Assembly (NCBI GenBank): GCA_041619515.1
Contig: JBFKDW010000017.1
Coordinates: 1 to 44,670 of the forward strand
DNA from: Acidimicrobiia bacterium
Lineage (GTDB): Bacteria > Actinomycetota > Acidimicrobiia > Spongiisociales > SHLN01
Direction: 5' to 3'
DNA: 44,670 nucleotides
The notes beneath the pieces are model-generated. The model did no database searches, was not told where the DNA came from, and was given only the letters and a program-made list of their open reading frames with translations. Made by a program: the position numbers and the translations under genes. Of the stretch, positions 1 through 44,670 are shown piece after piece; positions within the stretch are counted from its first letter, which is position 1; each line of letters starts with the position of its first letter.

Positions 1-27
1 AAGACCCGGCGCTGTGCGCCGGGTCTT
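1..27. terminator. Perfect 12-bp hairpin, likely intrinsic terminator
   Basis: aagacccggcgc-tgt-gcgccgggtctt, about 50 nt past the stop of the minus-strand gene ending at 75. The minus-strand U-tract would run off the window edge. Confidence 0.55.
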
Positions 28-74
28 CTCCATGGCCGGGACTTTTCATGGGCGCAGCGCCCCCGCCGTGACAG

Positions 75-1652
75 CTAGTCCCCGGATTTCCCCTCGTCGT
101 CGGCAGGCTCTTCCAGCAGCTCGTCGAACCCCTTCACCACCTCCTGGAGATCGTCGGACAGCTCGAGCGACGGATGGCTCTGGCTGATCGGCCGCCCTTC
201 CTGGAGCAGAAGCCAGTCGAAGTCGTGGTTGACCCTGCGACGCCAACGACGCCGCCGGGTCCCCACCGACCGCGCACCCAGCCCGAGAACGGCGCCGGCC
301 CCGAAAAAGGTCCACGTCAGCACACCAACTTGCGGTCCTTCGATAGTGGGATCGAAGAAGGCGTTCACCAGGATTGCCGTCATCGCCAGCATGAGCCACA
401 AGCACAATCCGGCTCGACGGTCCTCACCCAACTCCCGGAACTGGCGGCGCGCCCGTGCCAAGCCGGAAAACCAGCTCGTCAACATGGCGATCCATAGGCC
501 CATTCCCACCAGCCCCATGCGCGCCAGCACCGACAGATGTGAGTTGTGCGGGTTGCGCAGCGGAACGGAGTCGTTGGGGTTCTCGAACTCGTAGCGGACC
601 GCCAGGTTCTCGCCGAACCCGAATCCGGTGAGCACCCGCTCGGCTACCAGAACGTCTTCCATCACGAGATTCCAGAGGTTGAGCCGCCACTGGGTCGTGT
701 TGTCGAACCGGCTGCCCGAGGTCGCCTCCTCCGTCACCGACTGGAAGTTCTCCAACACCTGTTCAACCGACAGCTCCCTGCGATCCAACTGGAACCTCAC
801 GTCGAGGGCCGCCGCCAGGATCCCGACCAGCAGCCCGACAACGAGCACTCCCACCATTGCCCTGCGAGCGTGGCGAGCCACCACGTAGGCAACGGCGAGG
901 ATGACGAACGCGGCCAGGAACCCTCCCCGGCTCTGGGTGCCAACCGCCACCGTCAGCAAGAGGCCGACAAGTGTCAGTGTGGTCGCCCGCCGGCGCAGTT
1001 CCTTCGACGCCGACGGGCCGACGACGATGATGAGGAAGGTGAGCGCGATGGCGACGTTCACCGCAATATTGGCCGTCTTGTGGGCGGTTACCCGGGTTCG
1101 TGAATCGGGAATCCGTGGCCCGATGGAGGCCTGGGCCAGGGCGAACCGGATGATCATCAACACGAAGAAGTACGGCAGGAAACGGGTGATCCGGTCGACG
1201 AGCTCATCCCACAGGTCCGGGTTGTACAGCAGCAGCACCGAGCTGATGAGGGCGAACACCCCGTAGTACCACAGGGCGCTGTCGCGAATGGCGTCGATGC
1301 CCCAGCTGCTGAAGCCTTCGAAGGCGAGGGCAAAGCCCCAGAGCATGAACAGGAGCAGCAACTGGATGGGGCGGCTGACACGGATGAGGCGCCCGAGGTG
1401 GGGGGTCTGGAGTACCACGAGCAGCCCGAACACCATGGCTACTTCACCGACGAAGATGGGAGTGCCGGGTATGTGAATCCATGCAAACGTGCGGTCGAAC
1501 AGCACATACCCACCGAGGACGAAGGCCATGACCCGGGTGAGCAGCACGAAGTTGTGATCGAGTCTCCGTCCCGCCGCAGCTCTCCTCGAGCGGGACGGGA
1601 TGGAGACGGGAGGTGGTCGGGTGGTGGGTTGCATGCGGAACTCCGGGGTCAT
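75..1652 (-). CDS. O-antigen ligase / Wzy_C family polytopic membrane protein
   Basis: Many hydrophobic segments, TQSRGG motif, R..LW and NPHNSHL..L...G.VG motifs typical of WaaL/Wzy_C. Alternative start ATG at 1634 has a GGAG upstream. Confidence 0.8.
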   Translation of the reverse strand: MTPEFRMQPTTRPPPVSIPSRSRRAAAGRRLDHNFVLLTRVMAFVLGGYVLFDRTFAWIHIPGTPIFVGEVAMVFGLLVVLQTPHLGRLIRVSRPIQLLLLFMLWGFALAFEGFSSWGIDAIRDSALWYYGVFALISSVLLLYNPDLWDELVDRITRFLPYFFVLMIIRFALAQASIGPRIPDSRTRVTAHKTANIAVNVAIALTFLIIVVGPSASKELRRRATTLTLVGLLLTVAVGTQSRGGFLAAFVILAVAYVVARHARRAMVGVLVVGLLVGILAAALDVRFQLDRRELSVEQVLENFQSVTEEATSGSRFDNTTQWRLNLWNLVMEDVLVAERVLTGFGFGENLAVRYEFENPNDSVPLRNPHNSHLSVLARMGLVGMGLWIAMLTSWFSGLARARRQFRELGEDRRAGLCLWLMLAMTAILVNAFFDPTIEGPQVGVLTWTFFGAGAVLGLGARSVGTRRRRWRRRVNHDFDWLLLQEGRPISQSHPSLELSDDLQEVVKGFDELLEEPADDEGKSGD

Positions 1653-1741
1653 CGTATCGAGATCCCGGCTCTCAGATCAGTGTCGGACCGGCGGGCGGCA
1701 GGCTTGAGGAAACAGGTGGGCGGGCCGCGAGAGGTGGGCGC

Positions 1742-2338
1742 TCAGGCGCTCAGCCAGCCGGCGGCGGAATACTGGGCCTTCATGTATCGATACTCGTCCT
1801 CGAGCAGGCCCCAGACCGAATGGTCCATCCACTCCCCGTTCACCTGGAGTTCCTGGCGCAGCAGCCCTTCTCGGGTGAATCCCAGCTTCTCGGCCACCCG
1901 CTCGCTGCCACGGTTTCCGAGCGCGATTCGCAACACGACACGATGGAGAGCCAGTTCATCAAAGGCAACTTCCAGGATCCTGGCGGTTGCCTCTGTTGCC
2001 ACGCCCTTGCGGGTCTCGCTCGACCTGATCCAGTAGCCGACCTCTCCTACTCGCGACTGGCGTGATGTGTACCAGACCGACACGTTGCCAACGTGGAATC
2101 CGGGATTGGTGAGGTACCGAATCGTGAAATCGTAAGCGCGCCCCTCACCCCACGCCGACACGGAATCCCTCAGGAACACGAGTGCGTCGCGACGGCCGTA
2201 GCCCGAATGTGCCCACGGGAGCCACCTGTTGAGGTCGGCGAGGGAGTCGGCGGCCGCATCGACAAGCGCATCGAGGTCGCGGCGCCGAAACGGGCGCAGC
2301 TCCAGCCGCGGAGTATGCCTGGGCGATCCGCTGAGCAT
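1742..2338 (-). CDS. GNAT N-acetyltransferase, RimJ/RimL type
   Basis: TPRLELRPF, EVGYWI...RKGVATEA, N..S.RVAEKLGF..EG.LR. Start placed at ATG 2338, which follows GGAGGGAG. Confidence 0.88.
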   Translation of the reverse strand: MLSGSPRHTPRLELRPFRRRDLDALVDAAADSLADLNRWLPWAHSGYGRRDALVFLRDSVSAWGEGRAYDFTIRYLTNPGFHVGNVSVWYTSRQSRVGEVGYWIRSSETRKGVATEATARILEVAFDELALHRVVLRIALGNRGSERVAEKLGFTREGLLRQELQVNGEWMDHSVWGLLEDEYRYMKAQYSAAGWLSA

Positions 2339-2456
2339 CCCCGGGCTCCCTCCCATGGGTTGTGGTCGAGGCATTGGTGAAGCATATCTTCCGCCGCCCA
2401 GCGCCAGGCACGCCGAAGCGGCCGGCCGGCCGTGGAAGAAGCCGTAGGCTTCCCCG

Positions 2457-3002
2457 ATGGCCTCGCTCTGGGACACCCTCACCGATCTTCCGTCCGATCA
2501 CCTGGGCCCGCTGGCACCGACGGCAGCAGTGTTGGTGCCTTTGTTCGAAGACGACGACGAAATCGTCCGGGTCGTCATCACCAAACGGCCCGACCACATG
2601 CCCTCACACCCAGGGCAGCTGGCATTTCCCGGCGGCAAGATCGATCCGGTGGACGATTCGGTGCTGGCGGCCGCCCTTCGGGAGGCCGACGAGGAGGTCG
2701 GGATCCAGCCCCACCAGGTAACGCCGCTCGGGTTCCTTGATCCGGTGTCGACCAACCGCTCCGACGTCGTGGTCGCTCCCTTGGTTGGCCGGCTCGACCG
2801 GGTGCCACGGCTAGTCCCCGATCCTGCGGAGGTGGCGGCCACCATGGTGCCACCCCTCCACTACTTCCTCAACGAAGACCGCTGGCGCACCGAGAACTGG
2901 TCGGGGCACGAATTGTGGTTCATCGAGGTCGAAGGCGAAGTCCTGTGGGGCGCCTCGGCCGCCATCATGCGGTCGCTGCTCGGTGTGATCAGAGGGCGGT
3001 GA
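2457..3002 (+). CDS. Nudix hydrolase, CoA pyrophosphatase family
   Basis: AAVLVPL, R...M.SHPGQLAFPGG, Nudix box AALREADEEVGI, LWGASA. TAGGCT lies 6 nt before the ATG. Confidence 0.9.
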   Translation: MASLWDTLTDLPSDHLGPLAPTAAVLVPLFEDDDEIVRVVITKRPDHMPSHPGQLAFPGGKIDPVDDSVLAAALREADEEVGIQPHQVTPLGFLDPVSTNRSDVVVAPLVGRLDRVPRLVPDPAEVAATMVPPLHYFLNEDRWRTENWSGHELWFIEVEGEVLWGASAAIMRSLLGVIRGR

Positions 3003-3726
3003 ACAACGGCGCCAGCATGAGGGCAGGGAGCAGATTCCCCACCCGGATGCGCTTGAGATCCAGCAACCGCAGGCCGACGGCGATCAGCAGTACGCCGCCG
3101 GCGGAGGTCAGGGCCTCGAGTGATGCATCGGACAGAAAGTCGCCGAGCAGCGCCGAGATACCGGCGATCCCGCCCTGCACCACCAGCACCGTGGCAGCCG
3201 AGGTGATAACGCCCCAGCCGTAGACGGCGGCGAACGCCACCGAGGCGAATCCGTCCAGCCCCGCCTTGATATAGAGCAGCTCGGGATCACCGAGGCCGTC
3301 GTTGATCGACCCGAGCACGGTGAGCGGGCCGACGCAGAACACGAGGGAGGCGACCACAAAACCCTCGGCAAAACGGTTGCGGGGGCTGGGCGGGAGGCTA
3401 TCGACGGCCGCCTCCGGCAGCTCGGGGTCGATGGCGGGGGAGGTGTGCTGGCCGGCAAAACGGTCCCGGAGCCGGTCTCCGATCCACTCCAGCCCCTGTT
3501 CGATGTGCATCAGCTCACCGATGACCCCGCCGGCGAGGATGGCCGCAAGGATCGGGATGAACTCGTCGGCGGCGAGCGAGTCCCGGAACCCGATGGCCAG
3601 CGTGAGCAGGCCCAGAGCCGACATGACGGTCGATCGGATCCGCTCGGGGAACCGGGTGCCCGCCAGGGCACCGAGGGTGGATCCCACCAGCACCGTCGCA
3701 ACATTGGCAGCCGTACCCAGGAACAT
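2989..3726 (-). CDS. DUF554 family membrane protein
   Basis: GT..N...V..GS..G N-terminus, EGFV.ASL.FCVGP..V.GS..DGL, K..LDG motif, C-terminal IRVGNLLPAL. Lies directly downstream of cimA. Confidence 0.85.
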   Translation of the reverse strand: MFLGTAANVATVLVGSTLGALAGTRFPERIRSTVMSALGLLTLAIGFRDSLAADEFIPILAAILAGGVIGELMHIEQGLEWIGDRLRDRFAGQHTSPAIDPELPEAAVDSLPPSPRNRFAEGFVVASLVFCVGPLTVLGSINDGLGDPELLYIKAGLDGFASVAFAAVYGWGVITSAATVLVVQGGIAGISALLGDFLSDASLEALTSAGGVLLIAVGLRLLDLKRIRVGNLLPALMLAPLFTAL

Positions 3727-3727
3727 G

Positions 3728-5284
3728 TCAGGTCAGCCGCAGCAGCCCCACAACCACTCCATCCGCCACCGCCTCCCAAGAGGCCTCGATGATGTTTTCG
3801 TGGACGCCGACGGTGCCCCAGGCTTCCCGGCCGTCGCTCATCTCGAGAAGGACGCGGGTGACCGCAGCGGTGCCCGCCGCCGGATCGAGCACTCGCACCC
3901 GGTAGTCGGTCAGGCGAAGGTGCTCGATCTGTGGGAAATTGACTGCCAGCGCCTGCCGCAGGGCCCGGTCGAGCGCGTTCACCGGCCCGTCTCCCTCGGC
4001 GGTGGCCACAACCCGTTCGCCCTTCACGTGCACCTTGATGGTCGCTTCGGCGACGACCTCCCCGTCCGCCCGGCGTTCGGTGAACACGCGGAAGGATTCC
4101 AGCTCGAAGAAGGGCTGTTCCCACCCGGTGGCTCTGCGAACGAGCAGCTCGAAGGTGCCGTCGGCCGCCTCGATCTGATAGCCGCGCCCCTCGAGATCCT
4201 TGACCGTCGCCAGGATGCCGGCGGCTGTCTCGTCGTCGAGGTCCAATCCCTGCTCCCGAGCCTTGCCGAGGACCGTCGATCGGCCCGCCATCTCCGAAAC
4301 GACCATGCGGGTCGTGTTGCCGACCTCGGCAGGGCTGATGTGCTCGTAGGCGTCGGAGCGGCGGGCGAGGGCGGACGTGTGCAACCCTGCCTTGTGGGCG
4401 AACGCCGAGGTTCCGACATACGGGTGATGGGGATCCACCGTGATGTTGACCAGGTCGGCGATGAGGTGGGAGATCGTGGTCAGCCGGGTGAGCCGCTCCT
4501 TGGGAATCGCCTCGATCCCCAGCTTGAGCACCAGGTCCGGCAGCACCGTGCACAGGTCGGCGTTTCCGGTCCGCTCCCCGTAGCCGTTGACGCATCCCTG
4601 CACCTGGACAACGCCGGCTGCCACTGCCGCCAGCGTGTTGGCCACCGCGCAGCCCGAGTCGTTGTGGGTGTGGATCCCGAGGGCGGCCGAGGGGACCGCC
4701 GCCCGCGTGGCGGATACGGCAGCGGTCACCGACGCCGGCAGGCCGCCTCCGTTGGTGTCACATAGGATGACGCGTTCGGCCCCGGCTGCGGCGGCGGCGG
4801 CAACCACCTCCAGCGCGTATTCGGGGGTGTTGGTGAAACCGTCGAAGAAATGCTCGGCGTCGAAGAAGACCCGCTTCCCTTCGTTGCGGAGGAAGGTCAC
4901 CGTGTCCGTCACCATGGCCACCCCCTCTGCCAGGGTGGTGCGCAGAGCCTCGGTGACGTGGTAGTCCCAGGACTTGCCGACTACACAGATCACCTCGGTT
5001 TCGGCTTCGAGCAGCGCCTGCAGCTGCGGATCCGAGCCGGCGTCTTCCCCGGCCCGCCTGGTTGACCCGAACGCCGTCAGGGTGGCGCTTCCCAGGTCGA
5101 GCTCCTTGGCGGCTCGGGCAAAGAACTCGGTGTCCTTCGGCAAGGCCCCCGGCCATCCGCCCTCGATGTAGTGCACGCCGAGCTCGTCGAGGAGGGTGGC
5201 GACGCGCAGCTTCTCCTCGACGGTGAGGCTGATCCCCTCCCGCTGGGCCCCGTCGCGCAGGGTGGTGTCGTATATCTCGACCAT
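3728..5284 (-). CDS. cimA: Citramalate synthase (LeuA/CimA DRE-TIM family)
   Basis: YDTTLRDGAQREG, IEGGWPG, FFDAEHFFDG, HTHND, GYGERTGNA, AFAHKAGLH and a C-terminal regulatory domain (GPVNALD.ALR...WGTVGV.ENII.ASW). Confidence 0.9.
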   Translation of the reverse strand: MVEIYDTTLRDGAQREGISLTVEEKLRVATLLDELGVHYIEGGWPGALPKDTEFFARAAKELDLGSATLTAFGSTRRAGEDAGSDPQLQALLEAETEVICVVGKSWDYHVTEALRTTLAEGVAMVTDTVTFLRNEGKRVFFDAEHFFDGFTNTPEYALEVVAAAAAAGAERVILCDTNGGGLPASVTAAVSATRAAVPSAALGIHTHNDSGCAVANTLAAVAAGVVQVQGCVNGYGERTGNADLCTVLPDLVLKLGIEAIPKERLTRLTTISHLIADLVNITVDPHHPYVGTSAFAHKAGLHTSALARRSDAYEHISPAEVGNTTRMVVSEMAGRSTVLGKAREQGLDLDDETAAGILATVKDLEGRGYQIEAADGTFELLVRRATGWEQPFFELESFRVFTERRADGEVVAEATIKVHVKGERVVATAEGDGPVNALDRALRQALAVNFPQIEHLRLTDYRVRVLDPAAGTAAVTRVLLEMSDGREAWGTVGVHENIIEASWEAVADGVVVGLLRLT

Positions 5285-5298
5285 ACCCTCCTCCTTTC

Positions 5299-5327
5299 AA
5301 AGAAAAACCCTCCGGTGTTCCGAAGGG
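5299..5327 (-). terminator. Intrinsic terminator in the cimA 5' leader (attenuator)
   Basis: Minus strand reads cccttcgg-aaca-ccggaggg followed by tttttcttt, directly upstream of the cimA SD (aaggaggagg). Confidence 0.75.
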
Positions 5328-5357
5328 CAGGAGCGCATACGTATGGCGGCGTATGCG

Positions 5358-5387
5358 CTAACTAATGAGGATCCGGTGGCTGTTCAC
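5358..5387 (-). CDS. Putative attenuator leader peptide (M)NSHRILIS
   Basis: gtg aac agc cac cgg atc ctc att agt tag. Ile-Leu-Ile control codons lie between a promoter and a terminator upstream of cimA. Confidence 0.65.
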   Translation of the reverse strand: MNSHRILIS

Positions 5388-5396
5388 GAGGGCGCC

Positions 5397-5425
5397 AGTG
5401 TACGGCACGCAGTGTCTTCTGTCAC
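5397..5425 (-). promoter_or_regulatory. Housekeeping-sigma promoter for the cimA leader
   Basis: GTGACA-17 nt-TACACT on the minus strand, ending 9 nt before the leader GTG. Confidence 0.65.
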
Positions 5426-5464
5426 TTCCCGGCCGGGTTGGCGTACCGCTAACCTCGCGTCTCC

Positions 5465-6448
5465 ATGTCCAAGCAAGTCGTCTTCTCCGGAATCCAGCCG
5501 ACCGGTGATATTCACATCGGCAACTACCTTGGCGCCCTTCGCAACTGGGTGCGGCTCCAGGCCGACTACCAGACGATCTACTGCATCGTCGACCTGCACG
5601 CGCTCACCATCCCGCAGGACCCCGCACAGTTCGAGGCCGATCGGCTGGAAGCCGCCAAGATGGTGATCGCCGCCGGCGTGAATCCCGACACGTCCCTGTT
5701 CTTCTATCAGAGCCAGGTACCCCAGCACACGGAGCTGGCCTGGATCCTCGGCACGCTGACGCAGCTCGGATCGTTGAATCGGATGACGCAGTTCAAGGAC
5801 AAGTCCGATCGGCAGGGTGAGAACCTCGGCTTGTACTCATATCCGGTGCTCATGGCCGCCGACATCCTCATCCATCACGCCCACAAGGTGCCGGTGGGCG
5901 ACGACCAGGTACAACACCTGGAGTTGAGTCGCGATCTGGCGGAGCGTTTCAACCGGCGGTACGGCGAGGAGTTCCCGGTGCCGGAGGGAATCATTCCCGA
6001 GCACGGCGCCCGCGTCATGTCCCTCCAGGACCCGACTGCCAAGATGTCGAAGTCCGATCCCAATCTGGGCAGCCGCATCCTGCTGCTCGACGACCCGGAT
6101 GTGGTCCGCAAGAAAGTAGGGCGGGCGGTGACCGATTCGGGCTCCGATATCGAATACGACTGGAACGCCAAGCCCGGCATCACCAACCTGCTGGAGATCC
6201 TGTCGTTGTTCACAGACACCGGGGTCGAGAAGCTGGTGAACGAGCACAACGGCAAGCAATACGGTGAGTTCAAGCAGGTCGTTGCAGAAGCCATCGCCGA
6301 CGGGCTGGCTCCCATCCGGGCCGCCTACAACGCCCTGGAAGACGAGGAGGTGTCGCGCATCATGAATCGCGGGGCCCTCGATGCTCGTTCCAGCGCCGAG
6401 AAATACCAGGTGGGGGTGCGCCGGAGGGTGGGCCTGACCAGCCACTAG
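5465..6448 (+). CDS. trpS: Tryptophan--tRNA ligase
   Basis: SGIQPTG, HIGN, YPVLMAADIL, VPVGDDQ.QHLE, KMSKS. Confidence 0.97.
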   Translation: MSKQVVFSGIQPTGDIHIGNYLGALRNWVRLQADYQTIYCIVDLHALTIPQDPAQFEADRLEAAKMVIAAGVNPDTSLFFYQSQVPQHTELAWILGTLTQLGSLNRMTQFKDKSDRQGENLGLYSYPVLMAADILIHHAHKVPVGDDQVQHLELSRDLAERFNRRYGEEFPVPEGIIPEHGARVMSLQDPTAKMSKSDPNLGSRILLLDDPDVVRKKVGRAVTDSGSDIEYDWNAKPGITNLLEILSLFTDTGVEKLVNEHNGKQYGEFKQVVAEAIADGLAPIRAAYNALEDEEVSRIMNRGALDARSSAEKYQVGVRRRVGLTSH

Positions 6449-6558
6449 GGCTGCCGGGCGCCCTCCGAGTCTGGAGCCGATAGTGTGCCCCAAGGGGGTT
6501 TTTCGCGACTCGGTCGCATGGTTGTCTGCCTCACCGGTGCCACTGGTACCCTCGCGCC

Positions 6559-7719
6559 ATGGCAGATATCGAGATTGGTATTGGCAAGACCGGGCGTCGG
6601 GCGTATGGCTTCGACGACATCGCAATCGTGCCGTCGCGCCGGACCCGCGATCCGGAGGACATCGACCTGACCTGGGAGATCGACGCCTACTCCTTTGCCC
6701 TTCCCCTGATGGCCTCGGCCATGGACTCAGCGGTCAGCCCGGCAACTGCCGTTGAGATCGGCCGGCTGGGTGGGCTGGCCGTTCTCAACCTGGAAGGGCT
6801 CTGGACCCGCTACGAGGACCCCAACACCCAACTCGAGGAGATCGCAGCGCTGCCGGCCGAAAAGGCCACCCGTCGCATGCAGGAGATCTACCAGGAGCCC
6901 ATCAAGCCCGAGCTCATCGGCCGGCGAATCTCAGAAATGCGGGAAGCCGGGATCATCACCGCCGCCAGCCTCACCCCCCAGCGCGTCGAGCAGTACGCAG
7001 CCGTGACGCTGGAGGCAGGGCTGCATGTGCTCGTCATCCAGGGCACGGTGGTGTCTGCCGAGCACGTCTCGAGCCGGACCGAGCCGCTCAATCTGAAGGA
7101 CTTCATTCGCAACTTCGAGCTGCCGGTGATAGTCGGCGGGGTCGCCTCCTACTCGACGGCGCTCCACCTCATGCGCACCGGCGCAGTCGGCGTGCTGGTA
7201 GGGGTGGGCCCGGGTGCGGCCTGCACCACCCGGGGAGTCCTCGGCATTGGCGTTCCGCAGGCCACCGCCATCGCCGATGCGGCCGGAGCGCGCATGCGCC
7301 ATCTCGACGAAACCGGCCGATATGTCCACGTCATCGCCGACGGTGGGATGCGCCGGGGAGGCGACATCGCCAAGGCCATCGCCTGCGGAGCGGATGCCGT
7401 GATGATCGGCTCTCCGCTGGCGTCGGCTCAAGAGTCGCCCGGCCGGGGGGTCCACTGGGGGATGGCGACGTTCCATCCCACCCTGCCGCGCGGCGCTCGT
7501 GTCGAGGTCGGCGCGCTCGGAACACTCGAGGAAATACTCGTCGGGCCTGCCTCCGAGAACGACGGTCGTCGCAACCTCTTCGGCGGGCTGCGGGTTTCCA
7601 TGGCCACAACCGGTTACGAGACCATCAAGGACTTCCAAAAGGCCGAAGTCATGGTTGCCCCCGCACTGCAGACCGAAGGCAAGGCGCTCCAGAAGGCCCA
7701 GCAGGTGGGGATGGGCTGA
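6559..7719 (+). CDS. guaB3: GuaB3-family IMP dehydrogenase-related protein
   Basis: [26 protein letters not shown]-terminus, [23 protein letters not shown]. Confidence 0.9.
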
Positions 7720-9269
7720 TGCCATCCCCAGACGAGAGCTTCGATCGAGTGCTGGTCGTCGACTTCGGTGCTCAATACGCTCAGCTGATCGCCCGCCGGG
7801 TTCGGGAAGCCCACGTCTTCTCCGAGATCATTCCCCGCCATACCACCGCCGCCGAGGCCGCGCAGCGCAACCCCACCGCAGTCATCCTCTCGGGCGGACC
7901 GGCTTCGGTCTACGCAGAGAGTGCCTACGACATCGACCCGGGCTTCTTCGAGCTGGGAGTTCCCGTTCTCGGCATTTGCTACGGCCACCAGCTGCTGGCG
8001 AACTCCTTGGGAGGCGTGGTCGACCGGCGGGAGGCCGGCGAGTATGGCAAGGCGGAGCTGGAAACCACCGGCGAAGCTTCCACCTTGTTCGCCGGGCTGC
8101 CCGAACACCAGACCGTCTGGATGAGCCATGGTGATGCCGTCGCCAAGGCTCCGCCCGGTTTCCTGGTGACGGCCCACACGCCGGGCTCACCTGTGGCGGC
8201 GATGGAAGACCCATCTCGGCGCCTGTTCGGAGTCCAGTTCCATCCCGAGGTTGCCCACACGCCGCGCGGCCAGGAGCTGCTGAAGCAGTTTCTCTACGAG
8301 GCATCCGGTGCCAGGCCGACGTGGACCCACGTCTCCATCATCGAGCGAGCGGTCGGCCACATCCGCAGCCAGGTGGGCGATCGCCGGGTGATCTGCGGGC
8401 TGTCCGGCGGCGTGGATTCGGCGGTGGCGGCCGCCATGGTTCACAAAGCGGTCGGTGATCAGCTGACCTGTGTCTTCATCGATCACGGGTTGCTGCGCCT
8501 CGGCGAGGCCGAACAGGTGGTGGAGACCTTCGATCGTGCCTTCCACGTCAACCTGATTCACGTCAACGCTGCCGACCGGTTCATCAGCGCCCTGGAAGGC
8601 GTCACCGACCCCGAGCGCAAGCGCATGATCATCGGGGAAACCTTCATCAGGGTGTTCGAGGAGGTCGCCGCCGGCCTGGACGACGTCGACCTGCTCGTGC
8701 AGGGCACCCTGTATCCGGACATCATCGAATCCGGAACCAAGGATGCCGCCAAGATCAAGAGCCACCACAATGTCGGGGGACTGCCCGACGACATGCAGTT
8801 CGAGCTGGTGGAGCCCCTGCGCGACCTGTTCAAGGACGAGGTGCGGGCGGTCGGCGAAGAGCTCGGGCTCCCGGACGAGATCGTGTGGCGCCAGCCGTTC
8901 CCCGGGCCCGGGCTCGCGATACGGATCATCGGAGAGGTCACCGAGGAGCGTCTCGCCATCCTTCGCGCCGCCGACCACATCATCGCCGAAGAAGTACGCC
9001 GCGCCGGGCTCTACAAGGACCTGTGGCAATCATTCGGGGTCCTGGCCGGCATTCGAACGGTCGGAGTCCAGGGCGATGAGCGTACTTACGCCCACCCTCT
9101 CATCCTGCGGGCGGTGACCTCCGACGATGCCATGACCGCTGATTGGGCACGGCTCCCCTACGAGGTGCTGGAGCGAATCTCGTCGCGCGTGATAAACGAG
9201 GTGGATGGAATCAACCGCGTGACCTACGACATCTCCTCGAAGCCTCCGGCCACGATCGAGTGGGAGTGA
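7719..9269 (+). CDS. guaA: GMP synthase (glutamine-hydrolysing)
   Basis: [43 protein letters not shown]. Confidence 0.98.
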
Positions 9270-9409
9270 CGCCGGCGGTTGGCTTCCCAGTTTCTAGGAT
9301 GGAATTGACCCGGGCGCAGCACCCGGACCGGACGGGCCCGCTTCGCCTCAAGATGGGCCTGACAGCGGTCGATAGCCCTATCTAGTCCCCCGAGAATTGT
9401 CGAGGATCC

Positions 9410-11611
9410 GTGGACTGGAATCAGGACGACGAGCTGCAGGCCATCTTTCGGGCCGAAATGGAGGACCGCGCGCCACATCTGGCCGCCGGCGCCCGGTCGA
9501 TGATCGACGGCACCCTCACCTCCGAGGCCACCGAGGAATGCGCCCGGCACGCCCACACGGTGAAGGGAACGGCGAAGGTCATGGGCTTCGAGGCGATCGG
9601 AGAGGCCGGCGGCCGGCTAGAGGTGGATTGGAAGGCCATCCAGGATCACACCCTCGAGCCGAGCGCCAGCCTCGGACGCCGGCTGCTGGCAGTGAGCGAA
9701 GCGCTGTTGCCCGCCATCGACGCCGATCCCGACCTGGGCACCCCTGAGCTGTCGGCGGCTCTCCGAGCCCTCATCCAGGGGGAGGATGCGCCGGAAGCCG
9801 GCCCCTCCAACGTGTCGGAGCTGACGCCTCCGCCGATCCGCATGGATTCCCCCGGCGAAGCGGAGGGTTTCGAGGTGCCGGCAGAAGGACGCGAGAGCCC
9901 GCTCGGCCCGGCCCTCATCGTGATCGACGGCTACAAGGGGGAGAGTGCTCCGGTCAATCCCAACGTCGGCAACTTGGGCGGACTGCTCGCCTCCAGTGAC
10001 TCCTTCGCCTCCGGTGAGACGACCGGGGTGGATACGGCCAAGCTGTACCGGCTCATCAATCGCGTTGCGGAGCTGCGATTGGATGCCGAGGCACTCGGAA
10101 CCACCATCGAGGCGCTGCGCGGTGCGGCCACTTCCGACCTTCGTGCCGTAGCCGCTCTGGCCAGCCGCTGGGAGGCGGCGGTTGCCGATATCAACGAGGC
10201 GGTGGCAGAGATTCAGCACCAGGCCGTCACGCTGGTGGCCGTCCCGCTCTCCACCGTGACGAGCACGGTTCCCGGCCTGGTGCGTTTCCTGGCCAAGAAG
10301 ACCGGCCGCGAAGTGCGGCTCGAGGTCGTCGACGACGACATCGAAGTGGACCTGCAGACCCTCGAAACGCTGGCCAATGCCTTCCGCAATCTCATCGTCA
10401 ACGCCGTCGAACACGGCATCGAGAACCCCGAAGATCGCATCGCCGCCGGCAAGCCCGCCACCGGCACACTCGGCATCCGCGCCAGCATCGAGGACGGCCG
10501 CCTCAGCCTGGCCGTGAGCGATGACGGGCGGGGCATCGACTGGGCCGCCCTGCGCCAGGCCGCAGTCGTGGCGGGAATGTCCGAAGCAGGAGCCGAGGTC
10601 TCCGAGGAGCAGCTGCGGGTTCTCCTCTTCGAGTCCGGCATCAGCACCTCCCCATCGCACAGCGAGCTCAGCGGCAGCGGGCAAGGATTCAACAACGTTG
10701 CCAGGATCGTGCGGGACATGCGCGGGTCGGTCCGGCTCGAAACCGAATCAGGAGTCGGAACCACCGTCACCCTCACGGTTCCGGCTTTTCAGAGCCTGCA
10801 GCGTGCGCTCATCATCGAGGCCGCCGGCCGGAGATGGGGCTTGGCCGAACCGGCGGTCCTCGACCGTTTCTCGATGCTGGACGCCGACGAGGTCACCGTC
10901 GGCGGCAACCGCGAGGTCGCCTGGGGCGACGGGTCACTTCCGATTGCGTCCCTGGCGGCTGCAGCCGGCCTGCCGGACACCGACACCCACCGCGATGTGG
11001 TGGTGCTCGCCACCCGGACAGGTCCGGCGGCACTCGCAGTGACCTCGGTGGTGGGTGTGCGCGAGGTCGCCACCAAGAGCCTGGGCCCACTGGTGTCCGG
11101 CACCCACCTCATCACCGGGGCCGCCCTGCTGGGAGGGGGAGAGCTGGCACTCATGCTCGATGCCGACGCGTTGGGAGAGGCCAGCAGAAAGACTCGCACC
11201 GGGCTGGCACCGGACGTGCTGCCACGGGTCCTGGTGGTCGACGACTCGCCTGGAGTGCGCCAGATCGTGGCGGGAGCTCTTGCCGCAGGGGGCTTTGATA
11301 CCGTGGTGGCCGGGACGGCTGAGGAGGCCGTCGACATCGTCGGCGCCGGGGGCGTCGACGCCATCGTGGTGGACTATTCGCTGCCGGGGTCAGACGGCAT
11401 CTCGCTCGTGGAGGATGTTCGGTCCCGCTCGACCGTGCTCCCCATCGTGATGATGTCTGCGGTGGCCGACCGCGCCGACCAGGACCGGGCCAAAGCTGCC
11501 GGTGTCGATGCCTATTTCGACAAGTCGGACTTCCGGGAAGGTGCGCTGGTATCAACCCTTCATTCCTTGCTGGAACGAGCCGATAAGGGACGAGAGGCAC
11601 AGGCACGATGA
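9410..11611 (+). CDS. CheA-like hybrid histidine kinase (Hpt-HATPase-CheW-REC)
   Basis: Hpt RHAHTVKG, N-box NLIVNAVEHGIE, DDGRGID, G.GTT.TL.VP, CheW-like GAALLGGGELALMLD, C-terminal receiver VLVVDDS...VVDYSLP...YFDK. Confidence 0.88.
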   Translation: MDWNQDDELQAIFRAEMEDRAPHLAAGARSMIDGTLTSEATEECARHAHTVKGTAKVMGFEAIGEAGGRLEVDWKAIQDHTLEPSASLGRRLLAVSEALLPAIDADPDLGTPELSAALRALIQGEDAPEAGPSNVSELTPPPIRMDSPGEAEGFEVPAEGRESPLGPALIVIDGYKGESAPVNPNVGNLGGLLASSDSFASGETTGVDTAKLYRLINRVAELRLDAEALGTTIEALRGAATSDLRAVAALASRWEAAVADINEAVAEIQHQAVTLVAVPLSTVTSTVPGLVRFLAKKTGREVRLEVVDDDIEVDLQTLETLANAFRNLIVNAVEHGIENPEDRIAAGKPATGTLGIRASIEDGRLSLAVSDDGRGIDWAALRQAAVVAGMSEAGAEVSEEQLRVLLFESGISTSPSHSELSGSGQGFNNVARIVRDMRGSVRLETESGVGTTVTLTVPAFQSLQRALIIEAAGRRWGLAEPAVLDRFSMLDADEVTVGGNREVAWGDGSLPIASLAAAAGLPDTDTHRDVVVLATRTGPAALAVTSVVGVREVATKSLGPLVSGTHLITGAALLGGGELALMLDADALGEASRKTRTGLAPDVLPRVLVVDDSPGVRQIVAGALAAGGFDTVVAGTAEEAVDIVGAGGVDAIVVDYSLPGSDGISLVEDVRSRSTVLPIVMMSAVADRADQDRAKAAGVDAYFDKSDFREGALVSTLHSLLERADKGREAQAR

Positions 11612-12612
11612 AAGTACTCATTGCAGACGACAGCCCGGTCCTGGTTACCGCGCTCCGAAAGTTGCTCGAACAGAGCGGCTATGAGGTTGTGGCCGCCATG
11701 GACGGCCTGGAAGCCGTGCAGTGCTTCTACCAGGAGAACCCCGATCTCGTCCTGCTCGACATCCAGATGCCGAAACTGCACGGCTACGTCGTGTGCCGGC
11801 TGCTCAAGGAGGATCCGGCCTCGCGCCATATCCCGGTGCTCATCCTCACCGGACGGGACTCCGCGGAGGACCGGTACTGGGGCAATCGCTCGGGTGCAGA
11901 CGGATATCTGACCAAAGAGTCGATGGGTGACGAGCTGCTGGACGCCATCCAGTCGGCCCTGGCCAGCCGGGCCCTCTCCGACATGGGCCGGGTCGAGCCG
12001 CTTCCGCAGTCCCTCGACGAAAGCGACGTGCTGAGCCGGGTGTGCGAGGTGCTGGACCGCAAGCTCTTCGAAGCCACCATCGTCAACGACATCGTGGGAG
12101 TGGGGGTCCGGGCAATGGACCTGGAAGCCACCGTCTCCGAAGCTCTCAACATCATCCGCCGCATCCTCGAATTCCAGGGCGGCGCCGTAGTGCTTCCCAA
12201 CGAACGGAGGCTCCTCGTCAGGTTCGACAAGACCATTTCACAGGGGGACTTCGACGAGTTCCGGTCGTTGAGCGCGCTCCGCTGCCGCCAGTTCACCACC
12301 GCCGACGTCACGATCGACGATCTCAACGTCTCCTTCGTTCACGGTCTCGCCAAGGAAGAGATGATCGACTCCGAGGGCGGCTTGGAGGACAAGGGCTGGC
12401 CGTCGTTTGCGGTGGCTCCGCTCTGGTCCCGCGGCGAAGTGGTCGGAGTGCTCGTGCTGGGCTCTCAGCGAGCAGAAGCTTTCTCCGATACGACCGATCG
12501 CACGCTTCGGACCATCGAGCCACACGTGGCGAGCGTGGTCGATTCGGCCCGCCATTACCAGAAGCTGCTGGAGCAAGAAGCCCGCAGCTCACTCAGCTCG
12601 CTCTTCGAATAG
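11608..12612 (+). CDS. Response regulator (REC) with C-terminal GAF-like domain
   Basis: VLIADDS, LLDIQMP, ILT, YLTK receiver. C-terminal APL..RGEVVGVLVLGS...AFS..L resembles GAF. Overlaps the kinase stop (ATGA). Confidence 0.8.
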   Translation: MKVLIADDSPVLVTALRKLLEQSGYEVVAAMDGLEAVQCFYQENPDLVLLDIQMPKLHGYVVCRLLKEDPASRHIPVLILTGRDSAEDRYWGNRSGADGYLTKESMGDELLDAIQSALASRALSDMGRVEPLPQSLDESDVLSRVCEVLDRKLFEATIVNDIVGVGVRAMDLEATVSEALNIIRRILEFQGGAVVLPNERRLLVRFDKTISQGDFDEFRSLSALRCRQFTTADVTIDDLNVSFVHGLAKEEMIDSEGGLEDKGWPSFAVAPLWSRGEVVGVLVLGSQRAEAFSDTTDRTLRTIEPHVASVVDSARHYQKLLEQEARSSLSSLFE

Positions 12613-12712
12613 CCCCAGCCGGCCGGCGTGGCGGCGTTGGCTCATCGCCGGCGAGGCCCCGCAAATGACACGGTTGAGATTCAGGTCCTCACAGGCCCGT
12701 ATACTCGCCCTC

Positions 12713-14905
12713 ATGACCGTGGAATCCCCTCTGTTCGCCGACCTCAATCCGGCCCAGCGCGAGGCCGTAGCGGCCACCGACGGTGCGGTGCTGGTGGTGG
12801 CGGGGGCCGGTTCGGGCAAGACACGGGTGCTCACCTACCGGATTGCATACTTGATTCAGGACCTGGATGTCTCGCCGTACCAGATTCTCGCCATCACCTT
12901 CACCAACAAGGCGGCGTCGGAGATGAAGGAGCGGGTTGGTGACCTGGTGGGACCCGTCATCGACTCGATGTGGGTGTCGACGTTTCATTCGGCGTGTGTG
13001 CGTATCCTGCGTCGCGAGGCGCACAGGTTCGGCTACAAGTCCTCGTTCTCCATCTACGACTCGGCCGATTCGCTCCGCCTGATCACCTACTGTTTGCGAG
13101 ATCTCGACCTCGACACCAAGCGCTTCCCGCCCCGCAACATCCGGGCCGCCATCAGCAACGCCAAGAATGAACTGATCGATCACGAGACTTTTGCCGGGCA
13201 GGGGAGCGGATACTTCCACGAACAGGTATCCGAGGTGTACCGGCTCTATCAGCAGCGGCTGGTGGAAGCGTCGGCGATGGATTTCGACGACCTGCTCAAG
13301 GTGACCGTGGAACTGCTGGGTGCGTTTCCCGACGTCCTCGGCTACTACCAGGACCGCTTTCGCTACATCCTCATCGATGAGTACCAGGACACCAACCACG
13401 CCCAGTACATGCTCGTCAAGATGCTGGCCGAGAAACACGGCAACCTGTGTGTGGTGGGGGATTCGGATCAGAGCATCTACGCCTTCCGGGGTGCCAACAT
13501 CCGCAACATCATCGAGTTCGAACGGGATTACCCCGACGCTCGCATCGTCTTGCTGGAACAGAACTACCGCTCCACCCAGAACATTCTGGATGCGGCCAAC
13601 TCGGTCATTGCCAACAACCCGGCCCGCCAGCCCAAGCAGCTGTGGACCGACGCCGGAGGAGGCGAGAGGATTCGTCGCTACGAAGCCCAGGATGAGCGTG
13701 ATGAAGCCGCCTATGTGGCCGAGAAGATCGGTGAGCTGGAATCCGATGGCTTCGCCGCCCGCGACATGGCCGTGTTCTACCGGACCAACGCTCAGAGCCG
13801 CGTCCTGGAGGAGGTGTTCGTCCGGTACGGCATTCCCTATCAGGTCGTGGGTGGCACGAAGTTCTACGAGCGACGGGAGGTGAAAGACGGGTTCGGGTAC
13901 CTCCAGGTGCTGGTCAATCCCGACGACCAGGTGGCTGTCAAGCGCATTCTCAACTCCCCGAAGCGGGGAATCGGCGACACCTCGGTCGGCCACATCGACC
14001 GGTTCTCGCAGGCAGAAGGCATCACGTTCTACGACGCCCTTCTCAAGATCCACGATATCGACGCGGTGTCGACCCGGGCGGCCAAGTCGGTCACCGAGTT
14101 CATCGGACTGCTCGACTATCTCCGTGAGAAAGCCGAAGACGGCCCCCGGGCTGCGGTGGCTGCGATGCTCGCCGACAGCGGGCTGGTGCAGGCCTTCGAG
14201 GCGGAGCGGACCGTGGAAGCGCTGGGACGGGTCGAGAACCTCAAAGAAATGCTGACGATCGCCGAGGAGTTCGAGGAAAGCGGTCCCGGCCGGGAGAACG
14301 CCGACGGGGTTCCGTGGGTCGAGCTCGGCGGGATGGAGCGGCTCCAACTGTTCCTCGAGACGGTCAGCCTGGTCAACGAGGTGGACGAGATGTCCGACGG
14401 TGACCATTCCGGCCAGGTCACGCTGATGACGCTGCATAACGCCAAGGGTCTCGAGTTCCCCGTCATCTTCATGGTCGGCCTCGAGGACGGAGTGTTCCCG
14501 CACATGCGGTCCCTCGGTGAGCCCGCCGAGATGGAGGAGGAGCGGCGCCTCTTCTACGTCGGCGTCACCCGCGCCGAACAGCGGTTGTTCCTCATCAACG
14601 CCGTTCAGCGGGCGCTGTGGGGAGCCCCCAACTTCAACGGCCCGAGCCGGTTCCTGCGGGAGGTACCCGACCACCTGTTGGAGGAGGAGTCGCGGGTGAA
14701 ACGCGACCGGCGGGAGTCGATCGTTGCCCGTCCCGAGGCCCTTTCGGATGTGACACCGGGCGAAACGGTGATCCACGATCACTGGGGCCGCGGCATCGTG
14801 GTGACCGTCGATGGTGCCGGCGACAAAGCTGAGGCCGTGGTGGAGTTCGACGGTGAGGGCAAGAAGACTCTGCTGCTCGCCTGGGCACCCCTTCGCAAGC
14901 CCTAG
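12713..14905 (+). CDS. pcrA: ATP-dependent DNA helicase PcrA/UvrD
   Basis: LNPAQREAV, AGAGSGKT, DEYQDTN, VGDSDQSIY, LEQNYRST, TLHNAKGLEF, EERRLFYVGVTRA and a C-terminal Tudor-like H..WG.G. Start set at ATG 12713, 7 nt after TATACT. Confidence 0.96.
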   Translation: MTVESPLFADLNPAQREAVAATDGAVLVVAGAGSGKTRVLTYRIAYLIQDLDVSPYQILAITFTNKAASEMKERVGDLVGPVIDSMWVSTFHSACVRILRREAHRFGYKSSFSIYDSADSLRLITYCLRDLDLDTKRFPPRNIRAAISNAKNELIDHETFAGQGSGYFHEQVSEVYRLYQQRLVEASAMDFDDLLKVTVELLGAFPDVLGYYQDRFRYILIDEYQDTNHAQYMLVKMLAEKHGNLCVVGDSDQSIYAFRGANIRNIIEFERDYPDARIVLLEQNYRSTQNILDAANSVIANNPARQPKQLWTDAGGGERIRRYEAQDERDEAAYVAEKIGELESDGFAARDMAVFYRTNAQSRVLEEVFVRYGIPYQVVGGTKFYERREVKDGFGYLQVLVNPDDQVAVKRILNSPKRGIGDTSVGHIDRFSQAEGITFYDALLKIHDIDAVSTRAAKSVTEFIGLLDYLREKAEDGPRAAVAAMLADSGLVQAFEAERTVEALGRVENLKEMLTIAEEFEESGPGRENADGVPWVELGGMERLQLFLETVSLVNEVDEMSDGDHSGQVTLMTLHNAKGLEFPVIFMVGLEDGVFPHMRSLGEPAEMEEERRLFYVGVTRAEQRLFLINAVQRALWGAPNFNGPSRFLREVPDHLLEEESRVKRDRRESIVARPEALSDVTPGETVIHDHWGRGIVVTVDGAGDKAEAVVEFDGEGKKTLLLAWAPLRKP

Positions 14906-14997
14906 CCCCTCGTCCCGGTTGCGAAGAGGGGAGAACGGCTCTGGTCGGGCGCCGTCCGGTGTGACACGCTGGCGATACGGCAACTGAGGAGGGAAAG

Positions 14998-15342
14998 ATG
15001 AGTACGGTACATGACGTTCTGAGCGAGGCGCGCGACACGCTCACCGTCAAGCGGGTCTACGGCGAACCGATCTCCCACAACGGCGTGACGGTGATTCCCG
15101 CTGCCTCGCTGCGGGGCGGTGGCGGTGGCGGCGAGGGGGAGGCCGGTCCGGAGACGCCCGGTGGCTCCGGCGGAGGGTTCGGGATGAGTGCCCGCCCGGT
15201 CGGCGTATATCAGATCAAAGGCGATGAGGTCGAGTGGATCCCGGCTGCCGACACGACCAGGGTGATCCTTGTGGCAGAGGCTGTGGCGATCGTGGCGCTG
15301 CTGGTTCTGCGGTCCGTTCTCAGGAGCAGGCGCCGCCGCTGA
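14998..15342 (+). CDS. GerW/YtfJ family protein
   Basis: VYGEPI..NGVTVIP, glycine-rich GGGGG...GSGGGFG, PVGVY.I and a C-terminal TM segment. SD gaggaggg. Confidence 0.8.
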   Translation: MSTVHDVLSEARDTLTVKRVYGEPISHNGVTVIPAASLRGGGGGGEGEAGPETPGGSGGGFGMSARPVGVYQIKGDEVEWIPAADTTRVILVAEAVAIVALLVLRSVLRSRRRR

Positions 15343-15407
15343 GCGTCGAAGGGCTGGCCACCGACCGGACAGAGCGGGGCCCGAGTGCCTCCTGCTCTGC
15401 TCGGGTG

Positions 15408-17105
15408 TCAGGCTCCGAGCGCCGCGATCGCGCTGAGAAAGACCTCCCCGTAGGTCTCCAGCTTCTTCGGCCCGACGCCACTGATATCGAGGAGCTCGGC
15501 CGGCGTGGAAGGGCGGCGCTCGAGCATCTCGGCCAGGGTGGCGTCGCTGAACACGACATACGCGGGAACCCCGGCCTCGATGGCAAGCTTGCGCCGCACG
15601 GCCTTGAGCGACTCGAAGGCCGGCCCGTCGGGCTGGGCGGCCCCTCTCGCTTTGGGTGGGCGTGCCGTCAACCCCTCCAGGACGTCGGTACCCAGGCATA
15701 CGTGACACGATTCCTCACACCGGTCGATTGTCTCGCCGAAGTAGCCGACGAGTGAGCGGTGCCGGCACCCGTGACGATCGGCCCAGCCGAACACTTCCCG
15801 GATCCGGGCGGCCCGGCGGTCGGAATCGACCATTCGTTCCAGGTTGATGACGTCTGCCCACGAGTAGAACAAGATGCAATCGCTATCGAGGCCGTCCCGG
15901 CCTGCCCGTCCGATCTCCTGGTAGTACGACTCGATCGACTTTGGCATATCGCGGTGGATCACGTACCGGACGTTGGATTTGTCGATCCCCATGCCAAAGG
16001 CGATGGTGGCGCAGATCACGTCGACCTGGTCGTGAATGAAGGCATCCTGCACAGCCGATCGGTCGCTCTGATCCATCCCGGCGTGATAGGCGATGGCGGC
16101 CACCCCGAGGCTGCGCAGGTAGGCGGCGGTGGACTCCGCCGACTTGCGGCTCAGTGTGTAGATGATGCCGCTCTGACCGGGGCGGGCCAGGCACAGCTTC
16201 CCGATCGATTCCTTCACCTTGACTCGCCTGCCGTTGGTCGTGCCCTTCTTGACGACGTGAATCTTGAGATTGGGGCGGAAGAATGAGCCGCGAAACATTA
16301 GCGGGTTACGAAGCCCGAGCTGCTGTTCGATGTCCCGCACCACCTCCTCGGTCGCAGTGGCGGTGAGTGCCAGCACCGGGACACCGAAGCGTTCCTTCAG
16401 CCCCTGGAGGTTGCGATAGGCGGGCCGGAAGTCGTGGCCCCACTGGCTGATGCAGTGGGCTTCGTCGACGGCGATCAGCCGAAGATCGATCCCCCGGAGG
16501 GCGCTCCCAACCGACGCTTCCAGGCCCTCGGGTGCCGCGTACACCAGCTCGTACTCACCCGCCTGGAGCCGGGCCACCCGATCGGCTTGTTCGGCCGGGT
16601 CGAGGCTGGAATTGAGGAAGGTCGATCGAAAGCCCGCCTGGCCCAGCCCATCGACCTGGTCCTTCATGAGGGCGATGAGCGGTGAGATCACCAGCGTCGT
16701 TCCGCCGAGCACCCGCGCCGCCAGTTGGTACGTCAACGACTTGCCGGCCCCGGTCGGCATGATCCCCATGCAATCGCGTCCTGCCACCACCGCGTCGATG
16801 ATCTCCCGCTGGCCGGGGCGGAATCCGGAGAACCCGAACGTGGCTTTCAGGGCATCGTCGACGGCAGCCGACTGCAGCTCGGCCACCCGGCCGCCGAGGG
16901 CGCCCAGCTCCTGCACGAGATCGGGCGGGAAATCGCCGGGGCTCCGGCGCCAGTGGCTGCGGAGGGCGTCGAGCTCGCCCGCCGCCCCAATGTGGTCGTG
17001 CTCGGATATCACCTCTCCCAGCCGGGAGATGGCCTTGTCGATTCCGGCTCGGCTCTCATCCATCGAACGATGACGGTACTCGACGGCTGCTGCGATCGTT
17101 GACAT
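15408..17105 (-). CDS. recQ: RecQ-family DNA helicase with HRDC domain
   Basis: [48 protein letters not shown], Zn motif CRH...[22 protein letters not shown]. Start 17105 lies 6 nt after CACACT. Confidence 0.93.
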
Positions 17106-17201
17106 CCCGCCAGTGTGGCCGCCGGGTGTGACAAATCGGGCCGACACCCGTCGAATCCGGCACGGCGGCGACGTCTTACAGGTGTGGAAAGGAACATACC
17201 C

Positions 17202-18029
17202 ATGAGACGAGCCCTGGTCATCGCGGTGAGCGCCGCTCTGTTTGCAACCCTCTTCGGCAGCTTTGCCGCCTCGGCCGCGACCAATCCGGGCGTCGCCTTC
17301 CATTCCACCGATGCCGCCGTCGGTGCCGACCAGGGCGGAGATGTGCACGTGCGCTCCATCTGGCAGCGCTGTCGCAAACTGATGGGCGACGACGAGCTGG
17401 GCGCCACCGCCCACGAGAAGTGTGTCCAGATCTTCAAACGCTGGTGCAACGCCCACCCCCGTGCCCGCCATTGTCGCCCGCCCGTCCCGCCACCCCGTTG
17501 CCGGGTCATCGACCGCATTGTGGACCGCCGATGCGTGCCGGATCCCTGTCGTATCACCGACCGCCTCACCGACGTCCAGTGCGTGCCGCCGTGTCCGACC
17601 GACCAGGTCCGTGATCGACTGTGTCCCCCCGATCCGTGCCCGACCACCGACCACGTGGCTGATCGGCTGTGCATTCCGCCGTGCCCGACGCTGAGCACCA
17701 CTGTCATCCGGCCCTGCCTGCCACCCGAATGCCTCACGGGCGACGCGGCTTCAGGATGGCTGTGCCTTCCCCCTGAGTGCCTCACCGCCGACACTGTGGC
17801 CGACCGCGTGTGCGGTCCCTGCGTGGCCGATGACGGAGTCGTCAAATGTGTCCCGGTTCCCACCGAGCGTCCACTGGAACGACCCGACGTCGAGCCGACC
17901 GACCGCCCCCTCGAGCGGATGGAGCCTCGTTCAGGAGAAAACGACCGAATCGCCGACCAAGAACTCGACTATCACACCGACCGGGTAGGAAATGACGTTT
18001 ACTTGCGAGCCGTCAACGCCGATTCTTAG
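17202..18029 (+). CDS. Secreted Cys/Pro-rich tandem-repeat protein of unknown function
   Basis: SD gaaagga, signal peptide [25 protein letters not shown], 20 Cys residues, GC-rich third codon positions in this frame. Confidence 0.75.
17499..17855 (+). repeat. Eight tandem C-x(8-10)-C repeats with Pro-rich linkers (coding)
   Basis: [16 protein letters not shown] / [15 protein letters not shown] / [15 protein letters not shown] / [15 protein letters not shown] / [16 protein letters not shown] / [16 protein letters not shown] / [14 protein letters not shown] / [12 protein letters not shown]. Confidence 0.85.
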
Positions 18030-18104
18030 GAGTATCCGCGAAACCGGGAACGAGCCATTACGCGTGACTCGAGCAGTGAAGAACTCGACGCACTCCCTGA
18101 GGGA

Positions 18105-18620
18105 GTGCGCCGGCTCGCGCCGGAAGCATTTCGGGAGCTGTATGAGCTGCTCGCCGACGGGCTCAACTCGTTCGCCTATTCGATCGTGCGCGATGCCAGC
18201 GCCGCCGAAGATGCCGTCCAGCAAGCGTTCCTCGAGCTCGTCCAGGCGGCCCCCACCATTCGAGGCGATGGGCGGGCTTTGCGTGCCTGGCTGTTCCGCA
18301 GCGTCCGGTTCCGCTGCCTCGACGAGATCCGGCGCCGGGAGCGGCGCCGCGAGACCCTGCACGCGCAGGTCCCCGATGACCCCGTCTCCCCGGTTCCTTC
18401 CCCGGGGGGTGAGGGCGACCTCGAGGCCGCCATGTCCCAGCTGACCCACCAGCAGCGCTCCGTGCTGTTCCTCCGTCACGTCATGGGCATGAGCGGTCAC
18501 GAGGTTGCCGCCATCCTGCAAACCAATCGGGCAGCGGTCTTTGCCACCGCCGCCCGGGCCGAACGGCGGCTGCGCGCACTGTTATCCGACGAGGGGCCGA
18601 ATGCCCAGAGGAGTGCCTGA
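18105..18620 (+). CDS. ECF sigma-70 family RNA polymerase sigma factor
   Basis: AFRELYE, AAEDAVQQAF, RAWLF...R..CLDEIRR (region 2), L...QRSVLFLR...GMS..EVA.IL (region 4). Start uncertain. Confidence 0.9.
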   Translation: MRRLAPEAFRELYELLADGLNSFAYSIVRDASAAEDAVQQAFLELVQAAPTIRGDGRALRAWLFRSVRFRCLDEIRRRERRRETLHAQVPDDPVSPVPSPGGEGDLEAAMSQLTHQQRSVLFLRHVMGMSGHEVAAILQTNRAAVFATAARAERRLRALLSDEGPNAQRSA

Positions 18621-18621
18621 C

Positions 18622-19632
18622 GTGGGCAGGCGGTTCACAGATCGGCTGCGGCAGGCGACCTGGCGCCCGATGCCCGACGAAGCCAAGCGGCGTCATCTCG
18701 ACGCCGTCGAAGCGGCTCGTGAGGTCAAGGCTGCCTGGACGCCACCTCGCCTCGGCGTGCGACGGCGGCTGTCGGTAGGACTGGTGGCGGCCGCCCTCAT
18801 CGTTCTCCCGACGGGCATCGCCCTGGCCGCCGAGGGCTCGCTCCCCGGCGATGCGCTCTACCCCGTCAAGCGGGTGACGGAGAGCATTCGCTCCTTGCTG
18901 GATGACGACGTCGTCGCCGAGCACCGGATCGAAGAGCTCGAGCAGCTGATGGCGAGCGACGCCCCGGCCGAAGTCATCGCCGACCAGGTGGACAGGGCGA
19001 CTCGAGAAGTGGATCGGTTGGGGAGCGGCCATCGGCTCGGTCCCCGGCTGGATGTAGCGACGGCGGTCGTCGCCGCCGACCCGGTCGACACCCGCCCCCC
19101 CGAGGCCGATCCACCCACCGCCGGCGATCCCGGCCCCGCCGACCCAGTCGATCCGGTCGATCCGATCGACGGTGAGCCGGTCGACAAGCCGGCGGTCACC
19201 ACCGGCACCATCGCAACCATCGACGACGCCCCCACATCCACGACGATTGCCCCCGCCCGGCCGGCGACCACCACCACGGTGGTGGATAGGACCACAACCA
19301 CCACGGCGCCACCCGATGTTTCTAGACAACGGGTGTTCGGCTACGTCCATGCCGGACCGACCTGCCCGGTAGAGCGGTTCCCGCCGGATCCCGACTGCGC
19401 CGACCGGCCGGTGGCAGGTGCCGTACTCGTGTTCTTCGACCAGGACGACGTAGAGGTCGCCAGGGTGGAGTCGAACCGCGCCGGGCGCTTCGAGACGCAG
19501 CTGCCGGACGGCGGGTACCTCCTCCGGCCCCAGCCGCACGACGGGCTGCTCGGCACCGCTCCCGCCCAGGAGTTCAAGGTAGCCGGGGAGCCGGTCGAGC
19601 TCGACGTCGCCTACGACACCGGGATCCGCTGA
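18622..19632 (+). CDS. Putative anti-sigma membrane protein (DUF5667, Pro/Thr linker, beta-sandwich C-terminus)
   Basis: Follows the sigma gene directly. One TM segment, then SLPGDALYPVKR..E (DUF5667), a low-complexity P/T/D linker and GPTCPVE...C.DRP...GRF...L..G.Y. Confidence 0.75.
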   Translation: MGRRFTDRLRQATWRPMPDEAKRRHLDAVEAAREVKAAWTPPRLGVRRRLSVGLVAAALIVLPTGIALAAEGSLPGDALYPVKRVTESIRSLLDDDVVAEHRIEELEQLMASDAPAEVIADQVDRATREVDRLGSGHRLGPRLDVATAVVAADPVDTRPPEADPPTAGDPGPADPVDPVDPIDGEPVDKPAVTTGTIATIDDAPTSTTIAPARPATTTTVVDRTTTTTAPPDVSRQRVFGYVHAGPTCPVERFPPDPDCADRPVAGAVLVFFDQDDVEVARVESNRAGRFETQLPDGGYLLRPQPHDGLLGTAPAQEFKVAGEPVELDVAYDTGIR

Positions 19633-19644
19633 GCGGCCCCGAGC

Positions 19645-20394
19645 TCAGTCGCTCAGCGCATCGATAACCCGGCCGACGTTGTTGCTCTCCCGGGCGCGGA
19701 TCAGGAACAGTCCATTGCTGAGCAGCCAGCCGGGTTTGAGGACCACGGAGGCGAAGTCGGCCGTCCAGGTGTCGCGTCGGTTCACGAATGGGAGCTGGTC
19801 GGCTTCGGCGAGCGGTGCCAGCTGAGTGGCCAGGCGCCATGCCTCGTCACGGGCGGTATCGATGCTGAACCTGATGACGGCGCTCTGCGCCCGACCGCCG
19901 ATGCGATCGAGCAGCCATATCCAGGGTGAGACCTCGGCCACGTCGTCCACGAATCCGTCGATCATGCGGGCCAACACCACGTTGATCGTGTCGAAGTCCC
20001 GCTTGAGCGGCGCCAGCTCGGCCCCGGGAGCCACTGCGGCTGCGGCGATGCCGAGGTCGAGGTTGATATGGGCGTTCATCCCGACGAGCAGATGCTGGAT
20101 GATGATGGGCCGCCATTTGGAGGCGCTCTCGAAGGCGGCCTGCCACGAATGGGTCGACGCCTCCCCGGCGACGAAGGCTCGGAAGGCACCGATGTAGCGG
20201 AGGGCGAAGATCACGTCCAGCCGGGTCATGCGGGCCGGGTCTTCGAACTCGCCGGCGTCGATCGCCGACTTCACCGCCAGTGTGACCTTGCGATACATGG
20301 CGGCGAAATAGCCCACCCGGCTCTGCTGCTGTCGCGCCCAGCCGACGATCTCATCGAGCTCATCGACGATCTCATCGATTGATGTTGCCGCCAT
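19645..20394 (-). CDS. DUF5995 family protein
   Basis: GYFAAMY..VT, F.DP..M..LDV.FA..Y, LLVGMNAHIN.DL, DF..IN.VL. Confidence 0.8.
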   Translation of the reverse strand: MAATSIDEIVDELDEIVGWARQQQSRVGYFAAMYRKVTLAVKSAIDAGEFEDPARMTRLDVIFALRYIGAFRAFVAGEASTHSWQAAFESASKWRPIIIQHLLVGMNAHINLDLGIAAAAVAPGAELAPLKRDFDTINVVLARMIDGFVDDVAEVSPWIWLLDRIGGRAQSAVIRFSIDTARDEAWRLATQLAPLAEADQLPFVNRRDTWTADFASVVLKPGWLLSNGLFLIRARESNNVGRVIDALSD

Positions 20395-20464
20395 CGTGCT
20401 CCTGGGCCGACGTGCCGGATCTTACGCTCCGTCTGGACCTCGCCGCACCCGGTACCATTGAGAT

Positions 20465-21430
20465 ATGAGGCCGTCGACCGCTGTGGTGGACGAGCGCTTC
20501 CTGATCGGCGACTACGTCCCCGCCTACCGCACCGCCTTCGAGGCCGGCCGGCTCGGAGCCAAGGTGGAGGCTGCCCTCGAGGAGCTCGGCCGCTGCCGGG
20601 CATGCCCCCGTGATTGCGACGTCGATCGGCTGGCCGACGAGCGAGGGGTCTGTCACACCGGGCGGTACGCCTACGTCGCCTCGGCCTTCCCCCACTTCGG
20701 CGAGGAGGATTGCCTGCGGGGCTGGAACGGATCGGGCACCATCTTCTTCGGCTACTGCAATCTCAAATGCGTGTTCTGTCAGAACTGGGATATCTCCCAG
20801 CGGGAGGCGGGCCGGGAGGCCACTGCCGGGGAGATCGCCGGCATCATGCTGGATCTGCAAGAGCGCGGCTGTCACAACATCAACTTCGTGACGCCCGAGC
20901 ACGTAGCCCCGCAGGTGGTGGAGGCAATCGCCCTGGCGGTTCCGGCCGGCCTCAAGGTCCCCATCGTCTACAACACCAGCGGCTACGACGCCATCTCCTC
21001 TCTCCGCTTGCTGGATGGCCTTGTCGACATCTACATGCCCGACTTCAAGTTCTGGAAGCCGGACACCTCTCGCCGCCTGGGCCGGGCCTTTGACTATCCG
21101 AGCATCGCCCGCGCCGCCATTGGAGAGATGCACCGCCAGGTGGGGGACCTGCGCCTCGGAAACGACGGCCTGGCCCGCCGGGGCGTGCTGATCCGGCATC
21201 TCGTGATGCCTGGGCACGCCGATGAGAGCGCCTCCATCTTCGGCTGGCTGGCCGAGACGCTGGGGGAGGACACCTACCTGAACATCATGGCGCAGTACCG
21301 GCCACAGCATCGGGTACCCGGGACCGAGCGGTACCGTGACATCGACCGTCGACCCCGGCCCGACGAGCTCGAGGCGGCGTATCGCGCCGCCCGGGATGCC
21401 GGCCTGCGGAGGTTCGACGAGCATCGATGA
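20465..21430 (+). CDS. pflX: Radical SAM protein, PflX family
   Basis: C.ACPR.C.VDR, HFGEE..L.G..GSGTIFF, CNLKCVFCQN (CxxxCxxC), HNINFVTP.H, DIYMPDFK, RHLVMPG, MAQYRP. Confidence 0.88.
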   Translation: MRPSTAVVDERFLIGDYVPAYRTAFEAGRLGAKVEAALEELGRCRACPRDCDVDRLADERGVCHTGRYAYVASAFPHFGEEDCLRGWNGSGTIFFGYCNLKCVFCQNWDISQREAGREATAGEIAGIMLDLQERGCHNINFVTPEHVAPQVVEAIALAVPAGLKVPIVYNTSGYDAISSLRLLDGLVDIYMPDFKFWKPDTSRRLGRAFDYPSIARAAIGEMHRQVGDLRLGNDGLARRGVLIRHLVMPGHADESASIFGWLAETLGEDTYLNIMAQYRPQHRVPGTERYRDIDRRPRPDELEAAYRAARDAGLRRFDEHR

Positions 21431-22524
21431 GCGGCTCCTTCCCTCACCCCGATTCGGTCGTGGCCACCAAGTACTGGCACCGGCTGGCGGACGGCCGCAT
21501 CCAATGCGACCTGTGCCCGCGGGCCTGCAAGCTGCGGGAAGGTCAGCGGGGAGTGTGCTTCATTCGCGGGTGCCAGGATGGAGCGATCGTGCTCACCAGC
21601 TACGGACGGTCGAGCGGGTTCTGCGTCGATCCCATCGAGAAGAAGCCCCTCAACCACTTCTACCCGGGGAGCGCAGTGCTGTCGTTCGGTACCGCCGGAT
21701 GCAACCTTGCCTGCCGATTCTGTCAGAACTGGGATATCTCCAAGGCCAAGGAGTACGACACCCTCGCCGACCGGGCATCACCGGAACAGCTGGCCCGGGC
21801 GGCCCGCCACCATGGTTGTCGCAGCGTGGCATTCACCTACAACGATCCGGTCATCTTCCACGAGTACGCCATCGACGTGGCCGCCGCCTGTCGCCGGGCC
21901 GGGGTGAAGACCGTTGCCGTCACCGCCGGCTATGTCTGCGCCGAGCCGAGGGCCGAGTTCTATGCCGCGATGGACGCGGCCAATATCGACCTGAAAGGAT
22001 TCACCGAGGAGTTCTACAAGCGGGCCTGCGCCGGCCGGCTCGGACCGGTGTTGGAAACGATCGAGTACGTCGCCAACGAAACCGACGTGTGGCTGGAGCT
22101 CACCACGCTGCTCATCCCCGGCCTCAACGATTCGGCCGATGAGCTCGATCGGCTCACCAGCTGGGTGCGAGAGCACCTCGGGCCGGATGTGCCCCTCCAC
22201 TTCACGGCATTTCATCCCGACTACAGGATGCTGGATCGGCCGCCGACCCCCCCGGCCGCCCTCACCCGGGCCCGGCGCATCGCCCTCGGCAACGGGCTGC
22301 GGTATGTCTACACCGGGAACGTCTCTGATCCGGCCGGCCAGAGCACGTACTGTCACGGCTGCGGGTCAACCCTCATCGCCCGAAATCGCTACCGGCTGGG
22401 GGAGTGGCGCCTCGACCCAACCGGCGCCTGTCTCGAATGCGGCACAGCCTGCGCCGGGATGTTCGATCCGCTCGGCCCGGGTGATTGGGGACCGCGGCGC
22501 CTGCCGGTGCGGATCACCGCCTAG
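21427..22524 (+). CDS. amrS: AmmeMemoRadiSam system radical SAM enzyme
   Basis: CDLCPR.C, DPIEKKPLNHF.PG, GCNLACRFCQNWDIS, AFTYNDP, NIDLKGF, PLHFTAFHP, YVYTGN, T.C..CG. Confidence 0.93.
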   Translation: MSGSFPHPDSVVATKYWHRLADGRIQCDLCPRACKLREGQRGVCFIRGCQDGAIVLTSYGRSSGFCVDPIEKKPLNHFYPGSAVLSFGTAGCNLACRFCQNWDISKAKEYDTLADRASPEQLARAARHHGCRSVAFTYNDPVIFHEYAIDVAAACRRAGVKTVAVTAGYVCAEPRAEFYAAMDAANIDLKGFTEEFYKRACAGRLGPVLETIEYVANETDVWLELTTLLIPGLNDSADELDRLTSWVREHLGPDVPLHFTAFHPDYRMLDRPPTPPAALTRARRIALGNGLRYVYTGNVSDPAGQSTYCHGCGSTLIARNRYRLGEWRLDPTGACLECGTACAGMFDPLGPGDWGPRRLPVRITA

Positions 22525-23354
22525 GGCTGCGTTCGTGAGCCGCCATCTCGTCCTGTGCGACCCTCGGTGCCGGCCAGCGCCGGTCCGAGCGCGAAGCCGC
22601 CATATCCGACGACCCGGTGGCGGTCGCCGGAGGTGTCACCGGAATTGCGCAAATCGAGCAGCCGGCATTGCCAGTTGTGCTCCTTGGCGACCAGCAGGGC
22701 CGCCTGGATGGCTGTGAGGCCACAGGCATCTCCCCCCCGCAGGTCCCCGGCCCGGAGCTCCACGACGGCTTGTGCCGTCCGCTCGTCGCGCCGGCGGGCG
22801 GTCTGGTAGTCGTGATAGTGGGAGAGATCGGAGCTGATGATGCCGAGGGCCGACCCCTGGTGGAGAGCGGCGTCGAGAACCGAAGCGGCCGCCTCGGCGG
22901 TGGTTTCGCCGGTGAGCAGGGGCAGCACGGTGAAGGCGTCGAGCACATGCTGGAGGAACGGAAGCTGAACCTCCAGGCTGTGCTCCCGGGCATGGACGGC
23001 CGCGCTTTGGACCACGCCGGTGGGCTCGGTGGCGTCGATCCCGACGAGGCCGAGTGGTGTCTGGAGGGCGTCGGCGTCCGGGCCGGCCATCCCGGCGAAG
23101 TGCACGAAGTGGGACGGGCCGAGGGCGATGATTCGCCGGGGGCGGGGCGTCACGTCGGCGAGGATCCGGTAGGCGGTGGCGGCGACCGGCCCCGAATAGG
23201 CGTACCCGGCATGCGGCACGATCAGGGCCGCCGGGTCGATGTCGAGGGGCGGGGGGTCGGCATCGGCCAGCATCCGCTCCAGAGCAGCGGACAACTCGGT
23301 GGCCGAGCGGGGATAGAACGAGCCGGCAACAGCCGGGGGCCGTACAACTCCCAT
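22521..23354 (-). CDS. amrB: AmmeMemoRadiSam system protein B (MEMO1 family)
   Basis: RPPAVAGSFYP, PHAGY.YSG, GPSH, EHSLEVQLPFLQ, SSDLSHY, ACG, NSGD...VVGY. Confidence 0.93.
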   Translation of the reverse strand: MGVVRPPAVAGSFYPRSATELSAALERMLADADPPPLDIDPAALIVPHAGYAYSGPVAATAYRILADVTPRPRRIIALGPSHFVHFAGMAGPDADALQTPLGLVGIDATEPTGVVQSAAVHAREHSLEVQLPFLQHVLDAFTVLPLLTGETTAEAAASVLDAALHQGSALGIISSDLSHYHDYQTARRRDERTAQAVVELRAGDLRGGDACGLTAIQAALLVAKEHNWQCRLLDLRNSGDTSGDRHRVVGYGGFALGPALAGTEGRTGRDGGSRTQP

Positions 23355-23444
23355 GGGTGAAGTATGCGGCTGCGGCCGGTTGTTTCGTTAGGGCAGTCGT
23401 ACCCGAATCACGGCTGGCCCGGCGGCGGCTTCGAGTCCCGCCAG

Positions 23445-25124
23445 CTACCGCCAGTCGACGCTTCCGGTATCCGGGGTCACGTGCAGCCAGGTGCGGCCCG
23501 GATCGAGGGGGATCTCACGGCCGTCGGCACGCACGAAGCGGAAGAATTCGGAGCGTTCCTCCCGCTCCCAGGTTCCGCTCCACGCCCGGCCGTTTCGGAA
23601 GACGACGGCAGGGCCGCTGCCCGTGACGACGTAGTCCGGAACCGGGCTGCCGGCGGAGTCGAACCGGCCGGTTTCGATGCGGTCCACGAACGCGACCACC
23701 ACGTTGTCGGCTGTGATGGGGACGCCGGAGGCGTCGACCGAGGCTTCGCCGGACTGCGATCGGACATAGGTGGTGCCGTCGAAATCCCAGGCGGGGGTAT
23801 TGGGCACGGACATGGCCACGTCGATGTAGGTCGCCACCTCGCCACCGGGTGGAATCCACCGGTCGAACCAGAGGACCGGCTCCACGGTGCCCCCCCACTC
23901 GTCGTCGGGCAGCCGCTCGACGTTGTACATGAGGTCGTACACCGGCCGCCGCCCGGCCTCGCGGTAGTAGCCGGGGATGCGTCCGTGGCCTTCGTCCACC
24001 CCGACGGAGGCGATGGCGGCCCGCACATGCGGCTGGCCGCCGCTATGCAGCACCCGGGAATCGAACGGTTCGATCAGCTTGGGGTCGACCTCCCGCACGC
24101 TGCGCAGCGGCCCCACAATGTCGGGGTAGTCCGTTTGGAACAGGGCAATCCAGCGGCCGACGCCCCATTCGACGATGACTTCCATCACCAGGTCGGCCTG
24201 GTTGATCCCCGCTTGCGGCCGGCCCTTGGATGAGTTCGAGATCTTGGCGATGACCACTCTCCGGGAGGCATCGCCGCCGGGCAGCCCGGTGAGGGGGGCG
24301 ATGGCGGAGGTTGGGGGCACGTGCAGGTGAAGGTTGCCGGCCACCGGTCGCCAGCCGACCCGTCCGAATCGATAGCTCGTCTGCGCCGGACCCGTCCACA
24401 GCGGGTTGCGGGTGTGGACGGTGGTTGTCGGTGATCGGTAGACGCCGGGAGAGTCGGCGCCATCGCCGTTCCAGTCGCCGATCACCAGGGCATCGTCGGC
24501 CTGGCCGAAGTACAGCGAACCGGTGGTGTTGGCAACGAAGGAGTCCGGGGTGTCGTTGGTGTAGAACACCGAAGACGACGACACGCGGTGCAGGAACAGC
24601 CCGTCGGTCCCGTCACCGTCGGGGTCGCCGGCCGAGGGGATGTCCTGGAACGTGCCGAACCAGAACACCTTCTGGGCAACCGTGGTGGCGTTGGTATGCG
24701 CGAGGAACACCTGTCCGCGCCTGCTGAGGCCGAGGGTGTCGATTCCGTCGCCGTCCCAGTCGCCCGTAAAGACCTTGTCGCCCGGCAGCCCGAAGAAGAA
24801 CGTCACCTCGGGTTGGTGGCCGGTGCTCCCGTGCGCCGGGATCCGGTTGGTGAGGTGGGCCGATCCCCGCGCGGGCCGATAGACACCGGGAGTGTCGATT
24901 CCGTCGCCGTCCCAGTCGCCGAGGAGAGGGATGTCGCCGGGCTTTCCGAACGTGAACGTGTAATCGAGCGAGCCCGGCAGCCGGACATGCCACGTTCCGT
25001 TCGGTTCCACCAGTGCCACGGCATCCGCCCCACCCGTTGCCGCCACCACCGGTGCAGCCGGCAGCAGAGTCGCGCACAGTGCCGCGCCGACCACTATGAC
25101 ACCCGCCGCCCGTTTTCCGCCCAC
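23445..25124 (-). CDS. Secreted DUF3048-domain protein with N-terminal GDWDGDG repeats
   Basis: Signal peptide, about four GD(W/P)(D/N)GDG.D repeats, then APLTGLP, KI.N....RPQAGI..AD.V.E..VE....R, GP.RS.R (DUF3048/YerB-like). Confidence 0.82.
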   Translation of the reverse strand: MGGKRAAGVIVVGAALCATLLPAAPVVAATGGADAVALVEPNGTWHVRLPGSLDYTFTFGKPGDIPLLGDWDGDGIDTPGVYRPARGSAHLTNRIPAHGSTGHQPEVTFFFGLPGDKVFTGDWDGDGIDTLGLSRRGQVFLAHTNATTVAQKVFWFGTFQDIPSAGDPDGDGTDGLFLHRVSSSSVFYTNDTPDSFVANTTGSLYFGQADDALVIGDWNGDGADSPGVYRSPTTTVHTRNPLWTGPAQTSYRFGRVGWRPVAGNLHLHVPPTSAIAPLTGLPGGDASRRVVIAKISNSSKGRPQAGINQADLVMEVIVEWGVGRWIALFQTDYPDIVGPLRSVREVDPKLIEPFDSRVLHSGGQPHVRAAIASVGVDEGHGRIPGYYREAGRRPVYDLMYNVERLPDDEWGGTVEPVLWFDRWIPPGGEVATYIDVAMSVPNTPAWDFDGTTYVRSQSGEASVDASGVPITADNVVVAFVDRIETGRFDSAGSPVPDYVVTGSGPAVVFRNGRAWSGTWEREERSEFFRFVRADGREIPLDPGRTWLHVTPDTGSVDWR

Positions 25125-25268
25125 GCCAGCTCCCAGAATCGCCCGCCGACCCTATCAACGTGGCACCACATTGGGCAATTGGCAAACCGGCCGATTGCCG
25201 GTGCGGAGGCAGCACTCAAGAAGAAGCGAGAGGGTCCGATTAACTAGTCATGCTTCGAGGTTTCTGTC

Positions 25269-26150
25269 GTGTCTGATTTGACTGGAAAGCTCGCCTCCTT
25301 CGGCGTGCGACAAATACTCGGGTTCCTCGCCGACACCGCCAAGACGGGGGAGCTCTCGGTGCGGTCCGAGCGCGTCGAAGGGCGCATCCTGTTCGACGCA
25401 GGGTCGGTCGTATATGCCACCACGGCCACCGGAGCCGATCCCGTGGGAGAGCTGGATGCGTTGATGGAGCGCTATCGGGCCGGGGGATACGATCGGTGGG
25501 CGTTCGGTGGCGACTCAGCTGAACCGCCGGCGACTCTGCAGGATGTGCTCACCGAGCAGCTCACCGAGGTGCTCTACCAGATCGACCTCTTCGAGTTTGG
25601 CTCTTTCGAGTTCACCCAGGCGGCGGATGGGCCCGCCGACGAGGCACTGCAGTCCTTCACGGTCGATCACTTGCTCGAACAGGTTGACGCCCGGGCCGAG
25701 GCGTGGCGCCGGATCCGGGCGGTGATCCCGTCGAACGATTCTCTCTATCAGCTCGTTGCCCGCCTCGCAGAGGGGCGCTACGAGGTGACACTGCCCGCCT
25801 CACAATGGACGCTGCTGGCCGCTCTCGGCGGGGAGGCATCGGTGTCGGAGGTCAGTGCCACTCTGGACGTCTATGAGTTTCATGCCGCCCGCAAGTTCGC
25901 CGAGCTCGTCGAGAACGGGTTGTTGGAGCCATCCGATGGCACCGGGTGGGACGAGGAGGAGCCGGCCGCCCAGCTGTGGAACGGTGATGACGAGGCCGAA
26001 TGGGACTTCGACCCGAACGCCGATGGTGAGCCGGAGATCCCGCGCCTGGAGCCGACCACCGATCCGGTTACCTTCTCCAAGAACGATCTCACTCGTGAGG
26101 AAATGGACGAGGTCATCCGCAACATCGGGAAAGGTATCTTCCCGAACTGA
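25269..26150 (+). CDS. DUF4388 (PatA N-terminal-like) domain protein
   Basis: LTGKLASFGV.QILGFL....KTGEL.V.....GRI.F..G.VVYA, G.FEF, a winged-helix-like segment and an acidic tail. GTG start. Confidence 0.8.
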   Translation: MSDLTGKLASFGVRQILGFLADTAKTGELSVRSERVEGRILFDAGSVVYATTATGADPVGELDALMERYRAGGYDRWAFGGDSAEPPATLQDVLTEQLTEVLYQIDLFEFGSFEFTQAADGPADEALQSFTVDHLLEQVDARAEAWRRIRAVIPSNDSLYQLVARLAEGRYEVTLPASQWTLLAALGGEASVSEVSATLDVYEFHAARKFAELVENGLLEPSDGTGWDEEEPAAQLWNGDDEAEWDFDPNADGEPEIPRLEPTTDPVTFSKNDLTREEMDEVIRNIGKGIFPN

Positions 26151-26316
26151 TTGCCGGTCCGTGGTGGCGACGGCGCCGCGCCCTGCTTCCTGTACCGGTG
26201 GCCGTTGCACCCCGTGCGAGTGTGAGTGGCGTCAACGTTTTTTCCCATGTGCCGATATTCACCGTGCGGCCGGCACTTCGGAGGGAAGCCCGTCTGTGAC
26301 GGAGAGAGGAGTTGGC

Positions 26317-26856
26317 GTGGACTACGTGTACGGGGTGCTGACCGATCCGGGCGGGAACCAGTCCGAGCTGGTCGTGCTTCCTGCCGAGCGCGCCGAAGAG
26401 CTCGCCGAGATCAAGGCGCTGCTCCGCTCCCGCACCTGGGGAGAGCTGCGGGCCCGGGCGACTCCCGCCCGATATCGCGAGTTGCTCAGCCTGTCTGGGT
26501 ACGGCGAGTTCGCCGAGCTGGATGCCAACATGTCAATCGGGAGCGGGGTTCGGGAAGCCCTCGAGCTGGCGTTGGCCGAGTTCGACCCTCATGCGGTTCC
26601 GCCGGGAGACGCCGTCCCGTTCGATCCAGTCGAGGCGCTCGGCGAGGAGTATCCGCCGGATGCCCACTACCTCCAGAACCTGCACGTCTCGCCCACGATC
26701 GTCGACCGATGGGGGATGCGCTATCTGACCGCCCGCAACCTCGCCTGTGTCATGTTGCGAGCCGACGGTGTCGAGGACGTGGTCAGATCGCTCGAGGAAG
26801 AAGGCCACACCTGCCGGGAGGACACCGACCTCATCCGGGCGGGAATCACCGGCTGA
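26317..26856 (+). CDS. Hypothetical protein
   Basis: Open frame with GC-rich third positions; SD agaggag before GTG 26317. No family recognised. Confidence 0.65.
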   Translation: MDYVYGVLTDPGGNQSELVVLPAERAEELAEIKALLRSRTWGELRARATPARYRELLSLSGYGEFAELDANMSIGSGVREALELALAEFDPHAVPPGDAVPFDPVEALGEEYPPDAHYLQNLHVSPTIVDRWGMRYLTARNLACVMLRADGVEDVVRSLEEEGHTCREDTDLIRAGITG

Positions 26857-26976
26857 CTTGAGTTTCTCGTCCCCACCCTCCGTGGCCTAGTGTTGGTCGT
26901 GGGCCGGGGCCGGATGGGCCCGGGGCTGAAATGAGGCCCGCGACGGCGGAGCACGGGACCATACGAGGGAGGGATC

Positions 26977-29904
26977 ATGGGTGACCGGAGGCGACCAGGC
27001 TTCATCACGTTCGTTGCATTGCTGGTGATGGCAGCGTTCATGCAGCCGGCGGTGGCAGAGGGCACGGGCGACGCGTCCATGCTGCAGACCGACTGTGCCA
27101 GCCCGCCGGCCATCATGGCGGTCGACGACCTGGCTGCGGGCATGACCGGCAAGGCGTATACCACCCTGTCGGGCCGCGAGATCTCTGAGTACGATGTCGA
27201 GATCCTCGGTGTGCTTCCCAATGCCGTCTACCCGCTCATCGACTTGATCCTCGTCAGAGCGTCCGGTCCGGCCCTGGAAGCGGTCGGCGGGATCGCCGGA
27301 GGCTTCTCCGGCTCGCCGGTCTACGTCGACGGCAAGCTGATCGGAGCCATCGCCTACGGGTTCTTCGGCAACGCCTTCCTCGCCGGGATCACACCGGCCG
27401 CCGCCATGATCGACATTGCCGGGTTCCCGCCCTCCGGGGCTCCACTGCTGAATGCCGGGGGCACCGAGGCGCTGGCGATGATCGAGTCTGCGGTCGGACC
27501 CGTGGGAGCGCCCCAGGCGCTCCCGATTCCCGTCGGTGTCGGGGGTTCGGCTCGCCTCATCGCGGAGCTGCAAGCCGAGGTCGACGCCCGCGGACTGCCG
27601 CTGCGGCTGTTCCCGGCGACGGCTGCGGGAAACACCGGAGGAGCCGACTCGTCCTCGCCGGGTGAGGTGCGCCCGGGTGAGCCTATGAGCGCGGTGCTGA
27701 GCGAAGGCGACTACTCGGCGTTTGCGACCGGCACCGCCACCTACTGCGACGGCAGCACGGTCATCGGCTTCGGCCATCCATTGCTCTGGACCGGTGAGGT
27801 CATGATGAGCATGAACGAGGCCGACGTGGTCACCGTGGTGGAAGACTCCACCGGCTTCGGCAACTTCAGGCTCGTGACTCTCGCCGAACCGGCCGGCCGC
27901 ATCGACTTCGACGGCAACGCCGGCGTCCGCGGCATATCCGGTCAAGCGGCTCCATCGGTGCCCATCACGAGCCGCGTCGAGTTTGCCGAGTACGGCGCCA
28001 CCCGCCAGGGCAGGACGGATGCCTACATGAGTGACGACCTGTCATTCAGCCTCGGCTTCACGTCCGCCATCCATCTGCTCACCAACCTCGACTTCGTGTC
28101 GGGCACCGGTTTCCGGCCCGGCAGCAGCGCAGTCGAGTGGACGGTGGAGGGAACCCGTCAGGACGGCTCGCCCTTCAGCGCCTCGTTCGACAACAAGTAC
28201 TGGAATCCGTTCAGCATCACCGACTCGAGCATCTTCGAGATGACCTCGTTCATCGACCTGTTGCTGTTCAACTCCTTCGAGGATGTCGACGTGACTGCAG
28301 TTGATATCGGCGACGCCCAGTTGTTCACAGATCGCCGCACGATCGACATCAAGAATGTCCAGGTGTCGACGCCGTCGAACCCGGAGCCTGTTTCGCAGTT
28401 CGGGTTCCTGGAAGCCCAGCCGGGTGACACCCTGACGGTGGAGGCGACACTGCAGCCGTTCGGGGGCGACGAATTCGTCGAGACGATCGAGCTGGAGATC
28501 CCGGGAGATTTCCCGGGAGGATTCGGATCACTCTCCGTCAGGGGCGGAAGCAGCGACTTCTTCTTCTTCGACCCCTTCTTCGAAGGGTTCCTACCCGGCG
28601 ACGTGTCCGATTTCGAAGGGCTCCTCGACTACCTCGAGAGCCGGGACCACAACTACGACCTGGTTGCAGAGCTCACTCTGTTCGAGGAGGGGTTCGCCGG
28701 GGAGCCGCCGCCGGGGGAGGGGGAGCCCGAGCCGCCGCCCGAGCCGTTCATCGATGCCAATGGCCCGATCGGCGACGACACCGTCAGCGTCAAGGAAACC
28801 GTCGAGTTCGACGCCGTCGTCACCGGCAACGCCTTCTTCGATGTCAACGTGTTTGCGGAGCCGCCCCCCAATGGGAACATCCTCCAGGCCGAGCTGTCCG
28901 GCATGAACGAGACCGGCCCAGGGGATCCCGACGGGTTTGGCTTCGCCGAGTTCTTCATCGAAGGAGACACCGTCCTGTTCGACATGACGCTCGAGAACGT
29001 AGACGAGCCCGTCATCGCCGCCCACATCCACGCCGGAGAAGCCGGCGTGGACGGCCCGGTGGTGCTGAATCTGGATTACGAGGCCAATGGTCTGAGCGGC
29101 GCGGTGTTCGCCGATCCGTTCTTCCTGGAAGAACTGCTCGCCTTCCCCGAGTCGTTCTACGTCAATGTGCACTCCGAGGCATATCCCGACGGGGCGGTCC
29201 GGGGTCAGCTGATGAGGCCTCCGCCCGACATCGCGGGGAGCTCGACGCTGGCGTACGTCTCGCCCTCGGGCCTGTGGCGGGTGGAGGGCTACGAGCCCTA
29301 CTACTTCGGGGTGGCCGACGATGTCCCGTTCCTGGGTGACTGGGATGGCGACGGCGTCAAGACGCCCGGGCTGTACCGGCCCGCAGACGGGTATGCCTAC
29401 ATCCGCAACTCGAACGACACCGGGGTGGCCGACGCTTCGTTCTTCATGGGCATGGAGGGCGATATCCCCATCGTCGGTGACTGGGACGGAGACGGTACCG
29501 ACACCTTCGGGGTGTACCGGCCGGCGGAAGGCAAGGTGTACCTGCGCAACAGCAACGACACCGGGACCGCCGACGTCGAGTACTCGTTCGGCATGCCGGG
29601 CGACGTTCCGTTCGCCGGCGATTTCGACGGAAACGGCATCACCGACGTCGGTCTCCATCGCACCACCACCGGTCTCGTATACATGCGGTTGACGCACACG
29701 ACCGGTCCGGCCGACCTCGAGTTCTTCTGGGGCGTGGGCGGAGACACCGTCCTGGCCGGAGACTGGAACGGCGACACGGTGGACACGGTCGGCTTGGTGC
29801 GTGCGTCGGAGGGAATGTTCTATCTCCGCAACGACAATTCCACCGGCATAGCCGACAACTTCTGGCCCCTCGAGGTCGAGGGCTCCCGGGTGATCGTCGG
29901 CTAG
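26977..29904 (+). CDS. Secreted SpoIVB/S55-like peptidase with CHRD domain and GDWDGDG repeats (paralog 1)
   Basis: Signal peptide; GGIAGGFSGSPVYVDGKLIGA (S55 serine motif); GT.TY....IGFGHP; CHRD (AHIHAG...GPVV...YVNVHS..YP.GAVRGQL); four C-terminal GD(W/F)(D/N)G repeats. Confidence 0.85.
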   Translation: MGDRRRPGFITFVALLVMAAFMQPAVAEGTGDASMLQTDCASPPAIMAVDDLAAGMTGKAYTTLSGREISEYDVEILGVLPNAVYPLIDLILVRASGPALEAVGGIAGGFSGSPVYVDGKLIGAIAYGFFGNAFLAGITPAAAMIDIAGFPPSGAPLLNAGGTEALAMIESAVGPVGAPQALPIPVGVGGSARLIAELQAEVDARGLPLRLFPATAAGNTGGADSSSPGEVRPGEPMSAVLSEGDYSAFATGTATYCDGSTVIGFGHPLLWTGEVMMSMNEADVVTVVEDSTGFGNFRLVTLAEPAGRIDFDGNAGVRGISGQAAPSVPITSRVEFAEYGATRQGRTDAYMSDDLSFSLGFTSAIHLLTNLDFVSGTGFRPGSSAVEWTVEGTRQDGSPFSASFDNKYWNPFSITDSSIFEMTSFIDLLLFNSFEDVDVTAVDIGDAQLFTDRRTIDIKNVQVSTPSNPEPVSQFGFLEAQPGDTLTVEATLQPFGGDEFVETIELEIPGDFPGGFGSLSVRGGSSDFFFFDPFFEGFLPGDVSDFEGLLDYLESRDHNYDLVAELTLFEEGFAGEPPPGEGEPEPPPEPFIDANGPIGDDTVSVKETVEFDAVVTGNAFFDVNVFAEPPPNGNILQAELSGMNETGPGDPDGFGFAEFFIEGDTVLFDMTLENVDEPVIAAHIHAGEAGVDGPVVLNLDYEANGLSGAVFADPFFLEELLAFPESFYVNVHSEAYPDGAVRGQLMRPPPDIAGSSTLAYVSPSGLWRVEGYEPYYFGVADDVPFLGDWDGDGVKTPGLYRPADGYAYIRNSNDTGVADASFFMGMEGDIPIVGDWDGDGTDTFGVYRPAEGKVYLRNSNDTGTADVEYSFGMPGDVPFAGDFDGNGITDVGLHRTTTGLVYMRLTHTTGPADLEFFWGVGGDTVLAGDWNGDTVDTVGLVRASEGMFYLRNDNSTGIADNFWPLEVEGSRVIVG

Positions 29905-29933
29905 GAGCAGCCCGGTACCGACCCGGCCGCAGA

Positions 29934-29970
29934 GCCGGGGCGGGGTGAGGACCGTCTCACCCGTCCCGGC
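29934..29970. terminator. GC-rich hairpin after S55 paralog 1
   Basis: gccggggcggggtgag-gaccgt-ctcacccgtcccggc, an imperfect stem of about 15 bp, 30 nt after the stop, with no U-tract. Confidence 0.5.
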
Positions 29971-30030
29971 GGCGGCCCGCCCCCGCAGACTGCCGTCAGC
30001 GCCTAGCCTCGTCCGAAAAAGGAGCTGGGT

Positions 30031-31086
30031 ATGGCAGTGACGCTGGGGATCGGTACCGCCAAAGGCGCCTGGATCGCCACTTCCGAGGATCGGGTGGCCT
30101 GGGATGTGCACGGTCCACATCTGAAAGGGTGGGAAGTCACCACCCTGGGCCGCGCCCCCGGCGGCGACTACCTGCTGGCCACCGCGAGCAACTGGTATGG
30201 AGCTGCCCTCCACCGCAGCGGCGACCTGTCCTCGTGGAGCCAGATCGTGAACGGTCCCGCCTACCCGGATTCCGGTGACCGCAAACTGACCAAGGTGTGG
30301 ACGCTGGCCGGTGGCGACGGATCGCTCTACGCCGGGGTGGCCGAGGCGGGCCTGTTCGTCAGTGAGGACGACGCCGAGACATGGAGCCCGGTGCCCGGCC
30401 TCAACGATCATGCCACCCGTCCCGGCTGGTCACCCGGGCTGGGGGGACTGATGACGCATCGCATCCTCGTCGACCCGGCCGATGCCGGCCGCATGTGGTG
30501 CGCCATCTCCGCAGTCGGCGTGTTCCGTACCGACGACCACGGCGCCACCTGGGAGCTGAAGAACGACGGGGTTGAGGCTGCCGATCCCGATGCCGAGTAC
30601 CCGGGCATCGGCTTCTGCGTCCACTCGCTGGCCCACGATCCTTCCGATGCCCGGCGCATCTGGCGCCAGGACCATCGCGGCGTGTTTCGAACCACCGACG
30701 GTGGGGACACCTGGGAGCGCATTCAGAAGGGGCTGCCGAACGAATCCGGCTTCGGGTTCCCCGTGGTGCGCCATCATGCCAGCGGCGCGCTGTTCATCGT
30801 GCCCCTGGAGTCCGACGAGTACCGCATGCCCGTCGACGGCAACCTGGCCGTGTACCGGAGCACCGATGGGGGAGACAGCTGGCATCAGAGCGGCGCCGCT
30901 CACTCGGAGGAGGCCTATGCCGGCGTGCTGCGCGATGCCATGGATTGTGACCAGCTTGAGCCCGCCGGCATCTATTACGGCACGAGCGGTGGAACCGTCG
31001 GTTACTCGGCCGACGGGGGCGACAGCTGGGACACCCTCCCTGTGACCTTCCCTCGGATCTCCAGCGTGCGGGTGCTCGCTACATGA
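30031..31086 (+). CDS. BNR/Asp-box beta-propeller protein (exo-alpha-sialidase-like)
   Basis: Repeated S/T-x-D-x-G-x-T/S-W boxes (SEDDAETW, TDDHGATW, TTDGGDTW, STDGGDSW, SADGGDSW). No signal peptide. Confidence 0.85.
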   Translation: MAVTLGIGTAKGAWIATSEDRVAWDVHGPHLKGWEVTTLGRAPGGDYLLATASNWYGAALHRSGDLSSWSQIVNGPAYPDSGDRKLTKVWTLAGGDGSLYAGVAEAGLFVSEDDAETWSPVPGLNDHATRPGWSPGLGGLMTHRILVDPADAGRMWCAISAVGVFRTDDHGATWELKNDGVEAADPDAEYPGIGFCVHSLAHDPSDARRIWRQDHRGVFRTTDGGDTWERIQKGLPNESGFGFPVVRHHASGALFIVPLESDEYRMPVDGNLAVYRSTDGGDSWHQSGAAHSEEAYAGVLRDAMDCDQLEPAGIYYGTSGGTVGYSADGGDSWDTLPVTFPRISSVRVLAT

Positions 31087-31355
31087 CCGTGACGATCACC
31101 ATACCGACGATGCTTGCCAAGCTCGTGAACGAAGGCCGCAAGCATCAGGTGGAAGCCGACACCGTCGACGATGCGATCGAGGCGCTGCTGCAGGAGTTCC
31201 CCGAGCTGCGGGTCCATCTCTTCGGCGAGGGTCGGTCGCTGCGTCCACATGTTCGCTGTTTCCACAACGATGTCCTGGTGGCGGATCGGTCATCGCCCAC
31301 CCGCGACGGCGACACCATCACGCTCCTGCAGGCTGTCTCGGGCGGACTGCACTGA
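31083..31355 (+). CDS. MoaD/ThiS family ubiquitin-like (beta-grasp) protein
   Basis: IPT.L, TV.DAI..L...FP.L...L, LRPHV..F.N, GD.IT.L.AVSGG followed by LH. Overlaps the BNR gene stop. Confidence 0.88.
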   Translation: MTVTITIPTMLAKLVNEGRKHQVEADTVDDAIEALLQEFPELRVHLFGEGRSLRPHVRCFHNDVLVADRSSPTRDGDTITLLQAVSGGLH

Positions 31356-31380
31356 CCCGCCGGGTTCCTGGCCGTCACAG

Positions 31381-31923
31381 CTAGCTGCCCCGTACGGTGG
31401 AGACAACGGCCATGGCGGCGTCGAGCATGGCTTCTTTCTCCGCCTTCACCTCGGGCAGGTTCCGCAGGGGCCGCCACAGTGTCCCGAGGGCGGCCGATGC
31501 CCCGAGCCGGGCCGCCGAGGAGCGGTCGTCGCTGCGGATCGCCTGCCGCACCCGCCGATTGGTTTCGGCGAGCCGCTTTCCGAGCAACGGATGGAGGAGC
31601 ACGGCCGTGTCGGCGTCGATCCAGATGACGAGCTCACGATGGGCGAGCAGGACATCGAGATAGGCCGACAGCAGCTCCCGGCCCTGATCGGGCCACGAAG
31701 GATGGCGCGGGAAGCGTTCGAGGGTCTCCTCGAGCTCGCTGAGGAGGGGCTCGACCAGCTCGATCAGCAGCTGCTCTTTCGACTCGAGGTGGTAGCCGAA
31801 GGCAGCCTTGCTCATCCCGAGCCGGGCGACGACGTCTGCCACCGAGGCGCCCTCATATCCGGACTCTTGGAACGCTTGGAGGGCTGCCGCCAGCAGCTCC
31901 GCCCTGCGGCTCTTTCTCGCCAT
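31381..31923 (-). CDS. TetR/AcrR family transcriptional regulator
   Basis: R.ELL.AA...F...GYEGASV.DVV..LGMSKAAF.YH..SKE.L helix-turn-helix. TAATAT lies 7 nt before the ATG. Confidence 0.92.
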   Translation of the reverse strand: MARKSRRAELLAAALQAFQESGYEGASVADVVARLGMSKAAFGYHLESKEQLLIELVEPLLSELEETLERFPRHPSWPDQGRELLSAYLDVLLAHRELVIWIDADTAVLLHPLLGKRLAETNRRVRQAIRSDDRSSAARLGASAALGTLWRPLRNLPEVKAEKEAMLDAAMAVVSTVRGS

Positions 31924-31934
31924 AGCGACGATAT

Positions 31935-32006
31935 TACTGGCCGCACGTTCAGAAATTTCGCGTCCTCTGGAATACTTGACGAACGTTCATTAATTAGGCG
32001 TATACT
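31935..32006. promoter_or_regulatory. Divergent promoter region with two candidate TetR operators
   Basis: tactggccgcacgttca (31935-31951) and tacttgacgaacgttca (31973-31989) match at 14/17. The second overlaps TTGACG (31976) of a TTGACG-19-TATACT (32001) promoter. Confidence 0.6.
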
Positions 32007-32076
32007 CGGATCGAAAGGGCGAGGTTCGGCAAGCAGGCATGGCGGGATACCGCCGGCCCTAGTGAATAGGAGAATC

Positions 32077-34989
32077 ATGCGCAATCGGCGGTCCTTCGTG
32101 ACCATCGCAGTTTCAGTCTTGATACTGGCGGCGTTCATGCAGCCGGTCGGGGCGGAGGGGGGTGGCAGCGCCTCCATGCTGCAGACGGACTGTGCCAACC
32201 CGCCGGCCATCATGGCCGTGGAGGATGTCCATGCCGGCATGACCGGCAAGGCCTATACGACCCTATCGGGCCGCGATATCTCTGAGTTCGATATCGAAGT
32301 GCTCGGGGTACTGCCGGCGGCGGTCTATCCGCTGATCGACCTCATCATCATCGAGGTCTCCGGGCCCGCCGTCGAGGAAGTCGGTGGCCTCGCAGCGGGC
32401 TTTTCCGGCTCACCCGTCTACATCGACGGCAAGCTCATCGGCGCTTTCGCCTACGGCTTCTGGGGCAACTCCTTCGTTGGTGCTGTGACGCCGGCGGAGT
32501 TGATGCTGAAGCTGGGAACCTTCCCGGCGACCGCGGCCCCGCAACTGAGCAACGCCTCCCGGCAAGCTCTCGAACTCATCGAAGCCGCCGTGGGCCCGCT
32601 GGGTGTGCCCCGGGCATTGCCGACTCCGGTCGGCGTGACCGGAAGCGCTGAATGGGTCGAGAAGCTCCAGGCTCGCGCCGCCGACATGGGGCTGCCCATG
32701 ATCGTCTTCCCGGCAACCGGCTCCGGCAGCGGCGGGTCCACCTCCGGATCGCCGGGCGTCATCTTGCCTGGTGAGTCCCTCAGCGCCGTGCTGAGTGAGG
32801 GCGACAACGCCGCCTACGCCACGGGAACCGCTACCTACTGTGACGGGACGACCGTCATCGGCTTTGGCCATCCGCTCCTGTGGACCGGTGAGGTCAGCAT
32901 GAGCATGAATGAGGCCGACGTCATCACCGTCATCGAGGATTCCACCGGCTGGGGCAACTACAAGCTGTTCAGCCTGGGCGAGCCGGCCGGCCGGCTCGAC
33001 TTCGACGGCAACGTCGGGGTGCGGGGAATAGCCGGCGAGATGGCAGCGTCGGTGCCGATCACGAGCTCGGTCGAGTTCGCCCAATACGGGGCTACCCGTG
33101 ACGGCCGCACCGTCGCCTACATGGCCGACAGTCTCTTCTTCAGCCTTGGGTGGGTGAGCGCCGGGCATCTGCTCACCAACCTCGACTTCGTGTCGGGGAC
33201 CGGATTCCGGCCCGGCAGCAGCACCGTCGAGTGGACGGTGGAAGGAACGCGCCAGGACGGTTCGTCGTTTCGCGCCTCGTTCGACAATCTGTACTGGGAC
33301 TCGTTCAGCATCACCGACAACAGCATCTACGAGCTGGCGTCGTTCATCGACGTCCTGGTGTTCAACCCGTTCGAGGATGTGAAGATCACCTCGGTCGACA
33401 TCGGAAAGGCTGAGCTGTTCACCGATCGGCGCACCGTCGACATCAAGAAGGTGCATGCCTGGACGACGTCGAATAGCGAGCCGGTCCAGGACTTCGGATT
33501 CCTGCAGGCGATGCCGGGCGACCTCGTCACCGTCGAGGTGACCCTGCGGGCGTTCGGCCGGTCCGAGGACGTGGTGAAGACCCTCGAGTTTGAGGTTCCG
33601 GCCGACTTCGAAGGGGGGTACGGCTCCCTCTGGATTCACGGAGGCAGCAGCGACTACCTCTACTTCGATCCGTGGTACGACGATTACCTTCCCGGTGGCG
33701 CCGCCGACTTCGACGAGCTGCTCGCGTACGTAGAGGGCAGGGATCGTAACTCCGACCTCGTGGCCGAGCTCACCTTGTATCCGTCCTATGGCGTCGGGGG
33801 TGAGCCCGGCAATGGGCTCCCCGAGCCGCCGGACGGCTTCATTCCGACCAACGGCGGTGGCGTCGATACGTCCGTGCGCATCAAGGATGTCGTGGAGTTG
33901 GATGCCGTCGTCCGCGGTGACCGGTACTTCGACGTCGAAGTGCTCCCCGAGGTGCCCCCGGTCATGGGAACGCTGTATGCCGACCTGTCCGGCGCCAACG
34001 AGCCCGGCGGAGGTGACTCCGACGGAACCGGATCTGCCGTGGTGAGCTTCGAGGGGGACACCGTCACCTTCGACATCACCCTCCTGAACGTGGATGAGCC
34101 GATCACCGGAGCTCACATCCATGCCGGAGCTGCCGGCGAGGATGGCCCGGTGGTCGTCGATCTCGAGTTCGACGTGAACGGTTTGAGCGGGGTCGTCTAT
34201 GCCGACCCGTATCTGCTCGGGGAGATCCTGGCGTCGCCCGAGTTCTACTACGTGAACGTGCATTCGGAGGCCTATCCGGCCGGCGCAGTGCGTGGGCAGC
34301 TCTCCTATGAGGTCCCGCCCGAAGGGTCGACCCTCGCATACGTGAGCGCCGGCGGCCTGTGGCACGTCAGCGGGTACGAGCCGTTCTACTTTGGAGTGCC
34401 GGGAGACATCCCCTTCCTTGGTGACTGGGACGGCGACGGCGTCAAGACCCCCGGCTTGTACCGTGCGTCCGACGGATTCGCCTACCTGCGCAACACGAAC
34501 GACACCGGCATCGCCGACACGTCGTTCTACATGGGAGCGCCCGGCGACATTCCGATCGTCGGCGACTGGGACGGAGACGGCATCGACACCTTCGGCATCT
34601 ACCGGCCTGCGGAAGGCAAGGCGTATCTGCGCAACAGCAACGGCACCGGACCCACCGATGTCGAGTTCTACTTCGGTGTTCCCGGTGACATTCCGTTCAC
34701 GGGTGACTTCGATGGCAACGGCATCACCGACCTGGGCCTGCGCCGTGATGCGACGGGGTACGTGTACCTCCGGTTGAGCCATACCACCGGCATCGCCGAC
34801 CTCGCCTTCTACTGGGGCGTGTCCGGCGACAAGGTGATGGCAGGCGACTGGGATGGCGACGGAATCGACACCGTCGGCCTCGTCAGGCCGTCCACCGGGA
34901 TGTTCTACTTCCGGAACTCCAACGCCACCGGTATCGCCGACGGCGAGTGGCCGGTGGCCACCAGCCGCGGGTGGACCATCGTCAAGTAG
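32077..34989 (+). CDS. Secreted SpoIVB/S55-like peptidase with CHRD domain and GDWDGDG repeats (paralog 2)
   Basis: Collinear with 26977-29904 over its full length. SD aggaga before ATG 32077; GLAAGFSGSPVY, IGFGHP, CHRD and four C-terminal repeats. Confidence 0.87.
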   Translation: MRNRRSFVTIAVSVLILAAFMQPVGAEGGGSASMLQTDCANPPAIMAVEDVHAGMTGKAYTTLSGRDISEFDIEVLGVLPAAVYPLIDLIIIEVSGPAVEEVGGLAAGFSGSPVYIDGKLIGAFAYGFWGNSFVGAVTPAELMLKLGTFPATAAPQLSNASRQALELIEAAVGPLGVPRALPTPVGVTGSAEWVEKLQARAADMGLPMIVFPATGSGSGGSTSGSPGVILPGESLSAVLSEGDNAAYATGTATYCDGTTVIGFGHPLLWTGEVSMSMNEADVITVIEDSTGWGNYKLFSLGEPAGRLDFDGNVGVRGIAGEMAASVPITSSVEFAQYGATRDGRTVAYMADSLFFSLGWVSAGHLLTNLDFVSGTGFRPGSSTVEWTVEGTRQDGSSFRASFDNLYWDSFSITDNSIYELASFIDVLVFNPFEDVKITSVDIGKAELFTDRRTVDIKKVHAWTTSNSEPVQDFGFLQAMPGDLVTVEVTLRAFGRSEDVVKTLEFEVPADFEGGYGSLWIHGGSSDYLYFDPWYDDYLPGGAADFDELLAYVEGRDRNSDLVAELTLYPSYGVGGEPGNGLPEPPDGFIPTNGGGVDTSVRIKDVVELDAVVRGDRYFDVEVLPEVPPVMGTLYADLSGANEPGGGDSDGTGSAVVSFEGDTVTFDITLLNVDEPITGAHIHAGAAGEDGPVVVDLEFDVNGLSGVVYADPYLLGEILASPEFYYVNVHSEAYPAGAVRGQLSYEVPPEGSTLAYVSAGGLWHVSGYEPFYFGVPGDIPFLGDWDGDGVKTPGLYRASDGFAYLRNTNDTGIADTSFYMGAPGDIPIVGDWDGDGIDTFGIYRPAEGKAYLRNSNGTGPTDVEFYFGVPGDIPFTGDFDGNGITDLGLRRDATGYVYLRLSHTTGIADLAFYWGVSGDKVMAGDWDGDGIDTVGLVRPSTGMFYFRNSNATGIADGEWPVATSRGWTIVK

Positions 34990-35005
34990 CCGAGCCGGCT
35001 CAATG

Positions 35006-35041
35006 AGCTGTGGGCGGGTCTATGACCCGCCCACAGCTTTT
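35006..35041 (+). terminator. Intrinsic terminator
   Basis: agctgtgggcgggtc-tat-gacccgcccacagct is a perfect 15-bp stem followed by a short T run, 16 nt after the stop. Confidence 0.8.
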
Positions 35042-35127
35042 CCTCGTGCGTCCACCCCGCCGGGCGGGTTGTCTCCTGTGCCGGTCTCCGGCTCTCGCTG
35101 ATGGCGGTCCGTCCTAGCGCGAAACCT

Positions 35128-35154
35128 GGAACTGGGCGTTTTCGCGTGACGTCT
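35128..35154 (+). promoter_or_regulatory. Candidate ECF-sigma promoter
   Basis: GGAAC-17 nt-CGTCT upstream of the lipoprotein pair, matching the general ECF AAC/CGT consensus. Confidence 0.5.
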
Positions 35155-35205
35155 ATTCGGCATGCATTTCGGGCTTCATCGAGAACAGGAGGACGAAACA
35201 ATCTG

Positions 35206-36282
35206 ATGGTCCGGAAATTGTCTTTGTTGTTGGCAACGACGCTGGTGATCGCAGCCTGTGGCGGCGGCGAGGCGGCCGGGCCGGATCCCGACCCCACCCT
35301 GCCCACGACGGTGATGTTCACCGGCCAGCCGCCCACCCCCGACTTCGGTCCCCCCGGGCCGGGATTGGATCCGGTGTGGATCCTGGGACCGGCCTATGTC
35401 CATACCGTCGACTTCACATTGCTGGGGGAGGGCCGGGCGCGATTCACGCTCACAGGTGAGCTGCCCACCCCTTGTCACCATGTCCGAAGCGAGCTGCTCA
35501 GTCCCGGAAGTGAGTTCTTCCTCGATCTGGAGGTCTGGTCGCGGGCCGACGCCGAGGCAGTGTGCGCTCAGGTGCTGACACCGTTCGAAGACGCCGTCGA
35601 GGTAGCGGGCCTGCGAGAGGGGGCCTACTCGGTGCGAAATGGCGGCAAGCAGTTCATGACCGTGCACGTCCCTGCCGCCATGGCTGCGCACGACTGCGAC
35701 GACGAGGTGCCGCCGATTGATCCCTTCGAGGGAATCTTCCCGGCCACCGACTGGTCCGAGTACGAGCGGATCGCCGGCGAGGTCGCGGCGGGTCATCAGC
35801 CATTTCTGCTCGACCCGGTGGAAGCCGCCGCCGCCTACCTCCGGCAGGTATACGGCGAGGCCCCGGGTGACCTCACGTTCACGGCGCTCGAAGGCGCCGC
35901 CGGTGAGGTCGTGTGGCCGGGAGGGCGGGTCGTCCTGTGGCGGTACGCCGAAGACGGTCCCTGGATGGTCACCGGCCTGGAATCCGCGGCGGCCGATGTC
36001 TCGATCAGCGACTACAGCGGCGGCGTCGTCTACGTCGGCGTTGTCCCCCACCAGGCCGGTCGGGTGCTGGTCAGGGCCGGGGCCTTCGCTTCTGAGTGGG
36101 CAGCCGAGTTCCAGGAGGACGCCGTCGTCGGAGAGACCATCGAAGGCGAGTTGCGCCTGGGGACCGATGAGAACCCGGGTCCCGGGCGGATCCTCGTTGA
36201 GGTTCGGGTCATCGCCGACGACGGGCAGGAATCGATCGCCCGCTTCGGCGTGAATCTCACCAACATCGTGTACGACGATTAG
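35206..36282 (+). CDS. Putative lipoprotein
   Basis: MVRKLSLLLATTLVIAAC lipobox; G.LPTPC...CAQVL.PF domain; second domain with GHQPFLLDP. Confidence 0.72.
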   Translation: MVRKLSLLLATTLVIAACGGGEAAGPDPDPTLPTTVMFTGQPPTPDFGPPGPGLDPVWILGPAYVHTVDFTLLGEGRARFTLTGELPTPCHHVRSELLSPGSEFFLDLEVWSRADAEAVCAQVLTPFEDAVEVAGLREGAYSVRNGGKQFMTVHVPAAMAAHDCDDEVPPIDPFEGIFPATDWSEYERIAGEVAAGHQPFLLDPVEAAAAYLRQVYGEAPGDLTFTALEGAAGEVVWPGGRVVLWRYAEDGPWMVTGLESAAADVSISDYSGGVVYVGVVPHQAGRVLVRAGAFASEWAAEFQEDAVVGETIEGELRLGTDENPGPGRILVEVRVIADDGQESIARFGVNLTNIVYDD

Positions 36283-36291
36283 GGCCAGCCG

Positions 36292-37128
36292 ATGAACCGC
36301 TCAATCATCAGATCAATAGCCGCCGCGGCGGTGATGGCACTCATCACCGCCGCATGCGGCTCCGAGGCCATTGCCAAGCCGGCGACGCCAACGTTGCTCG
36401 TGCTGGTCGACGGCCGCGGCCCCGGCCTCTATCACCCGTTCGATCTGCTCCAACCGCATGTGCCGCGGCTGGCGCTGTACAGCGATGGACGGCTGGTCAT
36501 GGTCGATGAGACCGACGAGGTCCACGCCTCGTACACGATCGCCCGGGTGCGGGAGGGGGCGCTCGCCGATGTGCTGACTGCGGCGACCGCCGCCGGACTG
36601 TCCGGTCCCGATCGCGACCTCGGCTTTGCCGGCGTGGCAGGCGCAACGACTGCGGTGGTCACGGTGTACTACCCCGCTGGTCCCCACACCACCACGGCCG
36701 ACGGGTACTGGGATGGGCTCGACGACGGGTCCCTGTCCGAAGCGGACAGAGATGCCCGCGCCGCCCTCGGTGACTTCCTCGATCGGCTCATCCGGCCGGG
36801 GGATTGGTGGCTGGAGGGTGAGCAGGCCGAGCCATATGTCCCCGGTGACTGGGCGGCCGTTTGGTCGGAAGTCGACGAGGTCGACGAGCTTCCTTTCGAG
36901 CCGACCGTTCGGCCATGGATCCTGGAGGCGGCACTGGGTGGATGGGGGCAACCGGTGAGCGAAGCACGCCCGGCCCGCTGCGCGGTGCTCGACGACGTCA
37001 CCGCTGCCCGCATCCTCGCCCAGCTGCGGCCCGAGACCGTGTGGGAGAGCGAGGGGGAAACCTATTACGTGTACCTCCGGCCGCTGCTGCCCCACGAGCT
37101 GACGGACTGTGCAACTGCCTCGCGGTAG
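36292..37128 (+). CDS. Putative lipoprotein
   Basis: MNRSIIRSIAAAAVMALITAAC lipobox; P.LALYSDGRLV; C-terminal RPLLP.E...C. Confidence 0.72.
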   Translation: MNRSIIRSIAAAAVMALITAACGSEAIAKPATPTLLVLVDGRGPGLYHPFDLLQPHVPRLALYSDGRLVMVDETDEVHASYTIARVREGALADVLTAATAAGLSGPDRDLGFAGVAGATTAVVTVYYPAGPHTTTADGYWDGLDDGSLSEADRDARAALGDFLDRLIRPGDWWLEGEQAEPYVPGDWAAVWSEVDEVDELPFEPTVRPWILEAALGGWGQPVSEARPARCAVLDDVTAARILAQLRPETVWESEGETYYVYLRPLLPHELTDCATASR

Positions 37129-37155
37129 CGGGCGCTTCGCCCTAATCTGCGGTCC

Positions 37156-38871
37156 CTAGGGAAGCTTGAAGGCGGCCGGGAGGTGCTCGTCGACCATGAG
37201 GGCGGCACTGTGACGCCCTAGCTCGGTGAGATCGTCCATGTTGGCCGGCCGGTCCATTTCGCCCAGCTCCCTGAGTCGCTTGGCGGAGATCTCCCGGCCG
37301 AGCTGCTCCTTGATCCAGCCGGGGGTGAGCTCGACGTTGTAGCGGCGGTAGGTGATGACCGGCTGCCCACCCAGCAGGTCCCCGGCCAGATCACCGATGT
37401 CGCCGTCGATCGCCCGGGCCGTGGGACCGTCCGACAGCCACTGCATGACCGTCTCGATGAGACTGCTGCAGTCGTTCATGATTGAGGTGAGCGCCACCAG
37501 CGCGTGCTTGCCGGCCATCCGCGACGGCATCGAGGACGGGTCGGCCGTCCCGGTGCCGCACGAGACGATCAGCAGCCGGTGCTGACCGGTCGGCCAGCCG
37601 ATGCCGAAATTCCCGAGCGTCACCAGCTTGAGTGCTTCGAAAGCAGGGTTGTTTGCCGTGCTGACCCCACCATCGACGAAGTTCCCCGGGATCCCGGGGT
37701 TGACTTCGATCAGCTCCGGGCCGAAGTAGTGGGGAGCGGCGGTGCTGGCTCGCACCACCTTCCGCAGCTTGTAGTCGGCGTTTGCCCGGCTGGTCGAGCC
37801 CGGTCGCTGGTGAAAATAGGTGGCGCGTGGATTGTTCGAAACCGGCCATTGGCTCCCTGTGTCGAGCCGCTTGGTCACTACCAGCAGACCGGTCAGCAAG
37901 TCGGGGCTGCCCATGGTCATGTCGTCGAAAAGCTCCTCGAGGGCCTTTTCGAGAGCAGTCGCGTCGAACTTGGCCCGGAACACGCCCCATCTCCGCCACG
38001 ACCGCCGGAACACGCTGTCGGCCAGCCGACGGTACTTCTCCTCGATCTCCGAGGCGTACATGCCGAGGGCCAGGCCGGCCGCAATGATGGAGCCGGTGGA
38101 GGTGCCGGCAATGAGGTCGAAGTAGTCGCTCAGCCGCAGCCCGGGCTTCCTGTGCTGATCCTGCAGGATCTTCTCGAGCCGCTTGAGGTACTGGAGGGTG
38201 AGGATTCCGCGCACGCCGCCACCGTCCAGGCTGAGGATTCGTTTGGCTCCCCCGCTACGTGCGAGGTGGACGTCGCGAGGGAACGGCTGGATCGTGGTCG
38301 GGTTGATGATCGCGGAGTGGTCGGGCTGGAGCATGCCGGCGGCCGCGGCTGCCAGGTCGGAAGTGCCCCCCGGCCCGTCGCCGCTCGGAAGTTCGTCCCA
38401 CACCAGCAGGATGAACAGCTTGCCGGCACCGCCGGCTTCGGCGCGGGCGGCTTCGAGCAGCCACCGGTTGTTGCGGGCGTAGGGGCTTTCGCCGGCGGGG
38501 AGGGCGCCCAGCTCGTCGGTCTGGAGTCGGACCTCGGCATGGGCGATCAGCCGGTGGAAGCGGCGCTCCCAATCCGACCCGGGCAGCCGAACCGACTCCT
38601 CCACGAAATCGTCGGTGTTCGACGGCAGCAACACCTGTACCCGGGCGCCGCGCCCTGAGCAGATCTCCGCAAAAATGAGGTCGGCGCCGCGCGCCCCCCC
38701 ACACAGGGCGGTGTCACCTGCCCCGACCCCCCACTCGTCAAGCTGGGCCGCCATGCGCGCCCGCACCGCCTCTTCCTTGACCGGGGGAAAGCGGGCCGCC
38801 GCTCGGTCGGGGGCGTCGACCATATGCCCGCTGCACAGAAACACGCGCCCTGTCGGGTGCGGTCCGGCCAT
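37156..38871 (-). CDS. Patatin-like phospholipase with N-terminal SLOG-like (YpsA/DprA-fold) domain
   Basis: Patatin motifs ILSLDGGGVRG, FDLIAGTSTG (GxSxG), VRASTAAP.YF and FVDGG..NNP. The N-terminal ~195 aa has SGH, GGARGAD...E, VLLP, Y..NN.WLL and LVWD...GPGGT. Start ATG 38871 follows ggaaagggg; ATG 38931 is also possible. Confidence 0.82.
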   Translation of the reverse strand: MAGPHPTGRVFLCSGHMVDAPDRAAARFPPVKEEAVRARMAAQLDEWGVGAGDTALCGGARGADLIFAEICSGRGARVQVLLPSNTDDFVEESVRLPGSDWERRFHRLIAHAEVRLQTDELGALPAGESPYARNNRWLLEAARAEAGGAGKLFILLVWDELPSGDGPGGTSDLAAAAAGMLQPDHSAIINPTTIQPFPRDVHLARSGGAKRILSLDGGGVRGILTLQYLKRLEKILQDQHRKPGLRLSDYFDLIAGTSTGSIIAAGLALGMYASEIEEKYRRLADSVFRRSWRRWGVFRAKFDATALEKALEELFDDMTMGSPDLLTGLLVVTKRLDTGSQWPVSNNPRATYFHQRPGSTSRANADYKLRKVVRASTAAPHYFGPELIEVNPGIPGNFVDGGVSTANNPAFEALKLVTLGNFGIGWPTGQHRLLIVSCGTGTADPSSMPSRMAGKHALVALTSIMNDCSSLIETVMQWLSDGPTARAIDGDIGDLAGDLLGGQPVITYRRYNVELTPGWIKEQLGREISAKRLRELGEMDRPANMDDLTELGRHSAALMVDEHLPAAFKLP

Positions 38872-39061
38872 TGTGCCCCTTTCCTGTCCCTCCCGCCGTG
38901 TCGGGCATGGTACTGCCGGCGCGGGCTCCACCGGGGGGCGCTCGATCCGAGGGCGGCAGCGCCGAGCTGGGCATAGATGTCAGGCCGTGGTGTAGGGTCG
39001 GAAGCAGGGCTGCACGGCAAGATCCGTGGCGGCGGAAGGGTTCTCAAGGGAAGGGGTCACC

Positions 39062-41329
39062 ATGGGACTCGGTCATTTCACTCCGCCGGCGCTTCCCGGC
39101 CAGCCGGCCGAGTTGGACCTCGTGGTTTCGTTCCGCTACAACGCCACCGACGTTCAGAAGAACGATTGGAGGAACTTGCTGGAGTGGGCCTCCAACATGC
39201 TGTTCGAGGCGACCGAGGGCCAGGTGCGGCTCGGCAAGATCGTCTACGGCAACAACCTGGCCGCTGAGAAAGCAGCCGACATCTGGCTGCACGACACGTC
39301 GATCACGGCGAGCGCCCACTCGGGCGGCGTCGGGCTCGGAGCCTGGGAGGTTCACATCGAGCTCGGCCTCGACACCCTCGGCCAACCCGGTGCTCCACCC
39401 CAGGCGGGCAAGCCGGGGCAGGCGGTGCACGAGCTCGGCCATCATGCCCTCGGCCTGGGAGAAGAGTACGACCCGCACTGCATGCCCGACCTGGCCACCG
39501 CCGAAGCGGCTGGTGCGTGCATCATGCAGTACGGGTCGAGGAGCATCGAGCGGAACCTGGACGGGTCGGCCTCGTGGTCTCCGTTCGCCCCGCCGATCAC
39601 CGAGTTCTGCCACGGCAACCATGAGACCGCCGGGGTGACGCACCAGAGCCTCATCAACAACGGCCAGTCCTGTGCGGAGACCGTCGTCTACAGCAATGTC
39701 GCCGCCATGACTCCCCGCTACCCCGGCGCGGCGCCATTCGCCGATCCACCCGTCCCAGCCTCTACGGCGGCGGTCCCGGCGAAGCACTCGATCGGATGGC
39801 TCGAGCTCGACCGCCAAGCGCGGTTTGCGCTGGTACTGGACGTCTCGGCCAGCATGCAGGCCCGGAGGGCAATCGACGGCGTGAAGTACGGAGCCGACTT
39901 CTGGGTCGACCTCGAGGTTCTGCTCGGCAGCCAGCTCGCGATTGTCTCCTACGCAACCACGGCCGCTCCGGTGTTCGGCTTGGCCCCGGTCACCCAGGTA
40001 GCCGCCACGGCGATACACACCTCCATCGGCAACCTTGCCGCCACCGGGTTCTCCACGAATATCCGAGCCGGGCTGCAGGCCGGTGAGGCGCAGGTGACGC
40101 CGGCCGGTGCCCCGGCCGCCGACCAGATCGTCATTCTGTTCTCCGATGGGCGGCACAACGAGGGTCCCTGGCTCACCGACACCCAGCTGGCCAATCTCGA
40201 CGCCCCGGTCTACACGCTCGGGTTCGGAAACGCCGACCAGGCACTGCTGCAAAACGTCGCCACTCAAACCATGGGCGAATTCGAGATGATCGACGATCCC
40301 GGGGACCAGCCTGATGCCCATCTGGAGATCGTCACGGTGTTGTGTGCGATTGCCGCCAAAGCTCACAGCGGTCTGGTTTCGTTTCGGCGCGCGGTCCTGC
40401 CGGCGCCAATCCGACTCTGGCAGCTGCTGCGGCGCACGCTGCTGCGGAGAGGGGCTCGGGCCGGACGTGACCCGTCGCTACCTCGCTACAGCGGCCCCGA
40501 CCTGGCCGCGGTCGGTGCCATCAACCTGCGGTCCTGGGCGTCGCCGAGCGGCTTCGACCTCCCATCCCCGATCGAGGAGGGGTCGGTGCGGGCGACGTTC
40601 GTCATGACGCATCGGGCCGAGACGGCCGTCGACCTGTATCTGTTTCGGCCCAATGGTCAGATCGTCGGCCCGGGCGATCCCGACGTCGACATTGTCGCCC
40701 CGCCGGGAATGCCCTACGCCTTCTATGTGATCACCCTTCCTGCGCCTGGAGTGTGGCGGATGCGAGCGGTGCGCGGCCAGCCCGACGGATCCCTCCATGT
40801 CACGATGTTTGCGTTCAGCGAGAACCCGCACATCACCGTCGGCCTCACCGGCACCTCACGGGTGTATGCGGTGGACGAGCCGGTGAGGCTCAACGCCCAG
40901 ATATCAAACCGCTTCCAACTGACCGGTGTTTCGGCCGGCCTCACCCGGCCGCGTCGGGCCGACCGATCCAGTCCGCTGTGCCGATGGCTGAGCCGGTTCG
41001 CCGTCGTCAGGTGGCTGCTGCGGATCTGGCGGTGGCTACAGCGCCTGCTCGGGATCGGCCGGCGGCCACCCCAGCCCTTCACGGAGGAGCGGGTGGGCAA
41101 GGGATGGTATGGGCTCACGCTGCCGGGGTTCCCCAGCCCCGGGTCGTACGATTTCATCGCCGAGTTTGCCAGTGATGGAAGCGCCACCCAAGCGCTCGAC
41201 GAGGGCTTGGCGGATCAGGCCGGCATCCCGCTGCCGGTTCCGTACCAGCCGCCGGAATTCCGCAGGCTGAAACGTTTTCAGATTCATGTGGGTGACCCCG
41301 GACTTCCGATCGGCGAGGACACGGACTAG
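39062..41329 (+). CDS. CLCA-like zinc metallopeptidase with vWA and beta-sandwich domains
   Basis: ASNMLFEATEG, HELGH...LGEEYD (HExxH...E), CIMQY...ITEFC..NH...Q......SC.E; vWA LVLDVSASM (DxSxS), STNI..GL, ILFSDG..N, VYTLGFG; DLYL.RP.G...P.PG.W. Confidence 0.8.
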   Translation: MGLGHFTPPALPGQPAELDLVVSFRYNATDVQKNDWRNLLEWASNMLFEATEGQVRLGKIVYGNNLAAEKAADIWLHDTSITASAHSGGVGLGAWEVHIELGLDTLGQPGAPPQAGKPGQAVHELGHHALGLGEEYDPHCMPDLATAEAAGACIMQYGSRSIERNLDGSASWSPFAPPITEFCHGNHETAGVTHQSLINNGQSCAETVVYSNVAAMTPRYPGAAPFADPPVPASTAAVPAKHSIGWLELDRQARFALVLDVSASMQARRAIDGVKYGADFWVDLEVLLGSQLAIVSYATTAAPVFGLAPVTQVAATAIHTSIGNLAATGFSTNIRAGLQAGEAQVTPAGAPAADQIVILFSDGRHNEGPWLTDTQLANLDAPVYTLGFGNADQALLQNVATQTMGEFEMIDDPGDQPDAHLEIVTVLCAIAAKAHSGLVSFRRAVLPAPIRLWQLLRRTLLRRGARAGRDPSLPRYSGPDLAAVGAINLRSWASPSGFDLPSPIEEGSVRATFVMTHRAETAVDLYLFRPNGQIVGPGDPDVDIVAPPGMPYAFYVITLPAPGVWRMRAVRGQPDGSLHVTMFAFSENPHITVGLTGTSRVYAVDEPVRLNAQISNRFQLTGVSAGLTRPRRADRSSPLCRWLSRFAVVRWLLRIWRWLQRLLGIGRRPPQPFTEERVGKGWYGLTLPGFPSPGSYDFIAEFASDGSATQALDEGLADQAGIPLPVPYQPPEFRRLKRFQIHVGDPGLPIGEDTD

Positions 41330-41334
41330 CGCAG

Positions 41335-42447
41335 TCACGATCCGGAGTAACGGATCGTGAAGTCACTGTTGAGATCTCTCGTGAACTCGAGGTTCCGCGT
41401 CGGTATCCGGCTGCACGACCCTGCCGGAGAGCCGTCATCCGCAAAGGTGGCGATGACGAAGGCCAGGACGCCCGGCTCTCCCGGCGCCGGGCTTCCGCCC
41501 ACGGCGCTGAACCCTCCGGGGAATTCGTCCTGGCAGTCGATCCGCAGCGGCTTTGCCAGCTGCACGTTGGCGGTGGTGAGGTTGACTGTGGGCGTGAAGG
41601 CTTTTCCATCGATTCTGATACCCGCCGAGGTGTCGAACACCATCGTCAGCGAATGGGGGGCTCCGTCGTAGGCGAGGCTGGTTGGAATCGGAGGGTTGAA
41701 GTAGGTCCCCGGGGCCGTGCCCTGACGGGATCCCATCCCGGTGGCGGTGAAGAAGAATTCGCCTATGGCCGCAACGTCGAATCCATCGCCTCCGCCGACC
41801 AAACAGGTGGTCGTCCCGTTCGGCGGAATGGGCCCAGCCACGGTGCAGACGTCTGTGCCGAGCGGACCGGGGTCGGGCGCGGTCCCGGCAACCTCGACGT
41901 CGACGAGCGTGCCGAGCGAGTCGAGGTTGTCGATCGTGAATTGAATCCAGAACTTCCCCGGCTTCAGCGTGGGGACTTCTGACCGATGGCCCGCCAGCTG
42001 CCACGGACCGTTCGGGCTGTTTGCAACCCGAGCGAGGATCCGGAATTCGGGGTCGACTCCCGACGCGAACGCGAAAACACCCTCTGCAATCACGGCGGGA
42101 AGCGGCACGGTGGTAGTGGTGGTGGTTGCCGGACGGGTCGTGGTCGTGGTGGTGGCGGTGGTGGTGCTGGTTGTCGTTGTGCCCGCAGGCGGGGCCGTGG
42201 TGGGAGGAGGGTCGTCGCCGTCTCCGTCACCGTTGCCGTCACTGGTCCCATCGCCGGTGATTGTGGGAGGTGCCGGGCCGCCGGTGGTGGTCGGATCGCC
42301 GTCGAGGGTGGGCGGTGGCACCGTTCCGGTAGCCGATGTCGGAGCAGGGCGAGAGCTCGAGGTCGTCTCACCGGTCGAGTCGCCACAGGCAGTGCCGATG
42401 AGGACGAGGACCATAGCCAGGGCCGCGAGCCGGATGGTTGTGCTCAT
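41335..42447 (-). CDS. Putative lipoprotein with Thr/Pro-rich linker
   Basis: MSTTIRLAALAMVLVLIGTAC lipobox, long T/P/GD low-complexity stalk, then a beta-rich region with four Cys. 55 bp separate it from the upstream TIR gene. Confidence 0.75.
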   Translation of the reverse strand: MSTTIRLAALAMVLVLIGTACGDSTGETTSSSRPAPTSATGTVPPPTLDGDPTTTGGPAPPTITGDGTSDGNGDGDGDDPPPTTAPPAGTTTTSTTTATTTTTTRPATTTTTTVPLPAVIAEGVFAFASGVDPEFRILARVANSPNGPWQLAGHRSEVPTLKPGKFWIQFTIDNLDSLGTLVDVEVAGTAPDPGPLGTDVCTVAGPIPPNGTTTCLVGGGDGFDVAAIGEFFFTATGMGSRQGTAPGTYFNPPIPTSLAYDGAPHSLTMVFDTSAGIRIDGKAFTPTVNLTTANVQLAKPLRIDCQDEFPGGFSAVGGSPAPGEPGVLAFVIATFADDGSPAGSCSRIPTRNLEFTRDLNSDFTIRYSGS

Positions 42448-42502
42448 GGCATTACCCCTTGTGCGCGTCCGCCCTTTCTGAGTCTACGCAAGCTCCCAGA
42501 AG

Positions 42503-44344
42503 CTAGGAGCTCTCGCACCGAGCGCGGGGGAGAGGGTCCTGGTCGTCGGCCGCTCTCTCTTCTGCGCTGCGGGCGTACGCGGCGTCCGCCGCGTCCGGAT
42601 CGGCGAGAACACACTCGTAAATGAACCCGATGGCCGCATGAAAACGGGCCCGCTTGCCGGCTTCCAGGCTGACCTCGATGGCGATCCGGTATTCGTCGAC
42701 CGCCGCCTGCGGATCACCGTTCGCGAAGTGATATGCCGCCAGGCTCTGGTGGGCGTCCGCTACGAGGTTGCGCAGTCGATCGTTGCTGCTGTTCTCGGCA
42801 ATCACGCTCTCGAACTGCACCCGCGCCTCCTCCAGGAGGTTCTCTCCGTATTGGTTCAGACAGAGATAGATGCGACCGATTTCCAGCTCGGCCCGAGCCG
42901 GAAGGAAGGAGAGGGGCGGTGCGTCCATCCCGGTGACGTTCCGGAATTGGTCGGCGGCCTGGCCGAGAGCGCCCGGGTCGGCCGGTTCAGTGCCGGGCCC
43001 GCAAGCAGGACCCTTGTTTTCCTGGAACTGCACCTCGGCGAGGCCGAAGTGGCTGCGAGCGTAGGTGGGGTCGATGGCGAGGGCGCGTGAGTAATAGTCC
43101 CGGGCTTCGGCCAAATAGGTCTGGGCGTCGCTGGGCCGGTCGGCGGCCAGGTGTCCGGTAGCGTTGCCGAGCAGGTGGAAGACGACTTCCTTTCCCGTTT
43201 CGTTGCCCTGCCAGGCTGCTTCGGCATCGAGGAAGTGTTCCCGGGCGATCTCGTAGTCGCTGAGTGCGTAGTAGCTGAGGCCAACCACGAGCTCGGCGAC
43301 GGCCTCGGCCTGGGACTCGAGGACCGCAGAAACCTCTCTTGTGACCGCTACCGGGTCGGTCGTCGGCAATTCGATCAGCCCGAATGAATAGGCGCCTGCC
43401 AGCTCTTCGGCATTGCGCAGGTTCCGGTCGGATAGGTACAGCTCGGCAGAGAACACGCTCACGCCCGACCCTGCGTCGAGGTTGCCGAAGAGCACCACGT
43501 CTGCGTTGATCTTCTCGGCGAGGTCTCCGGCCTCACGCGTCCTGGCCTCCAGCGTTGAACCGTCGATGCGTCCGATGGTCGCAGGATCGGCAACGGCGAG
43601 GTTCTCGAAATCACCTGCTTGTTCGAACTCGAACAGCTTCTGACTGATACTTCGATGCGCGGCGTCGGCGATCCCGCGGGCGGTCGCGTCGTCGGCCTGA
43701 TTCGTGGTGCCGAACTGGGCTACGGCAACATTGAAATCACCGAGCAACGGACTGAGACCACCGCCGATCAGGGTGCCGACAACGAGTACGGCCGCCGCCA
43801 CCAGCCCCCCGGTAACCGCCAGCGACGGCAGTGGATGTGATTTCAACCATCTCGCCATACGCGGCCGCCCCCCGATCTCATCAATCAGGTGGTCGACGTC
43901 GTCGTCGAACCGGGCATTTCGTATCTCTGCGGTCTGGAGAAATGCCATGGGGCGGATGGATTCGGGAAGCTCGCCGGGGGAAGGCATTGGTGCCCCGTCG
44001 ACGAGGACCGGCATGACGACGTGATCCGGCTGGGCCATGGCCATCTCGACTTCGAGGCGCACGTAGTCCCCTGGGTCGTCGAGACGCCGTTTGCCGTCGG
44101 CGTCGGTGAGCGAAGTCCAGTCGGGTCCCATGACGACCAGCGTGACATCGCTGGCATCGATGGCTTCTTGGACCCGCTGCACAAAATCGACGCCGGTGCG
44201 TATCGTGTCGACGTCTCGGAACACGCGGCCTTTTCCGTAGTGGTCGGTCAGCCGGTCATAGATCCTTCCTGCGGAGCCCTGAGCGTCGTCCCGGCGGTAC
44301 CCGATGAAGATGCCCGCAATCGAACCTCCTCGCCTTCCCCACAT
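42503..44344 (-). CDS. TIR domain - transmembrane helix - TolB_N/CsgG-like - TPR protein
   Basis: IFIGYRRDD...GRIYDRL...VFRDVD.I..G.DF...I..S.V.LV.MG..W...DYVRLEV..A...V.PVL (TIR_2 type); one hydrophobic helix; FNVAVAQF...NADVVL.G; TPR-like helices (A..YY.RAL.IDP.YA.SHFGLA). Confidence 0.85.
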   Translation of the reverse strand: MWGRRGGSIAGIFIGYRRDDAQGSAGRIYDRLTDHYGKGRVFRDVDTIRTGVDFVQRVQEAIDASDVTLVVMGPDWTSLTDADGKRRLDDPGDYVRLEVEMAMAQPDHVVMPVLVDGAPMPSPGELPESIRPMAFLQTAEIRNARFDDDVDHLIDEIGGRPRMARWLKSHPLPSLAVTGGLVAAAVLVVGTLIGGGLSPLLGDFNVAVAQFGTTNQADDATARGIADAAHRSISQKLFEFEQAGDFENLAVADPATIGRIDGSTLEARTREAGDLAEKINADVVLFGNLDAGSGVSVFSAELYLSDRNLRNAEELAGAYSFGLIELPTTDPVAVTREVSAVLESQAEAVAELVVGLSYYALSDYEIAREHFLDAEAAWQGNETGKEVVFHLLGNATGHLAADRPSDAQTYLAEARDYYSRALAIDPTYARSHFGLAEVQFQENKGPACGPGTEPADPGALGQAADQFRNVTGMDAPPLSFLPARAELEIGRIYLCLNQYGENLLEEARVQFESVIAENSSNDRLRNLVADAHQSLAAYHFANGDPQAAVDEYRIAIEVSLEAGKRARFHAAIGFIYECVLADPDAADAAYARSAEERAADDQDPLPRARCESS

Positions 44345-44424
44345 CGCCTTTCTCGTTGTTTGGGTCGGTTCCGACAGTACACCAGGGGTGTTTGGGGGCT
44401 ATCTCAATCACGCTCCGTCGGCAT

Positions 44425-44670
44425 TCAATCCGCGGTCGCCTCGCGGTACGACCTGACGTAGTGTTCACGCAGCACGAAGCCGTGGAACGCACGGTGGAGT
44501 CGATGGCCGCCCGGCACGGAGGCCCCCAGTGTCAGCAGGGCGGCAAGGGTGAACGCGGCCCCGCCGTCCGGACGGAGCCGTCCCGGGCGAACCGCGCTCA
44601 CGCGCTCGATCAACGTGCTGGTCAACTCGGCGGGTGGGTGATCGGACAGGGCGGCTATGGCGATGGTGTG
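44425..44670 (-). CDS. 3' end of a gene truncated by the window edge (unknown product)
   Basis: Frame is open from the window end to TGA at 44425 (…HRAFHGFVLREHYVRSYREATAD). Confidence 0.45.
   Translation of the reverse strand, partial: HTIAIAALSDHPPAELTSTLIERVSAVRPGRLRPDGGAAFTLAALLTLGASVPGGHRLHRAFHGFVLREHYVRSYREATAD

What the first reader, a model, noticed from the sequence alone, without database searches (positions are those of the whole stretch)
37156..44344. Candidate Thoeris-like signalling or immune module: membrane TIR-TPR receptor plus SLOG-like-patatin effector, flanking a CLCA-vWA protease and a lipoprotein
Seen: four adjacent genes encoding (i) a SLOG-like domain fused to a patatin with intact catalytic motifs, (ii) a zincin-vWA protein, (iii) a lipoprotein and (iv) a TIR-TM-TPR protein retaining the Glu at the TIR catalytic position (DYVRLEV). 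Established: in type I Thoeris a TIR protein (ThsB) makes a cyclic ADP-ribose isomer sensed by the SLOG domain of ThsA, and in CBASS patatin CapV is a nucleotide-activated cell-death effector. Inference: this locus recombines those parts, with an envelope-sensing TIR making an NAD-derived signal, SLOG binding it and patatin attacking the membrane. I do not know of a described system with this architecture. Caveat: the genes are not one co-oriented operon (order -,+,-,-), so they may be independent residents of a variable island.
Basis: partly seen in the sequence, partly recalled or inferred. Interest (0 to 1): 0.85.

Follow-up and report, generated by a model that had tools for sequence, protein, structure and literature searches.

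The report
SLOG-lipase beside membrane TIR receptor trio
Two separately inherited gene modules sit side by side here, a membrane-cutting lipase fused to a nucleotide sensor and an apparently undescribed cell-surface TIR receptor with a lipoprotein and a protease; they may share an NAD-derived alarm signal but are not one fixed Thoeris system.

Summary
All four genes and their motifs are real, but they form two modules.

Gene A fuses a SLOG domain to an intact patatin. The SLOG is YpsA-type (Z 15.6; ThsA SLOG only Z 6.0). It derives from the predicted TPR-S/SLOG/patatin conflict cassettes: patatin lies nearby in 26 of 39 SLOG loci, TPR-S in 23.

Genes D (SARM1-like TIR with Glu98, one transmembrane helix, outside TPR domain) and C (lipoprotein) form a conserved D-to-C pair in 9 of 9 other close loci. 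The signal-less CLCA-like protease B accompanies them in one other locus read directly, and probably two more.

The four-gene set did not recur: no B, C or D ectodomain in 121 loci of A's relatives. Still, this SLOG family is tied to TIRs: 22 of 32 related genomes have a TIR within 5 kb (0.3 expected), 17 of them membrane-spanning. D is one of only two TIRs found in this genome. D-to-A signalling is therefore plausible (about 0.35-0.4), not shown.

This scan earlier noted SLOG-patatin fusions and TIR-TM-TPR/lipoprotein pairs on other DNA.

The parts
37156..38871 (-). Gene A, 571 aa: YpsA-type SLOG domain fused to a patatin phospholipase; no TM helix
38287..38850 (-). SLOG domain of A (residues about 8-195), with SGH, GGARGAD, RNN, WD and GGT motifs conserved in the family
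   Evidence: alignment A1 of 79 sequences; AF2 model and fold searches
37630..38235 (-). Patatin core of A (residues 213-414): Gly loop, Ser258, Asp400
   Evidence: PF01734; phmmer to CapV 8zr9 E 4.5e-23; motifs
38872..39061 (.). 190-bp divergent intergenic region between A and B
   Evidence: sequence; no sigma-70 consensus found
39062..41329 (+). Gene B, 755 aa: CLCA-like zincin (HExxHxxxGxxEEY at 123-136), vWA (257-404), C-terminal region; no signal peptide, so probably cytoplasmic
41335..42447 (-). Gene C, 370 aa: lipoprotein (Cys21), Thr/Pro linker, about 255-aa domain of no known family; partner gene of D
42503..44344 (-). Gene D, 613 aa: cytoplasmic TIR, one TM helix, outside alpha/beta domain (about 200-330) and TPR solenoid
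43886..44311 (-). SARM1-like TIR domain of D; Glu98 codon begins at 44053
   Evidence: (Z 17.5, rmsd 2.2 to 9hq0)
43766..43822 (-). TM helix of D (175-193); net positive charge on the TIR side, all four Cys on the far side

Best explanation
Two separately inherited modules lie side by side and probably use the same chemistry. Module 1 (gene A) is a fusion of the SLOG domain and the patatin of a widespread predicted conflict cassette, normally [hydrolase-TPR-S-SLOG] next to patatin. Inferred: the SLOG binds an ADP-ribose-type nucleotide made by a TIR and releases the lipase, which damages the cell's own membrane. Module 2 (D, C, often B) is a single-pass receptor: TIR inside, alpha/beta plus TPR domains outside, always followed by a lipoprotein. 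Inferred: an envelope stimulus clusters D and switches on NAD cleavage. D is the likeliest source of a signal for A in this genome, but the wiring is optional, because each module occurs without the other. Shown: domains, folds, motifs, gene linkage. Inferred: enzyme activities, signal, trigger, role in defence. My odds: modular structure 0.85; A gated by a TIR product 0.6; D activates A 0.35-0.4.
For: A family: of 41 genome loci found with SLOG-only patterns, 39 have a SLOG hit; patatin is within 5 kb in 26 of 39, TPR-S in the locus in 23 (fused in 15), TIR in 12, SLATT in 8, SLOG-patatin fusion in 2. The fused label needs 3 changes on a 44-row patatin tree in all 200 bootstrap trees. TIR link: 22 of 32 SLOG matches in the order have TIR_2 within 5 kb against 0.3 expected; 17 of 22 have a TM helix after the TIR. 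G000 shows two TIR genes, D and a TIR-WD40 protein on C1; D is 5.0 kb from the only SLOG match. D-C: a C relative directly follows D in 9 of 9 other published loci with E <= 4e-64, in 8 genomes of 3 other families. B-C-D recurs in the same arrangement in G189:C77; equal contig lengths suggest two more cases (22,489: P0317, P0165, P0149; 84,426: P0167, P0153). In genus g41, D-C is co-oriented upstream of hydrolase, TPR-S-trypsin, TIR and SLOG genes (3 contigs). Big_9 Ig inserts after the TM in relatives and charge bias support the topology.
Against: No activity was measured. Many of the 22 TIR-linked SLOG matches are distant, partial hits (E 1e-7 to 1e-15) in one BTAD-cNMP-TPR-S-SLOG family, and kin are not independent. 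I have no background for the share of TM-bearing TIRs in these genomes. Outside the order only 7 of 39 SLOG loci have a TIR within 5 kb. Of three other fused loci read, one (L018) has a TIR next door; L016 and L141 show none but are 4-kb contigs. D-C lacks a SLOG neighbour in both G189 loci and in G136, and G136 (96% complete, 18 TIR matches) has no match to this SLOG. The g41 cases are one genus. The two extra B cases rest on contig lengths only.
Confidence: 0.55

Rival explanations
1. One reading: the four genes are one dedicated Thoeris-like system in which D senses, A kills, and B and C are accessory parts.
For: All catalytic residues are intact. The chance of a TIR this close to the SLOG gene in G000 is about 0.7%. 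D-C lies upstream of a SLOG gene in genus g41.
Against: The set never recurred: 0 of 121 loci of A relatives carry B, C or the D ectodomain by blastp. G189:C77 has B-C-D without A on a 17-kb contig. The genes are not co-oriented. The SLOG is not ThsA-type.
Confidence: 0.12
2. Neighbours only. Both modules landed in the same variable region, and A is a stand-alone or orphaned lipase that responds to another nucleotide or works with the TPR-S-patatin protein on contig C65.
For: Each module occurs without the other. D and C were not found in 13 same-family genomes. Conflict genes cluster. A second TPR-S plus patatin gene exists at G000:C65.
Against: This SLOG family follows TIR genes far above chance. 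Both TIR genes found in G000 are of the receptor type.
Confidence: 0.22
3. D's output is not a messenger for A. The TIR depletes NAD directly, SARM1-style, or signals to the signal-less protease B; the SLOG of A is a nucleotide hydrolase that dampens a signal.
For: The TIR is closest to SARM1 among solved structures. The same ectodomain carries a CHAT protease instead of TIR in relatives, which looks like a swap of direct effectors. B, not A, is D's recurring neighbour. LOG-clade SLOGs are enzymes, and viral YpsA-like SLOGs are proposed to degrade cADPR (PMC9503650 passages).
Against: Repeated fusion of SLOG to a lipase fits a sensor-effector design better. B is missing from most D-C loci.
Confidence: 0.11

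Closest known systems
TPR-S ('Tpr')-centred assemblies with YpsA-SLOG, patatin, LSDAT and TIR (Burroughs & Aravind 2020, not held and so recalled; summarised in bioRxiv 10.1101/2023.05.26.542521 section 9)
   Same: YpsA-type SLOG, patatin and TIR around a TPR-S core: 5 YspA-Tpr and 4 patatin-Tpr assemblies among 78 operons. A's SLOG relatives are mostly C-terminal domains of TPR-S proteins.
   Different: A has no TPR-S or hydrolase part and fuses SLOG directly to patatin. No TPR-S gene lies in this locus. The nearby TIR is a membrane receptor.
Type I Thoeris (ThsB TIR, 3'cADPR, ThsA SIR2-SLOG)
   Same: A TIR with the catalytic Glu and a SLOG-bearing putative effector.
   Different: The effector is a patatin, the SLOG is YpsA-like (ThsA SLOG 7uxs only Z 6.0), the TIR is a single-pass SARM1-like TIR_2, and there is no two-gene operon.
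Thoeris types VII (SLATT, ThsH) and VIII (CMP hydrolase-TPR, ThsI), canonical cADPR (bioRxiv 10.64898/2025.12.03.692087)
   Same: SLATT and TPR-S genes are the usual neighbours of A's family (8 and 23 of 39 loci), which makes canonical cADPR the best guess for the ligand (inference).
   Different: A contains neither domain. 'Patatin' does not occur in that paper's main text, but unnamed phospholipase effectors are listed in its Fig. 1 and Table S1, which I could not see.
CBASS CapV (cGAMP-activated patatin)
   Same: Patatin fold and catalytic dyad; closest solved sequence (E 4.5e-23).
   Different: NF041079 126 bits against a cut-off of 200; extra SLOG domain; no CD-NTase among the 30 window ORFs scanned.
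CLCA zincin-vWA metalloproteases (PMC3650047)
   Same: HExxHxxxGxx(D/E)EY motif followed by vWA; the family profile hits the human CLCA vWA domain 6pyo at E 4.6e-22.
   Different: B and 15 close relatives lack a signal peptide, whereas 6 of 6 longer relatives checked have a hydrophobic leader. PF08434 is hit by only 1 of 23 members.
Animal Toll-like receptors and SARM1 (from general knowledge)
   Same: Outside repeat domain, one TM helix, cytoplasmic TIR; the TIR is structurally closest to SARM1.
   Different: TPR and alpha/beta ectodomain rather than LRR; a partner lipoprotein; the TIR keeps the NADase Glu.

Membership tests
Type I Thoeris | Effector is SIR2-SLOG (ThsA) | tested here: not met
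   A is SLOG-patatin; no ThsA model hit in PADLOC or NCBIfam
Type I Thoeris | SLOG closest to the ThsA SLOG | tested here: not met
   YpsA Z 15.6 (rmsd 3.6, 164 aligned) against BcThsA SLOG Z 6.0 (rmsd 4.4, 129 aligned)
Type I Thoeris | Soluble ThsB-type TIR in an operon with the effector | tested here: not met
   D is single-pass, 3.6 kb from A with two genes between; ThsB model only 21 bits; PF08937 does not hit D
Thoeris (any type) | TIR keeps the catalytic Glu | tested here: met
   Glu98 invariant in 12 of 12, aligned to the SARM1 Glu (its catalytic role is recalled)
Thoeris (any type) | TIR and effector genes conserved together | tested here: inconclusive
   Met at family level (22 of 32); not met for this D-A pair (0 of 121 loci)
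Thoeris (any type) | TIR makes an ADPR-derived signal that activates the effector and stops phage | not testable with these tools
   Needs LC-MS, a lipase assay and phage challenge
Type VIII Thoeris (ThsI) | Effector has CMP-hydrolase and TPR domains | tested here: not met
   A has only patatin by Pfam plus SLOG; TPR-S is in its relatives' partner genes
TPR-S/YpsA-SLOG/patatin assemblies | YpsA-type SLOG with patatin | tested here: met
TPR-S/YpsA-SLOG/patatin assemblies | TPR-S core gene in the locus | tested here: not met
   The only PF20308 match in G000 is on contig C65
CBASS CapV | Score above the CapV cut-off and a neighbouring CD-NTase | tested here: not met
   126 bits against 200; no CD-NTase among 30 window ORFs scanned
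CLCA-like proteases | HExxHxxxGxxDEY followed by vWA | tested here: met
   HELGHHALGLGEEY, with Glu for Asp; the family consensus has DEY; consensus from PMC3650047
CLCA-like proteases | PF08434 CLCA domain match | tested here: inconclusive
   B itself has no hit; 1 of 23 relatives at E 9e-4, 7 of 23 hit Peptidase_M64

The most novel reading that the evidence does not exclude
This lineage uses Toll-like, membrane-spanning TIR receptors (TIR-TM-TPR with a lipoprotein co-receptor here, TIR-TM-WD40 in relatives) to turn an envelope stimulus into an NAD-derived second messenger. YpsA-type SLOG domains read the messenger and switch on interchangeable effectors, here a lipase. That would be TIR messenger signalling triggered from outside the cell rather than by an intracellular phage protein, and would give a ligand for YpsA-type SLOGs.
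Probability: 0.3. Interest if true: 0.82.

Novelty: new variant of a known kind. Interest (0 to 1): 0.56.

Why it matters
The characterised Thoeris systems I know use soluble TIRs that sense phage inside the cell (recalled). A conserved single-pass TIR receptor with a dedicated lipoprotein, in a lineage where SLOG effectors sit beside membrane TIRs, would extend TIR messengers to envelope sensing. The SLOG-patatin fusion is also a convenient single-protein reporter: lipase activity can be read against cADPR isomers to find the ligand of the YpsA-type SLOG in the predicted TPR-S systems. If the modules are unlinked, it remains an untested variant of a predicted family plus an undescribed receptor trio.

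Tried and rejected
Complex prediction of the D ectodomain with the C domain gave no verdict; it is not used as evidence. No RNA holder was listed for the region. The viral-contig scan with the A alignment confirmed 0 of 39 pattern matches; a scan with the D alignment could not run. The ESM Atlas gave nothing usable for C; for D 200-345 the top hits were unnamed clusters (0.92) with TolB-N/CsgG only at 0.85-0.86, a lead only. The fold of that domain and of C stays unassigned (the whole-protein fold search was filled by TPR and TIR). The C alignment found only leader/linker matches outside the order in 300 phylum genomes. B's zincin part matched 1 of 350 class genomes, weakly. No insertion site could be defined: the flanking gene was not found in 5 same-genus genomes, no tRNA is in the window, and GC is flat at 64-70%. 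One HMM hit of the D ectodomain in L031 was rejected as a generic TPR (10 kb away, no blastp match). The one-clade test for the fusions did not finish. PF13281 was not found in G000, but its control was silent. One search was a useless self-comparison. Burroughs & Aravind 2020 and Burroughs 2015 are not held. Literature searches for SLOG with patatin listed 5 and 2 papers, of which I read passages of one and saw no fusion described; searches for a bacterial TIR-TM-TPR receptor listed 0 and 7 unrelated papers; one search added none.
Full report
Observation. The window is the whole contig G000:C17. The four ORFs are present in the order -,+,-,-. Gene A (37156-38871, 571 aa) has a patatin domain with the Gly loop, Ser258 and Asp400. 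Its first 195 residues hit no Pfam family, so I modelled them from 79 aligned sequences (pLDDT 92). Both fold searches put B. subtilis YpsA first (Z 15.6, rmsd 3.6, 164 aligned), followed by DprA and LOG proteins, all SLOG superfamily. The ThsA SLOG is at rank 33, Z 6.0. Gene D has a TIR closest to SARM1 (Z 17.5, E 4e-14), with Glu98 invariant in 12 of 12 aligned TIRs, one TM helix, an alpha/beta domain and TPRs. The TIR side of the helix is net positive in 8 of 8 family members checked, and relatives insert an Ig domain after it, so the TPR part is outside. Gene C is a lipoprotein of no known family. Gene B is a CLCA-like zincin-vWA protein without a signal peptide.

What gene A belongs to. 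Of the best 120 of 186 relatives of the SLOG domain, 7 carry patatin (one is the window's own cluster) and most of the rest carry TPR-S, PF20308. A scan of one genome per species, with patterns from the SLOG domain only, gave 41 loci. With HMMs built from Pfam-annotated segments, 39 show the SLOG. Patatin is within 5 kb in 26 of 39, TPR-S is in 23 (fused in 15), TIR in 12 (7 within 5 kb), SLATT in 8, and SLOG is fused to patatin in 2. The tblastn confirmation used the whole protein, which may favour patatin neighbours somewhat. Gene calls were my own heuristic, and Pfam saw 208 selected ORFs. On a 44-row patatin tree the fused label needs three changes, which fits repeated fusion, though one gain and two losses is not excluded. 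A is thus a fused form of a two-gene arrangement within the TPR-S assemblies summarised in bioRxiv 10.1101/2023.05.26.542521 (passages and section 9 read).

What D, C and B belong to. The D ectodomain matched 14 of 301 genomes of the order and the C domain 12 of 301; both tool tallies include two unpublished genomes, on which no claim here rests. All 9 other published loci with a close D match (E <= 4e-64; G189 twice, G136, G179, G297, G143, G131, G166, G283) have a C relative directly downstream on the same strand; five are one genus. Seven more distant D-like matches showed no C hit. Two C matches lack a D in view: one at a contig edge in G143 and one weak hit at E 7e-4. B matched at full length only in G189 among 7 of 301 genomes with any hit, and there it abuts C tail to tail exactly as in the window. 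Close B relatives share contig lengths with D and C relatives in two further records; I could not read those contigs.

Is the four-gene set conserved? No. B, C and the D ectodomain were found by blastp in 0 of 41 genome loci and 0 of 80 metagenome loci of A's relatives. The metagenome loci are short (median 4.7 kb), are the best 80 of 502, and only 36 show a SLOG. G189:C77 has B-C-D without A. G136 has D-C, 18 TIR matches and no match to this SLOG.

Is there still a TIR link? Yes, at family level. Of 32 published genomes of the order with a SLOG match (G000 and one unpublished genome left out), 22 have a TIR_2 match within 5 kb, against 0.3 expected from 92 matches in 96 Mb. By my count, 17 of the 22 have a TM helix after the TIR, 3 are cut by contig ends and 2 show none. 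Many are TIR-TM-WD40 genes behind a BTAD-cNMP-TPR-S-SLOG gene. These are distant relatives, kin are not independent, and I have no background rate for TM-bearing TIRs. In genus g41, D-C itself heads a co-oriented run ending in TIR and SLOG genes. G000 (95.65% complete) shows only two TIR genes over three TIR families. If A listens to a TIR product in this organism, the source is most likely D or the C1 protein, both of receptor type.

Mechanism. Shown: architecture, folds, motifs, linkage. Inferred: a stimulus at the envelope, perhaps passed on by lipoprotein C, clusters D; the TIR cleaves NAD; an ADPR-type product binds A's SLOG and releases the lipase. Canonical cADPR is my best guess, because SLATT and hydrolase-TPR effectors, the usual neighbours of this SLOG family, respond to it in Thoeris types VII and VIII (bioRxiv 10.64898/2025.12.03.692087; abstract, sections 3, 5, 8 and passages read), and SARM1 makes it (recalled). 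PMC9503650 links YpsA-like SLOGs to cADPR sensing or degradation (passages). B may be a second, cytoplasmic output of D. I put D-to-A coupling at 0.35-0.4.

Comparison and novelty. It is not type I or VIII Thoeris and not CBASS by the features tested. A works like a SLOG-gated effector of the predicted TPR-S systems but lacks the TPR-S core. I saw no description of the fusion or of the D-C-B trio in the searches made (listings, plus passages of PMC3650047 and PMC8195603). The key Aravind papers and the figure and supplement of the 2025 Thoeris survey were not visible and could list the fusion. Earlier notes of this scan describe a SLOG-patatin fusion, a TPR-S-SLOG plus patatin cassette and TIR-TM-TPR/lipoprotein pairs in other genomes. 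They are unchecked and pointed me to type VIII Thoeris; no look-alike of this stretch or of D was on record.

Verdict. A real locus, read as two modules: a new variant of a known kind, interest 0.56. The envelope-triggered TIR-to-SLOG reading has probability about 0.3 and would merit about 0.8.

Noticed in passing
G000:C65, L110:6266-9463 (-): A 1065-aa protein with TPR-S and a split patatin match; a regex found no GxSxG. A second effector-like gene of the same family of systems in this genome.
   Followed up: partly
G000:C1:120674-125899 (-): The genome's other TIR gene (TIR, a hydrophobic stretch, WD40) is preceded by two co-oriented Thr-linker lipoprotein-like genes, echoing the D-C pairing.
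   Followed up: partly
L215-L231, L119: A recurring gene of about 980 aa (winged helix-BTAD-cNMP-TPR-S-SLOG) followed by one to three TIR-TM-beta-propeller genes in several families of the order.
   Followed up: partly
L091, L092, L118, L113, L117: Cassette of alpha/beta hydrolase, TPR-S-trypsin, M15 peptidase with PG-binding domain, TIR and stand-alone SLOG.
   Followed up: partly
L087:1-2409, L093:8805-11261, P0164: D-type ectodomain fused to a CHAT (caspase-like) protease instead of TIR.
   Followed up: no
L043, L047, L049, L051, L052: In Rhodobacterales the stand-alone SLOG is divergent from patatin and a TPR-S gene, beside SLATT, with TIR-nSTAND1 about 9 kb away.
   Followed up: partly
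window 26977-29904 and 31171-34989 (+): Two paralogous SpoIVB S55 peptidase plus CHRD proteins either side of a BNR-repeat gene.
   Followed up: no
window, gene B residues about 452-470 and 640-672: Two Arg/Trp/Leu-rich inserts absent from the family consensus; possible membrane-binding helices.
   Followed up: no
L144: SLOG and patatin genes in the sister clade of A lie in a 22-kb locus with six TIR hits, resembling a defence island.
   Followed up: no

Follow-up and report, generated by a model that had tools for sequence, protein, structure and literature searches.

The gene at 37156..38871 (minus strand) of the window, that is, of the whole 44,670-nucleotide stretch of Acidimicrobiia DNA analysed here, encodes a YpsA-like SLOG domain joined to a catalytically intact patatin in a single chain of 571 amino acids. 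This fusion probably serves as the effector of a TPR-S/Thoeris-like signalling system that answers an NAD-derived signal. Its reading frame runs from an ATG at 38871 to a stop at 37156 and follows a stretch that resembles a ribosome-binding site (AGGAAAGGGG). The full-length AlphaFold model (pLDDT 91.4, pTM 0.92) ends the SLOG domain at about residue 194 and begins the first patatin helix at residue 198; since the pTM refers to the whole chain and only about 4 residues separate the domains, the model implies that the two are packed in a fixed arrangement. The protein has no predicted membrane helix.

The fusion is real, because independent contigs, from two other studies, span the domain junction without an indel. 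Homologues that are 60-65% identical are fused as well, and an assembly artefact was rejected on both grounds. The GC3 of the gene (0.86) is similar to that of the housekeeping genes in the window. A promoter scan of 36900-44670 returned 0 sites, and terminator-like elements numbered 3 against 3.9 expected.

The SLOG domain

Residues 8-194 (38290..38850, minus strand) had been read in the earlier note as a Rossmannoid domain of the SLOG superfamily on the strength of its motifs. All of these are in place (S14-G15-H16, GGARGAD at G58-D64, V157-W158-D159 and G168-G169-T170), and the assignment is borne out by an AlphaFold model of the domain (pLDDT 94.7), fold searches and alignment. With this model, YpsA of B. 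subtilis (2NX2) ranked first in Foldseek (E 1.2e-5) and in a wide search (Z 15.8, rmsd 3.6, 164 aligned residues), where DprA came next (Z 11.6), an order that was unchanged in another fold search. The top ten matches of the wide search are YpsA, DprA, ShosA, TM1055, LOG, the Moco carrier protein (MCP), TRPM2 and TT1887, and YpsA-like clusters are among the neighbours in a structure atlas. Of the two references that had been proposed for this comparison, YpsA proved the best match, whereas ThsA is absent among the matches listed in the three fold searches. The model accordingly places the domain in the SLOG superfamily, with a five-stranded Rossmannoid sheet. With YpsA as the closest structure and the GxD/E signature that has been ascribed to the YpsA clade (PMC6459960), it belongs to that clade, and specifically, as had been missed before, to the YpsA-clade SLOGs of the DRHyd/TPR-S conflict systems.

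The signature lies in GGARGAD (38680..38700, minus strand), where G62 and D64 occur in 86 of 86 aligned rows. Eleven residues are conserved at 97-100% in the family (G15, H16, D19, R23, R27, A60, G62, D64, W101, N135 and W158), among them the near-invariant polar residues H16, D19, R23, R27 and N135; D64 is invariant too. Despite the shared signature, the fusion SLOG is only 13-17% identical to YpsA, from which it also differs by an insert specific to its family (GHMxDxPxRxxxRFP, following strand 1) and by having a lipase as its output. At the level of family profiles, the domain itself has no significant match in Pfam, NCBIfam or PADLOC (YAcAr E 0.68), and the fusion has none to PF06908, the YpsA family proper, at E<=1. 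Within an 87-row alignment, 16 relatives match YAcAr and 5 match DprA at E<=0.1.

By motif alignment, the loop GDGPGGTSDL (38353..38382, minus strand) is the counterpart of the LOG motif PGGxGTxxE, in which the backbone and the Thr bind phosphate and the last Glu is catalytic (PMC4979012). Leu173 sits where LOG has this Glu, as judged from the motif alignment with no superposition, and the position of LOG Glu122 is held in the family by F (33), M (27), L (16), V (3) and Y (1) of 85 rows, i.e. by F, M or L in 76, with no acidic residue among the top residues listed. Judged by its sequence, the domain appears to lack the catalytic Glu that marks LOG phosphoribohydrolases. Because the last position of the motif is Leu here, and F, M or L in the family, the alignment points to a binding domain more than to an enzyme of the LOG type, although the near-invariance of H16, D19, R23, R27 and N135 qualifies this.

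The patatin domain and its comparison with CapV

Residues 198-571 (37159..38280, minus strand) constitute a patatin-like phospholipase by motifs (GGGxR, GxSxG, DGG) and by fold. PF01734 covers residues 213-414 (E 1.7e-32) and, as the earlier note held, the catalytic apparatus is intact: on the minus strand, the GGGVRG oxyanion motif lies at 38206..38223 (D216-GGGVRG222), GTSTG with the nucleophile Ser258 at 38092..38106 (G256-TSTG260), and DGG with the catalytic Asp400 at 37666..37674 (D400-G-G402). The nearest structures are CapV, patatin and CapE, CapV/CapE being the nearest solved patatins (Foldseek E 5e-20), and the best family matches of the fusion in NCBIfam and PADLOC are defence lipases.

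In common with the CBASS phospholipases CapV and CapE, the fusion keeps the Ser-Asp dyad and GGGxR, but it carries an added SLOG domain and scores below the cut-off of the NCBIfam family CBASS_lipase (126 versus 200 bits). The residues of AbCapV that contact cGAMP (F147, K149, D159 and E207; PMC12480259) correspond to V344, N346, N364 and L416 in a gapped region of the alignment, with 0 of the 4 identical, and by both family score and contacts the fusion falls outside CapV. No SMODS cyclase (PF18144) was found in the 95.65% complete genome (the control was found in 3 of 14 genomes); on this absence and the low lipase score, CBASS was rejected as the system type. No CD-NTase is present among the window genes scanned.

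The patatin also has a family-specific stretch (T338-x-S340-x-W342...P348...N364; 37780..37860, minus strand) that is kept in 94-100% of 71 patatins, whether these are fused, SLOG-linked or SLOG-free, with W342 and N364 in all 71 and S340 and P348 in nearly all. It aligns with the AbCapV cGAMP contacts F147, K149 and D159.

Genomic company of the two families

The SLOG domain matches 2,628 representatives at E<=0.001, and its family is found mostly as the C-terminal end of DRHyd-like/TPR-S proteins. Among the best 120 matches listed, 111 carry TPR-S (PF20308), 7 carry a patatin (including the window itself) and 2 are without a family; the window SLOG shares 47-55% identity with the domain at the C-terminus of TPR-S proteins. 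The latter are about 690 residues long and consist of a head with an N.NV.YELG.RH motif, TPR-S and then the SLOG. A Pfam scan of the head gave no DRHyd family; we take it to be of the DRHyd class from its YELG motif and a weak match to DNPH1/Rcl (E 0.04). The SLOG profile also matches the SLOG of one TPR-S-SLOG-adenylyl/guanylyl cyclase protein at 98.7%, and a conflict-system branch with cyclase architectures is placed in the YpsA family (YpsA paper). The same SLOG was seen on TIR, sigma-54 activator, SLATT, Ser/Thr kinase and ParA-like proteins (P0173, P0184, P0210, P0219, P0239, P0255).

A GTDB scan by two SLOG patterns yielded 41 loci, 26 of which hold both the SLOG and the patatin family of the fusion, the patatin mostly as the next gene; two are fused. 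Within 5 kb of the 27 SLOG-anchored loci that have at least 3 kb on each side, a patatin occurs in 18, a DRHyd-like gene in 19, TPR-S in 20, SLATT in 7 and TIR in 6, and a DRHyd-like or TIR enzyme is present in 20 (the local profiles were built from the same loci that were counted; in many of these, TPR-S, SLATT and TIR were also recognised by Pfam). Anchored on the patatin instead, 16 loci with full flanks, drawn from 20 fetched matches and one same-genus locus, show within 5 kb a SLOG in 9, a TIR in 7 and a TIR or DRHyd-like gene in 12. Among 80 metagenome loci, a set ranked by full-length match to the fusion, 12 have full flanks, with a SLOG near in 10 and a TIR or DRHyd-like gene in 11. 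The SLOG family is linked genomically to TIR, DRHyd-like/TPR-S and SLATT genes. In Roseobacter loci (L030, L034, L038 and L039, about 8500-12700), SLATT, SLOG, patatin and DRHyd-like/TPR-S are separate genes, the stand-alone SLOG lying on the opposite strand between SLATT and the patatin plus DRHyd-like/TPR-S genes.

In three full-flank GTDB loci, two of them SLOG and patatin pairs, the surrounding 5 kb are free of TIR, DRHyd-like, TPR-S and SLATT genes. Such loci would suit a very improbable alternative, in which the SLOG is itself a signal-making N-glycosidase that acts on NAD, ADPR or AMP through a non-LOG active site, in a self-contained synthase-effector. This role could also draw on the invariant polar residues H16, D19, R23, R27, D64 and N135, on the lack of a DRHyd-like partner in the genome of the window and in that of another fusion (G130), and on the description of conflict-system YpsA-clade SLOGs as signal-generating or sensing (YpsA paper). 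It is opposed by the DRHyd-like or TIR enzyme that most SLOG loci already possess, by the missing LOG-type Glu and by the lack of an invader-sensing part in the fusion.

The patatin family, for its part, is also found without the SLOG. In each of 5 genomes in which the patatin adjoins a TIR or DRHyd-like gene, the SLOG profile gave no match (control 5 of 5; completeness is given only for G224, at 97%, and the patatin of G553 is in two pieces), and since the profile is empty in all five, the patatin does not always need a SLOG. In three genomes picked after the neighbour had been seen (G543, G459 and G625), the only TIR_2 gene lies 0.1, 0.1 and 4 kb, respectively, from a related patatin. In G543 and G459, where that TIR_2 gene adjoins the patatin and the SLOG family was not found, the two genes are a candidate minimal TIR-patatin system. 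Divergent TIR and patatin gene pairs were observed at L167 (9170-11430), L168 (9432-11792) and L182 (453-2754).

Because SLOG-free patatins adjoin TIR or DRHyd-like genes and the conserved patch aligns with the CapV ligand site, the lipase may have an allosteric site of its own and may read the signal itself. Both observations would count against the SLOG as the activating sensor. They give some weight to a rather unlikely alternative, namely that the patatin reads the TIR or DRHyd signal at the equivalent of the CapV pocket (S340, W342, P348 and N364, aligned with CapV F147-D159), while the SLOG acts as a buffer, eraser or inhibitor that sets a threshold and prevents accidental self-lysis. 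YpsA-like SLOGs have indeed been proposed to degrade ADPR-type signals (PMC9503650), but the catalytic Glu of LOG is missing here. Furthermore, the conserved patch might have a structural role or form an oligomer surface, the absence of a SLOG from draft genomes is no proof, and a SLOG accompanies most members of the family.

The neighbourhood of the fusion gene

The candidate source of a signal is the gene at 42503..44344 (minus strand), which encodes a TIR domain (TIR_2, E 5.7e-12), a membrane helix (a hydrophobic stretch at about residues 171-203) and TPRs. It lies 3.6 kb upstream on the same strand as the fusion, with two genes between, one of them on the other strand. Among the loci compared, the best matches of its TIR domain are TIRs beside SLOG-patatin operons (40-45%). 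TIRs of this type are common. The chance of a TIR so near the fusion is about 1%, a post hoc figure. The genome holds a second TIR_2 gene, a TIR-WD40 gene on contig C1, and only one SLOG of the fusion's family. We infer that the upstream TIR gene is linked to the fusion as its signal source. In its order of parts, the TIR protein has a Toll-like layout.

Against a role in a signalling system, the genome holds no DRHyd-like partner (0 matches to the profile in the 95.65% complete genome, against 2 of 2 in control genomes), the TIR gene is three genes away, and the flanking genes (lipoprotein-like genes, a CLCA-like vWA/protease gene and housekeeping genes) are not a defence island. No DRHyd-like/TPR-S part was found in the window genes scanned, and TPR-S elsewhere amounts to one unlinked match on contig C65. 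This match (L044 6266-9475, minus strand) is a 1,069-residue protein in which TPR-S is combined with a divergent patatin and a tail of hydrophobic residues at the C-terminus, i.e. a second TPR-S-linked lipase of the genome, unlinked to the fusion.

Several other genes of the window were observed. Divergent from the fusion, the gene at 39062-41329 (plus strand) encodes 755 residues with a HELGH zincin-like head and a vWA domain; its first atlas matches are animal CLCA proteins (0.96), followed by a small bacterial cluster, and it is present in a single copy in the genome and has no homologue near related loci. The genes at 26977-29904 and 32074-34989 (plus strand) are paralogues, 66% identical, with a SpoIVB S55 peptidase and CHRD domains, and their C-terminal repeat block is found again on over 20 contigs of this assembly.

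The isolated position of the fusion, alone between lipoprotein-like genes and the CLCA-like protease gene, would be consistent with an orphaned or domesticated remnant, regulated by a metabolite in ordinary lipid turnover or stress signalling and devoid of an anti-phage role here. A composition like that of the host, the lack of any DRHyd-like or SMODS gene in the 95.65% complete genome, and the action of YpsA itself in stress and division (YpsA literature) point the same way. This reading is nonetheless improbable, given the very patchy distribution of the fusion (0 full-length matches in 40 relatives, 1 in 400 genomes of the class), the defence lipases that are its best family matches, and a genome of the same genus (G005) that keeps a related patatin amid three TIRs, a SLATT gene and a TPR-S-SLOG-cyclase gene. 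In G005, 3 of 4 TIRs lie on the contig that bears this patatin (C5; L134 and L140), where the patatin directly follows one of the three TIR genes in an island that also contains a vWA/PP2C/kinase-like trio and an FHA-ABC gene.

Rarity and repeated origin of the fusion

The fusion is rare, and it arose or split several times. Besides the window, 13 full-length fusions were found, 11 of them (with 2 fragments) among 269 collected proteins and the others in L075 and G130/L164, and none besides that of G041 occurs in 301 genomes of the class of G041, a tally that includes one unpublished genome. In a careful patatin tree of 33 rows, the fused label requires 4 changes, and none of the bootstrap trees gets by with a single change. 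In a larger patatin tree of 71 rows it requires 7, at least 5 of them forced, and in a SLOG tree of 81 rows, from which near-duplicates and short fragments were left out, again 7, at least 3 of them forced; all of these counts take gains and losses together. A single clade of fused SLOGs is rejected (p-AU 0.034). The SLOG and patatin trees group the fused clade with different sets of loci (weak support), which argues against a tightly co-evolved pair, and with it against the SLOG as sensor of its lipase.

The two-gene forms are ordinary operons. Among 31 co-oriented pairs, 12 share a reading frame, each of the three stop codons is represented and the patatins begin at starts of their own; read-through of the stop codon was rejected on these grounds.

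Five fusions have a DNA context. A TIR gene lies 3.6 kb away in the window and about 6 kb away in L164, the fusion of L005 precedes a small half-TIR/half-SLOG gene (E 4e-4), that of L075 follows a TPR-S gene, and that of L003, on a 4.4-kb contig, shows no TIR or TPR-S neighbour. The small gene of L005 (11734-12273, plus strand) encodes 179 residues, in which part of a TIR is joined to the latter half of a SLOG, directly after the fused SLOG-patatin.

Proposed mechanism

The mechanism builds on the fold, the catalytic motifs, the repeated fusion and the gene linkage described above, and every later step of it is inferred. A TIR protein, probably the TIR-TM-TPR protein encoded 3.6 kb upstream or else the TIR-WD40 protein of contig C1, would sense the invader and produce an ADP-ribose derivative. 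This would be bound by the SLOG, which retains the phosphate loop and GxD and lacks the catalytic Glu of LOG; the tightly packed patatin would then open its lipid pocket, as CapV does, and hydrolyse phospholipid of the cell's own membrane, so that the cell is killed or arrested.

The model for such a switch is ThsA, whose SLOG binds 3'cADPR and switches on the fused enzyme (10.64898/2025.12.03.692087; PMC7272460). In addition, the N-terminal glycosidase of BcTpr, a glycosidase-TPR protein, makes a cADPR isomer in phage defence (10.1101/2023.05.26.542521), and phospholipases are among 29 predicted types of Thoeris effector (10.64898/2025.12.03.692087). The ligand gating of the lipase proposed in the earlier note is plausible. 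That the SLOG is the activating sensor of its lipase and that its ligand is an NAD-derived alarm molecule has slightly less than an even chance. The narrower proposal, in which the fusion is a self-contained lipase that answers, in the manner of ThsA, an ADP-ribose-type messenger through its SLOG, with the membrane-anchored TIR protein as a receptor whose TPRs lie outside, is somewhat unlikely.

Relation to known systems and implications

DRHyd and TPR-S conflict systems were reportedly described by Burroughs and Aravind in 2020 (J Bacteriol). The SLOG and the patatin of the fusion are of those systems' own families; in contrast to them, the fusion is a single chain, with no DRHyd-like/TPR-S part in the protein or the locus. 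The BcTir/Tpr preprint lists again the YspA-Tpr and Patatin-Tpr assemblies of the 2020 paper and states that the domains of TPR assemblies fuse and rearrange (10.1101/2023.05.26.542521). Published predictions already contain the parts list of SLOG, patatin and TPR-S, and the fusion represents one variant of such a predicted system. The earlier note had set the pairing apart from ThsA and CapV; the fusion is indeed neither, but because SLOG plus patatin is common as a two-gene arrangement (26 of the 41 GTDB loci), it counts as a variant and not as a novel pairing.

Type I Thoeris ThsA (SIR2-SLOG) resembles the fusion in joining a SLOG to a toxic enzyme, with a candidate TIR upstream here, and is the closest model for how the fusion would work. 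The SLOG of ThsA belongs to the STALD family and follows an NADase (PMC7272460), whereas that of the fusion is YpsA-like, N-terminal and attached to a lipase, not SIR2, the TIR is membrane-anchored and not adjacent, and PADLOC gives no ThsA match to the fusion. Thoeris types VII/VIII and the predicted phospholipase types share the same neighbours (TIR-linked SLATT, hydrolase-TPR (ThsI) and phospholipase effectors), although the main text of that survey contains neither 'patatin' nor a SLOG-lipase (10.64898/2025.12.03.692087). A SLOG-patatin fusion is likewise not described in the accessible portions of PMC9503650, PMC13069673 and PMC8195603. No report of a direct fusion was found in the literature search, and Burroughs 2015, Burroughs and Aravind 2020 or the Thoeris Fig. 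1C/Table S1 may list it. Nor did that search bring up a ligand for any SLOG of the YpsA clade or a patatin that responds to an NAD-derived messenger; those bacterial defence patatins that have been characterised in the literature found, as far as the accessible texts go, answer cyclic dinucleotides.

The fusion represents the predicted DRHyd/TPR-S-SLOG-patatin system reduced to one soluble 571-residue chain with a simple lipase read-out, for which the natural SLOG-free and two-gene relatives are controls. In this one-chain form, the ligand of the SLOG and its role, as sensor, eraser or synthase, are directly testable. If the narrower proposal with the membrane-anchored TIR receptor is true, a ligand would be known for the first time for a YpsA-clade SLOG, a patatin would for the first time be seen under an NAD-derived signal, and the whole would amount to a pathway from a Toll-like receptor to a phospholipase in a bacterium.
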